A stretch of DNA of 62,187 nt from an uncultured bacterium (GTDB lineage: Bacteria; JAJVIF01; JAPKYR01). The translations under genes and the position numbers were made by a program. The notes under the pieces were generated by a model. That model was not told the origin of the DNA. It searched no databases and worked only from the letters and a program-made list of their open reading frames with translations. Each line of letters starts with the position of its first letter. Position 1 is the stretch's first letter. Positions 1-62,187 of the stretch are shown here, piece after piece. Location: contig CBDURU010000005.1 of assembly GCA_965369865.1 (NCBI GenBank), positions 1 to 62,187 of the forward strand. The letters run 5' to 3'.

Positions 1-1
1 T

Positions 2-505
2 ATGGACGAGTTGGGGATTCAACATATCGAGAAGAAAATAATCTCCAGGTCCCAGGCTGAGAAATATGGCAGCGAAATGAGGGAGAAGGGAAAAACGCTC
101 GTCTTCACAAACGGGTGCTTCGATCTCATCCATCCAGGGCATATCGATCTTTTAATTCGCGCGCGGTCGATTGGTGATGCGTTGATGGTCGGCCTTAACA
201 CGGATTCAAGCGTAAAAAGATTAAAGGGTGAAAAACGTCCGATACTTGATGAGCATTCCAGGGCTTTGATGCTGGCGGCCCTTGAGGTCGTGGACTGTGT
301 TGTTTTATTCGACGAGGATACTCCGGCAGAACTGATCGGCGCCGTGAAGCCAGACGTTCTCGTGAAGGGCGGGGATTATACTCCCGATGGAGTTGTAGGA
401 AAGGATATTGTTGAAAGTACCGGTGGGAGAGTAGAAATTGTGCCGATTACCATGGAGTTTTCATCGAGTGAAATTATAGAGAAGTTTCTGATAGATCAGG
501 ATTGA
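2..505 (+). CDS. rfaE2: D-glycero-beta-D-manno-heptose 1-phosphate adenylyltransferase (RfaE domain II / HldC)
   Basis: VFTNGCFDLIHPGH (HxGH nucleotidyltransferase motif), GLNTDSSVKRLKG, PDVLVKGGDY. The start lies at the window edge and may extend upstream. Confidence 0.92.
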   Translation: MDELGIQHIEKKIISRSQAEKYGSEMREKGKTLVFTNGCFDLIHPGHIDLLIRARSIGDALMVGLNTDSSVKRLKGEKRPILDEHSRALMLAALEVVDCVVLFDEDTPAELIGAVKPDVLVKGGDYTPDGVVGKDIVESTGGRVEIVPITMEFSSSEIIEKFLIDQD

Positions 506-536
506 TGTTGATTACTTAGAGGTAGTGCTTTTCTAA

Positions 537-788
537 GACCAATTCTGTTAATTAAAAATTGATTGGACATATTTAGTCGGTGACGCCTCTACGCCGAACG
601 GAGCGGAGCGTAGTGAAGCTTAGAGGTGTCTGATCTTATGGTGGTTCCTGAATTAAACTAACTGTAATGGGTAAGTCACCATAAGATGAGACACCTCCAA
701 AATCCAGGATGGATTGTGGAGGCGACACCGAATTTGTTTCATTTCCTTTGACCGATCTTGATTCGAGTGTTGTTTAACAGGATTGCTC
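537..788. mobile_element. MITE-like element (252 bp) of the GACCAAT-end family, copy A
   Basis: Ends GACCAATTCTGTTAA and TTAACAGGATTGCTC form imperfect TIRs, flanked by TAA (534-536) and TAA (789-791). The left 28 nt match the reverse complement of the right end of the 14089-14233 element at 23/28. Confidence 0.65.
577..731. repeat. Inverted doublet of REP-like hairpins (REPIN-like) inside the MITE
   Basis: TCGGTGACGCCTCTA pairs with TGGAGGCGACACCGA (13/15). GAGGTGTCTGATCTTATGGTG pairs with CACCATAAGATGAGACACCTC (20/21). Each half is also a hairpin on its own. Confidence 0.8.
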
Positions 789-3403
789 TAATCGTCAAAC
801 TCAGTGAGTCCTTCGTCCGGGGATTGGATTTCAGATTCAACCGATTCCTCATCGTCCGATTCATCGGTGGTACCTGTACCCGACTCACCCGATCGGATCC
901 GTGCGACTTCGTCCAGCATTGCAAGAGCGATCCTCTCTTCGGGATTTAGGATAAGAGCCTTGTTTGCCTTATTTTCAATTTCCAGCAAAATTGCTTCCCT
1001 TGCTTCACCCTCGAGATGGGAACCCTGTATCAAAAGGATATGCGCGAGTTGACCATAGGCTCCTGCGACCATGCTCGGTGGTACATCATCGGTATTGTTA
1101 CTGATTAAAATCAACTGGTCGTACATTTCCGCGGCGCTGCCAATCCGTCCCGACGCGAAAAGCGTGTCACCCAGTTCTTTCCATCCGAACCATCCGTACG
1201 GGTCAAGGCTTACACATTTAACAAGGAAAGATACCGCCTGTTCCCGTGATTCCTGGGTGTCCTCGAGAAGCGCCTGGATTCCAAAACGGTAAAAGGAGTC
1301 CTGGTAACGGGCGAGCACCTCAAGCTCCTGTGCTTCGAGGTTGACCCGGAAATATTCAGCCTCCTGGAGCGTCAGGATATCGTCCTTGAATCCCTCGAAA
1401 CGGGGAAGTCCTCCCTTGTTATAATTTTCAAACGGGCGTGAATCGAAAAAATCGATTACGCTTAACGGCGCGGCTCCCTCCTCGACAGGATCGAGATTCG
1501 GCCGGGGGTGGATACCGGGAGTATCCGGATCGGGGGTGTCACCAGGCCGTCGGAATGAGTAAGTCAATCCCTGCAGGATTACATCGAGGCCCATTATGAA
1601 TTCACTGTCGGCGTAAGACGAAGTAACAAAAGTGGTATTTAAAGGGCGTTCTCCGTGGCTGGGTTGAATCAACGGGATCAGACAGGCATTCAGGTAATGC
1701 AGGTAATATGTCGAGCTTGCGATAAATCTCTCCGTCACGATTGTCATGGCGACCGATTCATCGGAGAGAAGTGACAATTCAGGAATGTTGTGTATCCAGT
1801 TTGTCGCCCAGACATCCTTCCGGTAGCCGGGCCCGGGATCGTCGGGATCGCTCGATGGTTCGCAACTCTGCACGTACCAGAACAGGAAAGTCTCGTCGCC
1901 GGTCGTAATCAAAATTGCATTCGGATCGCAACTGTCGAGAACATTCAAGGCGTAGTTATACGAGATAACGGCCTGGGATTTGTCAGCGAATTCCGAATTT
2001 CTATACGCGTTAACACAAATAAGGCCGAACGCCGCGATCAATAGCAGCCCGGCGAATGCCTTGAATTTCTGGCTTGTTTCAATTTTGCCGGCACCCTGTG
2101 ATTTAACGTATGCCGCCACCCATCGCACCGACGTATCAAAGCCAAGCCCGATAATTGCCGCGAACGAGCACATCAGGGGCAGCAGCAGCGGCGGGATGAC
2201 GACATTGATATTCTCAAGCGGAGCGGAAAGAATATCCCCCGACGGGTAAAAATGAACTACTAGGAAATAAAGGATGTAACCGAGAGCGGGCAGGAGGAAC
2301 GCCGCCCTTGGTATGGCAGGACCGTCGTCATCATCATCGGATGTTCTCCTTTTCCTTCCAAGCGAGAAGAGGAGCGCGATCCACCCGAGAATTCCAAAGG
2401 AAATAAGCGGGATGCCGAAATCTTCGTTAGTGGTCTCAAGGAATTTTTTAAAGACCATCGATGTGGTCGTGCGTTCCTGGAGAGCTTCCTCGGAATGGGT
2501 GTAAACCCGCGATTCCGAATAAAGCTTGCGTGTAAAGTATTTCCAGAAATAGACGTATGGGCTGTCGAGGACCGGGACTTTGTCGAGTGGCTGTTCAACC
2601 GCTTCCTCAAAGCTCTCCACAAATATGACATCGCCGAGCGGGGTTTTATATTTTACAAGCGGAAGGTATAAGTAGGGCGTCAGCCCGATAATCGCGAGTA
2701 GTACCGCGGCTACCCATGAATACCACCTGAGCTTCAATCCTCCGTTCAGGCCGATGAAAATAAGGATACCCGGGTAGAAAATCAGGACCGCGTACTGGTG
2801 GGTAATGGCAAGCCCCATGATAAAAGCAAGCAGCAACGCCCAGCCGACTTTTTTTTCCTGGACGTAAAGCACCGCAAGATAGAACATAAGGGTTATGAAC
2901 AACACCTGAAGCGTGTAAACCTCGGCGATTTCCGCATGCTCCCAGAAAGTTTTGGAGAATGCCAGCGTGAGAGCTCCGATGAGGGCTGCCCACTCGACCC
3001 TTAGGATCCGCCTTAAAAACAGGAACATGAAAATTATCGCTCCCCACGCCATGAACGCCGACATCATATTCATTCGATACGCGGGGGATGATAAACCGCC
3101 CGGTATCGGAAGCTGCATGAACCCATGCCCCAGAATGGTGTACAGAGGGTATCCGGGTGGATGCGGGACGCCAAGGGTAAAGGCCGCGGTCAGGAAATCA
3201 CCGGCATCGCCGACAAAAACTGTCGGGCACAGTGTCGCAAGGTAGACCAGCAGCGGAACAATGAGAATACCCAGACCGACCCATAGCCCGAACGGCGTAC
3301 CGGGCACCCCTTTTTTTGTAACTTCTGGTTCAGGAGTGGATTCGATCCCGGGAGAGAAGGATACTTTTTCTGAATCTGATGTGATATCCAGTTCGTCCTG
3401 CAT
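788..3403 (-). CDS. DUF2723 / TMEM260-like GT-C membrane glycosyltransferase with C-terminal TPR-like helices
   Basis: YLATLCPTVFVGDAGDF...LGVPHPPGYPLY, AEVYTL, many TM segments, GDETFLFWY, helical repeats at the C-terminus. Start moved to the ATG at 3403 (MQDELD) because the longer ORF start runs through a repeat. Confidence 0.8.
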   Translation of the reverse strand: MQDELDITSDSEKVSFSPGIESTPEPEVTKKGVPGTPFGLWVGLGILIVPLLVYLATLCPTVFVGDAGDFLTAAFTLGVPHPPGYPLYTILGHGFMQLPIPGGLSSPAYRMNMMSAFMAWGAIIFMFLFLRRILRVEWAALIGALTLAFSKTFWEHAEIAEVYTLQVLFITLMFYLAVLYVQEKKVGWALLLAFIMGLAITHQYAVLIFYPGILIFIGLNGGLKLRWYSWVAAVLLAIIGLTPYLYLPLVKYKTPLGDVIFVESFEEAVEQPLDKVPVLDSPYVYFWKYFTRKLYSESRVYTHSEEALQERTTTSMVFKKFLETTNEDFGIPLISFGILGWIALLFSLGRKRRTSDDDDDGPAIPRAAFLLPALGYILYFLVVHFYPSGDILSAPLENINVVIPPLLLPLMCSFAAIIGLGFDTSVRWVAAYVKSQGAGKIETSQKFKAFAGLLLIAAFGLICVNAYRNSEFADKSQAVISYNYALNVLDSCDPNAILITTGDETFLFWYVQSCEPSSDPDDPGPGYRKDVWATNWIHNIPELSLLSDESVAMTIVTERFIASSTYYLHYLNACLIPLIQPSHGERPLNTTFVTSSYADSEFIMGLDVILQGLTYSFRRPGDTPDPDTPGIHPRPNLDPVEEGAAPLSVIDFFDSRPFENYNKGGLPRFEGFKDDILTLQEAEYFRVNLEAQELEVLARYQDSFYRFGIQALLEDTQESREQAVSFLVKCVSLDPYGWFGWKELGDTLFASGRIGSAAEMYDQLILISNNTDDVPPSMVAGAYGQLAHILLIQGSHLEGEAREAILLEIENKANKALILNPEERIALAMLDEVARIRSGESGTGTTDESDDEESVESEIQSPDEGLTEFDD

Positions 3404-3436
3404 TACGGTAATGATAGCATATATGTGCTGTGGATA

Positions 3437-3496
3437 GCCCGACCGTGAGTACCGTGCACCAGACCAACAGAGGCCCGACCGTGAGGGAGAGCACAA
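3437..3496. repeat. REP-like repeat (one full and one partial copy), same family as 42641-42751
   Basis: AACAGAGGCCCGACCGTGAGGGAGAGCACAA matches AACAGAGGCACGACCGTCAGGGAGTGCACAA at 42639 (28/31). A partial GCCCGACCGTGAG lies at 3437. Confidence 0.7.
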
Positions 3497-3504
3497 TTAA
3501 CGAA

Positions 3505-4746
3505 TTATTTTGTATCGTCGGACTGGCCTGTAGCCGCAGGACGTCGCGACATCAGGTTTTCCACCCGCTCGATGAATGACGGGTAGTAAGTTTCAAAGAC
3601 AACTTTCAGGCTGGCCGCGATGGGAAGTGAAAGCAGCATACCGAATATTCCGGCAAGGTAGCCGCCTGCAAGTAGCGCGAACATGACAGTCAGCGGATGC
3701 AGGTTGAGGTCCTTCCCCATAATCCTTGGGACCATGATGTTTCCTTCGAACCACTGAAGCGCCATGTAGAACGCGAAGATAATAAATGCCCTTAACCAGT
3801 TTAATTCAACGCCCTGGAGAATCATGTGTTCGCTTGGAATGAAGTAGCTGACTAAAAGGGCGGGGATGAGAGCGATTATCGGACCGATGATCGGGATAAC
3901 CTCGGTAATTCCCGCAAGCACACCAAGCAATAGCCAGTGCTTGATTCCGAACAGCCAGAGGAAAAATGAGGTTATGACGAACATAAGGAAACTCAACTTA
4001 AGCTGCCCTCGAAGGTAATGGTTCAGCATTTTGGCAAGACGGTTCAGGAGGTTTTGAATTTCACTCGCGGTACTTTTTGGAGCGAAATTCATCAGGCTTG
4101 AATGAATGCGCCGGGCGTCGAGGAGCAGGTAAAAAACGATAATGGGCACCGAGAACATTACGACTATCGAACCGACCGCTCCCGAAATTCCGGTCGCGAT
4201 GCGCTTGCCGAGCTCGATCAGCCATCTCTGGACGTTTGGAATAATACTGCCGATGTAATCCTGGATATCCTCCGTGGTAACGCCATATTCGGAGAGCCAG
4301 TCCTGTAAAGCCGCAATTTTTGGAGTAAGGTCCGCAACCCAGGCGTTCGACCATTCGGGCAGTTGCACGATGATCGCATTGCCCTGGGATACGATTGTCG
4401 GTACGATCGCGGCGATGATCCCGAAAAGGATCGCGCCAACAACAACATATGTTAACAGGATCGCCCAGACCCTCGGTACACGTCGCCGGGTGAGCCACTC
4501 AACAATGGGGAAAAGGAGAAATGCTATGAGAAAACTGAAGAGGAAAATTCCGAAAACAGACCCAATCCTGATTATGAACAGGATTAATCCCAGAAGAACT
4601 CCGAGCGTAACAAGGTTCGTGATATTGAGAATGCTCTTGCTCTGGGTATCGGCCATCATTCGCATGATCGGCCGCTCATCCCGGGATTTCGGGTTTTTTG
4701 AACCTGGATCGCGATTTGAATCGTTGGATGTCATCGTCGATTTCAA
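3505..4746 (-). CDS. AI-2E (PerM/TqsA) family transporter
   Basis: LFPIVEWLTRRRVPR, YLRGQL, IPIIGPII, QWFEGNIMVPRIMG...LHPLTV...GIFGMLLSLPIAA. Exact start uncertain. Confidence 0.92.
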   Translation of the reverse strand: MKSTMTSNDSNRDPGSKNPKSRDERPIMRMMADTQSKSILNITNLVTLGVLLGLILFIIRIGSVFGIFLFSFLIAFLLFPIVEWLTRRRVPRVWAILLTYVVVGAILFGIIAAIVPTIVSQGNAIIVQLPEWSNAWVADLTPKIAALQDWLSEYGVTTEDIQDYIGSIIPNVQRWLIELGKRIATGISGAVGSIVVMFSVPIIVFYLLLDARRIHSSLMNFAPKSTASEIQNLLNRLAKMLNHYLRGQLKLSFLMFVITSFFLWLFGIKHWLLLGVLAGITEVIPIIGPIIALIPALLVSYFIPSEHMILQGVELNWLRAFIIFAFYMALQWFEGNIMVPRIMGKDLNLHPLTVMFALLAGGYLAGIFGMLLSLPIAASLKVVFETYYPSFIERVENLMSRRPAATGQSDDTK

Positions 4747-4823
4747 TACCCGTACTGGCGGACAATTCTAACATAAGAGCGGAAAATATACTTATTTTTT
4801 TACATTTGTGTGGAAATCAGCAT

Positions 4824-4978
4824 GTAGCCCGGGAAACCAAATGATTATGATACCCGGCCTTTAATGAGTTCGGAAGGTTTCCCGGGGAATGGTGCAGTGT
4901 GATTGAATTATGTCTCCCGGGAACCCTTTTGTTAGAAATTGAAAAATTGCGAGATCACCATGTGGGTTCCCGGGCTAC
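4824..4978. repeat. GTAG-type REPIN-like element, copy 1
   Basis: Starts GTAGCCCGGGAAACC and ends GGTTCCCGGGCTAC. Two internal CCCGGGAA..TTCCCGGG hairpins in inverted orientation. Confidence 0.8.
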
Positions 4979-5051
4979 TTGCTGACCCAAAACTCAAATT
5001 TTCGAACCCATAACTCCAAATGACAGTCAAAATAGATGGACCTGGTGTCGA

Positions 5052-5987
5052 ATGGCAATTTGCCCTGGAATAGACTCGAGAAATTATTTCTCTACACTGG
5101 ATGTACCCGATTGGGTAATCAGAATCCCGACGATTAAAAAATTTTTCAATAATCCGGTCTTCAGGAGGAGAATCTCCCTTAGTCACCCGTTTGCGATCAT
5201 CACAAACAAGGTAGCATTCTTTATAGGCGTGGGGATCGGGTATTTTTTACCGCTCGTGCCCTACCTTGATACCTCTTCAGAGATAGAAATTCTCATAAAT
5301 ATTAATAAATATGCCGCCATAATTATGGTCATCAGATTACTTGGCCCTGTACTTATGTACAGCGCAAGGGGTATCGGGGAGATTTTATCCACAGACAAAA
5401 AAGATCCGATACTGACCACTCCGATCCGGAATGCTGACCTTTTTTATGGAATCTGTTACGGCAATCTCGCAAGGGGATGTAAGGTAATAGGTGTTGTTTT
5501 TACCTTTTGTATCGGAACCATAGTCACATATGTTGCGATCGCAGTGACGTCGGGTTTGCTTCAGATATTCCATGCGGGCCCATGGCTCGAAACTTTTTAC
5601 AACGGGATTGGGATCTTAGCGATAACCATCTGGTTTTTCCTGTTCGCGGTCTTAACTTTGTTGTTATTCACCTATTCAGCAGCGTATTTCGCAACATTTT
5701 TTGACTTCAGCTTATCGATTCTCCTTTCCATAGTTTATTCAACAACGATCCTTGTATTTGGGAGATTTTATGTTGTTGCCCCATGGCTTGGGGAAAATAT
5801 CCAGATTGTAAATGAACTGGGTTTCGTTTTTACCAAATTGGCAGGTTACATGGTCATACTTGGTGTGGTCGTTGTTATGGTTTATGGGACAGGCAGAGCC
5901 GGCTTGGCTAGATTCTCCCGCGCACGATGTCCAGGAAGATATAAGCCCAAACTCTACGGAGAGCCTGTAGCCCGGGAAACCAAATGA
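5052..5987 (+). CDS. Hypothetical multi-pass membrane protein (ABC-2 permease-like)
   Basis: About six hydrophobic segments and an ILTTPIRNADL motif. The last codons and stop come from the downstream repeat. Confidence 0.6.
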   Translation: MAICPGIDSRNYFSTLDVPDWVIRIPTIKKFFNNPVFRRRISLSHPFAIITNKVAFFIGVGIGYFLPLVPYLDTSSEIEILININKYAAIIMVIRLLGPVLMYSARGIGEILSTDKKDPILTTPIRNADLFYGICYGNLARGCKVIGVVFTFCIGTIVTYVAIAVTSGLLQIFHAGPWLETFYNGIGILAITIWFFLFAVLTLLLFTYSAAYFATFFDFSLSILLSIVYSTTILVFGRFYVVAPWLGENIQIVNELGFVFTKLAGYMVILGVVVVMVYGTGRAGLARFSRARCPGRYKPKLYGEPVARETK

Positions 5988-6154
5988 TGGTGATACCCAG
6001 CCTTTAATGAGTTCGAAAGGTTTCCCGGGGAATATGATGATATTGTTGGGATGGATTAAGGGAGTTTTTGTGATAGCTCGTTGATTTATTTCCCGGGAAC
6101 CCTTCGGTTAGATATTGAAAATGTGCAGAACCAAAAAATGGGTTCCCAGGCTAC
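5967..6154. repeat. GTAG-type REPIN-like element, copy 2 (direct repeat of 4824-4978)
   Basis: GTAGCCCGGGAAACCAAATGA...CCTTTAATGAGTTCG.AAGGTTTCCCGGGGAAT is shared with copy 1. Ends GGGTTCCCAGGCTAC; the central spacer differs. Confidence 0.8.
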
Positions 6155-6192
6155 TTGCTAAGTGATTTAATGATATTTAATACAAACACATG

Positions 6193-6561
6193 TTATTGCT
6201 TCCTGAAGTTCCAATTGTCGTCAAGAATTAATAAAAGCCTATCCCCCATGACAGAAATAGTACAGAAATCACTTTCAAGATCATCTTTAACACTGTAGAT
6301 GATAACTGTGGAACCTCTGTAGTAACTTCCGCTAACTCGATATCTTGGATATACATCACCGTTATTTCTCGATGATATAATAGGCCCAAATTCTGGGATT
6401 ACTTTAACCTCAGCTTTAACAATCCCATCAGAATAAATAATTTCGTATGTACCAGGTTGCATGTTAATGTTTTGTTCTTCAGGTTCCGCTATAGTGATAC
6501 ATGAAGTGCTTAATAATAAGCAAGTAACTCCGATAACTAATGAAAAAAGTGATGTATTCAT
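6193..6561 (-). CDS. Small hypothetical exported protein or lipoprotein, AT-rich
   Basis: GGAGG RBS, hydrophobic N-terminus ending LLLSTSC, 122 aa. Confidence 0.6.
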   Translation of the reverse strand: MNTSLFSLVIGVTCLLLSTSCITIAEPEEQNINMQPGTYEIIYSDGIVKAEVKVIPEFGPIISSRNNGDVYPRYRVSGSYYRGSTVIIYSVKDDLESDFCTISVMGDRLLLILDDNWNFRKQ

Positions 6562-6741
6562 GATTGTCCTCCATCAATACTAAAGTTATGTTGATCTATC
6601 TATTTTTAAATCTGTTATAAAAAGTAAACTAGAATTTCTTTGGGGCTCCGCACGCCTGTGTTGCCAAGTTAGTTCGCATGTTTACAATTCTGAACGAGCT
6701 ACGCATCACCGCTTGTCGTTGGCACCAGCACTCACCAGTCC

Positions 6742-7851
6742 TCATACAAAATCAGATTTTGAGTTAGTATTATCCTCGTAATCTCTGATTGTTAGATCAC
6801 TGAAAATTAATTTAGATAAAATTACAAAGCTCGGAGATTCCTTACTAATGATTTTTCCACAATATTTCCAAGTTGGTATTGTGCAGCGGATTAACGTGCC
6901 TTCACCGGTGGAACTACAATGTATTTCATGACACCCAATGTTTAACAATAGGCTTTTTTCCCTCACACTTGCTGAAGATAATGAAATAGATTTTTGTTGT
7001 AGGTTATTATGGATTTTATCAATATCGAAATTTTGGGGCGACTCAAATTCTATCCATTCTATACGACCAACATTTTTCGCTAGTATTGGCTGAATTAAAT
7101 CAAATAGTTGTATCGTGCTTCCTTGTTGTATTGTTATCCAAACTAAAACGTTCTCATTATTGGTACTAGTTTTAACTTGGCCGAATGGAAAGCCTAGTGT
7201 TCTAGAGTCTTCATCGAGCATTGCACTGGGGAAATCATTTAGTAATCTAGCAATAGTAACGCCAATTACATCATTAGCCAAAGCACCATATTGTCTACCC
7301 TTACTATCCTGCTGATGAATCAATACTTTAGAAGTTAAAGGGATTTCCTCTGGAAATGGTTGTGACACTGTCAAACTTCCATTATTCTCAGATTCCATAA
7401 TACCTGATCCATTCTGCAATTTTGTAACTGGCTTTCCTGTAACTTTGTTCTCAAGCCAGCCTTTTAATTCACTGAGCCCCGAGTGAAAATTTTCCTCACG
7501 CAGATCAATATACTTGCGATCGATTAAGAGAGATGGTGCGTCGCATGATTTTAATAAAACTGGTAGGAGCTTAATATTACCAAGCTTTTTTTCCTTTCCA
7601 TGAGCCGATGTCCATTCAGATTTTACCCATCCCGATTTAATAGATGCTGGGGTTAGGATAACCGCTAAGTAGTCAGATTTTGAAATTCCTTCATTTATCT
7701 TTTCTGATATGCTGTCACCGTAATCAATTTCCCAATCATCATACCACACATCAATGTACTGACTCCTGAGAGTTTCAGCTATCTGCATAACTTCAGGTTT
7801 ATCATTACTGCTATGGCAAAGAAATATCTTTACTCTCCCTGGATGAGCCAT
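6742..7851 (-). CDS. TIR-domain protein (TIR_2) with uncharacterised C-terminal domain
   Basis: KIFLCHSSNDK, VWYDDWEIDYGDSI..KINEGI, SIKSGWVKSEW (catalytic Glu position), LLPVLL..C..P..L..RKYIDL. AT-rich. Confidence 0.88.
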   Translation of the reverse strand: MAHPGRVKIFLCHSSNDKPEVMQIAETLRSQYIDVWYDDWEIDYGDSISEKINEGISKSDYLAVILTPASIKSGWVKSEWTSAHGKEKKLGNIKLLPVLLKSCDAPSLLIDRKYIDLREENFHSGLSELKGWLENKVTGKPVTKLQNGSGIMESENNGSLTVSQPFPEEIPLTSKVLIHQQDSKGRQYGALANDVIGVTIARLLNDFPSAMLDEDSRTLGFPFGQVKTSTNNENVLVWITIQQGSTIQLFDLIQPILAKNVGRIEWIEFESPQNFDIDKIHNNLQQKSISLSSASVREKSLLLNIGCHEIHCSSTGEGTLIRCTIPTWKYCGKIISKESPSFVILSKLIFSDLTIRDYEDNTNSKSDFV

Positions 7852-7892
7852 TTTATAGCTCCTTTGTTTTTAAAATTATATCAAATCCCAAC

Positions 7893-10214
7893 CTACACCA
7901 ACGGATATCTTCTCTCAAACACAGGAAACTTCCTCGATAGCATCGCCTTCAATCCCACCATCGCATCCGGGTGTTTAAACGTCTCCACCAGATGTTGATT
8001 CAATTCGTACGCCGCGGATTCCTCGAGGTCGACACCCTTTAAATAATCATCGAAGCCCTTGCTGATGAGCCAGTTCGCTACCCATACCGCGTTCGGGGAA
8101 TTGGACGCGGCGCGGTTCGCGATACGTATCACCTGTTCCCTCCACGGCGATGTGTGGAACACCGTAGCCTCCCTCCTGCCGTACGAGTAGAGTGCGGGGA
8201 TAACGTCCTGCTTTAAAAAGAGCTGCTTCATGTAGTGAATTTCGTCCCTGTCGTCCTGAGTTAATTCGAGCGGGATCTCCTCGATTCCCAGCGCGTCGAT
8301 CTGTTCGCGTGTCAGAACCTTGCCATTGTTTTCGGTGATCGCTTTGCATAACCGGACCGCGACTTCATCCCTTTTGTTCGACGGCACCACAAGATCGGCA
8401 AGTCCGAAATGACGAAGCAGCCGTGGCGATGATGTAGTTGTGCCGCCCGCGAGGACGTAATAACGCGCCATAGCGAGCGCGAGTTCGGCGTCGCCGGTTT
8501 TCCGGTGGATGATCCTCGACAACATCAGTGTGCCGCGAAGTCCGGGGTAGATTCCAAGGCGGGTTTCGGGAAGCGCGAATGTCGTGCGGTTTGTCGCGAT
8601 AACAATCGTATCCGGGTCCCACGCGAACGCCATCGCCGTTTCGACCCCGCCGCCGAACGCCTGACCGTCGATAATCGCGATTTTCGGCTTGCCCGATCCG
8701 GTCATCTTGTGGAACATGACATCCTGCCATCGCTCGGTGCCTTTTTTGATCGCCTCGAAATTCCCCGCTTCCATATTTTCGACAAATTTCGGGACGTTCG
8801 CGCCGGCAATGAAAGTCTTGATTGGCGCTGTATCGAAAACGATTGTTGAAACATTTTCATCCGCGTTTGCTTTTTCGAATGCCGCTTCGAGACGGTCGAA
8901 CACATCGTCATCGAGAGCGTTTGCTGTCGTTGGAGAGTTCAACGTGATCCATGCGAGTTTCGTGTCCGGACATGCTTCATATTCGACCGGATTCGGATCC
9001 ATGTCGAGATTCGTCCCGGCGTCGGCCAGTGCCTTGAGGTTTTTGGGGATCGGGAAATGATATCCCTGTTTTTCAGCAAGTGCCGCGCGTTCTTCGACCA
9101 TTCGCCATGCTTCTTTGATTCCGACATCGTTGAAGAACGAAAATGGTCCCTGCCTCCAGAGGAACGCGTTTTTCGCAAGTATCTCGAAATCTTCGGGAGT
9201 GATAACACCGGCGTCGACAATCTCAAACGCGGTCGCGAATGCCACAGCAAGGAACCGCTCTTTTAATTTCGCGACAGTTTCCTTCTTACCCGTTCCCTTG
9301 CCGGGGCCGTCAGCGGGAAGCCATCGAACGCTCGATGGATCGTCGGCTTTCATTTGCTTTTCGACAAGCGCGCGAAAACTTCCGGTAGGTACAAAGAAAT
9401 TTTTATAGACCCGGTATAGCGGATCGGAGGGATTTAAGTCATCGGCGAATGAATCCATCGCGTAAAGGCCGATCGCCAGGCCGGTTACGTCCATGAGTCC
9501 AAGGAAACCCATCGGGAGCTTAAACGCGGCGCCTCCAGCTTTTTCAATGTCACCCTTATCAAAGCCCTCATCGACCATCCGGCACGCTTCGAGAAGCAGC
9601 GCGACGAAAAGCACATCCGCTGCGCCGCCTTTTCTGCTGGATGTGATGGGTGTCGAAACTTTCCCGCCCATTTTCATGTAATACATCGCCTTACGGATTG
9701 TTTCTTCGGATGCGGTATCGGTTCCGGCAACCTCACCGCCACGGTTTTTATGGGGTAGGTAGAAATAGTGCATCCATGCGACCTTGTCTTTTCGGTTAAC
9801 CGCTTCGGACAGGATGTTCGTGTTGAGTGAGGATGAATTGGTGGCGAGGATTACCTCGGGAGCGCAGAGATTATCGAGCTGCTGGAAGATTTTCGTTTTT
9901 ATATCGAGACGTTCGGTAGCGGATTCGATCGCTATTTTTAGATTCTTTCCACCGCAGGCGGTCGGATAATCGGTAGTGGTGAGGATTCGTTCCTGGATCG
10001 CGACGATTTCGTCATCGGAGAAAATTCGTCCACGCGCGGAGTCGAGTTCTTTAGCGATAGTTTTTCTGGCACGGATGAGGATGTCGTCGGAGATATCAAG
10101 GAGGCCGACGGTGAATCCGTTCTGGGCATAGGCCTGAGCGATACTGGAGCCCATCGTGCCGGCTCCGATTACGAGAATTTCGACATCGTTCCAGGTGTAT
10201 TTTTTATCAGTCAT
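7893..10214 (-). CDS. 3-hydroxyacyl-CoA dehydrogenase / enoyl-CoA hydratase fusion (dehydrogenase N-terminal)
   Basis: GAGTMG Rossmann motif, ESATERLDIK, LATNSSSL; crotonase half with TFIAGANV, AFGGGVE, FALPETRLGIYPG. Confidence 0.88.
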   Translation of the reverse strand: MTDKKYTWNDVEILVIGAGTMGSSIAQAYAQNGFTVGLLDISDDILIRARKTIAKELDSARGRIFSDDEIVAIQERILTTTDYPTACGGKNLKIAIESATERLDIKTKIFQQLDNLCAPEVILATNSSSLNTNILSEAVNRKDKVAWMHYFYLPHKNRGGEVAGTDTASEETIRKAMYYMKMGGKVSTPITSSRKGGAADVLFVALLLEACRMVDEGFDKGDIEKAGGAAFKLPMGFLGLMDVTGLAIGLYAMDSFADDLNPSDPLYRVYKNFFVPTGSFRALVEKQMKADDPSSVRWLPADGPGKGTGKKETVAKLKERFLAVAFATAFEIVDAGVITPEDFEILAKNAFLWRQGPFSFFNDVGIKEAWRMVEERAALAEKQGYHFPIPKNLKALADAGTNLDMDPNPVEYEACPDTKLAWITLNSPTTANALDDDVFDRLEAAFEKANADENVSTIVFDTAPIKTFIAGANVPKFVENMEAGNFEAIKKGTERWQDVMFHKMTGSGKPKIAIIDGQAFGGGVETAMAFAWDPDTIVIATNRTTFALPETRLGIYPGLRGTLMLSRIIHRKTGDAELALAMARYYVLAGGTTTSSPRLLRHFGLADLVVPSNKRDEVAVRLCKAITENNGKVLTREQIDALGIEEIPLELTQDDRDEIHYMKQLFLKQDVIPALYSYGRREATVFHTSPWREQVIRIANRAASNSPNAVWVANWLISKGFDDYLKGVDLEESAAYELNQHLVETFKHPDAMVGLKAMLSRKFPVFERRYPLV

Positions 10215-10236
10215 TTTTTAGTGTCCTTATTTATTA

Positions 10237-10264
10237 ATGGAGGCAGGCGGGACGCCTGCGTTAC
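10237..10264 (-). repeat. Single REP-like palindrome (family shared with 53507-53534)
   Basis: Minus strand GTAACGCAGGCGTCCCGCCTGCCTCCAT versus GTAGCGCATGCGTCCCGCCTGCCTCCAT (26/28). Confidence 0.75.
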
Positions 10265-10271
10265 GTTTTTT

Positions 10272-11531
10272 TTAATCCTCTACTTTGTCCAGGTAACTTT
10301 TCAGTATCAATGCTCCACCCTGTCCGCCGCCGATGCAGGCGGATGAAATTCCCATCCCGCCCTGATATATAAGCGCCATTGTCAGCCTGACCGCCGTCGC
10401 TCCAAGTGGATGGCCAAGCGCGATAGCGCCGCCCCACTTGTTGACTTTCTTCCGGTCAATTTCAAGCACTTTCTCAACCGCCATATATTGTGCGCCGAAA
10501 GCCTCGTTGATCTCGATGTTGTCGATGTCATCAAGCGTCATGCCGGCACGATCAAGCGCCATTCTGATAGCCGGTACAGGACCGATCCCCATGTATGCTG
10601 GATCGACACCGCATGCTGCCCACGAAATAAATTCAGCGATCGGTGTCAGGCCGAGCTCCTTAGCGTAATCTTCGGTTGTCAGGATCATCGCCGCGCCGGC
10701 ATCGACAATACCGCTGCAATTTGCCGCGGTTGTTACACCGTTAGGTTTTACAGGGATCATCCTTGAAAGTACTTCCATTGTAGTCCCAGGACGCATGAGG
10801 TTGTCATGCTCGACAAGTTTTACACCGCGACGTGTTGGAAGTTCGACCTGGGTGATTTCGCGTCCGAGATTGCCGTTATCGCGAGCCTTTCCGGCTTTAT
10901 GCTGACTTTCGTAAGCCAGTTGGTCGATGTCCTCACGCTTAATATCGTAATACCGCGCCAGGTTTTCCGCTGTGTCCATCATGTCGATATTAGTGTAGGT
11001 ATCTTTTAAACCGTCCATGAAGAGGAAATGTGCGTGGGGACCACCCATGTAGGGAAATCCGTACGCGGCTCCGTAGATGACATACGGTGACTGCGACGTA
11101 CTTTCATAGCCCCCCGCCAGGACCATTTTTGAATCGCCTGTAATTAATTCTTTTGCAGCAAGGGTAAGCGATTCTCCACCAGACCAGCAGATTCGATTGA
11201 CGGTAAAGGCGCGACTCGACCACGGAATTCCCGCTTTCAGTCCGACATGACGTGCGCCATAATGTGAATCGAGCGACGTGTGCTGGGCGTTACCCATAAT
11301 CACCTGGTCGATTAATTCGGTGCGGTTCTCAAGTCCCGCCTGTTTAATAGCGCCTTTAGCAGCGAAAACACCGAGATCGATTGGATTGACGTCCTTAAAA
11401 TCTGTACCAACCGCCGTAAATGGGGTCCTTGTGGCCGAGATTACGACCACTTTCACCCCCAATTTTTTCATTAAATCGACGGCACCACCGCCAACTGGTG
11501 GTTTATCGTCGTAAATCGGTATCCGGTCCAT
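10272..11531 (-). CDS. Acetyl-CoA acyltransferase (thiolase)
   Basis: TVNRICWSG (Cys), EINEAF, GAIALGHPLGA (His), ACIGGGQG (Cys). Confidence 0.95.
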   Translation of the reverse strand: MDRIPIYDDKPPVGGGAVDLMKKLGVKVVVISATRTPFTAVGTDFKDVNPIDLGVFAAKGAIKQAGLENRTELIDQVIMGNAQHTSLDSHYGARHVGLKAGIPWSSRAFTVNRICWSGGESLTLAAKELITGDSKMVLAGGYESTSQSPYVIYGAAYGFPYMGGPHAHFLFMDGLKDTYTNIDMMDTAENLARYYDIKREDIDQLAYESQHKAGKARDNGNLGREITQVELPTRRGVKLVEHDNLMRPGTTMEVLSRMIPVKPNGVTTAANCSGIVDAGAAMILTTEDYAKELGLTPIAEFISWAACGVDPAYMGIGPVPAIRMALDRAGMTLDDIDNIEINEAFGAQYMAVEKVLEIDRKKVNKWGGAIALGHPLGATAVRLTMALIYQGGMGISSACIGGGQGGALILKSYLDKVED

Positions 11532-11962
11532 GGAACCATCCTCGCTTGCCGCCCCAAAAATCCTTAAGAAATGATAAAGTGCCCGCGTAACGTATCATTT
11601 CGGGTAGACAGTGTCAAGCATGTCAAAATCCCTTTTCTGGTCTGTGATAGAGGTTTTGAAATGGGTTTAGTTCCAGAAAGCTCGCATGTATTCACATATT
11701 CGCATATATTTTCACAAACCTATAATTCAGGATTATAAATTTACCCGGCGGAAATTTGATTTATTAAAAATCAGGACGTGGAGGTTCTTTACACTACTGG
11801 TACAATATGTTAAGTTAGCTACAGTTCCGATATATAAACATTTATTTACCTGATGCATTGGATCGTGTAAGAAGTAACCAGAGCATCCGGTATGTTGTAA
11901 GGATGTTTATTATTTCTGAACTTGCAGCGTATTTCTGATTATTACCAAATGGAGCAAGTTAC

Positions 11963-12892
11963 ATGGATTTCAATCGTCGTGATTTTTTAAAGGTGCTGGG
12001 GGGAACGGCAGTGGGGGTTCTGACAACGAGTGGGGAGGTACTGGCTGTTGATGAAGGTGCCGACCATTCGGGACATTCAATATATGGCCTTTTAAATGAT
12101 GGCACCAAGTGTATAGGATGTCACAGTTGTGAGGTCGCGTGCAGAGAGTATAACAATCTTCCCGATCCGGAAACCGGTCCGGACGGAGAGATCATTTACC
12201 CAACAGAATTAAACAATGATATTTATACCCGGATCGAGTCAAGGACAATTCAATCCCCGGAATCTCCAGACACTGATCTCCAGACATTTCGAAGACACAT
12301 GTGCAATCATTGCGAGGACCCTTCATGCGCATCGGCATGTCCAGTCGGGGCACTAATAAAATCTCCGGAAGGTCCTGTATATTACAAACCGGAAAGGTGT
12401 ATTGGCTGCAGGTATTGCGTTCTGGCATGCCCATTTTCCATACCCAAGTATGACTGGGAAACCTGGAAGCCTTTCGTTCATAAGTGCACAATGTGCTATG
12501 ATAAAGTCAAAAATGGCGAACCGACATCCTGTGCTTCGGCATGTCCGGTTGGAGCCATCAAGTTTGGCCTGAGGGACGATCTTATTGGCGAGGCATACGC
12601 GCGTATGATGCAGGAACCTGAAAGGTATCAGAAGCACATTTACGGCGAAAATGAAATCGGCGGTTTGAGTGTTCTGACCCTTTCGACAAGTGCTATTCCC
12701 CTTGACGAATTCGGGTTCAGAACCGACCTGGGAACTGAAAGCTTCCCGATGCTTTCATGGTCCGCACTATCAAGAGTGCCCGGGATATCGATCTATGTGG
12801 CCGTATGGCTGACACTTGTTTATTTCATCACTCACCGGAGAATGCCTGAAGAAATCGGTCAGGATAAAACTTCCGATCAAACACTGGATTGA
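11963..12892 (+). CDS. Tat-exported 4x[4Fe-4S] electron-transfer subunit (HybA/HmcB/NrfC-like)
   Basis: NRRDFLK twin-arginine signal; CIGCHSCEVAC, CNHCEDPSCASACP, CIGCRYCVLACP, CTMC...CASACP; C-terminal TM anchor. Confidence 0.9.
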   Translation: MDFNRRDFLKVLGGTAVGVLTTSGEVLAVDEGADHSGHSIYGLLNDGTKCIGCHSCEVACREYNNLPDPETGPDGEIIYPTELNNDIYTRIESRTIQSPESPDTDLQTFRRHMCNHCEDPSCASACPVGALIKSPEGPVYYKPERCIGCRYCVLACPFSIPKYDWETWKPFVHKCTMCYDKVKNGEPTSCASACPVGAIKFGLRDDLIGEAYARMMQEPERYQKHIYGENEIGGLSVLTLSTSAIPLDEFGFRTDLGTESFPMLSWSALSRVPGISIYVAVWLTLVYFITHRRMPEEIGQDKTSDQTLD

Positions 12893-14064
12893 CCAGCGAG
12901 GAACTAATGATGCTCAAGGCTTTACTAAAGGCTTTATTTAAACCTACACCGTGGAATTTTGTGGGTCTGTTTATCGTAATTGCCGGATTGGTAGTCGCAT
13001 TATACAGATTTATCTACGGACTCGGTTCTGTCACCAATCTAAGCGACACGTATCCATGGGGAATCTGGATTGCATTTGATGTCATGACTGGCGTCGCGTT
13101 AGCCGCTGGAGGATTCCTGATAGCGGGAACCGTCCATATATTTAATCTGAAAGCTTTCAAGCCGATCCTTCGACCGGCGGTATTGACAGCATTCCTTGGA
13201 TACTTCCTGGTAATCGTCGGAATACTTATGGACATTGGCTTACCCTGGCGTATTTACCATCCACTGATTTTCCCGCAGGTTCATTCGGCAATGCTTGAAG
13301 TAGCTTTATGCGTCATGGCGTACTTTATCGTTCTGTTTTTTGAATTTCTTCCTGCAATTTTTCAGCGTTTTAAGTTAAAGGTGGCATACGGTGTAATTCA
13401 TGGCTTTACAGTGCCGTTGGTGGTTACGGGCGTGGTGCTATCCTGCCTTCATCAATCATCCCTTGGATCCCTTCTCCTTTTGACCAAGGAACAGCTTTCA
13501 CCCCTTTGGTATTCACCCAGCCTGCCTTTCAACTTCTTCCTTCAGGCAATTGCAATTGGATTAGCAATGGTTATTTTTGAATGTAATATGAGTTCAAGGA
13601 TGTTTGGACTGCCTTTAGAAAATAAGATTCTAACCAGCCTCGCCAAGGCATTGTCCATAATTCTTGGTCTGTATTTTGTCTGGAAGCTTATCGATATGAC
13701 CTACAATGGAAGCTGGGCAGCTCTTAATCGTTCCAGTTTCGAAACGTCGTGGTTCGCAGTTGAGTGGGTGGTCGGCGTAATTATCCCGTTTCTTATCATG
13801 GCCGGGCCGCTTCGGGCCAACCCGACTGCCAGGTTCTGGGGAGCATGTTTGGTCGTGTTCGGAATTATATTGGCAAGAATTAACGCATCGCTTACTGGTA
13901 TGTCAGTCAGCATGGGTAGTATTTATATGCCATCGTGGCAGGAAGTGTTGATATCCGCGGCAATTATCAGTGCCGGACTCCTTATCTTCCAGGCGATAGT
14001 ACGTAACCTGCCAATCATGGAGCCTGACGTGAAGGAAACTGAAATTGAAATGGCCAGTTCGTAA
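12889..14064 (+). CDS. NrfD/PsrC-family integral membrane quinone-interacting subunit (HybB/HmcC-like)
   Basis: GLGSVTNLSDTYPWGIWIAFDVMTGVALAAGGF, DIGLPWR, LHQSSLGSL, about 10 TM. Start may be the ATG at 12907. Confidence 0.9.
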   Translation: MTSEELMMLKALLKALFKPTPWNFVGLFIVIAGLVVALYRFIYGLGSVTNLSDTYPWGIWIAFDVMTGVALAAGGFLIAGTVHIFNLKAFKPILRPAVLTAFLGYFLVIVGILMDIGLPWRIYHPLIFPQVHSAMLEVALCVMAYFIVLFFEFLPAIFQRFKLKVAYGVIHGFTVPLVVTGVVLSCLHQSSLGSLLLLTKEQLSPLWYSPSLPFNFFLQAIAIGLAMVIFECNMSSRMFGLPLENKILTSLAKALSIILGLYFVWKLIDMTYNGSWAALNRSSFETSWFAVEWVVGVIIPFLIMAGPLRANPTARFWGACLVVFGIILARINASLTGMSVSMGSIYMPSWQEVLISAAIISAGLLIFQAIVRNLPIMEPDVKETEIEMASS

Positions 14065-14088
14065 TACGAATAATTAAACTGGAATTAA

Positions 14089-14233
14089 GACCAATCCCAC
14101 TTAACAGGTATTTTTTGCTAACTGTATTTCCGGAGTTCTCATGGTGGCCCCTCGTAAAATCGGCCTGAGCGCCAGCGAAGGCAGGTTTTAGGAGGGTCTG
14201 ATACGAATCGATATTTAATTAATGGGATTGGTC
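14089..14233. mobile_element. MITE (145 bp) of the GACCAAT-end family, copy B
   Basis: Perfect 11-bp TIR GACCAATCCCA / TGGGATTGGTC, flanked by TAA and TAA. Near-identical copy at 61258-61402. Contains a GGTGGCCCCTC..GAGGGT hairpin. Confidence 0.85.
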
Positions 14234-16353
14234 TAAGTCCCTGATCTTATCCACTCGATAACCATTTGCAGAGCATCGTCGGCCAGCAGGGCAGGATGGT
14301 TTCCTGACTCCATTAAAACAACAAGTGAGCTGCTATCAGGATCACCGGGAATAATCGACCCCGATTCCATCGCGGTTTCAAACGTGGACAGGTCGAGCCC
14401 TCCAAGGGCATTCGACCCATGGCATGTTAAGCATCCAGCTTCAAAAATCGTCGCGATGTTGTCATCCCATGCCTGGGCCATATCCATGGTTTCCCGCGCA
14501 TCCGCCTCGCTGGTTGAAACAATGTCAGGGGTAGAATCAAACAATGCACCATCCTCAATCCACGCTCGCACAGTAATGATATCCTGATCAGAAAGCAAAA
14601 CAGGATGGCTTCCGGATTCCATTATTATGATAAGTGAACTGTTATCGGGATCACCGGCTGTTATCGAACCCGAATCCATAGTTGATTCGTATGTGCTTAA
14701 ATCAACGCCACCCATGGCGTTCGTTCCATGGCATCCGGTGCACGAGGGTTCGAAAATGGCTTTAATATCGTTCTCCCATGTAACTAATAAAACTGTTTCC
14801 AATTCGGGCATAACCGGCTCAATGACATCGAATTCCATACTTGAAGCCAGTTCTGTCTCACGAAATTCCCGTGCAGCATTCTCCAGTGTCATCCCGGATG
14901 GTGCACCATTCAAAATCCACTCATGTACTGCCATAAACTCGGAGCTGGAAAATTGGCCCGGGTGTCCCCCGGCTCCAATTTTAATAAGGATCTGGCTCTC
15001 GTCGGGAGAGGAAAGTCTTATTACGCCTGAATCCATTGTTGAGTAATATGTTCTCAAATCCAGATCATGAAAAGCGCTTACCCCGTGGCATTCCATACAT
15101 TTGGCTTTAAGGATTGCCTTTATGTCGCTGGACCAGGTCATCATGGAAAATTGTCTGATCTGTTCCGGTGTCAGGTTACGCTCTCTTGGCGCACCGTTTG
15201 AAATCCAGTCATGGACGATAGCTACTACCCTGTCGGTTATTCGGTCGGCATGGTTATCATCACGCAAAATAGCCAGGATTGAGCTTTCATCTGGCGCGCC
15301 GGGACTTATCAGGCCTGAATTCATAACGGAATCGTAATCCCGGAGGTTAATTCTCCCATCCACAGTATTTTCATGGCACCTTACACAGTTGGTCAGGAAG
15401 AGACTGGAAAGACACGTTTTCCAGGTGTAAGTGAAGGTTACGGAAGCAAGCTCAGGCTGGGAGGTTAAAGGCTGCACAGGCTCAGTTGGCCGGTTCTCAT
15501 ACGGAGTACTTGTTTCCACAGGAGTGTAAATTGTTACGTTTTCCGATGGTATTACTGTCAGAATAGAGGTCCCTTCAAAGTTCACGAAATAGAATACACA
15601 CGCTAGAAATACACCGCAGATGAATAGATATTGTGGAAGGAAAGTATGCCACCATTTAGCAATGAGTGACTTGTCAACAGGATAGACTGGCAATCCGTTT
15701 TTTAAGTCAATCGATTCAAGAGGATGCCCGGATCCTGCTGCATCCGGAGAGGATGAGGAAGCGGTAATTATCGCGTTCAGGCGTTTCATCAGGAAGAAAT
15801 AAAAATGCCAGACGAGCATTGCCAGGACGGCGAGTATAGCTTCGGCACCGTGGGCGACTTTTGCCATGGGTATGATAACTCCGGGCAACAGCCTGGTGGT
15901 TGCTATCGGGTTCAGCATGAAAAAACCCGTCAGAACCATTATGAGCGATCCCCATGTTAATCCCCAGAAAATTGATTTTTCAGAGAAGCTGTATCTGCTC
16001 TCCGATGATTTATCGGGAGAAATCCCAAAGTTGTATTTTAATGCCTGGGTAATGTTCTTAAAGTCACGGGCAACAGGTGTGATCGTAAACGGGTTTTTCC
16101 TTATGTATGCCTTGTAATGCGCGGTCCCGATATAAAACAGGATTTCAAGTATGAAAATGAAAGCGCAGATGTGGTGAACTATCCTCATCGTTTCAATACC
16201 CCCGAAGGACTGTATAATCCATTCGGAGAACGCGGCCTGTGAATACATTTGAGAGAGCCCCGTAATTGCGAGAAGCAGGAAATTTATAGCGAGAATCCAG
16301 TGCTCAATCCTATCCGTTAAAGAAAACCTGATGAACATTATCGATCGGTACAT
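14233..16353 (-). CDS. FdnI/HydC-type di-heme cytochrome b fused to four monoheme cytochrome c domains (planctomycete cytochrome c-like)
   Basis: TM His pattern RIEHW, RIVHH, VAHGAE...VWHFY; four repeats of W..I..IF...CxxCH..LDL.TY....SG.I.PG.PD.S...H.....WI..G with CVRCH, CMECH, CTGCH, CLTCH. Confidence 0.85.
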   Translation of the reverse strand: MYRSIMFIRFSLTDRIEHWILAINFLLLAITGLSQMYSQAAFSEWIIQSFGGIETMRIVHHICAFIFILEILFYIGTAHYKAYIRKNPFTITPVARDFKNITQALKYNFGISPDKSSESRYSFSEKSIFWGLTWGSLIMVLTGFFMLNPIATTRLLPGVIIPMAKVAHGAEAILAVLAMLVWHFYFFLMKRLNAIITASSSSPDAAGSGHPLESIDLKNGLPVYPVDKSLIAKWWHTFLPQYLFICGVFLACVFYFVNFEGTSILTVIPSENVTIYTPVETSTPYENRPTEPVQPLTSQPELASVTFTYTWKTCLSSLFLTNCVRCHENTVDGRINLRDYDSVMNSGLISPGAPDESSILAILRDDNHADRITDRVVAIVHDWISNGAPRERNLTPEQIRQFSMMTWSSDIKAILKAKCMECHGVSAFHDLDLRTYYSTMDSGVIRLSSPDESQILIKIGAGGHPGQFSSSEFMAVHEWILNGAPSGMTLENAAREFRETELASSMEFDVIEPVMPELETVLLVTWENDIKAIFEPSCTGCHGTNAMGGVDLSTYESTMDSGSITAGDPDNSSLIIIMESGSHPVLLSDQDIITVRAWIEDGALFDSTPDIVSTSEADARETMDMAQAWDDNIATIFEAGCLTCHGSNALGGLDLSTFETAMESGSIIPGDPDSSSLVVLMESGNHPALLADDALQMVIEWIRSGT

Positions 16354-16354
16354 A

Positions 16355-17455
16355 TCATCGCCCCCTTTTGAAATCGATCAACTGGCGAACATAATCTGAA
16401 ATTGCCAGGACAAGCGATCCACCGATTAGTACCGGTATTAAAATCCAGTAAATCAACTTGACATAAAAAACCGGGCGTAATTGACCGGGGCCCGGGTTGT
16501 AATGTCCCAACCAGGAATCAGGGAAGTTAGTGGTTGCCTCCGGATGGCATTTCCTGCAGGTTTCGAGAAGGTTCGCTTTCATCACCTGGCTGCTCGAATC
16601 ATCGGGTGAAAGCATGTCATGGACCCCATGGCAATCTATGCAAACCGGTTTGTTGGTTTCCTGGTCAGGGGCGATATCCTGGAACAATACAATTGTTTTA
16701 CCGTGGAAGTCGGCGACGTAAGTATCAAAGACATTCGGGTTGATCCCGTAACGGGCCATCATCTCACGGTCGGCATGGCAGTTGGCACAAATCTGCGGGG
16801 AGAACAGGTGAAACGGGTAGTTCGATGGACCGATTATCTCGTGTGCTCCATGGCAATCGGTGCAGGTAGCGACATCCGGGTTGCCTTCGCCTATCAAGGC
16901 GGCTCCATGGACACTATTTTCATACAGCTCGTTGATTTCCGAATGGCACTTGCCGCATGTCCTTGAAATAAAACTCAAAGCCTCTCCAGCGATTTCAATG
17001 TAGTGATTCCCATGGCAGTCCGTGCAAACAGCCACGGCAGGATTACCTTCAGCCAATGCCATCATATGTACGTTTCTATCGATCTCGTGAATCTGGTCCT
17101 CATGGCAGGTCATACACATCGGGTAATGGCTGATTGAGTAATCCCTGTAAGTTAATTCACCCCGCTCTTCGTGCGGGTAACCGGTAGTACCGGTATGGCA
17201 GAGTGTACAGGTAAATCCCTGTTGGCCATGGGCCGACTGGTCGTACGCAGCCTTATCCACGTAAAGACTGATTAATTCGCCGGACGGGAATTCCATTTCC
17301 AGATTTGGATTTGAGTGGCAGACAAAGCACGAATCGTTGCCTTCCAGTCCTTCAGCGTTTACAGACTGGTTTAAAAAAGTGGATATTAGTAAGAAAGTTA
17401 AGAGAATAATAATAGATTGAAAACAGAAGTACTTAACGGTCATATACAATTTCAT
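16355..17455 (-). CDS. Nine-heme cytochrome c with signal peptide and C-terminal membrane anchor
   Basis: Nine CxxCH motifs: CFVCH, CTLCH, CMTCH, CTDCH, CGKCH, CTDCH, CANCH, CIDCH, CRKCH. Confidence 0.92.
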   Translation of the reverse strand: MKLYMTVKYFCFQSIIILLTFLLISTFLNQSVNAEGLEGNDSCFVCHSNPNLEMEFPSGELISLYVDKAAYDQSAHGQQGFTCTLCHTGTTGYPHEERGELTYRDYSISHYPMCMTCHEDQIHEIDRNVHMMALAEGNPAVAVCTDCHGNHYIEIAGEALSFISRTCGKCHSEINELYENSVHGAALIGEGNPDVATCTDCHGAHEIIGPSNYPFHLFSPQICANCHADREMMARYGINPNVFDTYVADFHGKTIVLFQDIAPDQETNKPVCIDCHGVHDMLSPDDSSSQVMKANLLETCRKCHPEATTNFPDSWLGHYNPGPGQLRPVFYVKLIYWILIPVLIGGSLVLAISDYVRQLIDFKRGR

Positions 17456-17947
17456 TTGATCAACTCCATCTCCTTTAAAATATGGAGATATGCTGTCATT
17501 TGTATTTTTTAACTGACTCAGAAATCAGTAGACTTTTTTTTAAGATGTGACCTGAGTTTTATATGAAAGTATTTTCCTCATTTGTTTATTTAACCTGCAT
17601 TCTTAACCGGATAAGGTACTTTCAAAGTGATTGAAAGTCAACATTTATGAACGGTTTGGATATGAATTGTTGTTTGTAAAGATTGATATATTGCTGCAAT
17701 TAATTATCTGGAAATTCAGCCGGAAGGTCATCGGTAAACGTTCACTGCCCTAGCTGTGAATTATCGATACTTGGTCCATGGAAGTCCCTTCGCATGCTGC
17801 CATTTTTACCAGTTAAGATAAATAAAGCTTCTATGTTAAGTAATATTTCAAAACAGGGAGTGTCAAGAAGGGATTTTAGGTCGGTATCCGGCTTATTTTA
17901 GATTATAATAGGCACACATTTTCAAATCACATTAAGGAAGTGCAACT

Positions 17948-20900
17948 ATGGTCCGAACGTTTGCCAGGATCTTTACAATAAGCTTATTTTGCATCCTTTT
18001 CATCGCTCAAGGTGCAGGTGCCCAGACACCCGATCCCGATGAAATTGTGATTCCCGATAAATGGGTCGGGACATACACCACCGATGAGATCGCTGCGATC
18101 GAGCGTGCGTTGTGGGCGGGTAATCTGACCCTTGAGGATTTGGATTTCCGTAAGGATTTCACATACGGGTACGAGTGCTTCCCGATTGTCAGGGAATGGC
18201 TTGCGCATCCGATGGAGATCGCGCCGGATATGGATGGGATAATTTCGGGAATCGATCTTGTGACCCAAAGCGTGCCAAGCCCGATTTCCGAAATGTTAAC
18301 ATGCCTTTCATATTTTCCATTGGCTGAGGAAATCGACCTGACGGAAATTACGATTTCCGGCGACAATTTTTTTGATCTGTTGGGTCCTGTGGAACCGGGC
18401 ATATCCGGGCTTTTTGAAGCTCTCACCAAACTTGCGGAAATGGGATCAGATGTTGATTACACCCATGGAGAGCTTGAGATACTTCGACAGTTCATGCCGG
18501 AGCAATTGAGCTGGCATGATGTATTTGAGTCACCTTACGAAGATGAAATTGTTGAATCAATGGGGGAACTTCTTGAGGAAAGGTCAGAAGAATTTCTTTA
18601 TGAATTAATGTCAGAGATGCAAATAGAAGTGTTAGCGACATCCTACAGGGCTTCATGCCCCGATCCTCGAGGCTGGCTCGATGAATTACCTCCGGATTCA
18701 TTTCCGCGTGTAAGACCGGAGATTTTTGAAACTGAATTTGGACGGATCGGGATCGGGTCCCGACGTGATGATGTCTGGGAGGGTGATTTCGTAATTCTTA
18801 TCGATCCCGGTGGGAATGACCATTACATCAATTGCAGAATCGGTGCCGCATATGGAACCGAAGATAAACGTTACGGATATTTCGTCGATCTTGGCGGTGA
18901 CGATTTCTATGACTGCGGGGATGTCGATATCACACTTGGCGCGGCAGTACTCGGAGTCGCGGCATTTTATGATTTAGGGCAGGGGAATGATCGTTATGTC
19001 GGAGGAAGCTGCACGATGGGTGCCGCGATGTGCGGGATCGCGACATTCTATGACGACGGCGGTTCCGATTCATATGAATCGAAAGTCTATTCACAGGGAG
19101 CGGCGGGATTCGGGATCGGTATTATGGTCGATGATTCAGTGCAGGACCCTCCTGAATTAACTACTGATGAAGGCACACCCGACCCGGTAGAGATCGGGCA
19201 GTTCGACAATGACCATTATTATGCGTGGACCAATTCCCAGGCATTTGCAAGGACTCTAGGATTCGCGATCTGCTCAAACAGGCGCGGCAATGAAATTTAC
19301 GAAGCCGGCGGTGTTTACCTTCACGCTCCATTATTTGCTGATCGTTATCAATCATTCTCCCAGGGATTCGCGATCGGAGAACGCGGGATTGATTATGCCG
19401 GTGGTATCGCGCTGATTGTCGATTACGATGGAAACGACCGGTATCTTGGGGACATTTACAACCAGGGAGTCGGTTACTGGTATTCTGCCGGGCTTGTTTA
19501 CGATGGCGGCGGGAACGATACGTACGAGATGACCCAGTACGGGCAGGGGTCTGGGATTCATCTCGCGATCGGCGGATTGATCGATGTCGGCGGAAACGAC
19601 AGCTACACGATGCATAATGGGCTGGGAACCGGTGGAAGCCATGATTACGCGGCATCGGTACTCCACGACAGGGGTGGAAACGACCAGTATTTCGGAAACA
19701 CATCCTGTAATGGCGGCTCCCTTACAAACAGCGCGGTGATATTTATCGACAGGGCGGGAAACGATACATATGCCGGACGTCGCAGCGGCGGGATTAATTT
19801 CGGACGTCCCGCGCGCGGATTCACAAGTATTGGAGTGCTTGTCGATCTCGACGGGCAGGACGATTACCTCGGAATTATGGACAACGGCATGCTCTGGAGC
19901 CACACGGGCACCGGTGTCGGATGGGACATCATTCCTCCGCCAATTCCGGAGGGCGAAGAGGAACCCGCACCGGTTGATGACAGGGGAGGGCTTGGTGAGG
20001 ATGTTTCTCTTCCCGATGTGATAAGTCACGAAGGTGAAATAACGCAGGAAGTTTTCGATGAGCTGTGGGAGATTTCGGTACGCTGGGAAGTCGGTGATAA
20101 CCGGTTTATCGTACCTCATGCACGAGACCGTATTATTGAGTTCGGGCCGGAAGTTCTTCCGTATCTCTCGGGTAAGTTCGACAACATGAACAGCGGTCTC
20201 GCGATCAGGGCGTTCGATTATATCCTTGGTTCATTTCTGGAAACCGACCGTGACGGTGTGGTCGATATCGTGAGGGAGAATCTCGAATGCGACGAGGAAA
20301 TCAGCATCAGGACAGCGCTTGCTGAGATCAGCACGCACAAATTAACGGAGCTGGAGACCAGTGTAGCTGAAATTCTCCTCAATCCCGATCCCGCCATGCA
20401 GCGTCGGGCAATCGCCGTTATCGGTGCGATCGAATCACATGCCGCGGATGATCTACTCATAGAGAACCTGTTGGCGGTCGATGATGAAGCGCTGATCAAG
20501 GTGAGCATGGAGACCCTTTTCAATCTGAAAGTAAATTTCTGGGATATGTATCGTCCGCTCCTGGATCACCCGTATATCAGCGTTCGTGAAACATTGATCG
20601 GGAAGCTCGCGGCGAACACGGAATTTTTCGGTGGTGAATTGTACGAGGAACTTTATTGGGAGACGGGCATGTCGGTGATGTCGTATGTCATTCCCGATCT
20701 CAGCACGCGCGCGTTGCGGTCGGTCCTGAAGGTTTTTGCCACAAGCGATCTTGGCCCGAAGGATCCGCGTACAGTTTCGGCGATTTCGATTCTCCTGGAA
20801 GACGATGACTGGGGTGTCAGGGCAGACGCGGTGCGGATAGTAAAGCACTGGAAGGAGATGTCGATAGAGCCGGAGTTCGTTGAATCGGATGAGGGGGAGG

Positions 20901-21031
20901 AAGAAGCAGTTGTTGAGATTGATTATGAGGAAATAGCGGAGTTGATTCAGCCATTGCTCGTACAATTGGAGGATATGCGGGAGACAGAGACAGATCCGTA
21001 CGTGTTGTTTGTTTTGAATGACGAAGTATAG
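17948..21031 (+). CDS. Large secreted protein with about 12 DxxG(N/D)DxY Gly/Asp-rich repeats and C-terminal HEAT-like repeats
   Basis: Signal peptide (AGA-Q); DPGGNDHY, DLGGDDFY, DYDGNDRY, DGGGNDTY, DRGGNDQY and others; helical LL.DDDWGVRADAV-type repeats. Confidence 0.75.
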   Translation: MVRTFARIFTISLFCILFIAQGAGAQTPDPDEIVIPDKWVGTYTTDEIAAIERALWAGNLTLEDLDFRKDFTYGYECFPIVREWLAHPMEIAPDMDGIISGIDLVTQSVPSPISEMLTCLSYFPLAEEIDLTEITISGDNFFDLLGPVEPGISGLFEALTKLAEMGSDVDYTHGELEILRQFMPEQLSWHDVFESPYEDEIVESMGELLEERSEEFLYELMSEMQIEVLATSYRASCPDPRGWLDELPPDSFPRVRPEIFETEFGRIGIGSRRDDVWEGDFVILIDPGGNDHYINCRIGAAYGTEDKRYGYFVDLGGDDFYDCGDVDITLGAAVLGVAAFYDLGQGNDRYVGGSCTMGAAMCGIATFYDDGGSDSYESKVYSQGAAGFGIGIMVDDSVQDPPELTTDEGTPDPVEIGQFDNDHYYAWTNSQAFARTLGFAICSNRRGNEIYEAGGVYLHAPLFADRYQSFSQGFAIGERGIDYAGGIALIVDYDGNDRYLGDIYNQGVGYWYSAGLVYDGGGNDTYEMTQYGQGSGIHLAIGGLIDVGGNDSYTMHNGLGTGGSHDYAASVLHDRGGNDQYFGNTSCNGGSLTNSAVIFIDRAGNDTYAGRRSGGINFGRPARGFTSIGVLVDLDGQDDYLGIMDNGMLWSHTGTGVGWDIIPPPIPEGEEEPAPVDDRGGLGEDVSLPDVISHEGEITQEVFDELWEISVRWEVGDNRFIVPHARDRIIEFGPEVLPYLSGKFDNMNSGLAIRAFDYILGSFLETDRDGVVDIVRENLECDEEISIRTALAEISTHKLTELETSVAEILLNPDPAMQRRAIAVIGAIESHAADDLLIENLLAVDDEALIKVSMETLFNLKVNFWDMYRPLLDHPYISVRETLIGKLAANTEFFGGELYEELYWETGMSVMSYVIPDLSTRALRSVLKVFATSDLGPKDPRTVSAISILLEDDDWGVRADAVRIVKHWKEMSIEPEFVESDEGEEEAVVEIDYEEIAELIQPLLVQLEDMRETETDPYVLFVLNDEV

Positions 21032-21073
21032 AAATTGAAACAACATGCGCGGGAATCGTATGGCATGGTGGAT

Positions 21074-21476
21074 GCCACGATGTTTATAACTTAAGAGTAA
21101 TGACCGGTGGCCCCTCAAAACATCGGCCTGAGTTTACGAAGGCCGATGTTTGGAGGGTGCCCCTAAACCTTCTAATCTGTTCATGATTGCCGGAACCCTC
21201 CTAAAATCTGCCTTCGTAAACTCAGGCGGATTTTATGAGGGGCCACCGATGTTTATAGCTTAAAAGTAATGGCCTGTGGCCCCTAAACCTTTTAATCCGG
21301 TCATGATTGCTACAACCCTCCTAAAATCTGCCTTCGCTGGCGCTCAGGCGGATTTTATGAGGGTGCCTCTAAACCTTCTAATCTGTTTATGATTGCTGTA
21401 ACCCTCCTAAAATCTGCCTTCGCTAGCGCTCAGGCGGATTTTATGAGGGGCCACGATGTTTATAGCTTAAAAGTAA
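21074..21476. repeat. BIME-like cluster of four REP-like hairpins with conserved linkers
   Basis: GGTGGCCCCTC..GCCTGAG..CGAAGGC..GAGGGT at about 21106 (+) and about 21195, 21315 and 21401 (-). Linkers CCCCTAAACCTTCTAATCTGTTCATGATTGC x3 and GATGTTTATAGCTTAAAAGTAA x3. Confidence 0.88.
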
Positions 21477-21503
21477 CAGTACAGTGTATAATTCCTTCCA
21501 CAT

Positions 21504-23195
21504 ATGAAAATCACTATCGCACAGCTTAATCCGACTATCGGGGATACGCCGGGGAATCTTCAGAAACTGGCTGAGGGACTGAGGATAGCGAAGGAAGACG
21601 ATTCCGACCTTCTCGTGCTGTCGGAGCTTTACCTGGTTGGATATCCGCCGAGAGATTTGCTTGAACGTAAATGGTTTATCGATCGGGCGAAGGATGCGAT
21701 TGTCGATCTTCTTACGCTTTCCACTAAATTTCCCGATATCGGGATTCTTGTTGGATGTCCTACTGAAACCGGAAAACCAACCGGACGAGGGCTGTACAAT
21801 TCGGCATTGCTTATACAGGACGGCGAAATTTTATTCACGCAGCACAAATCTTTGTTGCCGACTTACGACGTTTTCGATGAGGGGCGTTATTTCGAACCGG
21901 TTCCGGCGACGATTAAATATGAGGGCGATACCTTGATCCCCGGAATCAAGGTTTTCAATTACAAAGGTGAAACGCTAGGAATTTCAATCTGCGAGGACGC
22001 TTGGAACGATCCCGAACTCTGGGAAAAACGCCTTTACGATTTCGACCCGATCGAAGCCCTGGCAAATAAGGGAGCGACGGTTCTCGTTAATATTTCAGCA
22101 TCCCCCTATGATGTCGGGAAAGACACTGTACGCTTCCGGATCGTTTCAAACCACGCGAGCAAGCATAAGCTCCCGTTTATTTTCGTAAACCAGGTTGGTG
22201 CGAACGATGAATTAATTTTCGATGGTGTTTCAATCTGTGTCGATCGTGATGGAAATCCGTTTGAAATTTTCCCGCCGTTTGTTGAGAAGATTCATACTGT
22301 AGACACTGAAACCAGAGGAGTTCGTGAGCCATACATTCCGGACGGGCAAATTGCATCTTCCCACGAGGCATTGGTGCTGGGAATTCGGGACTACTTTAAA
22401 AAATGCGGTTTTTCAAAAGCTCTGGTCGGGCTTTCGGGCGGGATAGATTCGGCGGTGACGATCGCGCTTGCCGTGAGTGCCCTGGGTCCGGAAAACTGCA
22501 TGGGCATAACCATGCCTTCGCCGTATTCATCAAGTATCAGTGCGGAATTGTCGAAGGTACTGGCATCCAATCTTGGTATCCGCTTTGAGGAAATTCCGAT
22601 TTCAGATGTCTACGAGTCATTCAAGGTATCGCTTAAGGGAGTGCTGGAAATCGACGATCCCGATAAAATCGATGTCGCGCTTGAAAATATCCAGGCACGG
22701 ACACGGGGTACGATGCTAATGGCTGTATCCAATAAACATGGTTACATGGTTCTGGCGACGGGAAACAAGTCCGAACTTGCTGTCGGCTACTGCACTCTTT
22801 ACGGCGACATGGTTGGCGGGATTTGTGTTCTGGCCGACGTTCCGAAAACTATGGTTTACGAACTCGCGGATTATATAAATCGTGAGAATGAAATTATACC
22901 GCTGGATATCATCAAGCGGGCACCATCTGCCGAACTCAGGCCGAATCAAAAGGACCAGGACATCCTGCCGCCGTATCCTGTACTCGATGAAATCCTGGAA
23001 TTATATATTGATGACGGAAGATCAATTGAGGAAATTATCGGGAAAGGCATCGATGAAGAAACAGTGAGATGGGTGGTTCGGGCAGTGCGGCGAAACGAGT
23101 ACAAACGTCGCCAGGCGGCACCGGGATTGAAAATAACTTCGAAAGCATTTGGGTTGGGAAGGCGTATGGCGATCGCCGCGCGGTACGAGTTGTGA
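21504..23195 (+). CDS. nadE: Glutamine-dependent NAD+ synthetase
   Basis: Nitrilase domain (ELYLVGYPPRDL, KSLLPTY, ICEDAW) plus LSGGIDSA, ENIQAR, TGNKSE, PSAELRPNQKD. Confidence 0.97.
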   Translation: MKITIAQLNPTIGDTPGNLQKLAEGLRIAKEDDSDLLVLSELYLVGYPPRDLLERKWFIDRAKDAIVDLLTLSTKFPDIGILVGCPTETGKPTGRGLYNSALLIQDGEILFTQHKSLLPTYDVFDEGRYFEPVPATIKYEGDTLIPGIKVFNYKGETLGISICEDAWNDPELWEKRLYDFDPIEALANKGATVLVNISASPYDVGKDTVRFRIVSNHASKHKLPFIFVNQVGANDELIFDGVSICVDRDGNPFEIFPPFVEKIHTVDTETRGVREPYIPDGQIASSHEALVLGIRDYFKKCGFSKALVGLSGGIDSAVTIALAVSALGPENCMGITMPSPYSSSISAELSKVLASNLGIRFEEIPISDVYESFKVSLKGVLEIDDPDKIDVALENIQARTRGTMLMAVSNKHGYMVLATGNKSELAVGYCTLYGDMVGGICVLADVPKTMVYELADYINRENEIIPLDIIKRAPSAELRPNQKDQDILPPYPVLDEILELYIDDGRSIEEIIGKGIDEETVRWVVRAVRRNEYKRRQAAPGLKITSKAFGLGRRMAIAARYEL

Positions 23196-23199
23196 GAAA

Positions 23200-24408
23200 T
23201 TAAAGCTGTATCTCCAGGCCCAGGACAGACATGTCATCGACGGTGGGTATATCCCCCTGCCATTTTTTTAAAGCCTTTATCAAGCCGGAAATACTGTCAA
23301 TAAGGGGACGATCGAATGTATCGGCAAGGTGTTTGCCCATCGCCTTCTTACCATACCGTGTGCCATGGGGACTGAAGGCCTCGGAAATTCCATCGGTATA
23401 GAAAAATATTCTGTCACCGGGTTCAAGGTGGAGGGTGTAATTCGTGAAATTATAATTCGGCATAATTCCGATAGGGATATCCCCTTCGTCAACAATATCG
23501 ATGATTTTGCCATCGTGGATAATTATCGGGGCAGGATGTCCGGCACGTGTATAAGTAAAATTGCCGGTCCCCAGTTCGAGGACACCATACAGGAATGTTA
23601 TAAAGTCTCCTTTGGTGGAAATAGATTGGAATTGCGAATTGAGCTGATTGGTTACTTCGCCCGGTGACGTTATGATTGGTGACCGTCCATTATTATCGGG
23701 GCTCAGCAGAATACTCGCATCCGGATTGTAATTCGACAGCATCCGTCCCATTGCGACTGATTGGAGCGCGGCCGGCACCCCATGACCGGATACGTCAAAA
23801 ATGTAAATGCCCATATGGGTTTTACCCAGCGGAATCATGTTGAAAAGATCACCGCCGATTTTCTCGCAGGGTATATAGATGGACGAATATTTCAAACCCT
23901 GTTGTTCACCGGATTTGGGGGGCAGGAGACTTTGCTGCATCGCCGCCGCAGCTTCAAGGTCGGACTTGATCCGCTCACTTGCTTTCGAGAGCTGCCTCAC
24001 CTTATTGGCAAGTTCGTTTTCAAGGTTAATTATACGTTCGCCGGCCATGACCCTGACCTTCAGCTCCGGATGGTTGAATGGCTTTGTGATAAAATCATCC
24101 GCCCCGGCTTCAATGCCTGCAACAATGTCATCAACCTGGGTTTTCGCTGTGAGAATTAGAAAATATGTATACCTGCGGTCCTTCTGACTCCGAACCATAT
24201 TGCACAACTCAACCCCATCAATGACCGGCATCATCCAGTCGCTTAAAATAAGCTGGATGTCGTCATTATCAAGGTAAATTTTCCATGCTTCAGCACCATC
24301 TTCAGCCGAGAGAACATCGTATCCCCACTTCTTAAACATTGCGACAAGGATCAACAGGGACGCTCGGTCGTCCTCGACTATTAAAATTTTCTTCTGATTG
24401 TCTGCCAT
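23200..24408 (-). CDS. Response regulator receiver plus PP2C/SpoIIE phosphatase (RsbU-like)
   Basis: ILIVEDD, SDWMMP, GADDFITKPF; GGDLF, DVSGHGVPAA, YTDGISEA, DDMS. Confidence 0.93.
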   Translation of the reverse strand: MADNQKKILIVEDDRASLLILVAMFKKWGYDVLSAEDGAEAWKIYLDNDDIQLILSDWMMPVIDGVELCNMVRSQKDRRYTYFLILTAKTQVDDIVAGIEAGADDFITKPFNHPELKVRVMAGERIINLENELANKVRQLSKASERIKSDLEAAAAMQQSLLPPKSGEQQGLKYSSIYIPCEKIGGDLFNMIPLGKTHMGIYIFDVSGHGVPAALQSVAMGRMLSNYNPDASILLSPDNNGRSPIITSPGEVTNQLNSQFQSISTKGDFITFLYGVLELGTGNFTYTRAGHPAPIIIHDGKIIDIVDEGDIPIGIMPNYNFTNYTLHLEPGDRIFFYTDGISEAFSPHGTRYGKKAMGKHLADTFDRPLIDSISGLIKALKKWQGDIPTVDDMSVLGLEIQL

Positions 24409-24651
24409 TCTATCGTGTCTGACTTTTTACACTTTCGATTAAAGCTGGATAAATTGTGCCGGGAATTCCTATACTTCCTATATATATTATATCAGTCCTC
24501 TTAATATCAATAATATCAAACAAGAGCATTGAGAAGTTACCGTCTCGATTAAGCCCTTGATTTTTTGAAAGGTTCATAGAATCTTACCCCTGGAATTGGT
24601 TTGAGACCTTTGAAGGTAAAATTAGAAATTTCAGTTATTTTGATTTTAACC

Positions 24652-24691
24652 TTGACAAATCTGGTTTTATCAGTAATAATAACTGTTATTA
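24652..24691 (+). promoter_or_regulatory. Sigma70-type promoter with overlapping Fur/PerR-like 7-1-7 operator
   Basis: TTGACA (24652-24657), 17-bp spacer, AATAAT; palindrome TAATAAC-T-GTTATTA at 24677-24691, directly before the regulator ATG. Confidence 0.65.
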
Positions 24692-24700
24692 ATTACAGTT

Positions 24701-25108
24701 ATGAAAGACCATGTTGCACATAGAAACACGAAACAGCGGACGATCATCCTGGAGGAACTCAGGAAGCTGACTTCTCATCCGACCGCAACTGACCTTTACA
24801 ATATCGTCAGAAAACGTCTCCCGAAAATCAGTCTCGGCACTGTTTACAGGAATCTTGAGCGGCTGACCGAAACCGGTATCATACAGAAGCTTGAATTAAC
24901 CGGGAACGAGTCGAGGTTCGACGCGATGGTGGTACGGCATAATCACGTGCGATGTGTCGAGTGCGGACGTGTTGATGATTTATTGGATCTACCTGATGAT
25001 CCTCTTATCGAGAGACCCGCAATAATAGACGGGTACAGGATCGAAGGGTATCACTTGGAATTTTATGGTGTTTGTCCTCATTGCTATAAAAAATCAAAGG
25101 GTAAGTAA
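24701..25108 (+). CDS. perR: Fur-family regulator, probably PerR
   Basis: HPTA..LY...ISLGTVYRNL, HNHVRCVECG, CPHC; heads an oxidative-stress operon. Confidence 0.85.
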   Translation: MKDHVAHRNTKQRTIILEELRKLTSHPTATDLYNIVRKRLPKISLGTVYRNLERLTETGIIQKLELTGNESRFDAMVVRHNHVRCVECGRVDDLLDLPDDPLIERPAIIDGYRIEGYHLEFYGVCPHCYKKSKGK

Positions 25109-25201
25109 AATTGTTTTTAAAATCCTTCTGTAATCATGTTATACAGTGATGATTATGCGAAGGAGCATTTAAAATCAAATAAAAAATTAGAGGAAGAAGC
25201 A

Positions 25202-25786
25202 ATGACACTGGTAACAAAAGAAGCGCCGGATTTTGCAGCCCAGGCTGTAATGTCCGACGGAACTTTCGAGGAGATCAAACTTTCAGATTACACGGGGAAG
25301 TACGTGATACTGTTTTTCTACCCACTCGATTTCACTTTCGTATGCCCGTCGGAAATTATCGCGTTCGACAAGGAAATCGATAAGTTCAGGGAGAAAGGCA
25401 CCGAGGTGATCGGCGTATCGGTCGATTCACATTACACGCACTTCGCATGGAGAGAAACTCCACGCGAAAAGGGTGGAATCGGGAAGATTAATTATCCACT
25501 TGTCGCGGACCTGAATAAAAAGATCACTTCGGATTATGGGATCCTGTTAAATGACTCGGTTGCCCTGAGGGGATTGTTCCTGATCGACAAGGCCGGGATT
25601 GTCCGGCACCAGGTTATTAACGATCTCTCACTGGGTAGAAGTGTCGATGAAGCGATGAGAATGCTGGATGCGCTTATTTTCACCGACACGCATGGTGAAG
25701 TTTGTCCGGCTAACTGGCATGAGGGTGAGAAAGCGATGACGCCGACCGCTGAGGGTGTGGCTGATTATCTCGCCGCCCATGTCTGA
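25202..25786 (+). CDS. ahpC: 2-Cys peroxiredoxin (AhpC/Prx1)
   Basis: FYPLDFTFVCPSE and GEVCPANW. Start set at the ATG at 25202, after a GAGGA RBS. Confidence 0.95.
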   Translation: MTLVTKEAPDFAAQAVMSDGTFEEIKLSDYTGKYVILFFYPLDFTFVCPSEIIAFDKEIDKFREKGTEVIGVSVDSHYTHFAWRETPREKGGIGKINYPLVADLNKKITSDYGILLNDSVALRGLFLIDKAGIVRHQVINDLSLGRSVDEAMRMLDALIFTDTHGEVCPANWHEGEKAMTPTAEGVADYLAAHV

Positions 25787-25842
25787 TAGAATATTGAACC
25801 CGATATAAAAAAAAGATATGGAAATCGAAAGGAGAAGGAATT

Positions 25843-26220
25843 ATGGCTACTGAAAGACTACAAATCTGGAAATGTGAAATCTGCGGGAATATTGTTGAAT
25901 CGGTGCATTCAGGCGACGGTGAACTTGTCTGCTGCGGACAGCCGATGAAACTTATGAATGAGCAGACCGCCGACTGGAAGACCGAGAAGCATGTGCCTGT
26001 CATCGAGAAGGTCGATGGTGGCGTGAAGGTCACAGTCGGAAGCACACTTCACCCGATGGCTGAGGACCATTACATCGAGTGGATCGAGGTTATAGTCGAT
26101 GGGAAAGAATACAGGGAATTCCTGAATCCGGGCGATGCTCCGGAAGCGTTCTTCCCAATCGATGACGAGAACCTGGTCGCCCGTGAATACTGTAACGTGC
26201 ACGGCCTGTGGAAAATATAG
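25843..26220 (+). CDS. dfx: Desulfoferrodoxin (2Fe superoxide reductase)
   Basis: CEICGN...CCG desulforedoxin domain; EKHVP, HPM..DHYIEWI, CNVHGLW. Confidence 0.96.
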
Positions 26221-26245
26221 GGCATACTATCTGTCCTTCATATAT

Positions 26246-26330
26246 AATTCCGGGGATTCCTGACGATCCTGGTATTGATGACCGGAAAAGAGAATCATTG
26301 CCGGATATTTAAGGAATCCCTGAATTTTTT
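26246..26330 (+). other. Long imperfect intergenic stem-loop with U-tract
   Basis: AATTCCGGGGATTCCT pairs with AGGAATCCCTGAATT; inner ATCCTGGTA pairs with TGCCGGAT; followed by a T run. Confidence 0.55.
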
Positions 26331-26380
26331 CTTTTATAATAATCGCCATATCAATTACCTTTTAAAAATAGAGGAGAACC

Positions 26381-26956
26381 ATGACAAGCATAAAAGGAAC
26401 CCAGACGGAAAAAAATCTCTTAACGGCATTTGCCGGTGAGTCCCAGGCAAGAAATCGATACACGTATTTTGCCAGCCAGGCAAAGAAGGAAGGCTTTGTG
26501 CAGATCTCAAAAATCTTCGAGGAAACTGCCAGCCAGGAAAAGGAGCATGCCAAGAGGCTGTTTAAATTTCTTGAGGGAGGGGAGGTGGAAATTTCCGGTT
26601 CGTTTCCAGCCGGTGTGATTGATTGCACTGTTGAAAATTTAAAGGAAGCTGCGGGTGGTGAAAATTATGAGTGGACCACGATGTACCCGGAGTTCGCGGT
26701 AACGGCAAGGGAGGAAGGATTCGATAAAATCGCGGATGTTCTCGAAGCGATCGCAATTGCTGAGAAGCAGCATGAGAAGCGGTACAATGCACTCAGATCA
26801 AATATAGAGAGTGGTACAGTTTTCAAAAAGCCGGGTAAAGTCGTCTGGCAGTGTCAGAACTGCGGGTTTATCCATGAGGGTGAAGAAGCCAGGGACACAT
26901 GCCCGGCTTGTGCCCATCCGCAGGCACATTTCGAATTACTTCGGGAGAACTGGTAA
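26381..26956 (+). CDS. rbr: Rubrerythrin
   Basis: [23 protein letters not shown]-terminal CQNCG...CPACAHP. Confidence 0.97.
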
Positions 26957-27006
26957 AATAATGCTTTACGCGGAGATGTAAAATCAGCAGGTCAGGATTG
27001 GTAATA

Positions 27007-28248
27007 ATGAACACGACATTGTGTGAAGGAATTGACTGGGTAGGGTACGTGGACTGGCATGTCCGCGATTTTCATGGTTACCAGACTGATCGCGGGGCGA
27101 CATACAATGCGTATATTATCAGGGATGAAGTAACAGTCCTGATTGACACTGTTAAAGCCCCATTCAGCGAAAAACTTCTTCGAAACATCAAATCATTCAC
27201 CGATTTAGACAAGGTGGACTTTGTGGTCTGCAATCACGCGGAACCCGATCATTCGGGAAGTTTGCCTGTAGTGATGAAGGCGATGCCCGACGCAACTCTG
27301 GTATGCACCGCCAAGTGCGAAAAAACACTCACGCATCATTATGATACTTCCGGGTGGAAATTTCGGATTGTTAAAACCGGAGATAAAATCCCGTTGGGTT
27401 CCCGCAGCATGGAGTTTATCGAAACTCCCATGGCCCACTGGCCGGAATCGATGTTTACATACATTCCTGAAGAAAAGATCTTATTCTCTATGGACGCTTT
27501 CGGGCAGCATTACGCGACATCGCAAAGGTTTGATGACGAGGTGAAACTCAGCACGGCGATCGATGAAGCGAAGATTTACTATGCCAACATTCTCATGCCG
27601 TTCCCCCGGCAGTGCAGGAAAGCTCTTGAGGATGCCGGGAAACTCGAAATCGAGATGATCGCTCCGAGCCACGGGATTATCTGGAGAAGCCATATTGAGG
27701 AGATAATCGAAAAATACAGTGAGTGGGCAAACAATCAGGTGAAGCCAAAGGTCGTTGTGATTTATGACACTATGTGGAACTCGACAGGTGACATGGCGGA
27801 GACAATTTATGAGGGCGCGAACAGGCCGGGTGTTGAAGTTGTATTGATTCATATCCGCCGCACGACTTTAACAAGGATCGCGACAGAAATCCTCGATGCG
27901 TCCGCGGTGGCATTCGGCTCCGCGACGCTTAACCGCGACATGATGCCGATGGCGAGTGCTGTTATGACTTACCTGAAAGGTTTAAGGGCCGTGGGTAAGG
28001 TTGGATTCTCATTCGGATCGCATGGTTGGGGCAGGGGAGGCCCTGAAGCGATCGAGGATCAATTTAATGAGTTAAAATGGGGAGTACTCAGGAAACCGAT
28101 AAAATGTAAATACGCACCAACTCCCGAAGTTCTCGATGAATGCAGGGCGGCAGGTCGCGAGCTTGCGGAGTGGGCGTTCGATATGGGCAGCGTTTGGAAG
28201 GCTGACTGGACAAAGGGTCTTGAGGAATCGAACTGGCTGGGCGCATAG
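27007..28248 (+). CDS. fprA: Class A flavodiiron protein (O2/NO reductase)
   Basis: GATYNAY, NHAEPDHSG, HWPESM, DAFGQH, IAPSHG; flavodoxin domain YDTMWNST, FGSHGWG. Confidence 0.95.
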   Translation: MNTTLCEGIDWVGYVDWHVRDFHGYQTDRGATYNAYIIRDEVTVLIDTVKAPFSEKLLRNIKSFTDLDKVDFVVCNHAEPDHSGSLPVVMKAMPDATLVCTAKCEKTLTHHYDTSGWKFRIVKTGDKIPLGSRSMEFIETPMAHWPESMFTYIPEEKILFSMDAFGQHYATSQRFDDEVKLSTAIDEAKIYYANILMPFPRQCRKALEDAGKLEIEMIAPSHGIIWRSHIEEIIEKYSEWANNQVKPKVVVIYDTMWNSTGDMAETIYEGANRPGVEVVLIHIRRTTLTRIATEILDASAVAFGSATLNRDMMPMASAVMTYLKGLRAVGKVGFSFGSHGWGRGGPEAIEDQFNELKWGVLRKPIKCKYAPTPEVLDECRAAGRELAEWAFDMGSVWKADWTKGLEESNWLGA

Positions 28249-28329
28249 GTTTGTCCGGAGGTTACACAGCCTGTAATATTCTGACAGAGTACAGTTTTTA
28301 AAATCTATATAAAAAGGAGAGACTTAAAT

Positions 28330-28494
28330 ATGCAAAAGTACATATGCGATGTGTGCGGATGGGTTTACGATCCCGAGGCGGGTTTGCCTGATGAGGATAT
28401 CAAACCCGGTACAAAGTTCGAGGACCTTCCGGATGATTTTGTATGCCCGGAATGTGGCGTGGGCAAAGACGAATTTTCCCCGGTAGAGGAATGA
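28330..28494 (+). CDS. rub: Rubredoxin (54 aa, absent from the ORF track)
   Basis: Translated by hand: [54 protein letters not shown]; AAGGAG RBS. Confidence 0.97.
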
Positions 28495-28527
28495 TTAGCG
28501 AATAGCAGTTCCTTAAAATTGTACTTA

Positions 28528-28553
28528 CCCCACAATCAAGTTGTGGGTTTTAT
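28528..28553 (+). terminator. Intrinsic terminator of the oxidative-stress operon
   Basis: CCCACAA-TCAAG-TTGTGGG followed by TTTT. Confidence 0.65.
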
Positions 28554-28576
28554 TATCTACTACATTGCCCCGTTGG

Positions 28577-28670
28577 TTGATTTGTTAATCCATCCCGATT
28601 AAAATAACCAAAGAGATTATGTCAGGCTTAAGTACAGCCATCCCGGTCTCGCGGGATGGCTGTTTTTATT
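28577..28670 (+). promoter_or_regulatory. Promoter plus short leader with terminator/antiterminator (pan RNA motif-like)
   Basis: TTGATT-17bp-TAAAAT (28577-28605); 12-bp perfect hairpin ACAGCCATCCCG/CGGGATGGCTGT plus T tract; 5' GAGATT can pair with GGTCTC in the hairpin loop. Confidence 0.55.
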
Positions 28671-28683
28671 TCCGGTGATATCG

Positions 28684-30336
28684 ATGGTTTTGAAAGCGTC
28701 TATACTCGCAATCTATTTTTTAATCGTCCTGGGGCTTGGATTACTCGCACGGTCCAGGATCAAGGATTCCCCGAGCCAGTATTTTCTCGCAGGCCGAGGA
28801 CTGTCTCCATTTGTTTTAATTGTCACGATGGCGGCGACCAACTTTTCCGCTTTCACCGTGTTCGGAGCGTCGGGCGCCGGTTACCGCGACGGCCTGGCAT
28901 TTTTTCCGATCATGGCTTTCGGCACCGGTTTCATGGCGCTGACATTCTGGATCATAGGGAGAAAGGTCTGGGAGATCGGAAAAGAGCATGGACTTGTGAC
29001 TCCCGCCGAACTGATTGGACATATTTATAAGAACCCGTTTCTGACCGGGCTTTTCGCGCTTGTAATGATAGTTTTTACCGTTCCATACCTGGCGATCCAG
29101 CCAATCGCGGGCGGTAAAGTGCTGAACCAGCTTTTTGAACTGCCCGAGGTCTGGGGAGCGGTTCTGATCACGGCGATAATTCTTATTTATACGCTTCGGG
29201 GCGGACTGAAGGCAGTCGCGTGGACCGATGTTTTCCAGGGTTTGCTGATGGTGATCCTGATGGTGTCGGCGCTTTTTATAGTCGCGTCGCATTATGGGGG
29301 AATCTCGAAAGGGTTGCACGATGTTCTGGAAACCAATCCTGAATTATTTTCACGTCCAGGCGGGACAGGAAAATATGTGCCGGGCATGTGGTTCGGATTT
29401 ATCCTGCTGTGGTTTTTCTGCGACCCGATGTTTCCGCAGCTTTTCCAGAGATTTTACGCCGCCAAAAATAAATCATCGCTCGCGCGGACCGCGATTTTGT
29501 ATCCAGCGATCTGCACGTTGGTTTTTATAATTCCTGTTACACTTGGAGTGCTCGGGCATATTGATTACCCTGATCTCGAGGGAAAAGCGTCCGATAATAT
29601 TATGAATTTACTCATGTCCGGGATCGCGGGTCCTTTCATGGGTACGCTTGTACTCGCGGCAGGACTGGCGGCGTTGATGAGTACGATGGATTCGCAGCTT
29701 CTCACGCTGTCATCGATTTTCACGCGAGACATTCTTCCGTTTATAACAAAGGCTAAGGATGCGGGAATTAAAAAGGATTCGGGAAACAGCCTTGCCGGTC
29801 GATGGTTTGTTGCAGTGCTTGCGATCGCGGGCCTGGCGATAGCGTTGAACCCGGTTGGAAATATTGTGGATATGGCTGTAGGGCAGGCGTTTACCGGGCT
29901 TGCGGTACTTTTTCCGTCGGTACTGTTCGGCCTGTATCTAAAAAATCCGAGAGCGATACCGGCGATTTGTTCGATTCTTCTGGGAGAGTTAGTGGTTGTT
30001 TTATACGCGATCCCGGGATTGAATATGCCGTCATTTGGATTTCTGCCGGCGGTGCCGGTGATTGGTGGGACAGTGCTGGTTTATTTCATCGTTCACATAG
30101 CCACAGGACCGATCGGTCTGCCGAAGATTGAACCGGGGAAAATCTGGTATGGTCTCGGGTTCCTGTTGATTTTTATTCTCGGGATGGATTTCTGGCGATG
30201 GAACGAGATTGGCAGTCTATGGCTCGGATGGCCGTCATGGGCATGGTATTTTGTATTTTTGAGTATATCCCAGACAGTTTTAATGTATTTCTGGATGAAG
30301 CCGGCACTTAATGACACCAGAGATCGGCAGGCTTAA
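28684..30336 (+). CDS. Sodium:solute symporter (SSS, PanF/PutP-like) with extra C-terminal two-helix domain
   Basis: YFLAGRGL, ATNFSAFT, GGLKAVAWTDVFQG, QRFYAAK, AALMSTMDSQLL. Start set at the ATG at 28684. Confidence 0.92.
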   Translation: MVLKASILAIYFLIVLGLGLLARSRIKDSPSQYFLAGRGLSPFVLIVTMAATNFSAFTVFGASGAGYRDGLAFFPIMAFGTGFMALTFWIIGRKVWEIGKEHGLVTPAELIGHIYKNPFLTGLFALVMIVFTVPYLAIQPIAGGKVLNQLFELPEVWGAVLITAIILIYTLRGGLKAVAWTDVFQGLLMVILMVSALFIVASHYGGISKGLHDVLETNPELFSRPGGTGKYVPGMWFGFILLWFFCDPMFPQLFQRFYAAKNKSSLARTAILYPAICTLVFIIPVTLGVLGHIDYPDLEGKASDNIMNLLMSGIAGPFMGTLVLAAGLAALMSTMDSQLLTLSSIFTRDILPFITKAKDAGIKKDSGNSLAGRWFVAVLAIAGLAIALNPVGNIVDMAVGQAFTGLAVLFPSVLFGLYLKNPRAIPAICSILLGELVVVLYAIPGLNMPSFGFLPAVPVIGGTVLVYFIVHIATGPIGLPKIEPGKIWYGLGFLLIFILGMDFWRWNEIGSLWLGWPSWAWYFVFLSISQTVLMYFWMKPALNDTRDRQA

Positions 30337-30369
30337 CTTGACCCTTATGGCGATCTTCCATATCCTGTC

Positions 30370-32085
30370 ATGTGCAGTACTCCAGCGCAGGATGGTATGG
30401 ACGATAAGCCTCTAACAAAATTTCAATTCCCGACAATTGCTACGTGCCCCGTCGATTCAGGCATCTGTTTTCTGATTCCACACCTGCCTTACTTAATTCC
30501 GGTATTGATCCTCCTCTACTTCCGGACTCATTTCCCTGCGATAATTTGCGACGACGCTTTCATCACGATGAAATCCGCGTTGAACCTTGCAGAGGGCCGC
30601 GGATTTACATTTAACCTGGATCAACGTATCTGGCTTGTCACGACCCCGGTCTGGGCGTTCCTGCTTGCACTGGGACGGTTCATCACGACCGACATAATTC
30701 TCTCGGTAAAAATGTGGGGTGTATTTTTCGAGATTTGTTTCATCCTGAGTGTAGTCCGGCTTGGAAATCTGCTCTCAGGAAACAAGTGGACCGGGATGTT
30801 GCTGGGTGTGCTGATGGTAACGAACCCGGTATATATGTACGCGAGTTTCAGCGGCATGGAAATTTCGCTTTCGATGTTTGTAATTACACTTTCGCTTATC
30901 CTGCTTTTTAAAAAACAGTATACATGGAGCCTGGTTGCGGCGGTGTTCGCGGTCTGGGTTCGGTTCGATGGGCTGCTGATTTTCGGAGTTATCCTGGTAT
31001 CGGTGATAATGCTTCAGTGGAAAGAGATATCAAAATCGCCGGGTAAACTTATCAGGGAGGTACTTCCATCCATTGTGATGCTGGGCCTGTACTTCCTTCT
31101 CGGGTATTTATATTTCGGTGACATCATCCCGACAAGTGTCCAGGCGAAATACATCCATGGCGCGAGGATGTTCTCGCAAGAATGGAATGAAGGCGTAATA
31201 ATTGTAATCAGAGAGTTCGGGAAGGTGTTTATGGGTGAATCGGGACGATGGTTTGTCGCGGTGACGCCGTTCTGGATAATGATTATTCCTTTAATGATCG
31301 GAATATTCCGTTTGTCGATATTGAGTAACCGGGATGTGAAACCCCTGGTGGTTTTCACAGTGCTCTACGCGACAGGTTTTATCGCAAGTGGAAATTTCTA
31401 CGCGCAGTTCTTCCCCTGGTATTTCGTGCCGGTTCTCCCTGGAATTTACTACATTGTCGCAATTGGCCTTACATGGCTTATTGAATTAATAGCCGGCTTG
31501 TTTGTTAAAGCAAAAGACAGGGCAGGGGAGTCAGCAAGGCTGAAATCAGTATTAATAGGTGTTCCAGGCTTAATTACAATCGTGCTGGTATTGATCTGGA
31601 CAAGTATTATGCTGGGCCCGCTGAAATTCGACGGGAATCATTTTAAGGCAGCATCGGATCTAAGGGAGCGTTCGTATGCCGCCGCAACACTCTGGCTTGG
31701 AAATCACCTTGAAGATAGTGCGATGATCTCATCGCTCGAAATTGGCGTCATCGGATTTTATGCCCGTCCGGACATTGAAATCCAGGACCTGTTTGGAATT
31801 CTCAGGATCAGGGAAGAGCGGTGGATCAATGGGATCGACCTCATACGAATTCACCAGCCTGAAGCAGTGATAATTCTCCAGCCGTTCCTGCTTCCGGAGT
31901 TCATGGATGAGGACATGTTCGCGAATTACGAGGCCACAAGGCGCAACTACAACTGGTTTGAGTTCAAGGGTCTTGAGATCGGACTCTGGCACACTCTTGA
32001 TGCTCCATTGATTGATACTGATCTGGATGAACTCAGTGAGCTTTATGAGAACGTTGATATGGAGAGGGAATATGTGTGGTTTTGA
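30370..32085 (+). CDS. GT-C-like multi-pass membrane protein (probable polyprenol-phosphate-sugar glycosyltransferase)
   Basis: DDAFIT...NLAEGRGFTFN, SGMEI, VRFDG, IIPTSVQAK, EIGVIGFY...DLFG. Confidence 0.7.
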   Translation: MCSTPAQDGMDDKPLTKFQFPTIATCPVDSGICFLIPHLPYLIPVLILLYFRTHFPAIICDDAFITMKSALNLAEGRGFTFNLDQRIWLVTTPVWAFLLALGRFITTDIILSVKMWGVFFEICFILSVVRLGNLLSGNKWTGMLLGVLMVTNPVYMYASFSGMEISLSMFVITLSLILLFKKQYTWSLVAAVFAVWVRFDGLLIFGVILVSVIMLQWKEISKSPGKLIREVLPSIVMLGLYFLLGYLYFGDIIPTSVQAKYIHGARMFSQEWNEGVIIVIREFGKVFMGESGRWFVAVTPFWIMIIPLMIGIFRLSILSNRDVKPLVVFTVLYATGFIASGNFYAQFFPWYFVPVLPGIYYIVAIGLTWLIELIAGLFVKAKDRAGESARLKSVLIGVPGLITIVLVLIWTSIMLGPLKFDGNHFKAASDLRERSYAAATLWLGNHLEDSAMISSLEIGVIGFYARPDIEIQDLFGILRIREERWINGIDLIRIHQPEAVIILQPFLLPEFMDEDMFANYEATRRNYNWFEFKGLEIGLWHTLDAPLIDTDLDELSELYENVDMEREYVWF

Positions 32086-32111
32086 AACCCCCATCGGAGG
32101 GAATGTTGAAA

Positions 32112-33263
32112 TTAACCCTCCTCAAGCGGTCTTACTTCAAACCGGGTCAATTTTTGAAATTCCTCGACTTCTTCTTTTGACGGAACCAGTACAATTGCTT
32201 CTTCATCCGGGACCAAGGACAGGTCCACATCCCCGATAGACCTCCATTCCTGCTCCTTCGGCCAGTCCCCTTTACCATAGCCCTGTGTTAATTCGGGCGC
32301 GATATCGGCATCATTTCTGTCTTCGTCCGGTCCGGAATATTTCACAAGCCTGATTCCCATTTTCATCGCTGGCCGATAGAAAATCGCGATTCCATACGGC
32401 TCGAATGTCGGACGCACATACCGTTTCCGCCATTTCATTAATTTAAGGGCATCGCATGGTTCAAGCGATGTAAGCGCAACAACGGGAGTTTCGTTACGAA
32501 TGTGGCTCCCGGACGCTCTCAATCGATTCTCAGCGAGAATCCGTTTCAGGGTGCACGAGGCGGATCGTGGATACTCAGTCCGGGAATTTACGATGGCGCG
32601 GAAAAAATCCGATGATTTCTCACCGGGCCATGGCTTGTAGGTCCGGCATGTCCAGTGTGTGAGATGGTACCAGTTGAGAAAAACAGGACATGATTCGGGT
32701 ACTACCAGCTTCGTTCTTTCTTTTGGGCCTGGCTTGTAACCGGTTTTAAAAATCAAATCGACGGATTTTTCGGATTTATCCAGCTCTTTCCCGATCAATG
32801 TATCAAGGCAGCCGCCATCCCTGATGCTTACGGGCAGAATGTTCCCCGCAATCTCAAACGCAAGTTGATCTCTATCTGTCCACCATGATTTTTCCGACCG
32901 TGAATTTTGGGGAACCGGGATGAATGCCCAGGTGTGGTTATCGGGATTAAGGTTGAAATCGCATGAGATTTTCTCGATTGAATTTTCAATTGAGCCGGTT
33001 GATTTAACCGGGCAAATTATAATTCCCCGACCGTTGAACTCACCAATAGACCATAAAATGAGTTCCCATGTATTCATACCGATTGACGCAATTAATGGAC
33101 GACCGTTACCAATTAAATGTTTGCAGGCATCGACAGAATTGCGGACCCACTCATCGGATCCGAGGGGTGTTTTAGTCTGCCTGGAATTCAGTATCAGTGC
33201 TGGACTCTGCTTAAAAAGGGAAACATCCCCTTTTAGAATGATTTTAGAACTTGCGTTAATCAT
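32112..33263 (-). CDS. Hypothetical two-domain protein (SLOG/DprA-like N-terminus, AbiGi/ART-like C-terminus)
   Basis: Clean 383-aa ORF; RDQLAFEIA..ILPVSIRDGG, then HLTHWT...LKRILAENRL...VVALTS...FEPYGIAI...EQEWR. The fold assignment is an inference. Confidence 0.5.
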   Translation of the reverse strand: MINASSKIILKGDVSLFKQSPALILNSRQTKTPLGSDEWVRNSVDACKHLIGNGRPLIASIGMNTWELILWSIGEFNGRGIIICPVKSTGSIENSIEKISCDFNLNPDNHTWAFIPVPQNSRSEKSWWTDRDQLAFEIAGNILPVSIRDGGCLDTLIGKELDKSEKSVDLIFKTGYKPGPKERTKLVVPESCPVFLNWYHLTHWTCRTYKPWPGEKSSDFFRAIVNSRTEYPRSASCTLKRILAENRLRASGSHIRNETPVVALTSLEPCDALKLMKWRKRYVRPTFEPYGIAIFYRPAMKMGIRLVKYSGPDEDRNDADIAPELTQGYGKGDWPKEQEWRSIGDVDLSLVPDEEAIVLVPSKEEVEEFQKLTRFEVRPLEEG

Positions 33264-33392
33264 ATGTCAGGTTCCTTAGCAAACTTTTGATGTCAGAAGT
33301 CACGAGACATATTCTTAACGGTTGGGAGGATGCAAATCTGACAGAAAAAATGGGGGAATGAGGATTTTTTATGGATATTAAACCTGCGAAGA

Positions 33393-33414
33393 TTTACCTT
33401 GACGTTCACGTAAA
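33393..33414 (+). promoter_or_regulatory. LiuR operator
   Basis: TTGACGTTCACGTAAA (33399-33414) fits the LiuR palindrome TTTACGT-NN-ACGTAAA, with an overlapping TTTACCTTGACGT. Lies just upstream of liuR. Confidence 0.8.
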
Positions 33415-33453
33415 TTTCATATAAGGTTTTATGTACTCACGGAGTTTCATCTA

Positions 33454-33870
33454 ATGGACGAGACATACAGCATCAGTCAGCTCGCGAAAGAGTTCGACAT
33501 CACGACGCGCAGCATCCGTCATTACGAGGATTTCGGACTCGTATCGCCTTCCCGCAAAGGCAAGACACGCATATACGACAGGAAAGACAAGATACGTTTG
33601 AAGTTGACGTTGAGAGGTAAACGGCTGGGTTTCCCACTTGCAGAAATCAAAGAACTTCTGGATATGTATGATACCTCCAATTCAAATAAAAACAGGCAGC
33701 TACTTGCGACAATCGCAAAGATTGAACAAAAAAAATCCGAACTCGAGCAGCAATTATTAGACATTCGGGAAATACAGGATGAGCTGGATCTTGCCGAGGT
33801 AAGGTGTCGCACCGCGCTTGAGAAAAATTCGAGAAACAACCGCCGTAAAAAATTATCTTCTGAAAAATAG
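33454..33870 (+). CDS. liuR: MerR-family regulator LiuR
   Basis: YSISQLAKEFDITTRSIRHYED.GL..P.R.G..RIY...D.IRLKLTLRGKRLGF; operon context. Confidence 0.92.
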   Translation: MDETYSISQLAKEFDITTRSIRHYEDFGLVSPSRKGKTRIYDRKDKIRLKLTLRGKRLGFPLAEIKELLDMYDTSNSNKNRQLLATIAKIEQKKSELEQQLLDIREIQDELDLAEVRCRTALEKNSRNNRRKKLSSEK

Positions 33871-33897
33871 TCAACCAATTCAGATAAAGGAAGAGAC

Positions 33898-35073
33898 ATG
33901 AACTCAACGTACTCCAACCTGAATTTCGGGCTTGGTGAGGATATCGACATAGTCAGGGAGCAGGTTAATCACTTTGCGGCCAATGAGATCGCTCCTCGTG
34001 CCGAAGCGATCGATATCGATAACAATTTTCCACCGGACTTATGGCTTAAACTCGGCGAGATGGGACTGCTTGGTATTACAGTTGATGAGAAATACGGTGG
34101 TTCCGCCATGAATTACCTTACGCATGTGGTTGTCATGGAGGAAATCAGCCGGGCGAGTGCTTCAATCGGGCTGAGTTACGGTGCGCATTCAAACCTTTGT
34201 GTGAATCAGATTTACATCAATGGGACTGACGCTCAGAAAGATAAATACCTTCCCAAATTAATCACCGGCGAACATGTCGGCGCCCTCGCCATGAGCGAAC
34301 CGAATTCGGGTTCCGATGTAGTCAGCATGGCTACATCCGCGAAGAAAGAAGGCGATAAATATATTCTGAACGGCACGAAGATGTGGATCACAAACGGTCC
34401 GGATGCCGATGTGTCAGTCGTCTACGCGAAAACCGATTCCACTAAAGGGGCATGGGGACTTACTACTTTCATAGTTGAAAAAGGTTTCCCCGGATTCTCG
34501 TGTGCGCAGAAACTCGACAAGCTCGGCATGCGCGGATCGAATACGGGTGAACTGGTTTTTGAAAATTGCCTGGTTCCGGAGGAGAATATTCTCGGCGAGG
34601 TGGATAAAGGCGTTGCCGTTTTAATGAGCGGGCTGGATTACGAACGCGTTATATTGTCCGGTGGTCCAATCGGCATTATGCAGGCCTGCATGGATGTCGT
34701 CGTGCCCTACATTCATCACCGCGAACAGTTCGGCCAGCCAATCGGTGAATTCGAGTTGATCCAGGGCAAGATCGCCGATATGTACACAAAGATGAACGCG
34801 AGCCGTGCCTATGTTTATTCAGTCGCCGCCGCATGCGACCGCGGGGAAGCCACTCGTAAGGATTCCGCCGGCGTGATTTTATACAGCGCGGAACGTGCGA
34901 CGGAGATGGCTCTCGACGCCATTCAAATTCTTGGCGCGAACGGTTACATCAATGAATTCCCGACCGGACGGCTGCTTCGGGACGCCAAGTGTTACGAAAT
35001 CGGAGCGGGAACATCGGAGATTCGCCGTATGCTGATCGGACGTGAAATATTTAAAGAGTCGAAAGTGCAATGA
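33898..35073 (+). CDS. liuA: Isovaleryl-CoA dehydrogenase
   Basis: [44 protein letters not shown]. Confidence 0.96.
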
Positions 35074-35112
35074 AATTTTTGCCAGTAAAACTTTCAATCC
35101 GGGAAACGTGTA

Positions 35113-36720
35113 ATGCCGGTTATAAAGACAAAAATTAACACTAATTCATCCGAGTTTCTTGAGAATGTCAGGGCGATGGATGATGTCGTAAAGGAACTTA
35201 AAGATACCATCGCCATGATTAAGGAGGGTGGCAGCGAGAAAAGCCGCAAGCGGCATGAATCGCGCGGCAAACTTATGGCCAGGGAGAGGATCGATCTCCT
35301 GATAGACCCGGGGTCCCCATTTCTTGAATTTTCACAACTAGCAGCGCATGAGATTTATAAAGACCATACTCCCGCAGCCGGGATTATCACTGGAATCGGA
35401 CGGGTCAACGGCCAGGAATGCCTGATTATCGCCAACGACGCGACTGTAAAAGGCGGATCATACCTGCCGCTTACGGTAAAAAAACATGTCCGTGCCCAGA
35501 CAATTGCTGAAGAAAATAACCTTCCCTGCATTTACCTTGTCGACTCAGGTGGCGCATTTTTACCTCGCCAGGCCGATGTTTTTCCCGACAGGGAACATTT
35601 TGGAAGGATCTTTTACAACCAGGCGATGATGTCCTCGAAGGATATCCCTCAAATCGCGGTTGTCATGGGTTTATGTACGGCGGGCGGGGCATATGTCCCG
35701 GCCATGTCGGATGAGGCGATTATTGTTAAGAACCAGGGCACGATCTACCTTGGCGGCCCCCCGCTTGTAAAGGCGGCGACCGGAGAAATTGTAAGCGCGG
35801 AGGAACTCGGCGGCGCGGACGTGCACTGCAAGATATCCGGTGTGGCGGATTATTATGCCCAGGATGACAGGCACGCGTTACAACTCGCCCGGGCATGTAT
35901 TGCCAGGCTTAACAGAAAAAAGAATATCCCCCTCGACATCCGGGAGAGCCGTGAGCCGCTGTACCCCGCTGAGGAAATTTACGGAATAGTCGGCACCGAC
36001 CTTCGCAAGTCCTACGATGTCAGGGAGGTAATCGCGCGAATCGTCGATGGCTCGGAGTTTGATGAATTCAAGGAATTATTCGGGACTACACTGATCACGG
36101 GCTATGCCCGCATTCATGGTTATCCTGTCGGGATTCTCGCCAACAACGGAATTCTATTTTCAGAATCAGCCCAGAAAGGCGCTCATTTCATCGAAGTCTG
36201 CTCGCAGCGTAAAATCCCTCTCGTCTTCCTCCAGAACATAACAGGATTCATGGTTGGGAGGATTTACGAGGCCGGTGGGATCGCGAAACATGGCGCCAAG
36301 ATGGTAACCGCGGTTTCGTGCGCGAACGTCCCGAAATTCACCGTTATTATCGGCGGTAGTTTCGGGGCTGGAAATTACGGCATGTGCGGCAGGGGTTACG
36401 ATCCCAATTTCCTCTGGATGTGGCCGAACGGCCGAATTTCCGTAATGGGTGGAGAACAGGCTGCCGGGGTACTCGCGCAGGTTAAAAAAGATAATCTCGA
36501 AAGGGCGGGGGAAAGCTGGACCGAAGAGGAAGAGAAGGCTTTTAAACAGCCTATCCTGGACATGTATGATGAACAGGGACATCCGTTCTTCGCGAGCGCC
36601 AGGCTGTGGGATGATGGAATAATCGATCCTGCCCAGACCAGAACAGTACTCGGGCTGTGTATTTCAGCATCACTCAACGCTCCGGTCGAAGATACGAAAT
36701 TCGGGGTATTCCGCATGTGA
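35113..36720 (+). CDS. liuB: 3-methylcrotonyl-CoA carboxylase beta (carboxyltransferase) subunit
   Basis: [44 protein letters not shown]. Confidence 0.96.
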
Positions 36721-36781
36721 TGGTCCCTGTGCGACAGCGGAATTAAGGTGCTGCGCATGGTTCGTGAATTATAAAAAATAT

Positions 36782-36834
36782 GTAGGAACGCTGCTTGCTG
36801 CGTCCCCGATGGGCAGAGCAAGCACTGCCCCTAC
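36782..36834. repeat. GTAG...CTAC REP doublet inside the liu operon
   Basis: GTAGGAACGCTGCTTGCTGCGTCC-CCGAT-GGGCAGAGCAAGCACTGCCCCTAC. Confidence 0.75.
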
Positions 36835-36887
36835 AAGGAAATTCTGAATCAACACGCAGGTTAGTAAGGTGAGGATCAGGTCGTAAA

Positions 36888-37676
36888 ATGTCAGAGAATA
36901 CAGTATTAATGAAAATTGCCGATAATGGTGTGGCGACTGTCACTCTCAATCGCCCTGACGTTCACAACGCGTTCGATGATGCCACCATTTCACACCTGAT
37001 AGATATCCTCGATGAAATCCAGGATAACCCGGATGTGCGAATTGTTGTACTTCGCTCGAATGGCAAGAGTTTTTCCGCTGGCGCAGATCTTAACTGGATG
37101 CGCAGGATGGTTAAGAATTCTTACGAGGATAATCTTGATGACGCGTCCCGGCTTGCGCTGCTAATGAAGAAACTGAATTTCCTCCCGAAACCGACAATAG
37201 CACTGGTCCAGGGAGCCGCGTTTGGCGGTGCGGTTGGATTAATCGCATGCTGCGATATCGCTATCGCGAGTGAAAAAGCGATGTTCAGATTCAGTGAAGT
37301 GAAAATTGGAATTATCCCCGCGACGGTCAGTCCTTATGTTGTGGCCGCAATCGGCGAGAGGGCGGCACGACGTTATTTCCAGACTGCCGAACGTTTTGAC
37401 AGTAAAGAAGCTCACAGGATCGGACTGATTCACAGGGTGGTCGAGCATGAAAGTCTGGATGAAGCCTGCAATGCAATGATTGAAAATCTCTTGAGTAACA
37501 GCCCTGCAGCGGTAGTTGAAGCTAAATCACTTGTATTTCGTGTCGCAAGGGGGGAAATCGATCAGGAGATGATCGATGATACCTCGGTACGCATCGCGTC
37601 GATCAGGATATCGGATGAAGGACAGGAAGGGTTAACAGCATTTCTTGAAAAACGAAAACCAAACTGGATTAAATAA
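36888..37676 (+). CDS. liuC: Methylglutaconyl-CoA hydratase
   Basis: LNRPDVHNAFD, FSAGADLNWM, AFGGAVGL, SEVKIGIIPA; operon context. Confidence 0.92.
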   Translation: MSENTVLMKIADNGVATVTLNRPDVHNAFDDATISHLIDILDEIQDNPDVRIVVLRSNGKSFSAGADLNWMRRMVKNSYEDNLDDASRLALLMKKLNFLPKPTIALVQGAAFGGAVGLIACCDIAIASEKAMFRFSEVKIGIIPATVSPYVVAAIGERAARRYFQTAERFDSKEAHRIGLIHRVVEHESLDEACNAMIENLLSNSPAAVVEAKSLVFRVARGEIDQEMIDDTSVRIASIRISDEGQEGLTAFLEKRKPNWIK

Positions 37677-37710
37677 TTACTGGAATAATGGTTTTAATAC
37701 AGGCTACTAA

Positions 37711-39720
37711 ATGTTTAATAAAATCCTAATCGCGAATCGCGGGGAAATTGCCTGCAGAATAATTCGTACCGCCCATGACATGGGTATTCAATGTGTCGCG
37801 ATTTACTCCGAGGCCGATCGAAATGCCATGCACGTTGCCATGGCCGATAAGGCGTATTGCATCGGCCCGGCCCCAAGCACCGAAAGTTATTTGAAAATTG
37901 ACACAATAATTGAGACGGCCCTGAAATCGGGAGTACAGGGGATTCATCCGGGTTACGGATTCCTTGCCGAAAATGCCGATTTCAGTCGTGCGTGTGATGA
38001 AGCGGGCATAACTTTCATCGGACCTCCCGCAAGCGCGATAGAAGCGATGGGTTCTAAAGCCGCAGCCAAGGACATAATGCTGGACGCGGATGTCCCGATG
38101 GTGCAGGGATATCATGGCGAGAACCAGGACCCGGATTTCCTTAAGAATTTCGCCGACAAAATCGGCTATCCCATTTTACTTAAACCATCGGCAGGCGGCG
38201 GCGGTAAGGGAATGCGGATTGTCCGGTCGGGCAAAGAATTTGATAGTTCCCTCGATTCCGCTAAACGTGAAGCGAAAGCAAGTTTTGGCGATGAAGCCAT
38301 GCTCATTGAAAAATACCTCACGCGTCCGCGGCATGTCGAGATCCAGGTTTTCGCTGATACGCACGGTAATGCAATTTACCTGGCGGAACGCGACTGTTCG
38401 GTACAGCGGCGCCATCAGAAAATTATTGAGGAAGCTCCCGCGCCGGGCCTTAGCGATGAAACCCGCAAGTCCATGGGTGCAACCGCGGTAAAGGCCGCGA
38501 AAGCGATCGGCTATGTGGGCGCGGGCACTGTGGAATTCCTTTACGATGAGGATGGCTCATTCTATTTCATGGAAATGAATACCCGTCTCCAGGTGGAACA
38601 CCCCGTCACCGAGTTCATCACCGGGCTCGATCTTGTGGAATGGCAGCTTCTCGTTGCGTCGGGCATGCCGCTTCCTTTGAAACAGGAAGAGGTTACGGTT
38701 AACGGTGCGGCGATTGAAGTGCGGATTTACGCAGAGGATCCTGATAATGAATTTCTCCCATCGACCGGCAAACTGGTGTATCTCCGTACGCCGGAAGAGA
38801 ATAAACATGTTAGGGTCGACACGGGTGTCAGGGAGAACGACGAGGTCAGTGTCTATTACGATCCCATGATCGCGAAGCTGATAGTCTGGGATGAAAATCG
38901 CGATCTTGCTATCCAGCGCATGGATAGCGCCCTCCAGAATTATCGTATCTCAGGTTTAAAAACAAATGTGTCTTTCCTTTCCAGCGTAATAAACAGCGAA
39001 CCGTTTGGGAGGGGGGATGTGGAAACAGGATTTATTGAAAGACATTACGATTCCCTGTTCAAGGATATTCCAACCGATGAAGATGCGCCTGCCCTGACAG
39101 CGTTGTACATCCTGTTAAAAAAATCAAAAACCGGGGCCATGGAAGCTTTGGCAACCTGCGATCCTTATTCGCCGTGGAACTTTTTCTCGGCCTGGAGATT
39201 AAATGACAATCCTGTTTATATAATCAAGCTTCTGAACGATGGCAGGGAAATCACAATTTCTGCCGATTTGAAAGGCAAATATTACCAACTGAAATTTGAA
39301 GGCAAAGACATCAGGGCATCGGGACACCTGTCCGGTGATACTCTGATTGCATCCCTTGACAACCGGAAATTCGATGTGGCGATCGCGGAGCACCTGAATC
39401 AGATTACAGTTTTCAATAAACGGTTGAGAAGCGAATTTCACAGTGTTGAAGAACAGTACGCCGATCTTGCCCATGATCAGGACGATGGCGGACTTACCGC
39501 TCCAATGAACGGGACAATTGTAGCCGTCCTGACAGAAGCCGGGGCAAAGGTGAAGAAAGGTGACGGGTTGATTGTCCTCGAAGCCATGAAAATGGAACAT
39601 AAAATTATGGCCCCGGACGACGGCACTGTGACCGATGTTTTCTTCAAGGTCGGCGACCTTGTCAAGGAGGGCACGGAGCTTATTGCGTTTAAAGCCGATG
39701 GGGACCAGGAGAGCGCGTAG
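37711..39720 (+). CDS. liuD: 3-methylcrotonyl-CoA carboxylase alpha (biotin carboxylase plus BCCP)
   Basis: ANRGEIA, GGGGKGMR, EMNTRLQVEHPVTE, EAMKMEH. Confidence 0.95.
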   Translation: MFNKILIANRGEIACRIIRTAHDMGIQCVAIYSEADRNAMHVAMADKAYCIGPAPSTESYLKIDTIIETALKSGVQGIHPGYGFLAENADFSRACDEAGITFIGPPASAIEAMGSKAAAKDIMLDADVPMVQGYHGENQDPDFLKNFADKIGYPILLKPSAGGGGKGMRIVRSGKEFDSSLDSAKREAKASFGDEAMLIEKYLTRPRHVEIQVFADTHGNAIYLAERDCSVQRRHQKIIEEAPAPGLSDETRKSMGATAVKAAKAIGYVGAGTVEFLYDEDGSFYFMEMNTRLQVEHPVTEFITGLDLVEWQLLVASGMPLPLKQEEVTVNGAAIEVRIYAEDPDNEFLPSTGKLVYLRTPEENKHVRVDTGVRENDEVSVYYDPMIAKLIVWDENRDLAIQRMDSALQNYRISGLKTNVSFLSSVINSEPFGRGDVETGFIERHYDSLFKDIPTDEDAPALTALYILLKKSKTGAMEALATCDPYSPWNFFSAWRLNDNPVYIIKLLNDGREITISADLKGKYYQLKFEGKDIRASGHLSGDTLIASLDNRKFDVAIAEHLNQITVFNKRLRSEFHSVEEQYADLAHDQDDGGLTAPMNGTIVAVLTEAGAKVKKGDGLIVLEAMKMEHKIMAPDDGTVTDVFFKVGDLVKEGTELIAFKADGDQESA

Positions 39721-39725
39721 CCGAG

Positions 39726-40634
39726 ATGGTATTTCCCAGAGAAGCCAGGATCGTTGAAGTCGGACCTCGCGATGGCCTTCAGAACGAACCGCTTCCCGTG
39801 ATTCCAGTCGAAACCAGAATTGAATTCATTAACATGCTGAGCCGAACCGGGCTGAAAAATATTGAGGCAGGGAGCTTCGTGTCCCCCAAATGGATTCCGC
39901 AGATGGAGGGTACGGGAGACGTCATCAAGGGCATTACAAGGAATCCGGGAGTTGTATATTCAGCATTAATTCCCAATGTAAATGGATTAAAAAAAGCAAT
40001 TGAAGCCAGGGTCGATGAGGTTGCGATATTGACAGCGGCTTCTGAAACTTTCTCGATGAAAAACCTTAACTGTTCGATTTCCGAAAGTATCGAACGTCTG
40101 GCAGAAGTAATTGACGAAGCTGAAAAACAGGGAATTCCAGTACGGGGATCCATTTCTACCGCGGTCACTTGTCCATACGAGGGAGATGTTTCGCCTGACA
40201 GGGTCGCCGGGTTAGCACGGGAATTATTTGGCATGGGCTGTCACGAGATTTGTGTATGCGACACAACCGGCACATGCACACCCATGCAGGCGAAACGTTT
40301 AATCGAAGTTGTCACTCATCATGTACCAGTCGAAAAGCTGGCAGTACATTTTCATGACACATACGGCCAGGCGCTGGTGAATATCTACGCCGTACTGGAA
40401 GAGGGTATCTCCATTGTCGAGAGTTCTGTCGGGGGACTTGGCGGATGCCCGTACGCCGAAGGTGCGTCGGGAAATGTCGCCACGGAGGACGTCGTTTTCA
40501 TGCTTGAAGGACTTGGGATTGAAACCGGAATCGATCTTGCGAATTTAATCGAAGCTGGAAATTTTATTACATCCAGCATCGGCCGTGTAAACGAATCAAA
40601 AGTTTCCAGGGCGGGTTATAATTGCGACCGCTGA
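39726..40634 (+). CDS. liuE: Hydroxymethylglutaryl-CoA lyase
   Basis: EVGPRDGLQNE, HFHDTYGQAL, GLGGCPYA.GASGNVATED. Confidence 0.96.
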   Translation: MVFPREARIVEVGPRDGLQNEPLPVIPVETRIEFINMLSRTGLKNIEAGSFVSPKWIPQMEGTGDVIKGITRNPGVVYSALIPNVNGLKKAIEARVDEVAILTAASETFSMKNLNCSISESIERLAEVIDEAEKQGIPVRGSISTAVTCPYEGDVSPDRVAGLARELFGMGCHEICVCDTTGTCTPMQAKRLIEVVTHHVPVEKLAVHFHDTYGQALVNIYAVLEEGISIVESSVGGLGGCPYAEGASGNVATEDVVFMLEGLGIETGIDLANLIEAGNFITSSIGRVNESKVSRAGYNCDR

Positions 40635-40653
40635 ACCAGGAAAGGAGTTCGTC

Positions 40654-42612
40654 ATGACATCACCACTTTGGACACCATCGGAAGAACAGATCGCCAGGGC
40701 AAACCTGACCCGGTTTATCGGCCAGGTTAATAGCCGGTTTGAGAAGGACATTAAAAATTTCGATCAGCTTCACGAATGGAGTATTGATGAGAGGGAGAAT
40801 TTCTGGTCTTTAGTGTGGGATTTCGGCGGGATAATAGCGTCGAACAAGGGGGAACGAATACTGGTCGACGGCCATAAAATGCCGGGATCCGTCTGGTTCC
40901 CGGACGCGACATTGAATTTCGCTGAAAACCTCCTTAAGTTCCGTGATGATAAAACCGCCCTGGTTTTCCGGGGTGAGGATGGAAGGCGTGAATCCCTGAC
41001 CTACTCCGAACTCTATACCCGTGTGGCGCAACTCGCATCGGCCTTGAAAAACGCGGGTGTGGTAAAGGACGATTGTGTCGTCGGATTCATGCCGAACATA
41101 ATCGAGGCTGTTATCGCTATGCTCGCGACCACAAGTATCGGTGCGATCTGGAGCTCCTGCTCGCCAGATTTTGGCATCAACGGCGTCGTCGACAGGTTCG
41201 GGCAGATCAAACCGAAAGTCATGTTCACCGCGGACAGCTACCTCTACAACGGTAAAACTTTCAATTCACTCGAAAGGGTCGAGGGAATCCAGCAGCGATT
41301 GACATCGGTCGAGAAAATTATCGTTGTGCCATTCATTTCCGACAAACCCGATATCTCAAAATTAAATAATGCGATCCTCCTTAATGATTTCATCGATCCG
41401 TCGGCTTCCGATATCGAGTTTGAACAGGTCGGGTTCAATCACCCGGTTTACGTGATGTACTCGTCAGGGACAACCGGAATTCCAAAATGCATCGTTCACG
41501 GTGTCGGCGGAACTTTGATCCAGCACCTTAAGGAACATATTCTGCACACCGACATCACCCGCGACGATACTTTATTCTATTTCACGACCTGCGGCTGGAT
41601 GATGTGGAACTGGCTTGTGAGCGCTCTCGCTGTGGGTTGCACGGTATTATTATTCGATGGTTCGCCATTTTTCCCGGAACCGCGGGTCCTGTTCGATGTC
41701 GCCGACTCCGAGGGTATGACAGTATTCGGGACAAGCGCGAAATATATCTCGGCACTCGAAAATGCGGGCGTAAAACCCAAAGGTACGCACGATCTTTCAA
41801 AACTAAGGGCGATGTGCTCCACTGGATCGCCCCTTGCCCATGAGAGTTTTGAATATGTCTACAGGGACATAAAATCGGATCTCGACCTTGCTTCAATCTC
41901 TGGCGGGACCGACATCATTTCCTGCTTTACCCTCGGATGCCCGATTATTCCGGTCTATGCAAGTGAATTGCAATGTCTCGGGCTTGGTATGGACGTGCGG
42001 ATTTTCAACGATAACGGTGAAGCGGTAAAACAGGAAAAAGGCGAACTTGTCTGCTGTAATTCGTTCCCGTCGATGCCCATCTATTTCTGGGATGATGAGG
42101 ACGGGCGGAAATATCACGACGCCTATTTCGATCGCTTCGATAACATCTGGTGCCACGGCGATTACGCCGAACTGACCGAACACAACGGAATTATCATGCA
42201 CGGACGGTCCGACGCGGTTCTGAATCCGGGCGGCGTGCGTATCGGAACTTCTGAAATCTACAGCCAGGTCGAAAAAGTGGAGGGCGTGGTTGAGGGTATC
42301 GCGATCGGGCAGGACTGGGAGGGCGATGTCCGCGTGGTCCTGTTTGTCGTACTCCAGGAGGGTTATTCTCTCGATGATGAAATGATAAAAAATATCCGCA
42401 CGACAATCCGCTCCAATACCACTCCGCGGCATGTCCCTGCGAAAATTATCCAGGTTAAGGATATCCCCCGAACGATAAGCGGAAAAATTGTCGAGCTGGC
42501 GGTGCGTAAGGTGGTACATAACGAGGAGGTAAAAAATATAGACGCCCTCGCGAACCCCGAAACACTTGAATATTTCAGGAATTTGGAGGAGTTGAAGACT
42601 AAGAGACTCTAA
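40654..42612 (+). CDS. aacS: Acetoacetate-CoA ligase
   Basis: WSSCSPDFG, YSSGTTGIPKCIVH, GWMMWNW, SISGGTDIISCF, GRSDAVLNPGGVRIG. Confidence 0.95.
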   Translation: MTSPLWTPSEEQIARANLTRFIGQVNSRFEKDIKNFDQLHEWSIDERENFWSLVWDFGGIIASNKGERILVDGHKMPGSVWFPDATLNFAENLLKFRDDKTALVFRGEDGRRESLTYSELYTRVAQLASALKNAGVVKDDCVVGFMPNIIEAVIAMLATTSIGAIWSSCSPDFGINGVVDRFGQIKPKVMFTADSYLYNGKTFNSLERVEGIQQRLTSVEKIIVVPFISDKPDISKLNNAILLNDFIDPSASDIEFEQVGFNHPVYVMYSSGTTGIPKCIVHGVGGTLIQHLKEHILHTDITRDDTLFYFTTCGWMMWNWLVSALAVGCTVLLFDGSPFFPEPRVLFDVADSEGMTVFGTSAKYISALENAGVKPKGTHDLSKLRAMCSTGSPLAHESFEYVYRDIKSDLDLASISGGTDIISCFTLGCPIIPVYASELQCLGLGMDVRIFNDNGEAVKQEKGELVCCNSFPSMPIYFWDDEDGRKYHDAYFDRFDNIWCHGDYAELTEHNGIIMHGRSDAVLNPGGVRIGTSEIYSQVEKVEGVVEGIAIGQDWEGDVRVVLFVVLQEGYSLDDEMIKNIRTTIRSNTTPRHVPAKIIQVKDIPRTISGKIVELAVRKVVHNEEVKNIDALANPETLEYFRNLEELKTKRL

Positions 42613-42841
42613 CAAAATGAGTAAATTCATTGGACCGTAACAGAGGCACGACCGTCAGGGAGTGCACAAAACAGTAGCCCCGTAAGCAAGTGCCCCCATA
42701 TGAGCGTCACCAAATAATTCATCAATGCACTCCCTGACGGTCGTGCCTCTGAATTGTGCTGTTTTGTGCTGATATAATATTAAAAAAAACACCGGTCCCA
42801 CCCGACGGCAATTCAATATAAACTCATTTTGTTAGGGACTC
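42603..42841. mobile_element. Second MITE-like element (239 bp), overlapping the aacS stop codon
   Basis: TIR GAGACTCTAACAAAATGAGT / ACTCATTTTGTTAGGGACTC (18/20), flanked by TAA and TTA (or TA and TA if the ends are one base longer). Confidence 0.65.
42641..42751. repeat. Perfect 26-bp inverted REP doublet inside the MITE
   Basis: CAGAGGCACGACCGTCAGGGAGTGCA (42641-42666) and its exact reverse complement (42726-42751). Confidence 0.9.
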
Positions 42842-42857
42842 TTAAGAAAATTTACCA

Positions 42858-43001
42858 GGGGACACCTGCTTTTCACATGGCGTGAAAAGAGATGTCCCCA
42901 TTATTTATCCCCATTATTTATCTACAGGGGACTGGCAAACAAATTTACCGGCTATGTTAAAGGGGACACCTTCAACTCTGGAAGAGTGGAAAGGCGTCCC
43001 C
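42858..43001. repeat. Two GGGGACACC...GTCCCC hairpins
   Basis: Hairpins at 42858-42899 and 42962-43001, each followed by a short tandem duplication (CCCCATTATTTATC x2; CCGATTAGTTCT x2). Confidence 0.65.
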
Positions 43002-43031
43002 GATTAGTTCTGCCGATTAGTTCTAAAACTA

Positions 43032-46000
43032 TCACATAATGACATTCAGGCCGCTTGATGATGCGGCGTAGATAATACTCCCGTCCGCCGCAAGGCCGTC
43101 CGCGTTGTAGAGATCAAGTTCACCCACAAGCAGGATGCTCGATGGATCAGTAATATTGTAGATGTAAATCCCGAAATTGGATTCGCTTACATACGCGTGC
43201 CCGTTGACAATCACAATTTCCTTCGAGAATGTCGATGGTGATTCAGCGTTCGTGTCGAGTAAAGGCGGATCGACCGAATTCACCGAAAGATCGAACGTCG
43301 AGATATCGCCCATCGTGTTCACGGCAAATAAAATAAATCCATCGATACCGAGAGTCTCCAGGTTTGCCGGACCGAATGAATTCATATAGAACGGGGAGGC
43401 CGGATCGGCAAGATCGAAAACCATACAACCTGCGTTGCTGTGCGCGAGGTAGAGAAGCGATCCATAATCAATCATCTGGTTTGCGAAACCTGCTGGAAGA
43501 TTGACAGGCGGAGGCCAGGTTATTGAATACGGATCGGTAATATCCAGGGGCTGGAGGCTTGTCGGGGATGTCGTATCGATGTAAAGCCAGTTCCCATAGA
43601 GGATTCCATCTTGCTGACCAATATCGTAGGTATTCACCGTCAGTGGACTTGAAGGATTACTGCAGTCAACGATAGTCAAATTAAATTGACCGGTGATGTA
43701 CGCAAAAGTGCCGTCGAACGAAAGGTTCCTGTAATTACCACCATCGTCCCATGTTCCCAGTTCAACCAGGTAGACAGGGTCGGTACGGTCGAAAACCTTG
43801 ATTCCCGCCCAACCGTTTGTGGTTACCAGGAGATTCCCGGAATAAGCCACGTCGGTTGCCTGTCCCGGTATGTTGTTTAAGATCACCGGATTTGCGGGAT
43901 CACCGCCGGGTATCGGGATACAGCTCCGCGTTTCGAGATTAACGTCCTCATTACCTGCCTGATCTTCGGCCTTGACAACAAAATACCATTCAATGTCCCC
44001 GGTCAGGTTGTAGACCTTAGCCTCAAGGTCCGTAAGGATTCCAGGCCAGACCTCGATATCCTGAATTGTCTGGGCTGAGGCAATATCGAACGGAAAGGTA
44101 TCCGAATAATAAACGTTATAATTAACCGGAGGCGTTAACAGATCGGTCGCTTCGTTGAAACCCAGTAATGCCGATGAGTAACCCGCCTGGGCAGACTGGA
44201 TGCCGATTATTGTATCCCATACAGGAGGGTCGGTATCGGTTCCGATAACCATGTCGTCACTGACGATCGGAAACTGGTTGTAGTGAGCGACAATCTGTTC
44301 TTCTGTTACGACATCCTTGTAACTTGGAACTGAAAGGCTGAGCGTGCTGTTAGCCGGTGTGTAACCGAGATCGGCAGTTATGAATAGCGTCAATTCGCCG
44401 GTCCAATACTGACCGATATTTTCTATTTTAAACCTGTTGGATCCAGGGTAACTTTCCTGGGCGATCAATTCATCGTTCTCGTCGTAAATTTTATTATCAT
44501 TTGAATCCCGGTAAACATACAATGTTTCGACATTTGGATTGGGTATGCTGCCCGCCTTCGAAATATTCAGTTGATCGAGCGTCGCGCCGATACCGATCTC
44601 CAGGTCAAGTTTCAAAAGCGGAATGTCGGTGCCCTGCTGATGAATAAAAATTGGCGCCAGGCTTTCACCGGTCACGGTTAACACATTGGAAACCGATTCC
44701 ATTTGAATTCCATAGGTGGTTGAATTGCCTTCCGCCGGTGAAAATACCTTCAGGAAATATTTCTCACCTGCGATACCACTGGCAAATTCGATCTGCTCGA
44801 AGCTTGAATAATAATGATTCTGTCCTGTGGAGCTACCTATAAGGTTTGTCATCGCCGGATCGGAATAAAGCTCGATATCGAGATTCTCACCCCATGTGAA
44901 AATGTCCAGATCGATATAGAGGTACCCGGTTACATCCATCGCGAACCGGTACAGGTCATAAACATCATGGTATGGATTCCCCGGGACATCGTGGATCGTA
45001 TCGTAAATTTCAGCGTCTGGAATATCCAGTGTAACGAAACCATCCGGATCCTCAAGGCCCGCCCACCTGTCCGAACCGAATACAGCCCTTAAAGCATTAA
45101 CGCGCCCGTGGCCGGTCTGGATATCGAACCCGGGCACGTCCAGGTCGTCAGCGGTCTGTTCAATTCTTTCCCAGCACCAGGTACCCGATTTCCACGGGAA
45201 ATAGGATTTTATCAGCGCCATTACACCTGCAGCCATCGGGGTAGCGCACGATGTACCGCCAAAAAACCCGGCAGATCCGTAACCATCCCAATAGGCGCTA
45301 TAGTGGCTTCCGTGGGTTGTAGTATACTGGGAGCCGTAACCCATTACCGTCATGTGATTCCCGTAATTCGATCCCCAGTAAAATCCGTCTTCGCCATATA
45401 CGATTCTTTTCTCGTCCCTCGGTTGAAGATATTCTGTGAACGGGCATGAACCACCGATTGCCATCACTGAATCATACGCGTTTGGATAGCAGGGAGTGGT
45501 AGTACTTTCGTTACCTATACCGCCCATGAGGATTACCCCGTGACCATCCTGCCAGGCATCGTCGCAGGCGGTTTCCATAATTTGAGAATAATCGTAGGTG
45601 CGGAACGACATGCTGACAATATCCGCTTCGTTCACGCTGGCGTAGTTCATGCCTTCGACGACAGTCGACACCAGCCCCCCATAACCGGTCAGGTCGACCT
45701 TTACCGCCATGATTTTTATACCAGGAGCGATACCGGATAATCCCCTCTCATTGTCCTGGACCGCGGCAACAACTCCGGAGCACGCGGTGCCGTGGTACCT
45801 GGCATAAGCACCGTCATCGTATGGGTCGTTATCCATGTCCCATGCGTCCCATCCCCACCAGTCATCGATATACCCGTTGTTATCGTCATCAGTACCGTTG
45901 TCCGGGATTTCATCCTCGTTGATCCAGATATTGTCGTGAAGGTCCTCATGATCGAACTTCACCCCGGTATCCATCACACACACAACGATATCTTCCAATC

Positions 46001-46580
46001 CCGTCGAATCATTCCATACAAGACTCGCACCGACCATTGCCGGACCCCACTGGTCATACGGCGAATCCCTGGGATCGGTTGGATCATCAGCGTACGCCCA
46101 CATCGGATCGTTAGGGAAATAAGGCTCATCGCAGAAATACAGTATGAAATTCGGTTCTGCAATACGCACCATAGGGTCGGCGTTCAAAATTTCCACCATC
46201 TCGGGGACAGGAGTTCCGTCGGTAATTTCCAGCCTGTATACTGTGCCCCACCGGCATGTTATAACTTGGAGAGGGTTAAGCGGGAGGTTCGCGATGAGCG
46301 ATGTGTCCGGGGTGACGGAAGAATCCTCCATGACGATAAGTATCTCATCGGGCATATAGGAAAGATTGTTATCCTGCTCCATGGTTCCTCCGACAGGACC
46401 GTAATTATGTCCGGAATTAATACCATTGCCCGCTTCGATTCCATAATCGGCATCCGGGTCGCCTGGATACGGGGAAACCGGGCTGTGTTTACCGCTGCAT
46501 CCGACTGTAAATAGAATAATCAACGCGATGGCGATAATAAGTCCTGGAATTTTTAAAAACCGATCGATTTTGATTGCCAT
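43032..46580 (-). CDS. S8 subtilase lipoprotein with PPC/FN3-like and LVIVD-like repeat domains
   Basis: LFTVGC lipobox; triad VMDTG, HGTACSG, GTSCATP; C-terminal G...(F/Y)D.(S/T)(D/N)P..P repeats. Confidence 0.9.
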   Translation of the reverse strand: MAIKIDRFLKIPGLIIAIALIILFTVGCSGKHSPVSPYPGDPDADYGIEAGNGINSGHNYGPVGGTMEQDNNLSYMPDEILIVMEDSSVTPDTSLIANLPLNPLQVITCRWGTVYRLEITDGTPVPEMVEILNADPMVRIAEPNFILYFCDEPYFPNDPMWAYADDPTDPRDSPYDQWGPAMVGASLVWNDSTGLEDIVVCVMDTGVKFDHEDLHDNIWINEDEIPDNGTDDDNNGYIDDWWGWDAWDMDNDPYDDGAYARYHGTACSGVVAAVQDNERGLSGIAPGIKIMAVKVDLTGYGGLVSTVVEGMNYASVNEADIVSMSFRTYDYSQIMETACDDAWQDGHGVILMGGIGNESTTTPCYPNAYDSVMAIGGSCPFTEYLQPRDEKRIVYGEDGFYWGSNYGNHMTVMGYGSQYTTTHGSHYSAYWDGYGSAGFFGGTSCATPMAAGVMALIKSYFPWKSGTWCWERIEQTADDLDVPGFDIQTGHGRVNALRAVFGSDRWAGLEDPDGFVTLDIPDAEIYDTIHDVPGNPYHDVYDLYRFAMDVTGYLYIDLDIFTWGENLDIELYSDPAMTNLIGSSTGQNHYYSSFEQIEFASGIAGEKYFLKVFSPAEGNSTTYGIQMESVSNVLTVTGESLAPIFIHQQGTDIPLLKLDLEIGIGATLDQLNISKAGSIPNPNVETLYVYRDSNDNKIYDENDELIAQESYPGSNRFKIENIGQYWTGELTLFITADLGYTPANSTLSLSVPSYKDVVTEEQIVAHYNQFPIVSDDMVIGTDTDPPVWDTIIGIQSAQAGYSSALLGFNEATDLLTPPVNYNVYYSDTFPFDIASAQTIQDIEVWPGILTDLEAKVYNLTGDIEWYFVVKAEDQAGNEDVNLETRSCIPIPGGDPANPVILNNIPGQATDVAYSGNLLVTTNGWAGIKVFDRTDPVYLVELGTWDDGGNYRNLSFDGTFAYITGQFNLTIVDCSNPSSPLTVNTYDIGQQDGILYGNWLYIDTTSPTSLQPLDITDPYSITWPPPVNLPAGFANQMIDYGSLLYLAHSNAGCMVFDLADPASPFYMNSFGPANLETLGIDGFILFAVNTMGDISTFDLSVNSVDPPLLDTNAESPSTFSKEIVIVNGHAYVSESNFGIYIYNITDPSSILLVGELDLYNADGLAADGSIIYAASSSGLNVIM

Positions 46581-46709
46581 GTGATTCTCCGATATAAAAC
46601 TGAAGCCTAATCCTTATATGCAATAGATAATTAATGATACCGCATTTCCGAAAATTTACCAATTCATTTGAATTAATTCATGAATTTGGAATTTGAATTC
46701 CTTCACCAT

Positions 46710-47723
46710 CTACAACCCGGCTTTCACTAAATCCAGCAGTCTCAGCATTCCTACAACCTTTCCTTCACCATCTACCACCGGTATCTGGCTGATCTGGTGC
46801 TGCTCCATAAACCTGAGTGCATCGTATGCCTGGGTGCTCTCGGTAATCCTTTTCGGATCGTGTATCATTATTTTCCCGACTCCGGTCTCCATAAGGGAGT
46901 CGATCGACTGCTTCTCTTTCTCCGCTTGTTCGAGAAGTCTCTTGATATCACCGTCTGTAATGATCCCCTTAAGGCGCTCGTTTCCGTCAACCACGCTGAC
47001 AGCTCCAAGACGTTTTGCGGTCAGCTCGAATAACGCCTCCCGAAACGCTTCGCGATCCTTAACCCTTGGATCGTCCGGGGCCAATGTCATTATGTCCGAC
47101 ACTTTCAGTGTTAGTCGTTTCCCGATCGAGCCTGCCGGATGGCGTTTTGCGAGATCATCCTTACCCAGACCCCTCCGCTCCATTACCACAAGCGCGAGCG
47201 CGTCCCCAAGCGCAAGCTGGGCTGCGGTGGATGCTGTCGGAATCAGGTTATGCGGGTCGGCTTCGCGTTCAACTTTACACGGAAGAACCATGTCCGCCAT
47301 GGTCGCGAGCGAACTTTCCGGACGGCCGGTGATCACGATAACCTTCGCGCCGATTGCCTTGATTCCCGGCATGAGTCCGAGAATCTCGGAAGATTCACCG
47401 GAATTCGAGATAAGGATCGAGACATCATCGGGAAGGATGGCGCCCAGGTCGCCATGTACACCCTCGGTTGGATGCAGGAACAGTGCAGGTGTGCCGGTTG
47501 AAAGAAAGGTAGCGGCAATTTTACGCCCGATAATCCCTGACTTCCCCACTCCACTGACCACAACCCGCCCCGGACATTTCAGGATCGCCCTTACTGCAAT
47601 ATCGAAACTGTCACCAAGTGTTTCAGCCAGGGCTCTCAAGGAGTCAGCCTCGCAAAGGATAATTTCCTTAGCCCTTCCAAGGGGGGTTACCGGGATGTCA
47701 GTATTTACTTGTGAGCTATCCAT
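46710..47723 (-). CDS. kdsD: Arabinose-5-phosphate isomerase (KpsF/GutQ family, SIS plus 2 CBS)
   Basis: GVGKSGIIG, HPTEGVHGDLG, SNSGES, PTASTA, HPAGSIG, GIITDGD. Confidence 0.94.
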   Translation of the reverse strand: MDSSQVNTDIPVTPLGRAKEIILCEADSLRALAETLGDSFDIAVRAILKCPGRVVVSGVGKSGIIGRKIAATFLSTGTPALFLHPTEGVHGDLGAILPDDVSILISNSGESSEILGLMPGIKAIGAKVIVITGRPESSLATMADMVLPCKVEREADPHNLIPTASTAAQLALGDALALVVMERRGLGKDDLAKRHPAGSIGKRLTLKVSDIMTLAPDDPRVKDREAFREALFELTAKRLGAVSVVDGNERLKGIITDGDIKRLLEQAEKEKQSIDSLMETGVGKIMIHDPKRITESTQAYDALRFMEQHQISQIPVVDGEGKVVGMLRLLDLVKAGL

Positions 47724-47792
47724 GCAGGTCGCCGGATTTATTCAATGTGACCGTACAGTGTAACCGAGACACGCCTGAATTCCAAACGGGAG

Positions 47793-48539
47793 CTACGATT
47801 CTCCCGCCTGCTCGGATTTCCCCTTTATCTCTTTCACTATATCATCAAACGCTTTTTCGGGATCTTCCGCGGCATGAATCGGACGGCCGATCACCAGCAT
47901 CGAACTTCCCAGTTCTACAGCCTCGCCCGGTGACATTACCCTTCTCTGGTCGGAAGATGGCTCATCCGTCCCACCCGGACGAATTCCAGGTGTCACGATT
48001 AGAAAATCATCACCGCACGAGTTCCGTACGATTTTCACCTCACCACCACTGGCCACCACCCCATCACACCCGGAATCTCTGGCGATTTCAGCTAACCTTT
48101 TCACATGCCCCGCGACCGAGTACATTACTCCAAGGTCACGGATATCCGTCTGATCGAGGCTTGTCAAAAGTGTTACTCCCAGGAGCAGCGGCTTACGGTT
48201 GTCATCCGACTCATCCACCGATTTCCTGCATGCCTCGATCATCCGACGGCCGCCTCCGACATGCAGCGTGACCATGTCGAACCCGTATGGAATCAGGTTG
48301 CCAAGAGATGAAGCCACGGTGGTTGGAATATCATGGAGTTTGACATCGAGAAAAATTTTAAACCCGCGATCGTTTGCGTGATGGAGAATTCCCGGGCCTT
48401 CCGAGAGTATGCTCCTGAGCCCGATTTTGACCCATTTCGCCTTTCCTTTGAGTATGTCAAGCAGGGGAAGATTCTCTGAAAATGGCGACCTGTCAAGGGC
48501 TACGATGATTCGTTCCGATGCGGGGATTTTATCTGTCAT
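47793..48539 (-). CDS. pyrF: Orotidine-5'-phosphate decarboxylase
   Basis: IIVALD, FLDVKLHDIPTTV, VTLLTS, TPGIRP, DQRRV, VIGRPI. Confidence 0.97.
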   Translation of the reverse strand: MTDKIPASERIIVALDRSPFSENLPLLDILKGKAKWVKIGLRSILSEGPGILHHANDRGFKIFLDVKLHDIPTTVASSLGNLIPYGFDMVTLHVGGGRRMIEACRKSVDESDDNRKPLLLGVTLLTSLDQTDIRDLGVMYSVAGHVKRLAEIARDSGCDGVVASGGEVKIVRNSCGDDFLIVTPGIRPGGTDEPSSDQRRVMSPGEAVELGSSMLVIGRPIHAAEDPEKAFDDIVKEIKGKSEQAGES

Positions 48540-48556
48540 TTTCTTTTAACCCGATA

Positions 48557-49312
48557 TTAATCACCAGGCATCAGGGGTATCAAATATTCATCCGTTTTTA
48601 GCATTTCTTCGACATATGCCAGGCTTGCCCTTATAAAACCTTCCGAGAGCGGCGTCCCCTTTGGCTCCCTCGACCAGTCAAGTAACTCATCCTTATGATC
48701 ATCCCACCACTCATGGGCCTCGTCCACCTCTCCGGTACACAGTGGGACCATTATCGCGTTCCATTCACGCGCATTATTAACCGCATTGAGGATCCTTGGG
48801 ATATTAAGGACCATGCCCGGCCGAAGTTTCTCATCGAGTTCCTTCATTCTCGACAGGATATTTGATGGCATCTCCCAGCCGAGATCTATTCTCCACTGCG
48901 TTTTGAGATGTCCAAACAACGCCGGGTAAATTGCCCCGTATGGAACCCAGTGTTCATCAGACGATTCCGGGGTCTTCGAGAGATACCATTCCGTCCAGTC
49001 GGTCTCATGAACGATACCCTTATATTCCCATAACCCCCATGCGAATGTGTAGTATGTCTTCAGCTCTCCGGTTTGAGGATTGAATTCCTGTCCCTGGGTA
49101 CCGGGACCGAAACCGAGAAGAACAATCCAGAACGTGAGCCAGAACACCAGCTTTTCGAACCGAATCTCTTTTCGTTTCGAGATAACCCCGAGGTATTCGA
49201 CTGGGATCTTTTCCAGCTCTTCCTTCTCGTTCTTATCGTCGTAATACGGACGTTCGACGAACGCCTCTCCCGGTTCATTAACATTTTTTTCATTATCCTG
49301 ATTCTTACCCAT
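48557..49312 (-). CDS. Hypothetical single-pass membrane protein
   Basis: 251 aa, one TM segment, co-oriented upstream of pyrF. Confidence 0.65.
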   Translation of the reverse strand: MGKNQDNEKNVNEPGEAFVERPYYDDKNEKEELEKIPVEYLGVISKRKEIRFEKLVFWLTFWIVLLGFGPGTQGQEFNPQTGELKTYYTFAWGLWEYKGIVHETDWTEWYLSKTPESSDEHWVPYGAIYPALFGHLKTQWRIDLGWEMPSNILSRMKELDEKLRPGMVLNIPRILNAVNNAREWNAIMVPLCTGEVDEAHEWWDDHKDELLDWSREPKGTPLSEGFIRASLAYVEEMLKTDEYLIPLMPGD

Positions 49313-49516
49313 GGCATTATATTGTACTTCTTACAGAAATTGTTTCAACAGGTTCATCCAAGTTTTTTATCAAATTTCCCCATGATAAGTTATTCACGGA
49401 TATTCATTTTCGGATTTCAGGCGACCCCTCTTATGCAAACGTTGCTGTCACACTCGTCTGCAATGCATTATAATAACCTCAGGCATTACGCTTACACTAT
49501 AAAGGATTCAAATCAT

Positions 49517-50608
49517 ATGCCCAGACCAAAAGTAGCAGTAATCAGAACCACTCCCGAAACCGTTATCGATGACTACATCACCGCGATGAAACTCGCCGAT
49601 ATCGATAAATTCATCGACATCAATAAAACCACCATCCTCAAGGACAACATCTCCTGGCATTTCCCCTTCCCAGGCGCGAACACAACACCATGGCAGATGG
49701 AAGGCACCATCCTCGGACTCCAGGCTGTCGGAAACAAAGACATCGTCTGCGTCCAGAATGAAACCGTCGTTACCCGCGCCCAGAAAGGTGAGAAGCTCAA
49801 CAAGTACGACGTCGTTTTCAAAAAATACGACATCCCGGTCCTTTACAACTTCCACGATGAAGACATGAAATGGATCAGGTATGAGCCCAAGGCCAAGATG
49901 AAAGTCCTCCCTTATATCTTCCCGAAAGGCATCATGATCCCCGACTATTTCTTCGGGAAAAATATCATCCACCAGCCCACGATGAAGTGCCACATCTACA
50001 CCACCACCACCGGCGCGATGAAAAACGCGTTCGGCGGGCTTCTCAACCGCTCGCGCCACATGACCCACTCCGTCATCCACGAAACCCTTGTCGATCTCCT
50101 CAACATCCAGTACGAGATCCATTCCGGCGTTTTTGCGGTCATGGACGGCACCACCGCCGGAAACGGACCCGGTCCGCGCACCATGATCCCCGTCGAGAAG
50201 GACATCATCCTCGCGTCGGGCGACCAGGTGGCGATCGACGCTGTCTCCGCCTCGATGATGGGGTTCGAGCCGATGGACGACCTGCAATACGTCCGTCTCG
50301 GCCACGAAGCCGGGCTTGGGGTCGGCCGCCTGGACGAGATCGAGATCGTCGGCGATTCCGAGCTTGCGAAGGAAAAATGGGGATTCCATGTCGGCGCGAA
50401 TTTCGCGGCGAAGTACGGCGGTCACCCGCTATGGTTCGGCCCGATGAAGCACATGCAGAAATTCTTCTTCCAGACCCCGATGGTGTACCTCTTCATCTTC
50501 GCCTCATTTGTATACCACGACCTCATCCACTGGCCCACAAAAGGCACCCAGATATACAAGAAATGGCTCGAAGAAAGCAAATGGGGCAGGCTGTTTAAGG
50601 AGTATTAG
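49517..50608 (+). CDS. DUF362 family protein
   Basis: LKDNISW, PTMKCH..TTTTGAMKNAFG, VMDGT..GNGPGP, ASGDQVAIDAV. Start moved to MPRPK at 49517. Confidence 0.85.
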   Translation: MPRPKVAVIRTTPETVIDDYITAMKLADIDKFIDINKTTILKDNISWHFPFPGANTTPWQMEGTILGLQAVGNKDIVCVQNETVVTRAQKGEKLNKYDVVFKKYDIPVLYNFHDEDMKWIRYEPKAKMKVLPYIFPKGIMIPDYFFGKNIIHQPTMKCHIYTTTTGAMKNAFGGLLNRSRHMTHSVIHETLVDLLNIQYEIHSGVFAVMDGTTAGNGPGPRTMIPVEKDIILASGDQVAIDAVSASMMGFEPMDDLQYVRLGHEAGLGVGRLDEIEIVGDSELAKEKWGFHVGANFAAKYGGHPLWFGPMKHMQKFFFQTPMVYLFIFASFVYHDLIHWPTKGTQIYKKWLEESKWGRLFKEY

Positions 50609-50649
50609 GGGGGGGATAGAGGACCTATTACCGTTGTAAGGAACTATTT

Positions 50650-53367
50650 CTATTGCTCCTTAATTTTGTTGAAAATATTTTCAATGAACATACTAGTAAT
50701 AATGTTTGATTCAGCTAGTTTAGTTAAGAATTCCCTCAAGTCTAGATCGATCGTAAGTGCGGCACTTTCCCGAATTATATAGCCATACACTTCTGGCCTT
50801 TGAAGAATGTCATTAAATAATTTTCGTCCCACAGGATAGTCCAAAGCACCTGAATTACGTCGATATTTGGGGTTCACTATTAGTTCGGAAAGTATGCATG
50901 CTGCAGTATTTTTGTAAAATACTGATACATCTCCTCGATAATCTTCAATAATTTTAAAAAATTGACCTTCTAAAGAAATTTTCTTAAGTGAATCAAATGC
51001 TAAAGGGGCGTCCTTTAAATACAGTAATGTTAGTAACGAATTATAAATTAGGTGTATGTTCCCTAACTGACTTCCAAATAAATTCTGACTCAATTTATCT
51101 ATAAGTTTCTCCAAAGGGAAATTGTGTGAATTTCTCACATGAAGGAGGGTTTTAATAGCTGATGAATGGACTTGACCATATGACGAGTTAGCTTGGTTAG
51201 CAAGATATCTAATTACTTCACCGTGATCAACTGACGGGAGGAAATATTTTAAGATGTCATCATGGCCAGCATATCTATGAAGGTATGACAGTACCGCAAC
51301 ATATACGTGTGCAGGCCCATGAACCGTAAAGTTATGTATAAATGAGCCATGTTTACGTAGATAAGTCAAACAAACCTTCATGCCTTCTGCCCAACTTTGA
51401 ATCTCAAATAAATTTGGCTCTATCTCTTTTTCATTTGTTACTGGAGAAGTATTTGACAAGGATTTTACGATGGCATCAGCGAAATCAGGATTTTGACGTC
51501 TAGTCAGAATATATATTAGGCCAACTCCAACGTTTGGCCCCATTGGAGCCCAATCTTCAACCAACTCGGCACTATTGGCCAGGATATTCCATGCCTCATT
51601 GGAATGTCTTCCTGATGAACCTGTCGAACCCCCAAGAGCAAAAGCTGCTAAGGCGATTTCTTTTCCGGATAATTCATTGATTGGGGAGTAAAAGTCCCTA
51701 AGCACACTCACAACCGTATCTGCATCAAATGCATCTTGATAGCCTTGACTTTCACCAATTTGGAGAGCTTGCATTACTAAAGCTCTGTCTACTCTTTTCG
51801 TAGCTTTTTCTTTTGGCACATTGAAATGTATTGCTGCTAATGAAATCCTAACCGACCTCGCAGATTCTTTCACCATTAGCAATTCATAGCTGATTGGACC
51901 AAGAATTTTACTGTCATCAGGATTGGATAAGAGCCCCAAAATATCCTCGCCATTTCGCTTGAGTGCGACATAAAGAGCTTGGCATCGTATAGGTATATAC
52001 TCTTTATCAATTGACTCATTTGGATCATAGCCCCATTGGCTATACACAGCAACAAGATCGTTGATAAACGTGATAACATCTCTTGGAGTAACTAAATGGT
52101 CCTTTGATAGGTATCGAAGGCGGAAAATAGTGATAAGTGGTTCGAATAATTCTTCTTTAACGAGCTCGACAGGGAATGCAACCCTAAGTTTTGCTCTCAT
52201 GTAATCGCGCCAATTATCAAGGATAGGCGTGGCGACATTATAGGTAACTTGAAAAGTCTTTTTTGTAAATGCACATGCAATAGTTTCATTAGCTTTGTTC
52301 TGGTTCTCTTCCTTCCACATCCTATCGATAGCATCATAGTCAAATGGAACTACTAACCATAGCCTTTTAAGCCAGCAGTTACGTTTTTCCCGGTCCTCTC
52401 GAACACAAGTTTCCTCATCACAACTATATCGATCATCGCACAATTTCATCTTCTTTCTGATTTCGTAGAAACTCCGCATAGTTGCCCAAATATCCATAGA
52501 CTCTTCTTTATCAATGCGGTCAAGGTTGTCTATTACAAGAACGAGTTTTTTGGAGTATTTACTTTCAAGGATTAGTTTGAGTGCTTTAAAATATGTATCC
52601 TCAAATTCAATGCTTGATGGGATAGGAGTGGATACTGATGTAGAATCTGTAACAGATTCACTGACAGTTGCAAAATGAGATTTTGGACTAGTGTATTTAA
52701 AATCTAAAATATTTTTTTGGAACCAGAGTATTACATTATGAAAAACCCAAAAAATCGCAATTATGATTATTCCTGCGATTACAGGAAAAAATATCCCAAC
52801 ATATAATGAGGTATTTCCAAATTTATCCCAGGCATCTAAACCATAGTTTTGAACTAATGCTAGATATAATGCACTTATCAATACAAAAAATCCCATACCA
52901 GCACCAAACATAGTGATATTCGGACTAGACCTGCTCTGTATTACCTGTTTTCCAAGATTTTTTCTTTCATTCTGCCACCACTTTTGGATATTTTTCTCTT
53001 TTAGGGTCCTTTTCTTAATAGGTTTTTTATTGGATGGTTCGTTATAAAGTATGACCTTCTCAATCAACTGTGCTAGAAATGCCCTTCTCAGGTTGTCTCC
53101 TTTATGTGCCCAGGCATCGAATTCGAAAATCTCTATCTTGTCTTTTTCAACTTCCTTTTCAAGCATCTTCACTACCGAAGACTTCCCACTCCCCCATCCA
53201 CCATTCAGGGCAATCGCCTTGCCTTCATCATCATCGCGGATTAAGTCTGCTATTGCCTTTGCTACACGCTTATGCGGACCAGGATCACCATCGCTCGCGA
53301 AAGCGTCATCCCATACAGGATCATCCGACAGTAACCTGGTTTTGTATTTCTTATTCTTATCTACCAT
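50650..53367 (-). CDS. KAP-family P-loop NTPase with two TM helices, AT-rich
   Basis: Walker A GGWGSGKS, FDAWAH, two TM segments inserted in the NTPase, Walker B LVLVIDNLDR, TPRDVITFIN. Confidence 0.9.
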   Translation of the reverse strand: MVDKNKKYKTRLLSDDPVWDDAFASDGDPGPHKRVAKAIADLIRDDDEGKAIALNGGWGSGKSSVVKMLEKEVEKDKIEIFEFDAWAHKGDNLRRAFLAQLIEKVILYNEPSNKKPIKKRTLKEKNIQKWWQNERKNLGKQVIQSRSSPNITMFGAGMGFFVLISALYLALVQNYGLDAWDKFGNTSLYVGIFFPVIAGIIIIAIFWVFHNVILWFQKNILDFKYTSPKSHFATVSESVTDSTSVSTPIPSSIEFEDTYFKALKLILESKYSKKLVLVIDNLDRIDKEESMDIWATMRSFYEIRKKMKLCDDRYSCDEETCVREDREKRNCWLKRLWLVVPFDYDAIDRMWKEENQNKANETIACAFTKKTFQVTYNVATPILDNWRDYMRAKLRVAFPVELVKEELFEPLITIFRLRYLSKDHLVTPRDVITFINDLVAVYSQWGYDPNESIDKEYIPIRCQALYVALKRNGEDILGLLSNPDDSKILGPISYELLMVKESARSVRISLAAIHFNVPKEKATKRVDRALVMQALQIGESQGYQDAFDADTVVSVLRDFYSPINELSGKEIALAAFALGGSTGSSGRHSNEAWNILANSAELVEDWAPMGPNVGVGLIYILTRRQNPDFADAIVKSLSNTSPVTNEKEIEPNLFEIQSWAEGMKVCLTYLRKHGSFIHNFTVHGPAHVYVAVLSYLHRYAGHDDILKYFLPSVDHGEVIRYLANQANSSYGQVHSSAIKTLLHVRNSHNFPLEKLIDKLSQNLFGSQLGNIHLIYNSLLTLLYLKDAPLAFDSLKKISLEGQFFKIIEDYRGDVSVFYKNTAACILSELIVNPKYRRNSGALDYPVGRKLFNDILQRPEVYGYIIRESAALTIDLDLREFLTKLAESNIITSMFIENIFNKIKEQ

Positions 53368-53506
53368 TCTCCTACCTCGTTATCCCCCTATATCCCCCAC
53401 TACCCGAATCCGAATGTTAGATTATGTTGCATATCCAAATTAATTACAAGTATTCATTCTCCCTGCTTTGCCAGATCACGCAGCTAAGTCGTCCCGACTC
53501 AAACCC

Positions 53507-53534
53507 GTAGCGCATGCGTCCCGCCTGCCTCCAT
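53507..53534 (+). repeat. Single GTAG REP-like palindrome
   Basis: GTAGCGCATGCGTCCCGCCTGCCTCCAT; partner at 10237-10264. Confidence 0.75.
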
Positions 53535-53569
53535 AAAATAAATTCTAAATCCAACCGCGAGATGCTTTT

Positions 53570-54580
53570 TCAACCTTTCCAATGATGAAACGTCAGATCA
53601 TTCGTCATGAAACTCGGTCCGAACCTCAGCGTCATTTTTAAAATCGCCTGGATGCCGAACGGTATCCGCGTCATCCCGTAGTCCGACCCGCGCATGACAG
53701 TGTCGTCGACCGCGAATGAGAGGAGTGTGTAATACGCGCCGAGCGCGGTACGGTCCCTCACAACCGCCGCCGGACCGTACGAGAACAGCCCCATCCCGGT
53801 CGCGTCCGAAAATTCCCTGTTGTTCTCATATTGTAAAAATCCCTTGATCTGCCCGCGGCGTTCGGCGATAAGGAGCCACTCCTGGTCGTGCGGATCGGTC
53901 GCGATCCTCCGTATCCAGAGCTGATAGAGTTCCTCCGCCTTCTCGTGCGGGATGTTCGGGTCCTGGTGGAAACGGTCGTGGGTGTAGGCGCCGGACATGA
54001 TTTTCAGGACATCGTCGAGGTCGTCGCCCGCGTAAAGTCGGATATCGTACGAGCCTTTCTCGTAGCGCGTGACGCTGTCCTTGTGGTAGACCGCGGTCAT
54101 GCCGTTGTCGATCAGGTAAAATCCCCGGGCTTCGAGCGCGTGGATCAGCGGGAGTTCGAGCGCGGCGGTACGGATGTTCGTGAAAACGATTTCCATTTCC
54201 GCGAACCAGTCCAGGATTGAACCGATAAGCGCGTCGGCGGTTTCGCGCGATTCCCGGTAGTTTTCAACCGAGCATGGACCCACCACGCAGAACGGGATTT
54301 TTCCGGATGGGATGCCGAGTACTGCGGTATCGAAATCCAGCGCCTGCGCTCCGGCGAAACCTTTTAATTCACCATTGTCGTTTCTAGCGAGAAACATCGC
54401 CGACTGGTTGGAATTGCTGTCCGGGTGCGAAAGGAATTTTGAAATGCGGTTCCAGAGTATTTTATTCAGGCCGTCTACTTTCGCGGCTGTTACGAAATGG
54501 AATGGTTTGAACTCATATTCAGCCGCGACAGCTTTGATTTCATCCGTGATTTCGCCTGTATGGATTTCGATTTTTGTCAT
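53570..54580 (-). CDS. WecD/RffC-like tandem GNAT-fold protein
   Basis: LDFDTAVLG, LEARGF, DRFHQDPNIP..KAEELYQLWI; adjacent to wbqC. Confidence 0.7.
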   Translation of the reverse strand: MTKIEIHTGEITDEIKAVAAEYEFKPFHFVTAAKVDGLNKILWNRISKFLSHPDSNSNQSAMFLARNDNGELKGFAGAQALDFDTAVLGIPSGKIPFCVVGPCSVENYRESRETADALIGSILDWFAEMEIVFTNIRTAALELPLIHALEARGFYLIDNGMTAVYHKDSVTRYEKGSYDIRLYAGDDLDDVLKIMSGAYTHDRFHQDPNIPHEKAEELYQLWIRRIATDPHDQEWLLIAERRGQIKGFLQYENNREFSDATGMGLFSYGPAAVVRDRTALGAYYTLLSFAVDDTVMRGSDYGMTRIPFGIQAILKMTLRFGPSFMTNDLTFHHWKG

Positions 54581-54620
54581 GATTATTGTCCTGTTGTTCC
54601 TTACGTAATGAATTGAAACT

Positions 54621-54799
54621 GACCCCCCCTATAATCCCCCCTGTGGGGGGATGGTTTCTTAACCTTCCCACCATGTTGGGTCACTCCAACACCTCCCCCC
54701 CATGATGGGAATTCCTAATACCTCCCCACCCCTGTAATCCCCCCCATGATGGGAATTCCTAACACCTCCCCCCCGTAGGGGGGGATTAAGGGGGGGGGC
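54621..54799. repeat. C/G-run palindromic element with internal duplication
   Basis: CCCCCCCTATAATCCCCCC at the left pairs with GGGGGGATTAAGGGGGGG at the right; CCCCCCATGATGGGAATTCCTAA.ACCTCCCC occurs twice. Confidence 0.75.
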
Positions 54800-54800
54800 A

Positions 54801-55502
54801 TTATGCTTTCACCCATTTTGTTCCCGATTGAATTATCCTTTTCGATTCCGGTAGCACAATCATCATCAGATCGAGCACGCTCATGTGCGACAGGAAATCG
54901 CCATGAAGCTGCGGGTATTTCGGATGGACATACTCCTGGAAATACACATCGATCCCCGCGTTTCTGAAAATTTCCAGGTCCAGATAATGCCGCGCCGCCG
55001 CACCCGAATAATATTCATTCGCTCCAAGCTTCCGGCAGATTTCCAGCAACCTTTCCGATTTTTGACCCGTTATGTTTAATTCGGACGCGAGTTTGATCTC
55101 AGTTTCAATCCCGATCTTCTCATTTATCCATTTAATCAACGCAAGATCGAGTTCCCACAGATATTCCCAGTCGCTGTCGATTAATTCGCTGAACCCGGGA
55201 AACAGCGTATTAAAATACGGGGCCTGTTTATAAAAACCCTCGACCGTACCGAGATGCTTTTTTCGCCACGGACGTTCGTTATCGATTTTTACATCCCTGA
55301 TAATCTGCTCGTATTTGCCTTTCTGAATGACCGGCACGGTCAGCCATACAGATCCATCCGGGGTTTTCACGCGATTCCGGTTTCTCCAGCCGCGACGGTC
55401 GTACTGCACATCGTCATAGAGCACAAAAAGATCGACCGAAAGTTCCTGGTCGAAAAAACCAAGCCATGGAAGATATCCGGGCTGTAAAATAGCGATTCGC
55501 AT
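54801..55502 (-). CDS. WbqC-family protein
   Basis: ILQPGYLPWLGFF, DDVQY....WRNRNR, WLTVPV, YPQLHGDF...MSVLDL. Confidence 0.94.
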   Translation of the reverse strand: MRIAILQPGYLPWLGFFDQELSVDLFVLYDDVQYDRRGWRNRNRVKTPDGSVWLTVPVIQKGKYEQIIRDVKIDNERPWRKKHLGTVEGFYKQAPYFNTLFPGFSELIDSDWEYLWELDLALIKWINEKIGIETEIKLASELNITGQKSERLLEICRKLGANEYYSGAAARHYLDLEIFRNAGIDVYFQEYVHPKYPQLHGDFLSHMSVLDLMMIVLPESKRIIQSGTKWVKA

Positions 55503-55649
55503 AATTTTGGGATAATGAATAACCCCGTACGGTTCGTATTATACCCCACCATCTACATGGAGGTTATTTTTTTATATCCCTTGGAACCATATTTCTAAAT
55601 CGTGTAGGATATCCAGAGAACCAGATCCGGTTTTGCGAGTCTCAAGTGT

Positions 55650-56516
55650 ATGGGGAAAATGTTGAATATTAAACCCAGATTACGGCAGGCCAGTAACAAC
55701 CCATCGCGGGCGGTATTCGGTTACGCGTACCGACGTATCTGGTCCGGATGGGCGATGTCGTTCTGGGAAATATTGTTCTGGAGCGCGCTCGGCCTCTATT
55801 TCGGGTTCAAGGTGTTTAATCTGGTTCCGTACATTGTCGATTACTGGCTGTATCTTGCCGCGGCAGTATTGATCCCGGGAATAATCCCGATGGTGATCGG
55901 CGGTGCGATTTATAAATGCCATGTGAATGTCGGCACCGCTGATGCGTCATTAAAAGCATTACCGCTAACACCGAACCAGGTGATCGGTCCGAGAATGCTT
56001 GCGTCCGCCTTGACATGGTTCCAGTACACGGTTCCATTAATTTTAATTTTTCTGATCACACAGTTTGAAATACTGGCATCACAACCTGTGCCTGACCCTT
56101 CTGTAAGCGTGGTTTTCCATGACCAACTGCTCGATAATGTAACTCGCGTCTTGTATTTAAACGCGTACACCGGAAAAGTTTTCAGCCTTGGCTTGCTGGC
56201 CGGTCATAGTAATCTGCCCCTTTTCATTCTCGGATTCACACAGCTTATAGGATGGGGCGCCGCACCGCTGACATGGGGATTCCTCTGGGCGAGTTATTTC
56301 CAGCGGCGTGGCGGACTGTTTCTTCTTGCCTATATCGCGTATTTCATATTTCCAGTCATTTTATTTATGATAATGGTTTCGGGGCAGCAAAACCTGTTTG
56401 GACAGTTCTTCACTGAATTCTGGGTTCAGGCTTATGTTCTCGGACTCGGCGGGGTGCTGATTTCGATTGTCCTGTTTTTCCTTGCGCTAAGAACCTGGGG
56501 GAGGCGTGCGGGATGA
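55650..56516 (+). CDS. Hypothetical multi-pass membrane protein (ABC-2 permease-like)
   Basis: About six TM segments, LKALPLTPNQV motif; ATGA overlap with the next gene. Confidence 0.6.
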   Translation: MGKMLNIKPRLRQASNNPSRAVFGYAYRRIWSGWAMSFWEILFWSALGLYFGFKVFNLVPYIVDYWLYLAAAVLIPGIIPMVIGGAIYKCHVNVGTADASLKALPLTPNQVIGPRMLASALTWFQYTVPLILIFLITQFEILASQPVPDPSVSVVFHDQLLDNVTRVLYLNAYTGKVFSLGLLAGHSNLPLFILGFTQLIGWGAAPLTWGFLWASYFQRRGGLFLLAYIAYFIFPVILFMIMVSGQQNLFGQFFTEFWVQAYVLGLGGVLISIVLFFLALRTWGRRAG

Positions 56517-57520
56517 CGAGATACAAGTACATAATTCCCGTTTTGTTTCTAGTAATCAGCCTGGTAACGTCGTGGTCTATTGTATCAGGCAGAAAGAGGG
56601 CTGTTGAGAGGATGTTGAACGACGCGGGTCGCGATCATCTGCCCGTGGTGGTTGTCGCGATTGAAGAAGAAAATGCTGTCCGGTACATGATTTCAGCACC
56701 CGACCATAATCCTGTAAATTTGATGACCGGCAGAATGAATCTGATAAACCCGCATATGTATATTACAGAGGATGGTACGGTCCGGATACTCAAAGGACAG
56801 AGTACGAGCATTGATTGGACTTCATTGCAAATCGACTTACCGGCAATTCATGTCACTGAAGGAGAAAAATTTTCAAATGAAATATATGCTGTTTATTCCG
56901 CTTTTCATCTCCTTGATAATTTATACGGAGTACATTCAGTCGCTACTATGAACCCGACTGGCTTCCAGATTGATGATTTCGAAACTGGCGAATCAGCGCA
57001 CCTGGAATTTGAATCCGATCCACCTGGTTACGCTGCATCTACAGATAGTAAAACCTTAATCCAGATATTGATCAGTGAAAATGGTTCGGTCCTCATCGGG
57101 ACTGCAAGTGGTTACGGGGAAAGGAATATTCTCTGGCGCTATGACATCGATGATGGGGAATGGACCACGGTAATAAAGAGGGAGGATTTTCGAAAAATCG
57201 GTGTCAGTCCGGATGGAAGTGTGATTGGGATAACCTTTGACCGTCATGGGCCAAAGGAGACAATCTTCATCGATGGTTTCAACGGTGAAACTCTCCATAC
57301 TGTCTACGGAATCGATAATTTCATAATCGGAACCAGGTGGATCGCCTGTAGGGAAGGCAGTCCCGGCCATCACTCTGGAATTATCCTCATCGACATGGGT
57401 AACCACTGGTACGAAAGGCGCATCACATTCCCCACCGTGGATTTTCAAAACTTCGTAATGTACGAACCTCCCGAGGGCGGGGTAGGGGAAATGCTCAGAA
57501 TGAGGGAAGATGCCCTGTAA
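56513..57520 (+). CDS. Hypothetical membrane-anchored beta-rich (propeller-like) protein
   Basis: N-terminal TM; ISENGS and VSPDGS blade-like motifs. Confidence 0.6.
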   Translation: MTRYKYIIPVLFLVISLVTSWSIVSGRKRAVERMLNDAGRDHLPVVVVAIEEENAVRYMISAPDHNPVNLMTGRMNLINPHMYITEDGTVRILKGQSTSIDWTSLQIDLPAIHVTEGEKFSNEIYAVYSAFHLLDNLYGVHSVATMNPTGFQIDDFETGESAHLEFESDPPGYAASTDSKTLIQILISENGSVLIGTASGYGERNILWRYDIDDGEWTTVIKREDFRKIGVSPDGSVIGITFDRHGPKETIFIDGFNGETLHTVYGIDNFIIGTRWIACREGSPGHHSGIILIDMGNHWYERRITFPTVDFQNFVMYEPPEGGVGEMLRMREDAL

Positions 57521-57557
57521 CCTGGCTATTCTGCCCTGTAACTTGGCCATTCTGCCC
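57511..57557 (+). repeat. 21-bp tandem duplication at the gene end
   Basis: TGCCCTGTAACCTGGCTATTC / TGCCCTGTAACTTGGCCATTC / TGCCC. Confidence 0.8.
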
Positions 57558-57651
57558 GTTTCAGGCACAATTCATATGCCGCCTTGTAAGATTCATATTC
57601 ATCTGATAAAATTTGCTCCTAATAAACTATCAGGTCTCTGAAGGGGACGTG

Positions 57652-58578
57652 ATGACTAACGTACCTGCTCGTACAGTTGCGTTTATTTCAAATAAGGGGG
57701 GCGTGGGAAAAACCCACATCGCGATCAACCTTGCGCTGCAGTTCGCACGGGAAGGACGGCGTGTGCTCCTTGTCGACACCGATCTCGGCAGCGCCAACAC
57801 CGATATCCGCCTTGGAATTCGTCCCTCTGCAACGCTCAATGATTTCTATGAAAAACGGGTTGATATTTTCGACTGTCTTATCCCGACGAAATATGGTTTC
57901 CACTTTCTCGCGGGCAAATCCGGCGAATTCAAACTGGCAAATCTCGGTCACCAGCAAAAAATCAGGCTTCTAAAGGGATTCGATCGTCTGGTTAGGGATG
58001 GCGGGTACACCGATATTTTATTCGACCTTGGCGCCGGCATCGGATCGAGGGTGCTTGATTTCGCGCTTGTCTCGGATGAAATGGTAATTGTCGCTACCCC
58101 GCAGGACATTGTCGCCGCTTATGCCGCATTAAAAGCGAGCTGGATTCGCTACACCAGGCTGAGCGACATGCACTATTTTAAAAATAAACAAATTTTCCTG
58201 TCCGGTGATGGGATGGGTATGCCTGGTGGACAGCGTCTCAGGATAAATTTCGTCGTCAATATGGTCGACAACCTTGAGGAAGGGAAACGCGTATATCTTC
58301 GAATCCTCGATGTCGCCAGGATGTTTTTCTACACAAAGGATGGCAAATCACAGTTGCCGCTGAGATACCTCGGGGGCATACCCTACGTACAAGGCCTTCT
58401 TCGCCAGGCCGAACGGAACAAGGTCCCAGTGACTGTACTGTATCCACACCATCCATTCACCAGCGCGATCCGTGAGATTTCATCCCTCTATCTCAAAAAA
58501 AAGGCGATCGCCCCGAATCGCCTGCACGTTCCATTTTCCGATCGCGTCCTGGGCGTCGTAAAAGCCTGGGTCGGTTAA
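57652..58578 (+). CDS. MinD/FlhG(FleN)-like ATPase
   Basis: KGGVGKT deviant Walker A, DTDLGSAN, DLGAGI, AYAALK, VVNMV. Start set at the ATG after an AAGGGG RBS. Confidence 0.88.
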   Translation: MTNVPARTVAFISNKGGVGKTHIAINLALQFAREGRRVLLVDTDLGSANTDIRLGIRPSATLNDFYEKRVDIFDCLIPTKYGFHFLAGKSGEFKLANLGHQQKIRLLKGFDRLVRDGGYTDILFDLGAGIGSRVLDFALVSDEMVIVATPQDIVAAYAALKASWIRYTRLSDMHYFKNKQIFLSGDGMGMPGGQRLRINFVVNMVDNLEEGKRVYLRILDVARMFFYTKDGKSQLPLRYLGGIPYVQGLLRQAERNKVPVTVLYPHHPFTSAIREISSLYLKKKAIAPNRLHVPFSDRVLGVVKAWVG

Positions 58579-58754
58579 TCTGCCAAAGTTTGCCCAAATT
58601 ATGAGCTTCTGGATAACCCGGTTAACTGGTAATTGTTATATGTAATTACTTTGCACTATGTTATACTGAGATTTATTCCAGAGATTACAGGTAACTGATT
58701 TATTTATCGTCCGGCTCTAACTTTAAATGTATATTCATTTCTGGAGGCAATCCT

Positions 58755-61205
58755 ATGTTTAGATGGACCTTTGTGGTCGCAACAATAGTACTGGCATTGT
58801 TCGTTGCGATAGGATGTTCTGAGGGTAACGGCGGAAGTCCTGCGACGCCGTCAACCAATCCAGACCTGACGTCCGGACCAGGGCAAACCGGACAAGCTCA
58901 GAATCCAAACACTTCATTGCTTGGATACTACGATATCTATTTCGATGTCGAAAGCCGGACGATGCAGATTGTTGAGGATCGCACGGCGAGTTTCACCATC
59001 AACATCATTCCGCTTCTCAATCAGATGACCAGCCCACATAACGGACTCACGATTAGTCTTCTTTATATAGATGAATCCGATCCGAATCTAATAAAGGTCG
59101 ATGTAGATTTACAGTGGTACCATCCATTCCCGACTCAGGATCAGTTCAAGGTCTATGACTTCATGGGTGTTATAATCAGCAACGGCGATTCGACTCTTAA
59201 CTACCATAACCTTAGGGTCGGAAACTATGGCACGGACACATATATGACCAATGCCGATGGTTACACTCGCTGGTTTAACCCATCCGAGTTCACCTCCGAG
59301 GGTTTTTTTGGATGGACACCTGGTGGAATCCAGAACCTGGAAGGTACCGCAAAAGTGAATCCGTACAAGGCCTTCGGCAAGGGACTCAATATACATGGAG
59401 ATCTCTGGGACTGGCTCGAGGGCGGATCAAATAACGATGGTGTGTTCAAGTCTGGTGCTGGCAGAAGGATGAAACTTGAGTTCCCGATACCAAATGACGG
59501 CCTTGTGTTTGGTTTTGCCGTGGTCTGCTGCTGGGAAAATCAGGGATCGGGTCCATACTCCCCGTACCATCGCGCTGAGCCGGTTGCTTTCAGGGTTACC
59601 GTGGAAGACGACCTTTACTACGATGGTACTGCTTCGTACGGTAACCTGATTGCCGATATCGATGTCTGGGCCTGGGGTGCTCAGCCCTCTACGGTCCTGG
59701 TCGAATCGACAGTTCTCTCCGGTATAGAAACCGCCGCACCGACCGGCGGTGGCGGAGCCAACTGGTCAACATACTCTATCGATATTCCTGCTGCTCCGAT
59801 TTCTTCGATCGATGGTCACGAACTGTGGGTAATCGCTGAATGTGATAGCTACAACTACATTAACGTCCCAGGTGTTTCTGCACCTCCAGCCTCTGAACCT
59901 TTGGCTGCGTTCTACAGATTTCCGTTGTTTATCGCAGATACTCCTTACAACACCTGCCCGGTTATCGATGACGTGTATGATGATGTCATGGGCCCGGGTG
60001 GGGGTATGCTTGAGTTTGTTCCTTCGGGCACGGGTATAATCACCTATACCTGCGATGCACACGATGTTGATATGGACACCCTGACATTCACCTGGTATAT
60101 AACCGATGATGGTGTCGCGCTCGATACATCGACAGATGGTATCCCGGGTAACGCTATCGACTGGTATCTCAATTTCGGTCATGGTCAGTGGGACCTTTAC
60201 GTGGGTGTAGATGATGGTTCGTGCGAGACCTTCGGTGGTCCGTACGATATCTGTGCCAACGATACTGGTGCAGCAGCCGTTGCCGGAGAACCCGAACCAA
60301 GGTCAGACAGTGTCCAGACATACGATGTCCAGGCTTATACTGATACGGATGGCGATACACTCAGTTGGGATTGGACCATTACGGATGTAAGTACCGGCGA
60401 TCCCGTAACAACAGGTTGGACAGATAACTTTGATGGCTCAATCGAGGTTGACTGGACTGCGGTTGGTGCCGTGTATTTTGATGAGTACACAATCGACTGT
60501 GATATTATCGACATATGCCAAACCATTCCCGCTGATACGCTTGATATTACAATCATTGATCTTTTTGAGGAGCAATTCGATACGAATCCAGGTGACTGGG
60601 CGTATGCTTACTACCAGTACTGGTCGGGTTGTTCCAACCCAACGGTAGGCTACTCAACTGCATCACCCTGGCACACCGCCACGGGCTCAATCCGGTACCC
60701 GCCAGGTGCTGGTGGAAGCAACGGTGGCAGCCTGCAGACAGTTGTAACTCCTCCATTCTATATATCTGTCAGTGCCTCAGAGGTATTCTTAAGGATCTGG
60801 GCCTGCGAGGGATTTGCTGACTCCTGGGACGGATACATGAATTCGAACTTCAAGATTGTCGAATCCTCAACTCCTGGTCTTTCTCCGTTCATCAGCGGCG
60901 ACCCAGCACCACTACCTGCCGGTGGCGCTTACCTGCAGAACTCACTCGCTCACGGCAGCTCCGGATGGGATATCTACCAGAACAGTCCCTGCTACATCGG
61001 TCCTCTCGCTGGCCAGCCTGGTTGGACAGGTGACAAGGGCGGTGGTGAGAACCCGGAAAGCCTGACCATGTACCTTGACCTGATCATCCCGGCCAGCTTC
61101 TTCGGCAAGACCGTCAAGGTCGCTTTCCAGTATTCACCCGACTGGTGCGGTTTGTCCTCTGGTGGAGCTTTCTCGATGGATGATTTCGAGCTCTGGACCA
61201 ACTAA
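58755..61205 (+). CDS. Large surface lipoprotein (conserved N-terminal domain, Ig/PKD-like repeats, C-terminal beta-sandwich)
   Basis: FVAIGC lipobox, G/S/P/T linker, D.D.DTL.(F/W).W.IT repeats, LFEEQFD...MDDFEL C-terminal domain. Confidence 0.75.
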   Translation: MFRWTFVVATIVLALFVAIGCSEGNGGSPATPSTNPDLTSGPGQTGQAQNPNTSLLGYYDIYFDVESRTMQIVEDRTASFTINIIPLLNQMTSPHNGLTISLLYIDESDPNLIKVDVDLQWYHPFPTQDQFKVYDFMGVIISNGDSTLNYHNLRVGNYGTDTYMTNADGYTRWFNPSEFTSEGFFGWTPGGIQNLEGTAKVNPYKAFGKGLNIHGDLWDWLEGGSNNDGVFKSGAGRRMKLEFPIPNDGLVFGFAVVCCWENQGSGPYSPYHRAEPVAFRVTVEDDLYYDGTASYGNLIADIDVWAWGAQPSTVLVESTVLSGIETAAPTGGGGANWSTYSIDIPAAPISSIDGHELWVIAECDSYNYINVPGVSAPPASEPLAAFYRFPLFIADTPYNTCPVIDDVYDDVMGPGGGMLEFVPSGTGIITYTCDAHDVDMDTLTFTWYITDDGVALDTSTDGIPGNAIDWYLNFGHGQWDLYVGVDDGSCETFGGPYDICANDTGAAAVAGEPEPRSDSVQTYDVQAYTDTDGDTLSWDWTITDVSTGDPVTTGWTDNFDGSIEVDWTAVGAVYFDEYTIDCDIIDICQTIPADTLDITIIDLFEEQFDTNPGDWAYAYYQYWSGCSNPTVGYSTASPWHTATGSIRYPPGAGGSNGGSLQTVVTPPFYISVSASEVFLRIWACEGFADSWDGYMNSNFKIVESSTPGLSPFISGDPAPLPAGGAYLQNSLAHGSSGWDIYQNSPCYIGPLAGQPGWTGDKGGGENPESLTMYLDLIIPASFFGKTVKVAFQYSPDWCGLSSGGAFSMDDFELWTN

Positions 61206-61234
61206 CAATTCCTGATTAGCATTGATTCCTTCGT

Positions 61235-61256
61235 CCGGCTTTCCAGCCGGGCTTTT
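61235..61256 (+). terminator. Intrinsic terminator
   Basis: CCGGCT-TTCC-AGCCGG followed by GCTTTT. Confidence 0.6.
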
Positions 61257-61257
61257 A

Positions 61258-61402
61258 GACCAATCACACTTAACAGGTATTTTTTGCTAACTGTATTTCC
61301 GGAGTTCTCATGGTGGCCCCTCGTAAAATCGGCCTGAGCGCCAGCGAAGGCAGGTTTTAGGAGGGTCTGATACGAATCGATATTTAATTAATGGGATTAG
61401 TC
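61258..61402. mobile_element. MITE (145 bp) of the GACCAAT-end family, copy C
   Basis: Matches 14089-14233 except two substitutions seen by eye, both in the TIRs; flanked by TTA and TTA. Confidence 0.85.
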
Positions 61403-61928
61403 TTACGTGTTCCGGGCATGGTTTGTATCCTGGAAGTGGTGGTTTTCTATGTGCCGATACAATGCCGGTGGGACATATGTCTGCAAGGGCGGACCTGTTT
61501 TCCGGGCGGATCTACTCGCCGAACTACCGGCCGAATACTGAAAATAGCTGGAATCCGGCTCTCCTTCCTGATTTAATATTACCTCATCAAATAATATTAT
61601 AGTTGTCCTCCCATGGGATTATCCCATTTCAAATTATCTGGGTTATAGAAAAATATTGCAAGCATTCGTAAACTAACTTGTTGAATCAATAATTTTATGC
61701 TACCGTATATAATGAGTCTCAAGGTTATCAATCGGCAAGATAGTTGGTAATGGTGGGTTTCTATCTATAATTACTGTATTCAGGATTCTTCGGTAAGCAA
61801 TTTTAATATCGGTAAAATATAGTCAAAGTAGCTATAAAACAATAAATTCTGCTGTTATGGGAAAATTATGGTTAATGCGCTAGGGCGTTAATAATAAAAT
61901 ATTGAAAAATGCATAAGGAGGCAACAGT

Positions 61929-62187
61929 ATGAATCGATGGACAGTTCTTTTCGCGGCGATTATGTTCAGTTTATTCGTTGCGATAGGATGTTCTGGAGGC
62001 GGCGGAAGTCCTGTGGCGTCGCCTGCCGGTCCGGAAATCACATCCGGATCAAACAATTCAGGACAAATACAACAGCCAAACACATCATTGCTCGGTTACT
62101 TCGATGTCTATCTCGATGTCGGAAACCAGACAATGGAGGTCGTTGAGGATCGTACGGCGAGCTATACGATCAACATCGTTCCGTTTC
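61929..62187 (+). CDS. Paralogue of the 58755-61205 lipoprotein (partial, runs off the window, absent from the ORF track)
   Basis: AAGGAGG RBS; MNRWTVLFAAIMFSLFVAIGCSGGGGSP...NTSLLGYFDVYLDVGNQTMEVVEDRTASYTINIVPF aligns with ...NTSLLGYYDIYFDVESRTMQIVEDRTASFTINIIPL. Confidence 0.9.
   Translation, partial: MNRWTVLFAAIMFSLFVAIGCSGGGGSPVASPAGPEITSGSNNSGQIQQPNTSLLGYFDVYLDVGNQTMEVVEDRTASYTINIVPF

Follow-up and report, generated by a model that had tools for sequence, protein, structure and literature searches.

An element of 145 bp (el1) in the genome of an uncultured bacterium raises the question of whether a REP-like hairpin can travel as the interior of a MITE. The element was found in the window, as the whole 62,187-nt stretch of DNA analyzed here is called, and its hairpin core also occurs there in a cluster that lacks terminal inverted repeats (TIRs). 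In the available text of reviews of bacterial repeats, REPs and MITEs form two distinct classes of small repeats, each with its own enzymes, and no mention of REP-MITE hybrids or of REPs as MITE cargo was found there.

The TIRs of el1 are perfect over 11 of 11 nt (14089 to 14099 and 14223 to 14233), and the element with its flanks reads TAA-GACCAATCCCA...TGGGATTGGTC-TAA at 14086 to 14236. Its DNA is predicted to fold into a central hairpin (z = -2.87 for the whole element). No ORF of 60 or more amino acids was present inside el1 or el2, and a known RNA family was rejected as the identity of the element, as the window contained no Rfam match. The TAG stop codon of the ORF at 14233..16353 (minus strand) is supplied by element base 14233 together with the right copy of TAA, and at the empty site the equivalent ORF terminates in ACT-TAA. 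A second element, el2 (TTA-GACCAATCACA...TGGGATTAGTC-TTA at 61255 to 61405), shares 98.6% identity with el1 over 145 nt (two mismatches) and lies directly after a terminator-like hairpin with a T-run that belongs to the ORF at 58755..61205. Both el1 and el2 are at the 3' ends of genes. Together with a further copy on contig C115, the two are 98.6 to 99.3% identical across ends and core. The third element, el3 (TAA-GACCAATTCTGTTAA...TTAACAGGATTGCTC-TAA at 534 to 791), combines a standard left end and a degenerate right end with two other hairpins, H1 (about 577 to 634) and H2 (about 674 to 736). The sequence-only reading of this DNA had described two 145-bp elements differing at two positions, with GACCAATC-type inverted ends and a 3-bp duplication of their own (TAA and TTA), as well as a third element at 537 to 788 with homologous ends, TAA on both sides, and a different interior; all of this was recovered.

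Table 1. Features of the MITE family and its hairpins in the window
Feature	Position	Strand	Basis or remarks
el1, 145-bp MITE, G-core subfamily	14089..14233	+	sequence, alignment, DNA fold
el1 left arm, found only in G-core subfamily	14100-14139		
el1 REP-like hairpin G	14140-14197		
el1 right end, typical of family	14198-14233		
el1 TAA target duplication, left copy	14086..14088	.	
el1 TAA target duplication, right copy	14234..14236	.	
el2, second G-core copy	61258..61402	+	alignment; flanks TTA 61255-61257 and 61403-61405
el3, 252-bp member	537..788	+	flanks TAA 534-536 and 789-791
TIR-less cluster, four hairpin-G copies	21074..21476	.	matches to el1 core
Cluster hairpin-G copy	21106-21158	+	
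Cluster hairpin-G copy	21195-21247	-	
Cluster hairpin-G copy	21315-21363	-	
Cluster hairpin-G copy	21401-21458	-	
Hairpin A, free copy (this hairpin forms the core of the most frequent members, of 122 bp)	42857..42900 (approximate)	+	no MITE ends near

Using a 34-nt terminus profile, 53 family termini were identified in this genome (G000) at E<0.1, and 93 sites at E<=10. A 15-nt terminus with up to two mismatches occurred 67 times in the genome, compared with seven times in the reversed genome. The elements range from 77 to 304 bp, with inverted ends of approximately 30 nt in the 122-bp members, which are the commonest of the family. Their layout consists of a left end of ~45 nt, an interchangeable hairpin slot, and a right end of ~35 nt, and the inverted ends are of the GACCAATCCTGTTAA... 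or GACCAATCC... type; at least five unrelated interiors are carried by this one family of ends. Many left ends without a partner are also present, and the genome as a whole is full of modular repeat arrays. When a 30-nt degenerate TIR pattern was used as a query, it matched only 22 loci of one sister MAG among genome contigs and had no match in metagenome contigs or viral contigs. Thus, el1, el2, and el3 are members of one lineage-specific MITE family.

The flanks of the elements were examined across the family. Forty-eight of the 53 termini abut TNA and 41 are flanked by TAA or TTA, two trinucleotides that together make up 3.0% of those in the genome. Identical 3-nt flanks were found at 15 of 19 complete copies in this genome, so that matched duplications occur at other genomic copies as the sequence-only reading had anticipated, and at nine of 14 copies at the sister-MAG loci. 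In a control that took the adjacent 3 nt farther out, the counts were 1 of 19 and 0 of 14. Across both sets, the matched pairs comprised 14 TAA, seven TTA, two TCA, and one TGA, while nine of the 33 complete copies had no matched flanks. The left and right flanks covary, and TAA and TTA each occur in either orientation, in every case as a matched pair. The duplication had been described as TWA; the strong preference for TWA stands, but the target is TNA, given the matched TGA and TCA pairs. These pairs and the occurrence of TAA and TTA in both orientations also exclude a TA duplication of the IS630/mariner type with one extra base, and the covariation of the two flanks excludes an IS200/IS605-like insertion beside a fixed target without duplication.

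Empty orthologous sites were identified in the congener G001 for five of six tested elements of G000, in a comparison that took in a truncated copy (C13:20514-20657) whose empty-site reading is ambiguous. The G001 sites lacking el1 (C20), el2 (C57), and el3 (C396) carry one TAA, a single TTA, and a single TAC, respectively, and a copy of el3 with 98% identity is located at a different locus of G001 (C239). Six of 14 sister-MAG elements had an orthologous site in G000, all six empty; for the other eight, no single G000 contig contained the orthologous site. In one case, insertions of G001 and G000 are only 42 nt apart, each being absent from the other genome. In total, 12 insertions compared between G000 and the congener or sister MAG were empty in the other genome and reduced to one trinucleotide, as had been anticipated: the duplicated trinucleotide was present exactly once at 10 sites, and a single diverged trinucleotide at two. 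Among environmental contigs, one from run X3 joins 14085 to 14234, skipping 148 nt, and thus lacks el1; in run X2, several stretches outside el1 had no contig cover, an observation given no weight here. As the sister-MAG loci may belong to the very genome represented by G001, and the environmental runs bridging the el1 site may include source samples, few independent genomes stand behind the empty sites. The MITE family is fully turned over between the two congeneric genomes, and its anatomy, flank statistics, and empty sites show that the elements insert with a 3-bp duplication. With TIRs, a fixed-length duplication, no coding capacity, and empty sites all found, the interpretation as a TIR-bounded MITE family holds.

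Which enzyme mobilizes these ends was approached through the duplication itself. A 3-bp TNA/TWA duplication is a hallmark of the IS1031, IS427, and ISL2 groups, and the duplications observed here fit this type, making an IS5-family DDE transposase (IS1031-group or PIF/Harbinger-like) a tentative candidate that we regard as slightly more doubtful than probable. PIF/Harbinger elements are described as generating a 3-bp TWA/TNA-type duplication in the available text of PMC2213677. Against this candidate, none of the four IS5/Harbinger families PF01609, PF13586, PF13359, and PF13340 had a match in G000 or G001, and PF13586 was found in 0 of the 14 genomes of the phylum examined. The DDE_Tnp_1 genes of G002, G004, and G010 were rejected as the parent because they lack similar ends, and the GACCAAT... 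termini are unlike the IS5-family termini in the part of PMC4596501 where these are tabulated. A fragment resembling IS630 at the G001:C488 contig edge was likewise rejected, no family terminus following it, and no rve (PF00665) or IS630 (PF13358) transposase with family ends was found. Searching the 4 kb around each terminus for a partner end yielded no autonomous element; ORFs adjoining candidate long pairs and all solo ends encoded only housekeeping or secreted proteins, and an all-against-all comparison of 5,745 ORFs for multicopy proteins returned only secreted beta-propeller-like paralogues. No full-length copy with these ends was found in the incomplete G000 assembly or at the sister-MAG loci, and pattern scans that covered genome, metagenome, and viral contigs found none either. 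As the assemblies are fragmented (95.7% and about 82% complete, in 190 and about 630 contigs), the absence of a transposase weighs little either way. The IS5/IS1031-type mobilizer and the full IS with the same TIRs proposed by the sequence-only reading were thus not recovered, and in their absence the type of duplication is the only link to IS5.

Copies of the interior hairpins lie mostly outside the MITE. Hairpin A was identified at 76 loci (12 inside complete elements), hairpin B at 66 (two inside), hairpin G at 21 (eight inside), and hairpin H2 at 19 (one inside); by inspection, 11 of the 21 hairpin-G loci are in complete or partial el1-type copies. Hairpin A was seen between at least three further kinds of recurring flanks and is itself interrupted by a multicopy sequence, for which a search through relatives gave only a similar intergenic stretch in G006 that has no transposase next to it. 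The cluster at 21074 to 21476 contains, as had been noted from the sequence, the el1 core without TIRs. Its four copies share 76 to 94% identity with nt 52 to 109 of el1 and are separated by REPIN-like spacers, with 30-nt direct repeats at 21071 to 21100, 21240 to 21269, and 21447 to 21476. The orthologous site in G001 (C325) lacks the whole cluster and retains one copy of the 30-nt repeat. The cluster was therefore gained relative to G001 with neither a TIR nor a TNA duplication, and free hairpins follow a mode of gain different from that of the MITE.

Hairpin G is REP-like in character, being a multicopy, extragenic, imperfect palindrome that forms inverted doublets (C147, 6291-6348/6384-6438; C82, 209-263/299-353; and the first two cluster copies in the window). 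On contig C147, a hairpin-G doublet and tandem half copies are located 50 to 320 nt downstream of a gene (6610-7170, minus strand) that matches the REP-associated tyrosine transposase (RAYT) model NF047646 over the full profile, at 90.8 bits against the NCBIfam cutoff of 80 bits. Only one flank of this gene is visible, as the contig ends 15 nt past the gene start. The genome contains 13 Y1_Tnp matches, with five of nine tested passing the RAYT model; RAYT-model genes, for which the sequence-only reading had suggested looking, are thus present, one of them beside the hairpin. By eye, GTAG follows the hairpin in the free C147 copies and one window copy, on the side opposite to its classical position. 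From the adjacency at this one locus, we infer that the C147 RAYT may mobilize hairpin G. Because the modules lie mostly outside the element and a hairpin-G doublet sits beside a RAYT-model gene, a TIR-bounded element with a target duplication that carries a REP is supported. Junctions, orientation, and the exclusive left arm are constant among the G-core copies, which are 90 to 99% identical from end to end, and near-identical composites with G and with H1 plus H2 occupy different TNA sites; hairpin and ends have moved as units. Of the proposal that REPs hitchhike in DDE-mobilized MITEs, the REP-like hairpin moving as a unit with a TIR-bounded element is supported, while the IS5-family parent is not.

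It is unlikely that the hairpins represent no more than the MITE's own interior, with free copies representing decayed elements and RAYTs playing no role. Approximately 15 of 50 free hairpin-A copies retain, by eye, an inner segment of the left end of the MITE; some free copies are thus remnants of MITEs, and independent copies number at most as many as were counted. A 77-bp copy also resembles a 112-bp copy minus the hairpin, and truncated MITEs can resemble REPs according to the available text of PMC10969869. Decay does not account for the hairpin-G doublets on C147, on C82, and in the window cluster, which have no family ends at all, for the gain of that cluster without TIR or duplication, for the other flank contexts of hairpin A, or for the number of unrelated interiors. 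Far less probable still is that each hairpin-bearing copy arose by a separate REP insertion into a resident MITE, the MITE being a target and no vehicle. Mobile DNA inserting into REPs and REP clustering are described in the available text of PMC3184786, and the interruption of hairpin A is a local case of insertion into a hairpin; this reading conflicts with the shared junctions, orientation, left arm, and full-length identity of the G-core copies, and the G001 sites of el1, el2, and el3 lack the whole composite rather than the hairpin alone. A BIME-like recombination mosaic in AT-rich spacers with coincidental TWA flanks, for which the repeat arrays and partnerless left ends could be cited, is scarcely credible, as 24 of 33 copies have matched flanks, compared with 1 of 33 when the flanks are shifted as a control, and the 12 precise empty sites already refute it.

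Taken as a whole, a mobile MITE family with a slot for REP-like hairpins, which are carried passively, is probably the correct explanation. A hypothetical transposase acting in trans would recognize the ~30-nt inverted ends, cut TNA targets (mostly TAA or TTA) with a 3-bp stagger, and insert the element there, leaving the duplication. The slot between the left and right ends holds different REP-like modules (A, B, G, H1 plus H2, and others), each a repeat family of its own with most copies outside the MITE, and a module in the slot is copied passively whenever the ends are mobilized, as the composites with G and with H1 plus H2 show. Fixed junctions and orientation suggest that entry into the slot occurred apparently once per module, and RAYT-type insertion, hairpin-to-hairpin recombination, and template switching are conceivable routes. 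A broader reading, which we consider possible but somewhat short of an even chance, is that the DDE-type MITE is a shuttle whose slot is loaded by REPs of several RAYT-type families, offering them a second, RAYT-independent and TNA-targeting route of spread by which approximately half of the hairpin-G copies would have arrived; its mobilizer would perhaps belong to a family unrecognizable in the 14 phylum genomes examined.

Like Tourist-like PIF/Harbinger MITEs and IS5-derived bacterial MITEs (IS1031/IS427/ISL2), the element is short and noncoding, has TIRs, duplicates 3 bp (TWA/TNA) at AT-rich intergenic targets, and occurs in many copies whose insertions are polymorphic between relatives; unlike in those, neither a cognate transposase nor an element of full length was found here, and the interior is an exchangeable REP-like hairpin with no remnant of a deleted transposase. 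We know of no target duplication generated by RAYT-type elements, whereas approximately half of the hairpin-G copies here are inside a TIR element, arriving with a target duplication. The hairpin is also longer (55 to 58 nt) than classical REPs (20 to 40 nt), and MITE-borne copies lack the GTAG seen after free copies. What is shared with the REP/REPIN-RAYT systems of Escherichia coli, Pseudomonas, and Stenotrophomonas, as presented in the available text of PMC3337134 and PMC3733652, is a G+C-rich imperfect palindrome that is multicopy and extragenic; inverted doublets and an adjoining RAYT-model gene are further likenesses. Many RAYT paralogues are present in this genome, as in that of the planctomycete R. 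baltica according to the same portion of PMC3733652. In the composite MITE BrickBuilt of Porphyromonas gingivalis (PMC4596501, available text), the interior is also another kind of repeat and size variants of one end family occur, but that interior is a tandem repeat (minisatellite) rather than a REP family that is dispersed and paired with a putative enzyme, and the duplications are irregular, unlike the fixed 3 bp here. BIMEs and the REP-targeting IS1397 and IS621 (PMC3184786, available text) similarly show modular combinations of REPs and motifs and the physical nesting of two mobile-DNA classes. However, BIMEs have no TIRs or duplications, and IS1397 and IS621 are found within the REP; here the nesting is the reverse, the REP being inside the transposon and travelling with it.

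These composites have a practical consequence for annotation, as repeat finders will split or wrongly merge them and they break metagenome assemblies. With at least five hairpin interiors in one end family and one interior tied to a RAYT gene, the family offers a concrete system for asking how REP families escape dependence on RAYTs, how MITE interiors are exchanged, and whether the hairpin is of use to the host or to the element itself; one example would be termination, el1 and el2 being at gene 3' ends. If the shuttle reading is true, the family would document cross-class hitchhiking between HUH-mobilized and DDE-mobilized nonautonomous elements.

The elements el1, el2 and el3 in the window are members of a genuine MITE family that is specific to its lineage, was active recently, and duplicates a TNA target. 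As the sequence-only reading had described, el1 and el2 mismatch at 2 of 145 positions and carry their own 3-bp duplications (TAA/TAA and TTA/TTA, respectively), el3 has related ends and TAA/TAA flanks around a different interior, and the el1 core recurs without TIRs; four such copies match it. Both el1 and el2 start with GACCAATC... and terminate in ...GATTGGTC or ...GATTAGTC, and their 11-nt inverted repeats are perfect in el1 and match at nine positions in el2. In the source genome (G000; 3.70 Mb in 190 contigs, the window being all of contig C5), the 15-nt terminus with up to two mismatches was found at 67 sites, versus 7 in the reversed genome, and a 34-nt terminus profile identified 93 sites at E ≤ 10 (22 below 1e-3, 31 from 1e-3 to 0.1, and 40 from 0.1 to 10). 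The most frequent member is 122 bp, consisting of a left end of ~45 nt, a 40-nt perfect-stem hairpin designated A (GGGGACACCT...AGGTGTCCCC), and a right end of ~35 nt. Complete copies in G000 and in a sister Planctomycetota MAG measure 77, 112, 117 to 123, 134, 145 to 148, 156, 194, 207 to 210, 244 to 259, or 287 to 304 bp; el1-type copies in G000 comprise eight that are full or nearly so, three partial copies, and three contig-edge pieces.

Among GTDB species representatives other than G000, a 30-nt degenerate TIR pattern was found at only 22 loci, all in the sister MAG, and it had no match in metagenome or viral contig collections. By BLAST, the family is plentiful in the congener G001; G002 and the remaining members of the taxonomic family show weak matches or none. 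The short contig C115 starts with a 207-nt tandem period of alternating el1-type and A-type pieces, and on this contig an el1 copy adjoins the terminus of another member, with one TAA common to both. MITE ends often lie just 3' of the stop codons of genes for secreted repeat proteins (WARTWGGS...DFDPG motifs), which form large, multicopy families; contig ends cut several of these genes.

Coordinates of the elements, hairpins, and associated features
Feature	Contig	Position	Detail
el1	window	14089-14233	
el2	window	61258-61402	
el3	window	537-788	
ORF at el1 site	window	14233..16353 (-)	706 aa
Free hairpin-G cluster	window	21074-21476	
el1-core copies without TIRs	window	within 21106-21458	four copies
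Sequence bounding and punctuating G cluster	window	21071-21100, 21240-21269, 21447-21476	26-30 nt
GTAG-tagged REP-like repeat	window	4819-4983, 5962-6159	two copies, long-looped hairpin starting GTAGCCCGGGAAACC
Direct repeats rich in C runs	window	54665-54774	three of 37 nt (TCCCCCCCATGATGGG...)
RAYT-model gene	C147	6610-7170 (-)	90.8 bits (cutoff 80)
RAYT-model gene	C100		129.5 bits
RAYT-model gene	C80		132.2 bits
RAYT-model gene	C58		106.3 bits
RAYT-model gene	C7		102.7 bits
Truncated el1-type copies	C6, C13, C47	34392, 20514, 24147	
Alternating MITE pieces	C115	1-320	
Secreted repeat-protein genes	C120, C23, C4, others	8447-10375, 27858-30362, 7410-10400	
GAGGTTGTCCC/GAGATAGTCCC sites, examples	C16, C103, C165, C118	49507-49551, 1-45, 5473-5522, 1-50	contig ends
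GAGGTTGTCCC/GAGATAGTCCC site	C154	1457-1518	
GCTGTTCTACG block	C148, C29	1011-1054, 11094-11300	examples
Inverted repeats around DDE_Tnp_1 gene	L056 (G004:C330)	1323-1338/2883-2898	perfect, 16 nt, 1.5 kb apart
IS630-family (DDE_3) fragment	G001:C488	2-115	C-terminal, contig edge

The trinucleotide abutting the 53 termini with E < 0.1 was TAA in 22 cases, TTA in 19, TGA in 4, TCA in 3, and another in 5, where TAA and TTA each make up 1.5% of G000 trinucleotides. Identical 3-nt flanks were present in 15 of 19 complete G000 copies (nine TAA, five TTA, one TGA), the four mismatched copies lying on C16, C62, C52, and C73, and in 9 of 14 complete sister-MAG copies; the next three bases outward were identical in 1/19 and 0/14. 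Three truncated el1-type copies, two false end pairs, one nested copy, and one contig-edge copy were left out of this count. In the element's left-to-right orientation TAA and TTA both occur, matched without exception; thus, the trinucleotide is duplicated target and not element sequence. A 2-bp TA duplication is ruled out by these pairs together with the matched TGA and TCA pairs. The duplication is 3 bp, as proposed earlier, and mostly TAA or TTA, but the target is TNA, wider than TWA.

Orthologous flanks in G001 were 91 to 96% identical to those in G000, and five sites filled in G000 were empty there: el1 (...GGAATTAAGTCCC..., single TAA), el2 (single TTA behind the same terminator hairpin), el3 (single TAC), C13:23136 (single TTA), and C2:13145 (single TTA). 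A G001-specific insertion lies 42 nt away in the C2:13145 spacer, at a TTA present once in G000; the site of a sixth element, the truncated C13:20514 copy, was ambiguous. Six of the 14 sister-MAG elements had both flanks on one G000 contig, and all six G000 sites were empty, with the exact trinucleotide once in five and a diverged one in the other. Filled sites thus reduce to one trinucleotide, diverged at el3 and at one sister-MAG site. None of the 12 comparisons of G000 with G001 or the sister MAG showed a shared insertion, so the family has transposed after the two lineages diverged. At the el1 site, a contig from the public run X3 lacks the element (14085 joined to 14234, 148 nt skipped) and one from run X4 joins 14078 to 14233 with six other letters in between; the runs may share an origin with G001 and the sister MAG, so they do not count as independent evidence. 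The TAA target of el1 overlapped the stop codon of the 706-aa ORF, which was rebuilt at the same codon by the last el1 base and the duplication (14233-14236; TAG here, TAA in the empty G001 site), leaving protein length unaltered.

Duplications of 3 bp (TNA) are typical of the IS1031 group, and the duplication type points to an IS5/Harbinger-like enzyme. For PIF/Harbinger, PMC2213677 gives a 3-bp TNA/TWA target duplication. An IS5-family parent, as suggested earlier, did not emerge: no IS5-family or Harbinger domain was found in the G000 or G001 assemblies, no PF13586 in the 14 genomes examined from the phylum, no rve or IS630 domain in G000, no long pair of family ends that would mark an autonomous element, and no transposase-like ORF adjoining solo ends. 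Binned assemblies often lose transposase genes, so the missing mobilizer is weak negative evidence. The DDE_3 fragment in G001 has no MITE-like terminus after it. A block of ~44 nt with up to 53 copies in G000 includes ...GCTGTTCTACG...; at L056 in G004, this sequence forms the inverted repeats that surround a DDE_Tnp_1 gene. The block may represent another MITE family, one whose parent can be identified.

At least five kinds of interior occur within the one family of ends: A; B (~100 nt, long-looped); A+B; a GTAG-tagged hairpin+B; and H1+H2 (el3) or G (el1). Each interior hairpin is a repeat family in its own right, with 76 loci in G000 for A (12 within complete elements), 66 for B (2), 19 for H2 (1), and 21 for G (8). 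By inspection, el1-type copies, whole or partial, hold 11 of the 21 G loci; one further locus adjoins a copy of this type, and nine are free (two each on C147 and C82, one on C50, four in the window). Of 72 A loci with readable flanks, 22 lie within 130 nt of a MITE terminus; by eye, ~15 of the remaining 50 still have the inner portion of the left end, and two more groups (~10 and ~6) each have other recurrent flanks. Hairpin A therefore serves as a component in several composites, and its "free" copies include remnants of MITEs. A hairpin related to the GTAGCCCGGGAAACC repeat lies 3' of MITE left ends at C11:24391 and sister locus L046:67-353.

Thirteen Y1_Tnp matches were found in G000, 12 above the Pfam cutoff; nine were scanned with NCBIfam, and its model for REP-associated tyrosine transposases (RAYT) was passed by five, narrowly missed by three, and matched weakly by one. 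Downstream of the C147 RAYT-model gene lies a hairpin-G copy 96.6% identical to the el1 core, followed by a 35-nt spacer starting TGTAGC, an inverted second copy, and four tandem half copies; this link is seen on one flank, the other lying off the contig. Several further Y1 genes are bordered by repeats of their own. By inspection, none of the 13 genes has a MITE terminus within 3 kb, so the MITE ends do not correspond to the RAYT-associated TIRs reported in PMC3733652. Those are TIR-like repeats that flank RAYT genes and carry a GGGGWSAS motif; as it happens, hairpin A conforms to this motif. The proposal that REPs travel inside DDE-mobilized MITEs is supported as regards the cargo, with its REP-type hairpin core and G doublet beside a RAYT-model gene, but no DDE mobilizer was found in these assemblies.

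MITE-borne G copies are 95.7 to 100% identical to the el1 core and free copies 76 to 96.6%, the nearest free copy being the RAYT-adjacent one. Junctions and orientation are uniform among G-core elements, their 40-nt left arm has no match anywhere else, and a copy 98% identical to el3 sits at another locus in G001, indicating that the composites transposed as units. Each would have been loaded once, before it moved. The free G cluster in the window is absent at the orthologous G001 site, where the 26- to 30-nt sequence that bounds and punctuates it in G000 as a direct repeat is present once and neither TIR nor TNA duplication accompanies the difference; free hairpins therefore multiply by another route. 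Free REP arrays seem to grow along with a long duplication of flank.

An unassembled multicopy sequence with two similar ends of ~40 nt (GAGGTTGTCCC... and GAGATAGTCCC..., at 10 and 8 G000 contig ends) nearly always splits hairpin A at one place in its 5' arm, MITE-borne hairpins included. The flanks imply an 8- to 9-bp duplication, and the sequence resembles an insertion sequence that targets hairpins, which, if true, would add up to three nesting levels. A similar sequence in G006 lies between genes, and no transposase adjoins it.

In a limited search of open-access text, including passages of PMC3184786, PMC10969869, PMC3733652, PMC4596501, and PMC3189936, no description was found of a REP family inside a MITE with TIRs and target duplications; the closest parallels were IS elements that insert into REPs (PMC3184786), the RAYT genes with TIR-like flanking repeats mentioned above (PMC3733652), and a MITE with a minisatellite as its interior (PMC4596501). 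What is new relative to known MITEs is the interior, in which REP-type hairpins are interchangeable and one of these hairpins is linked to a RAYT.
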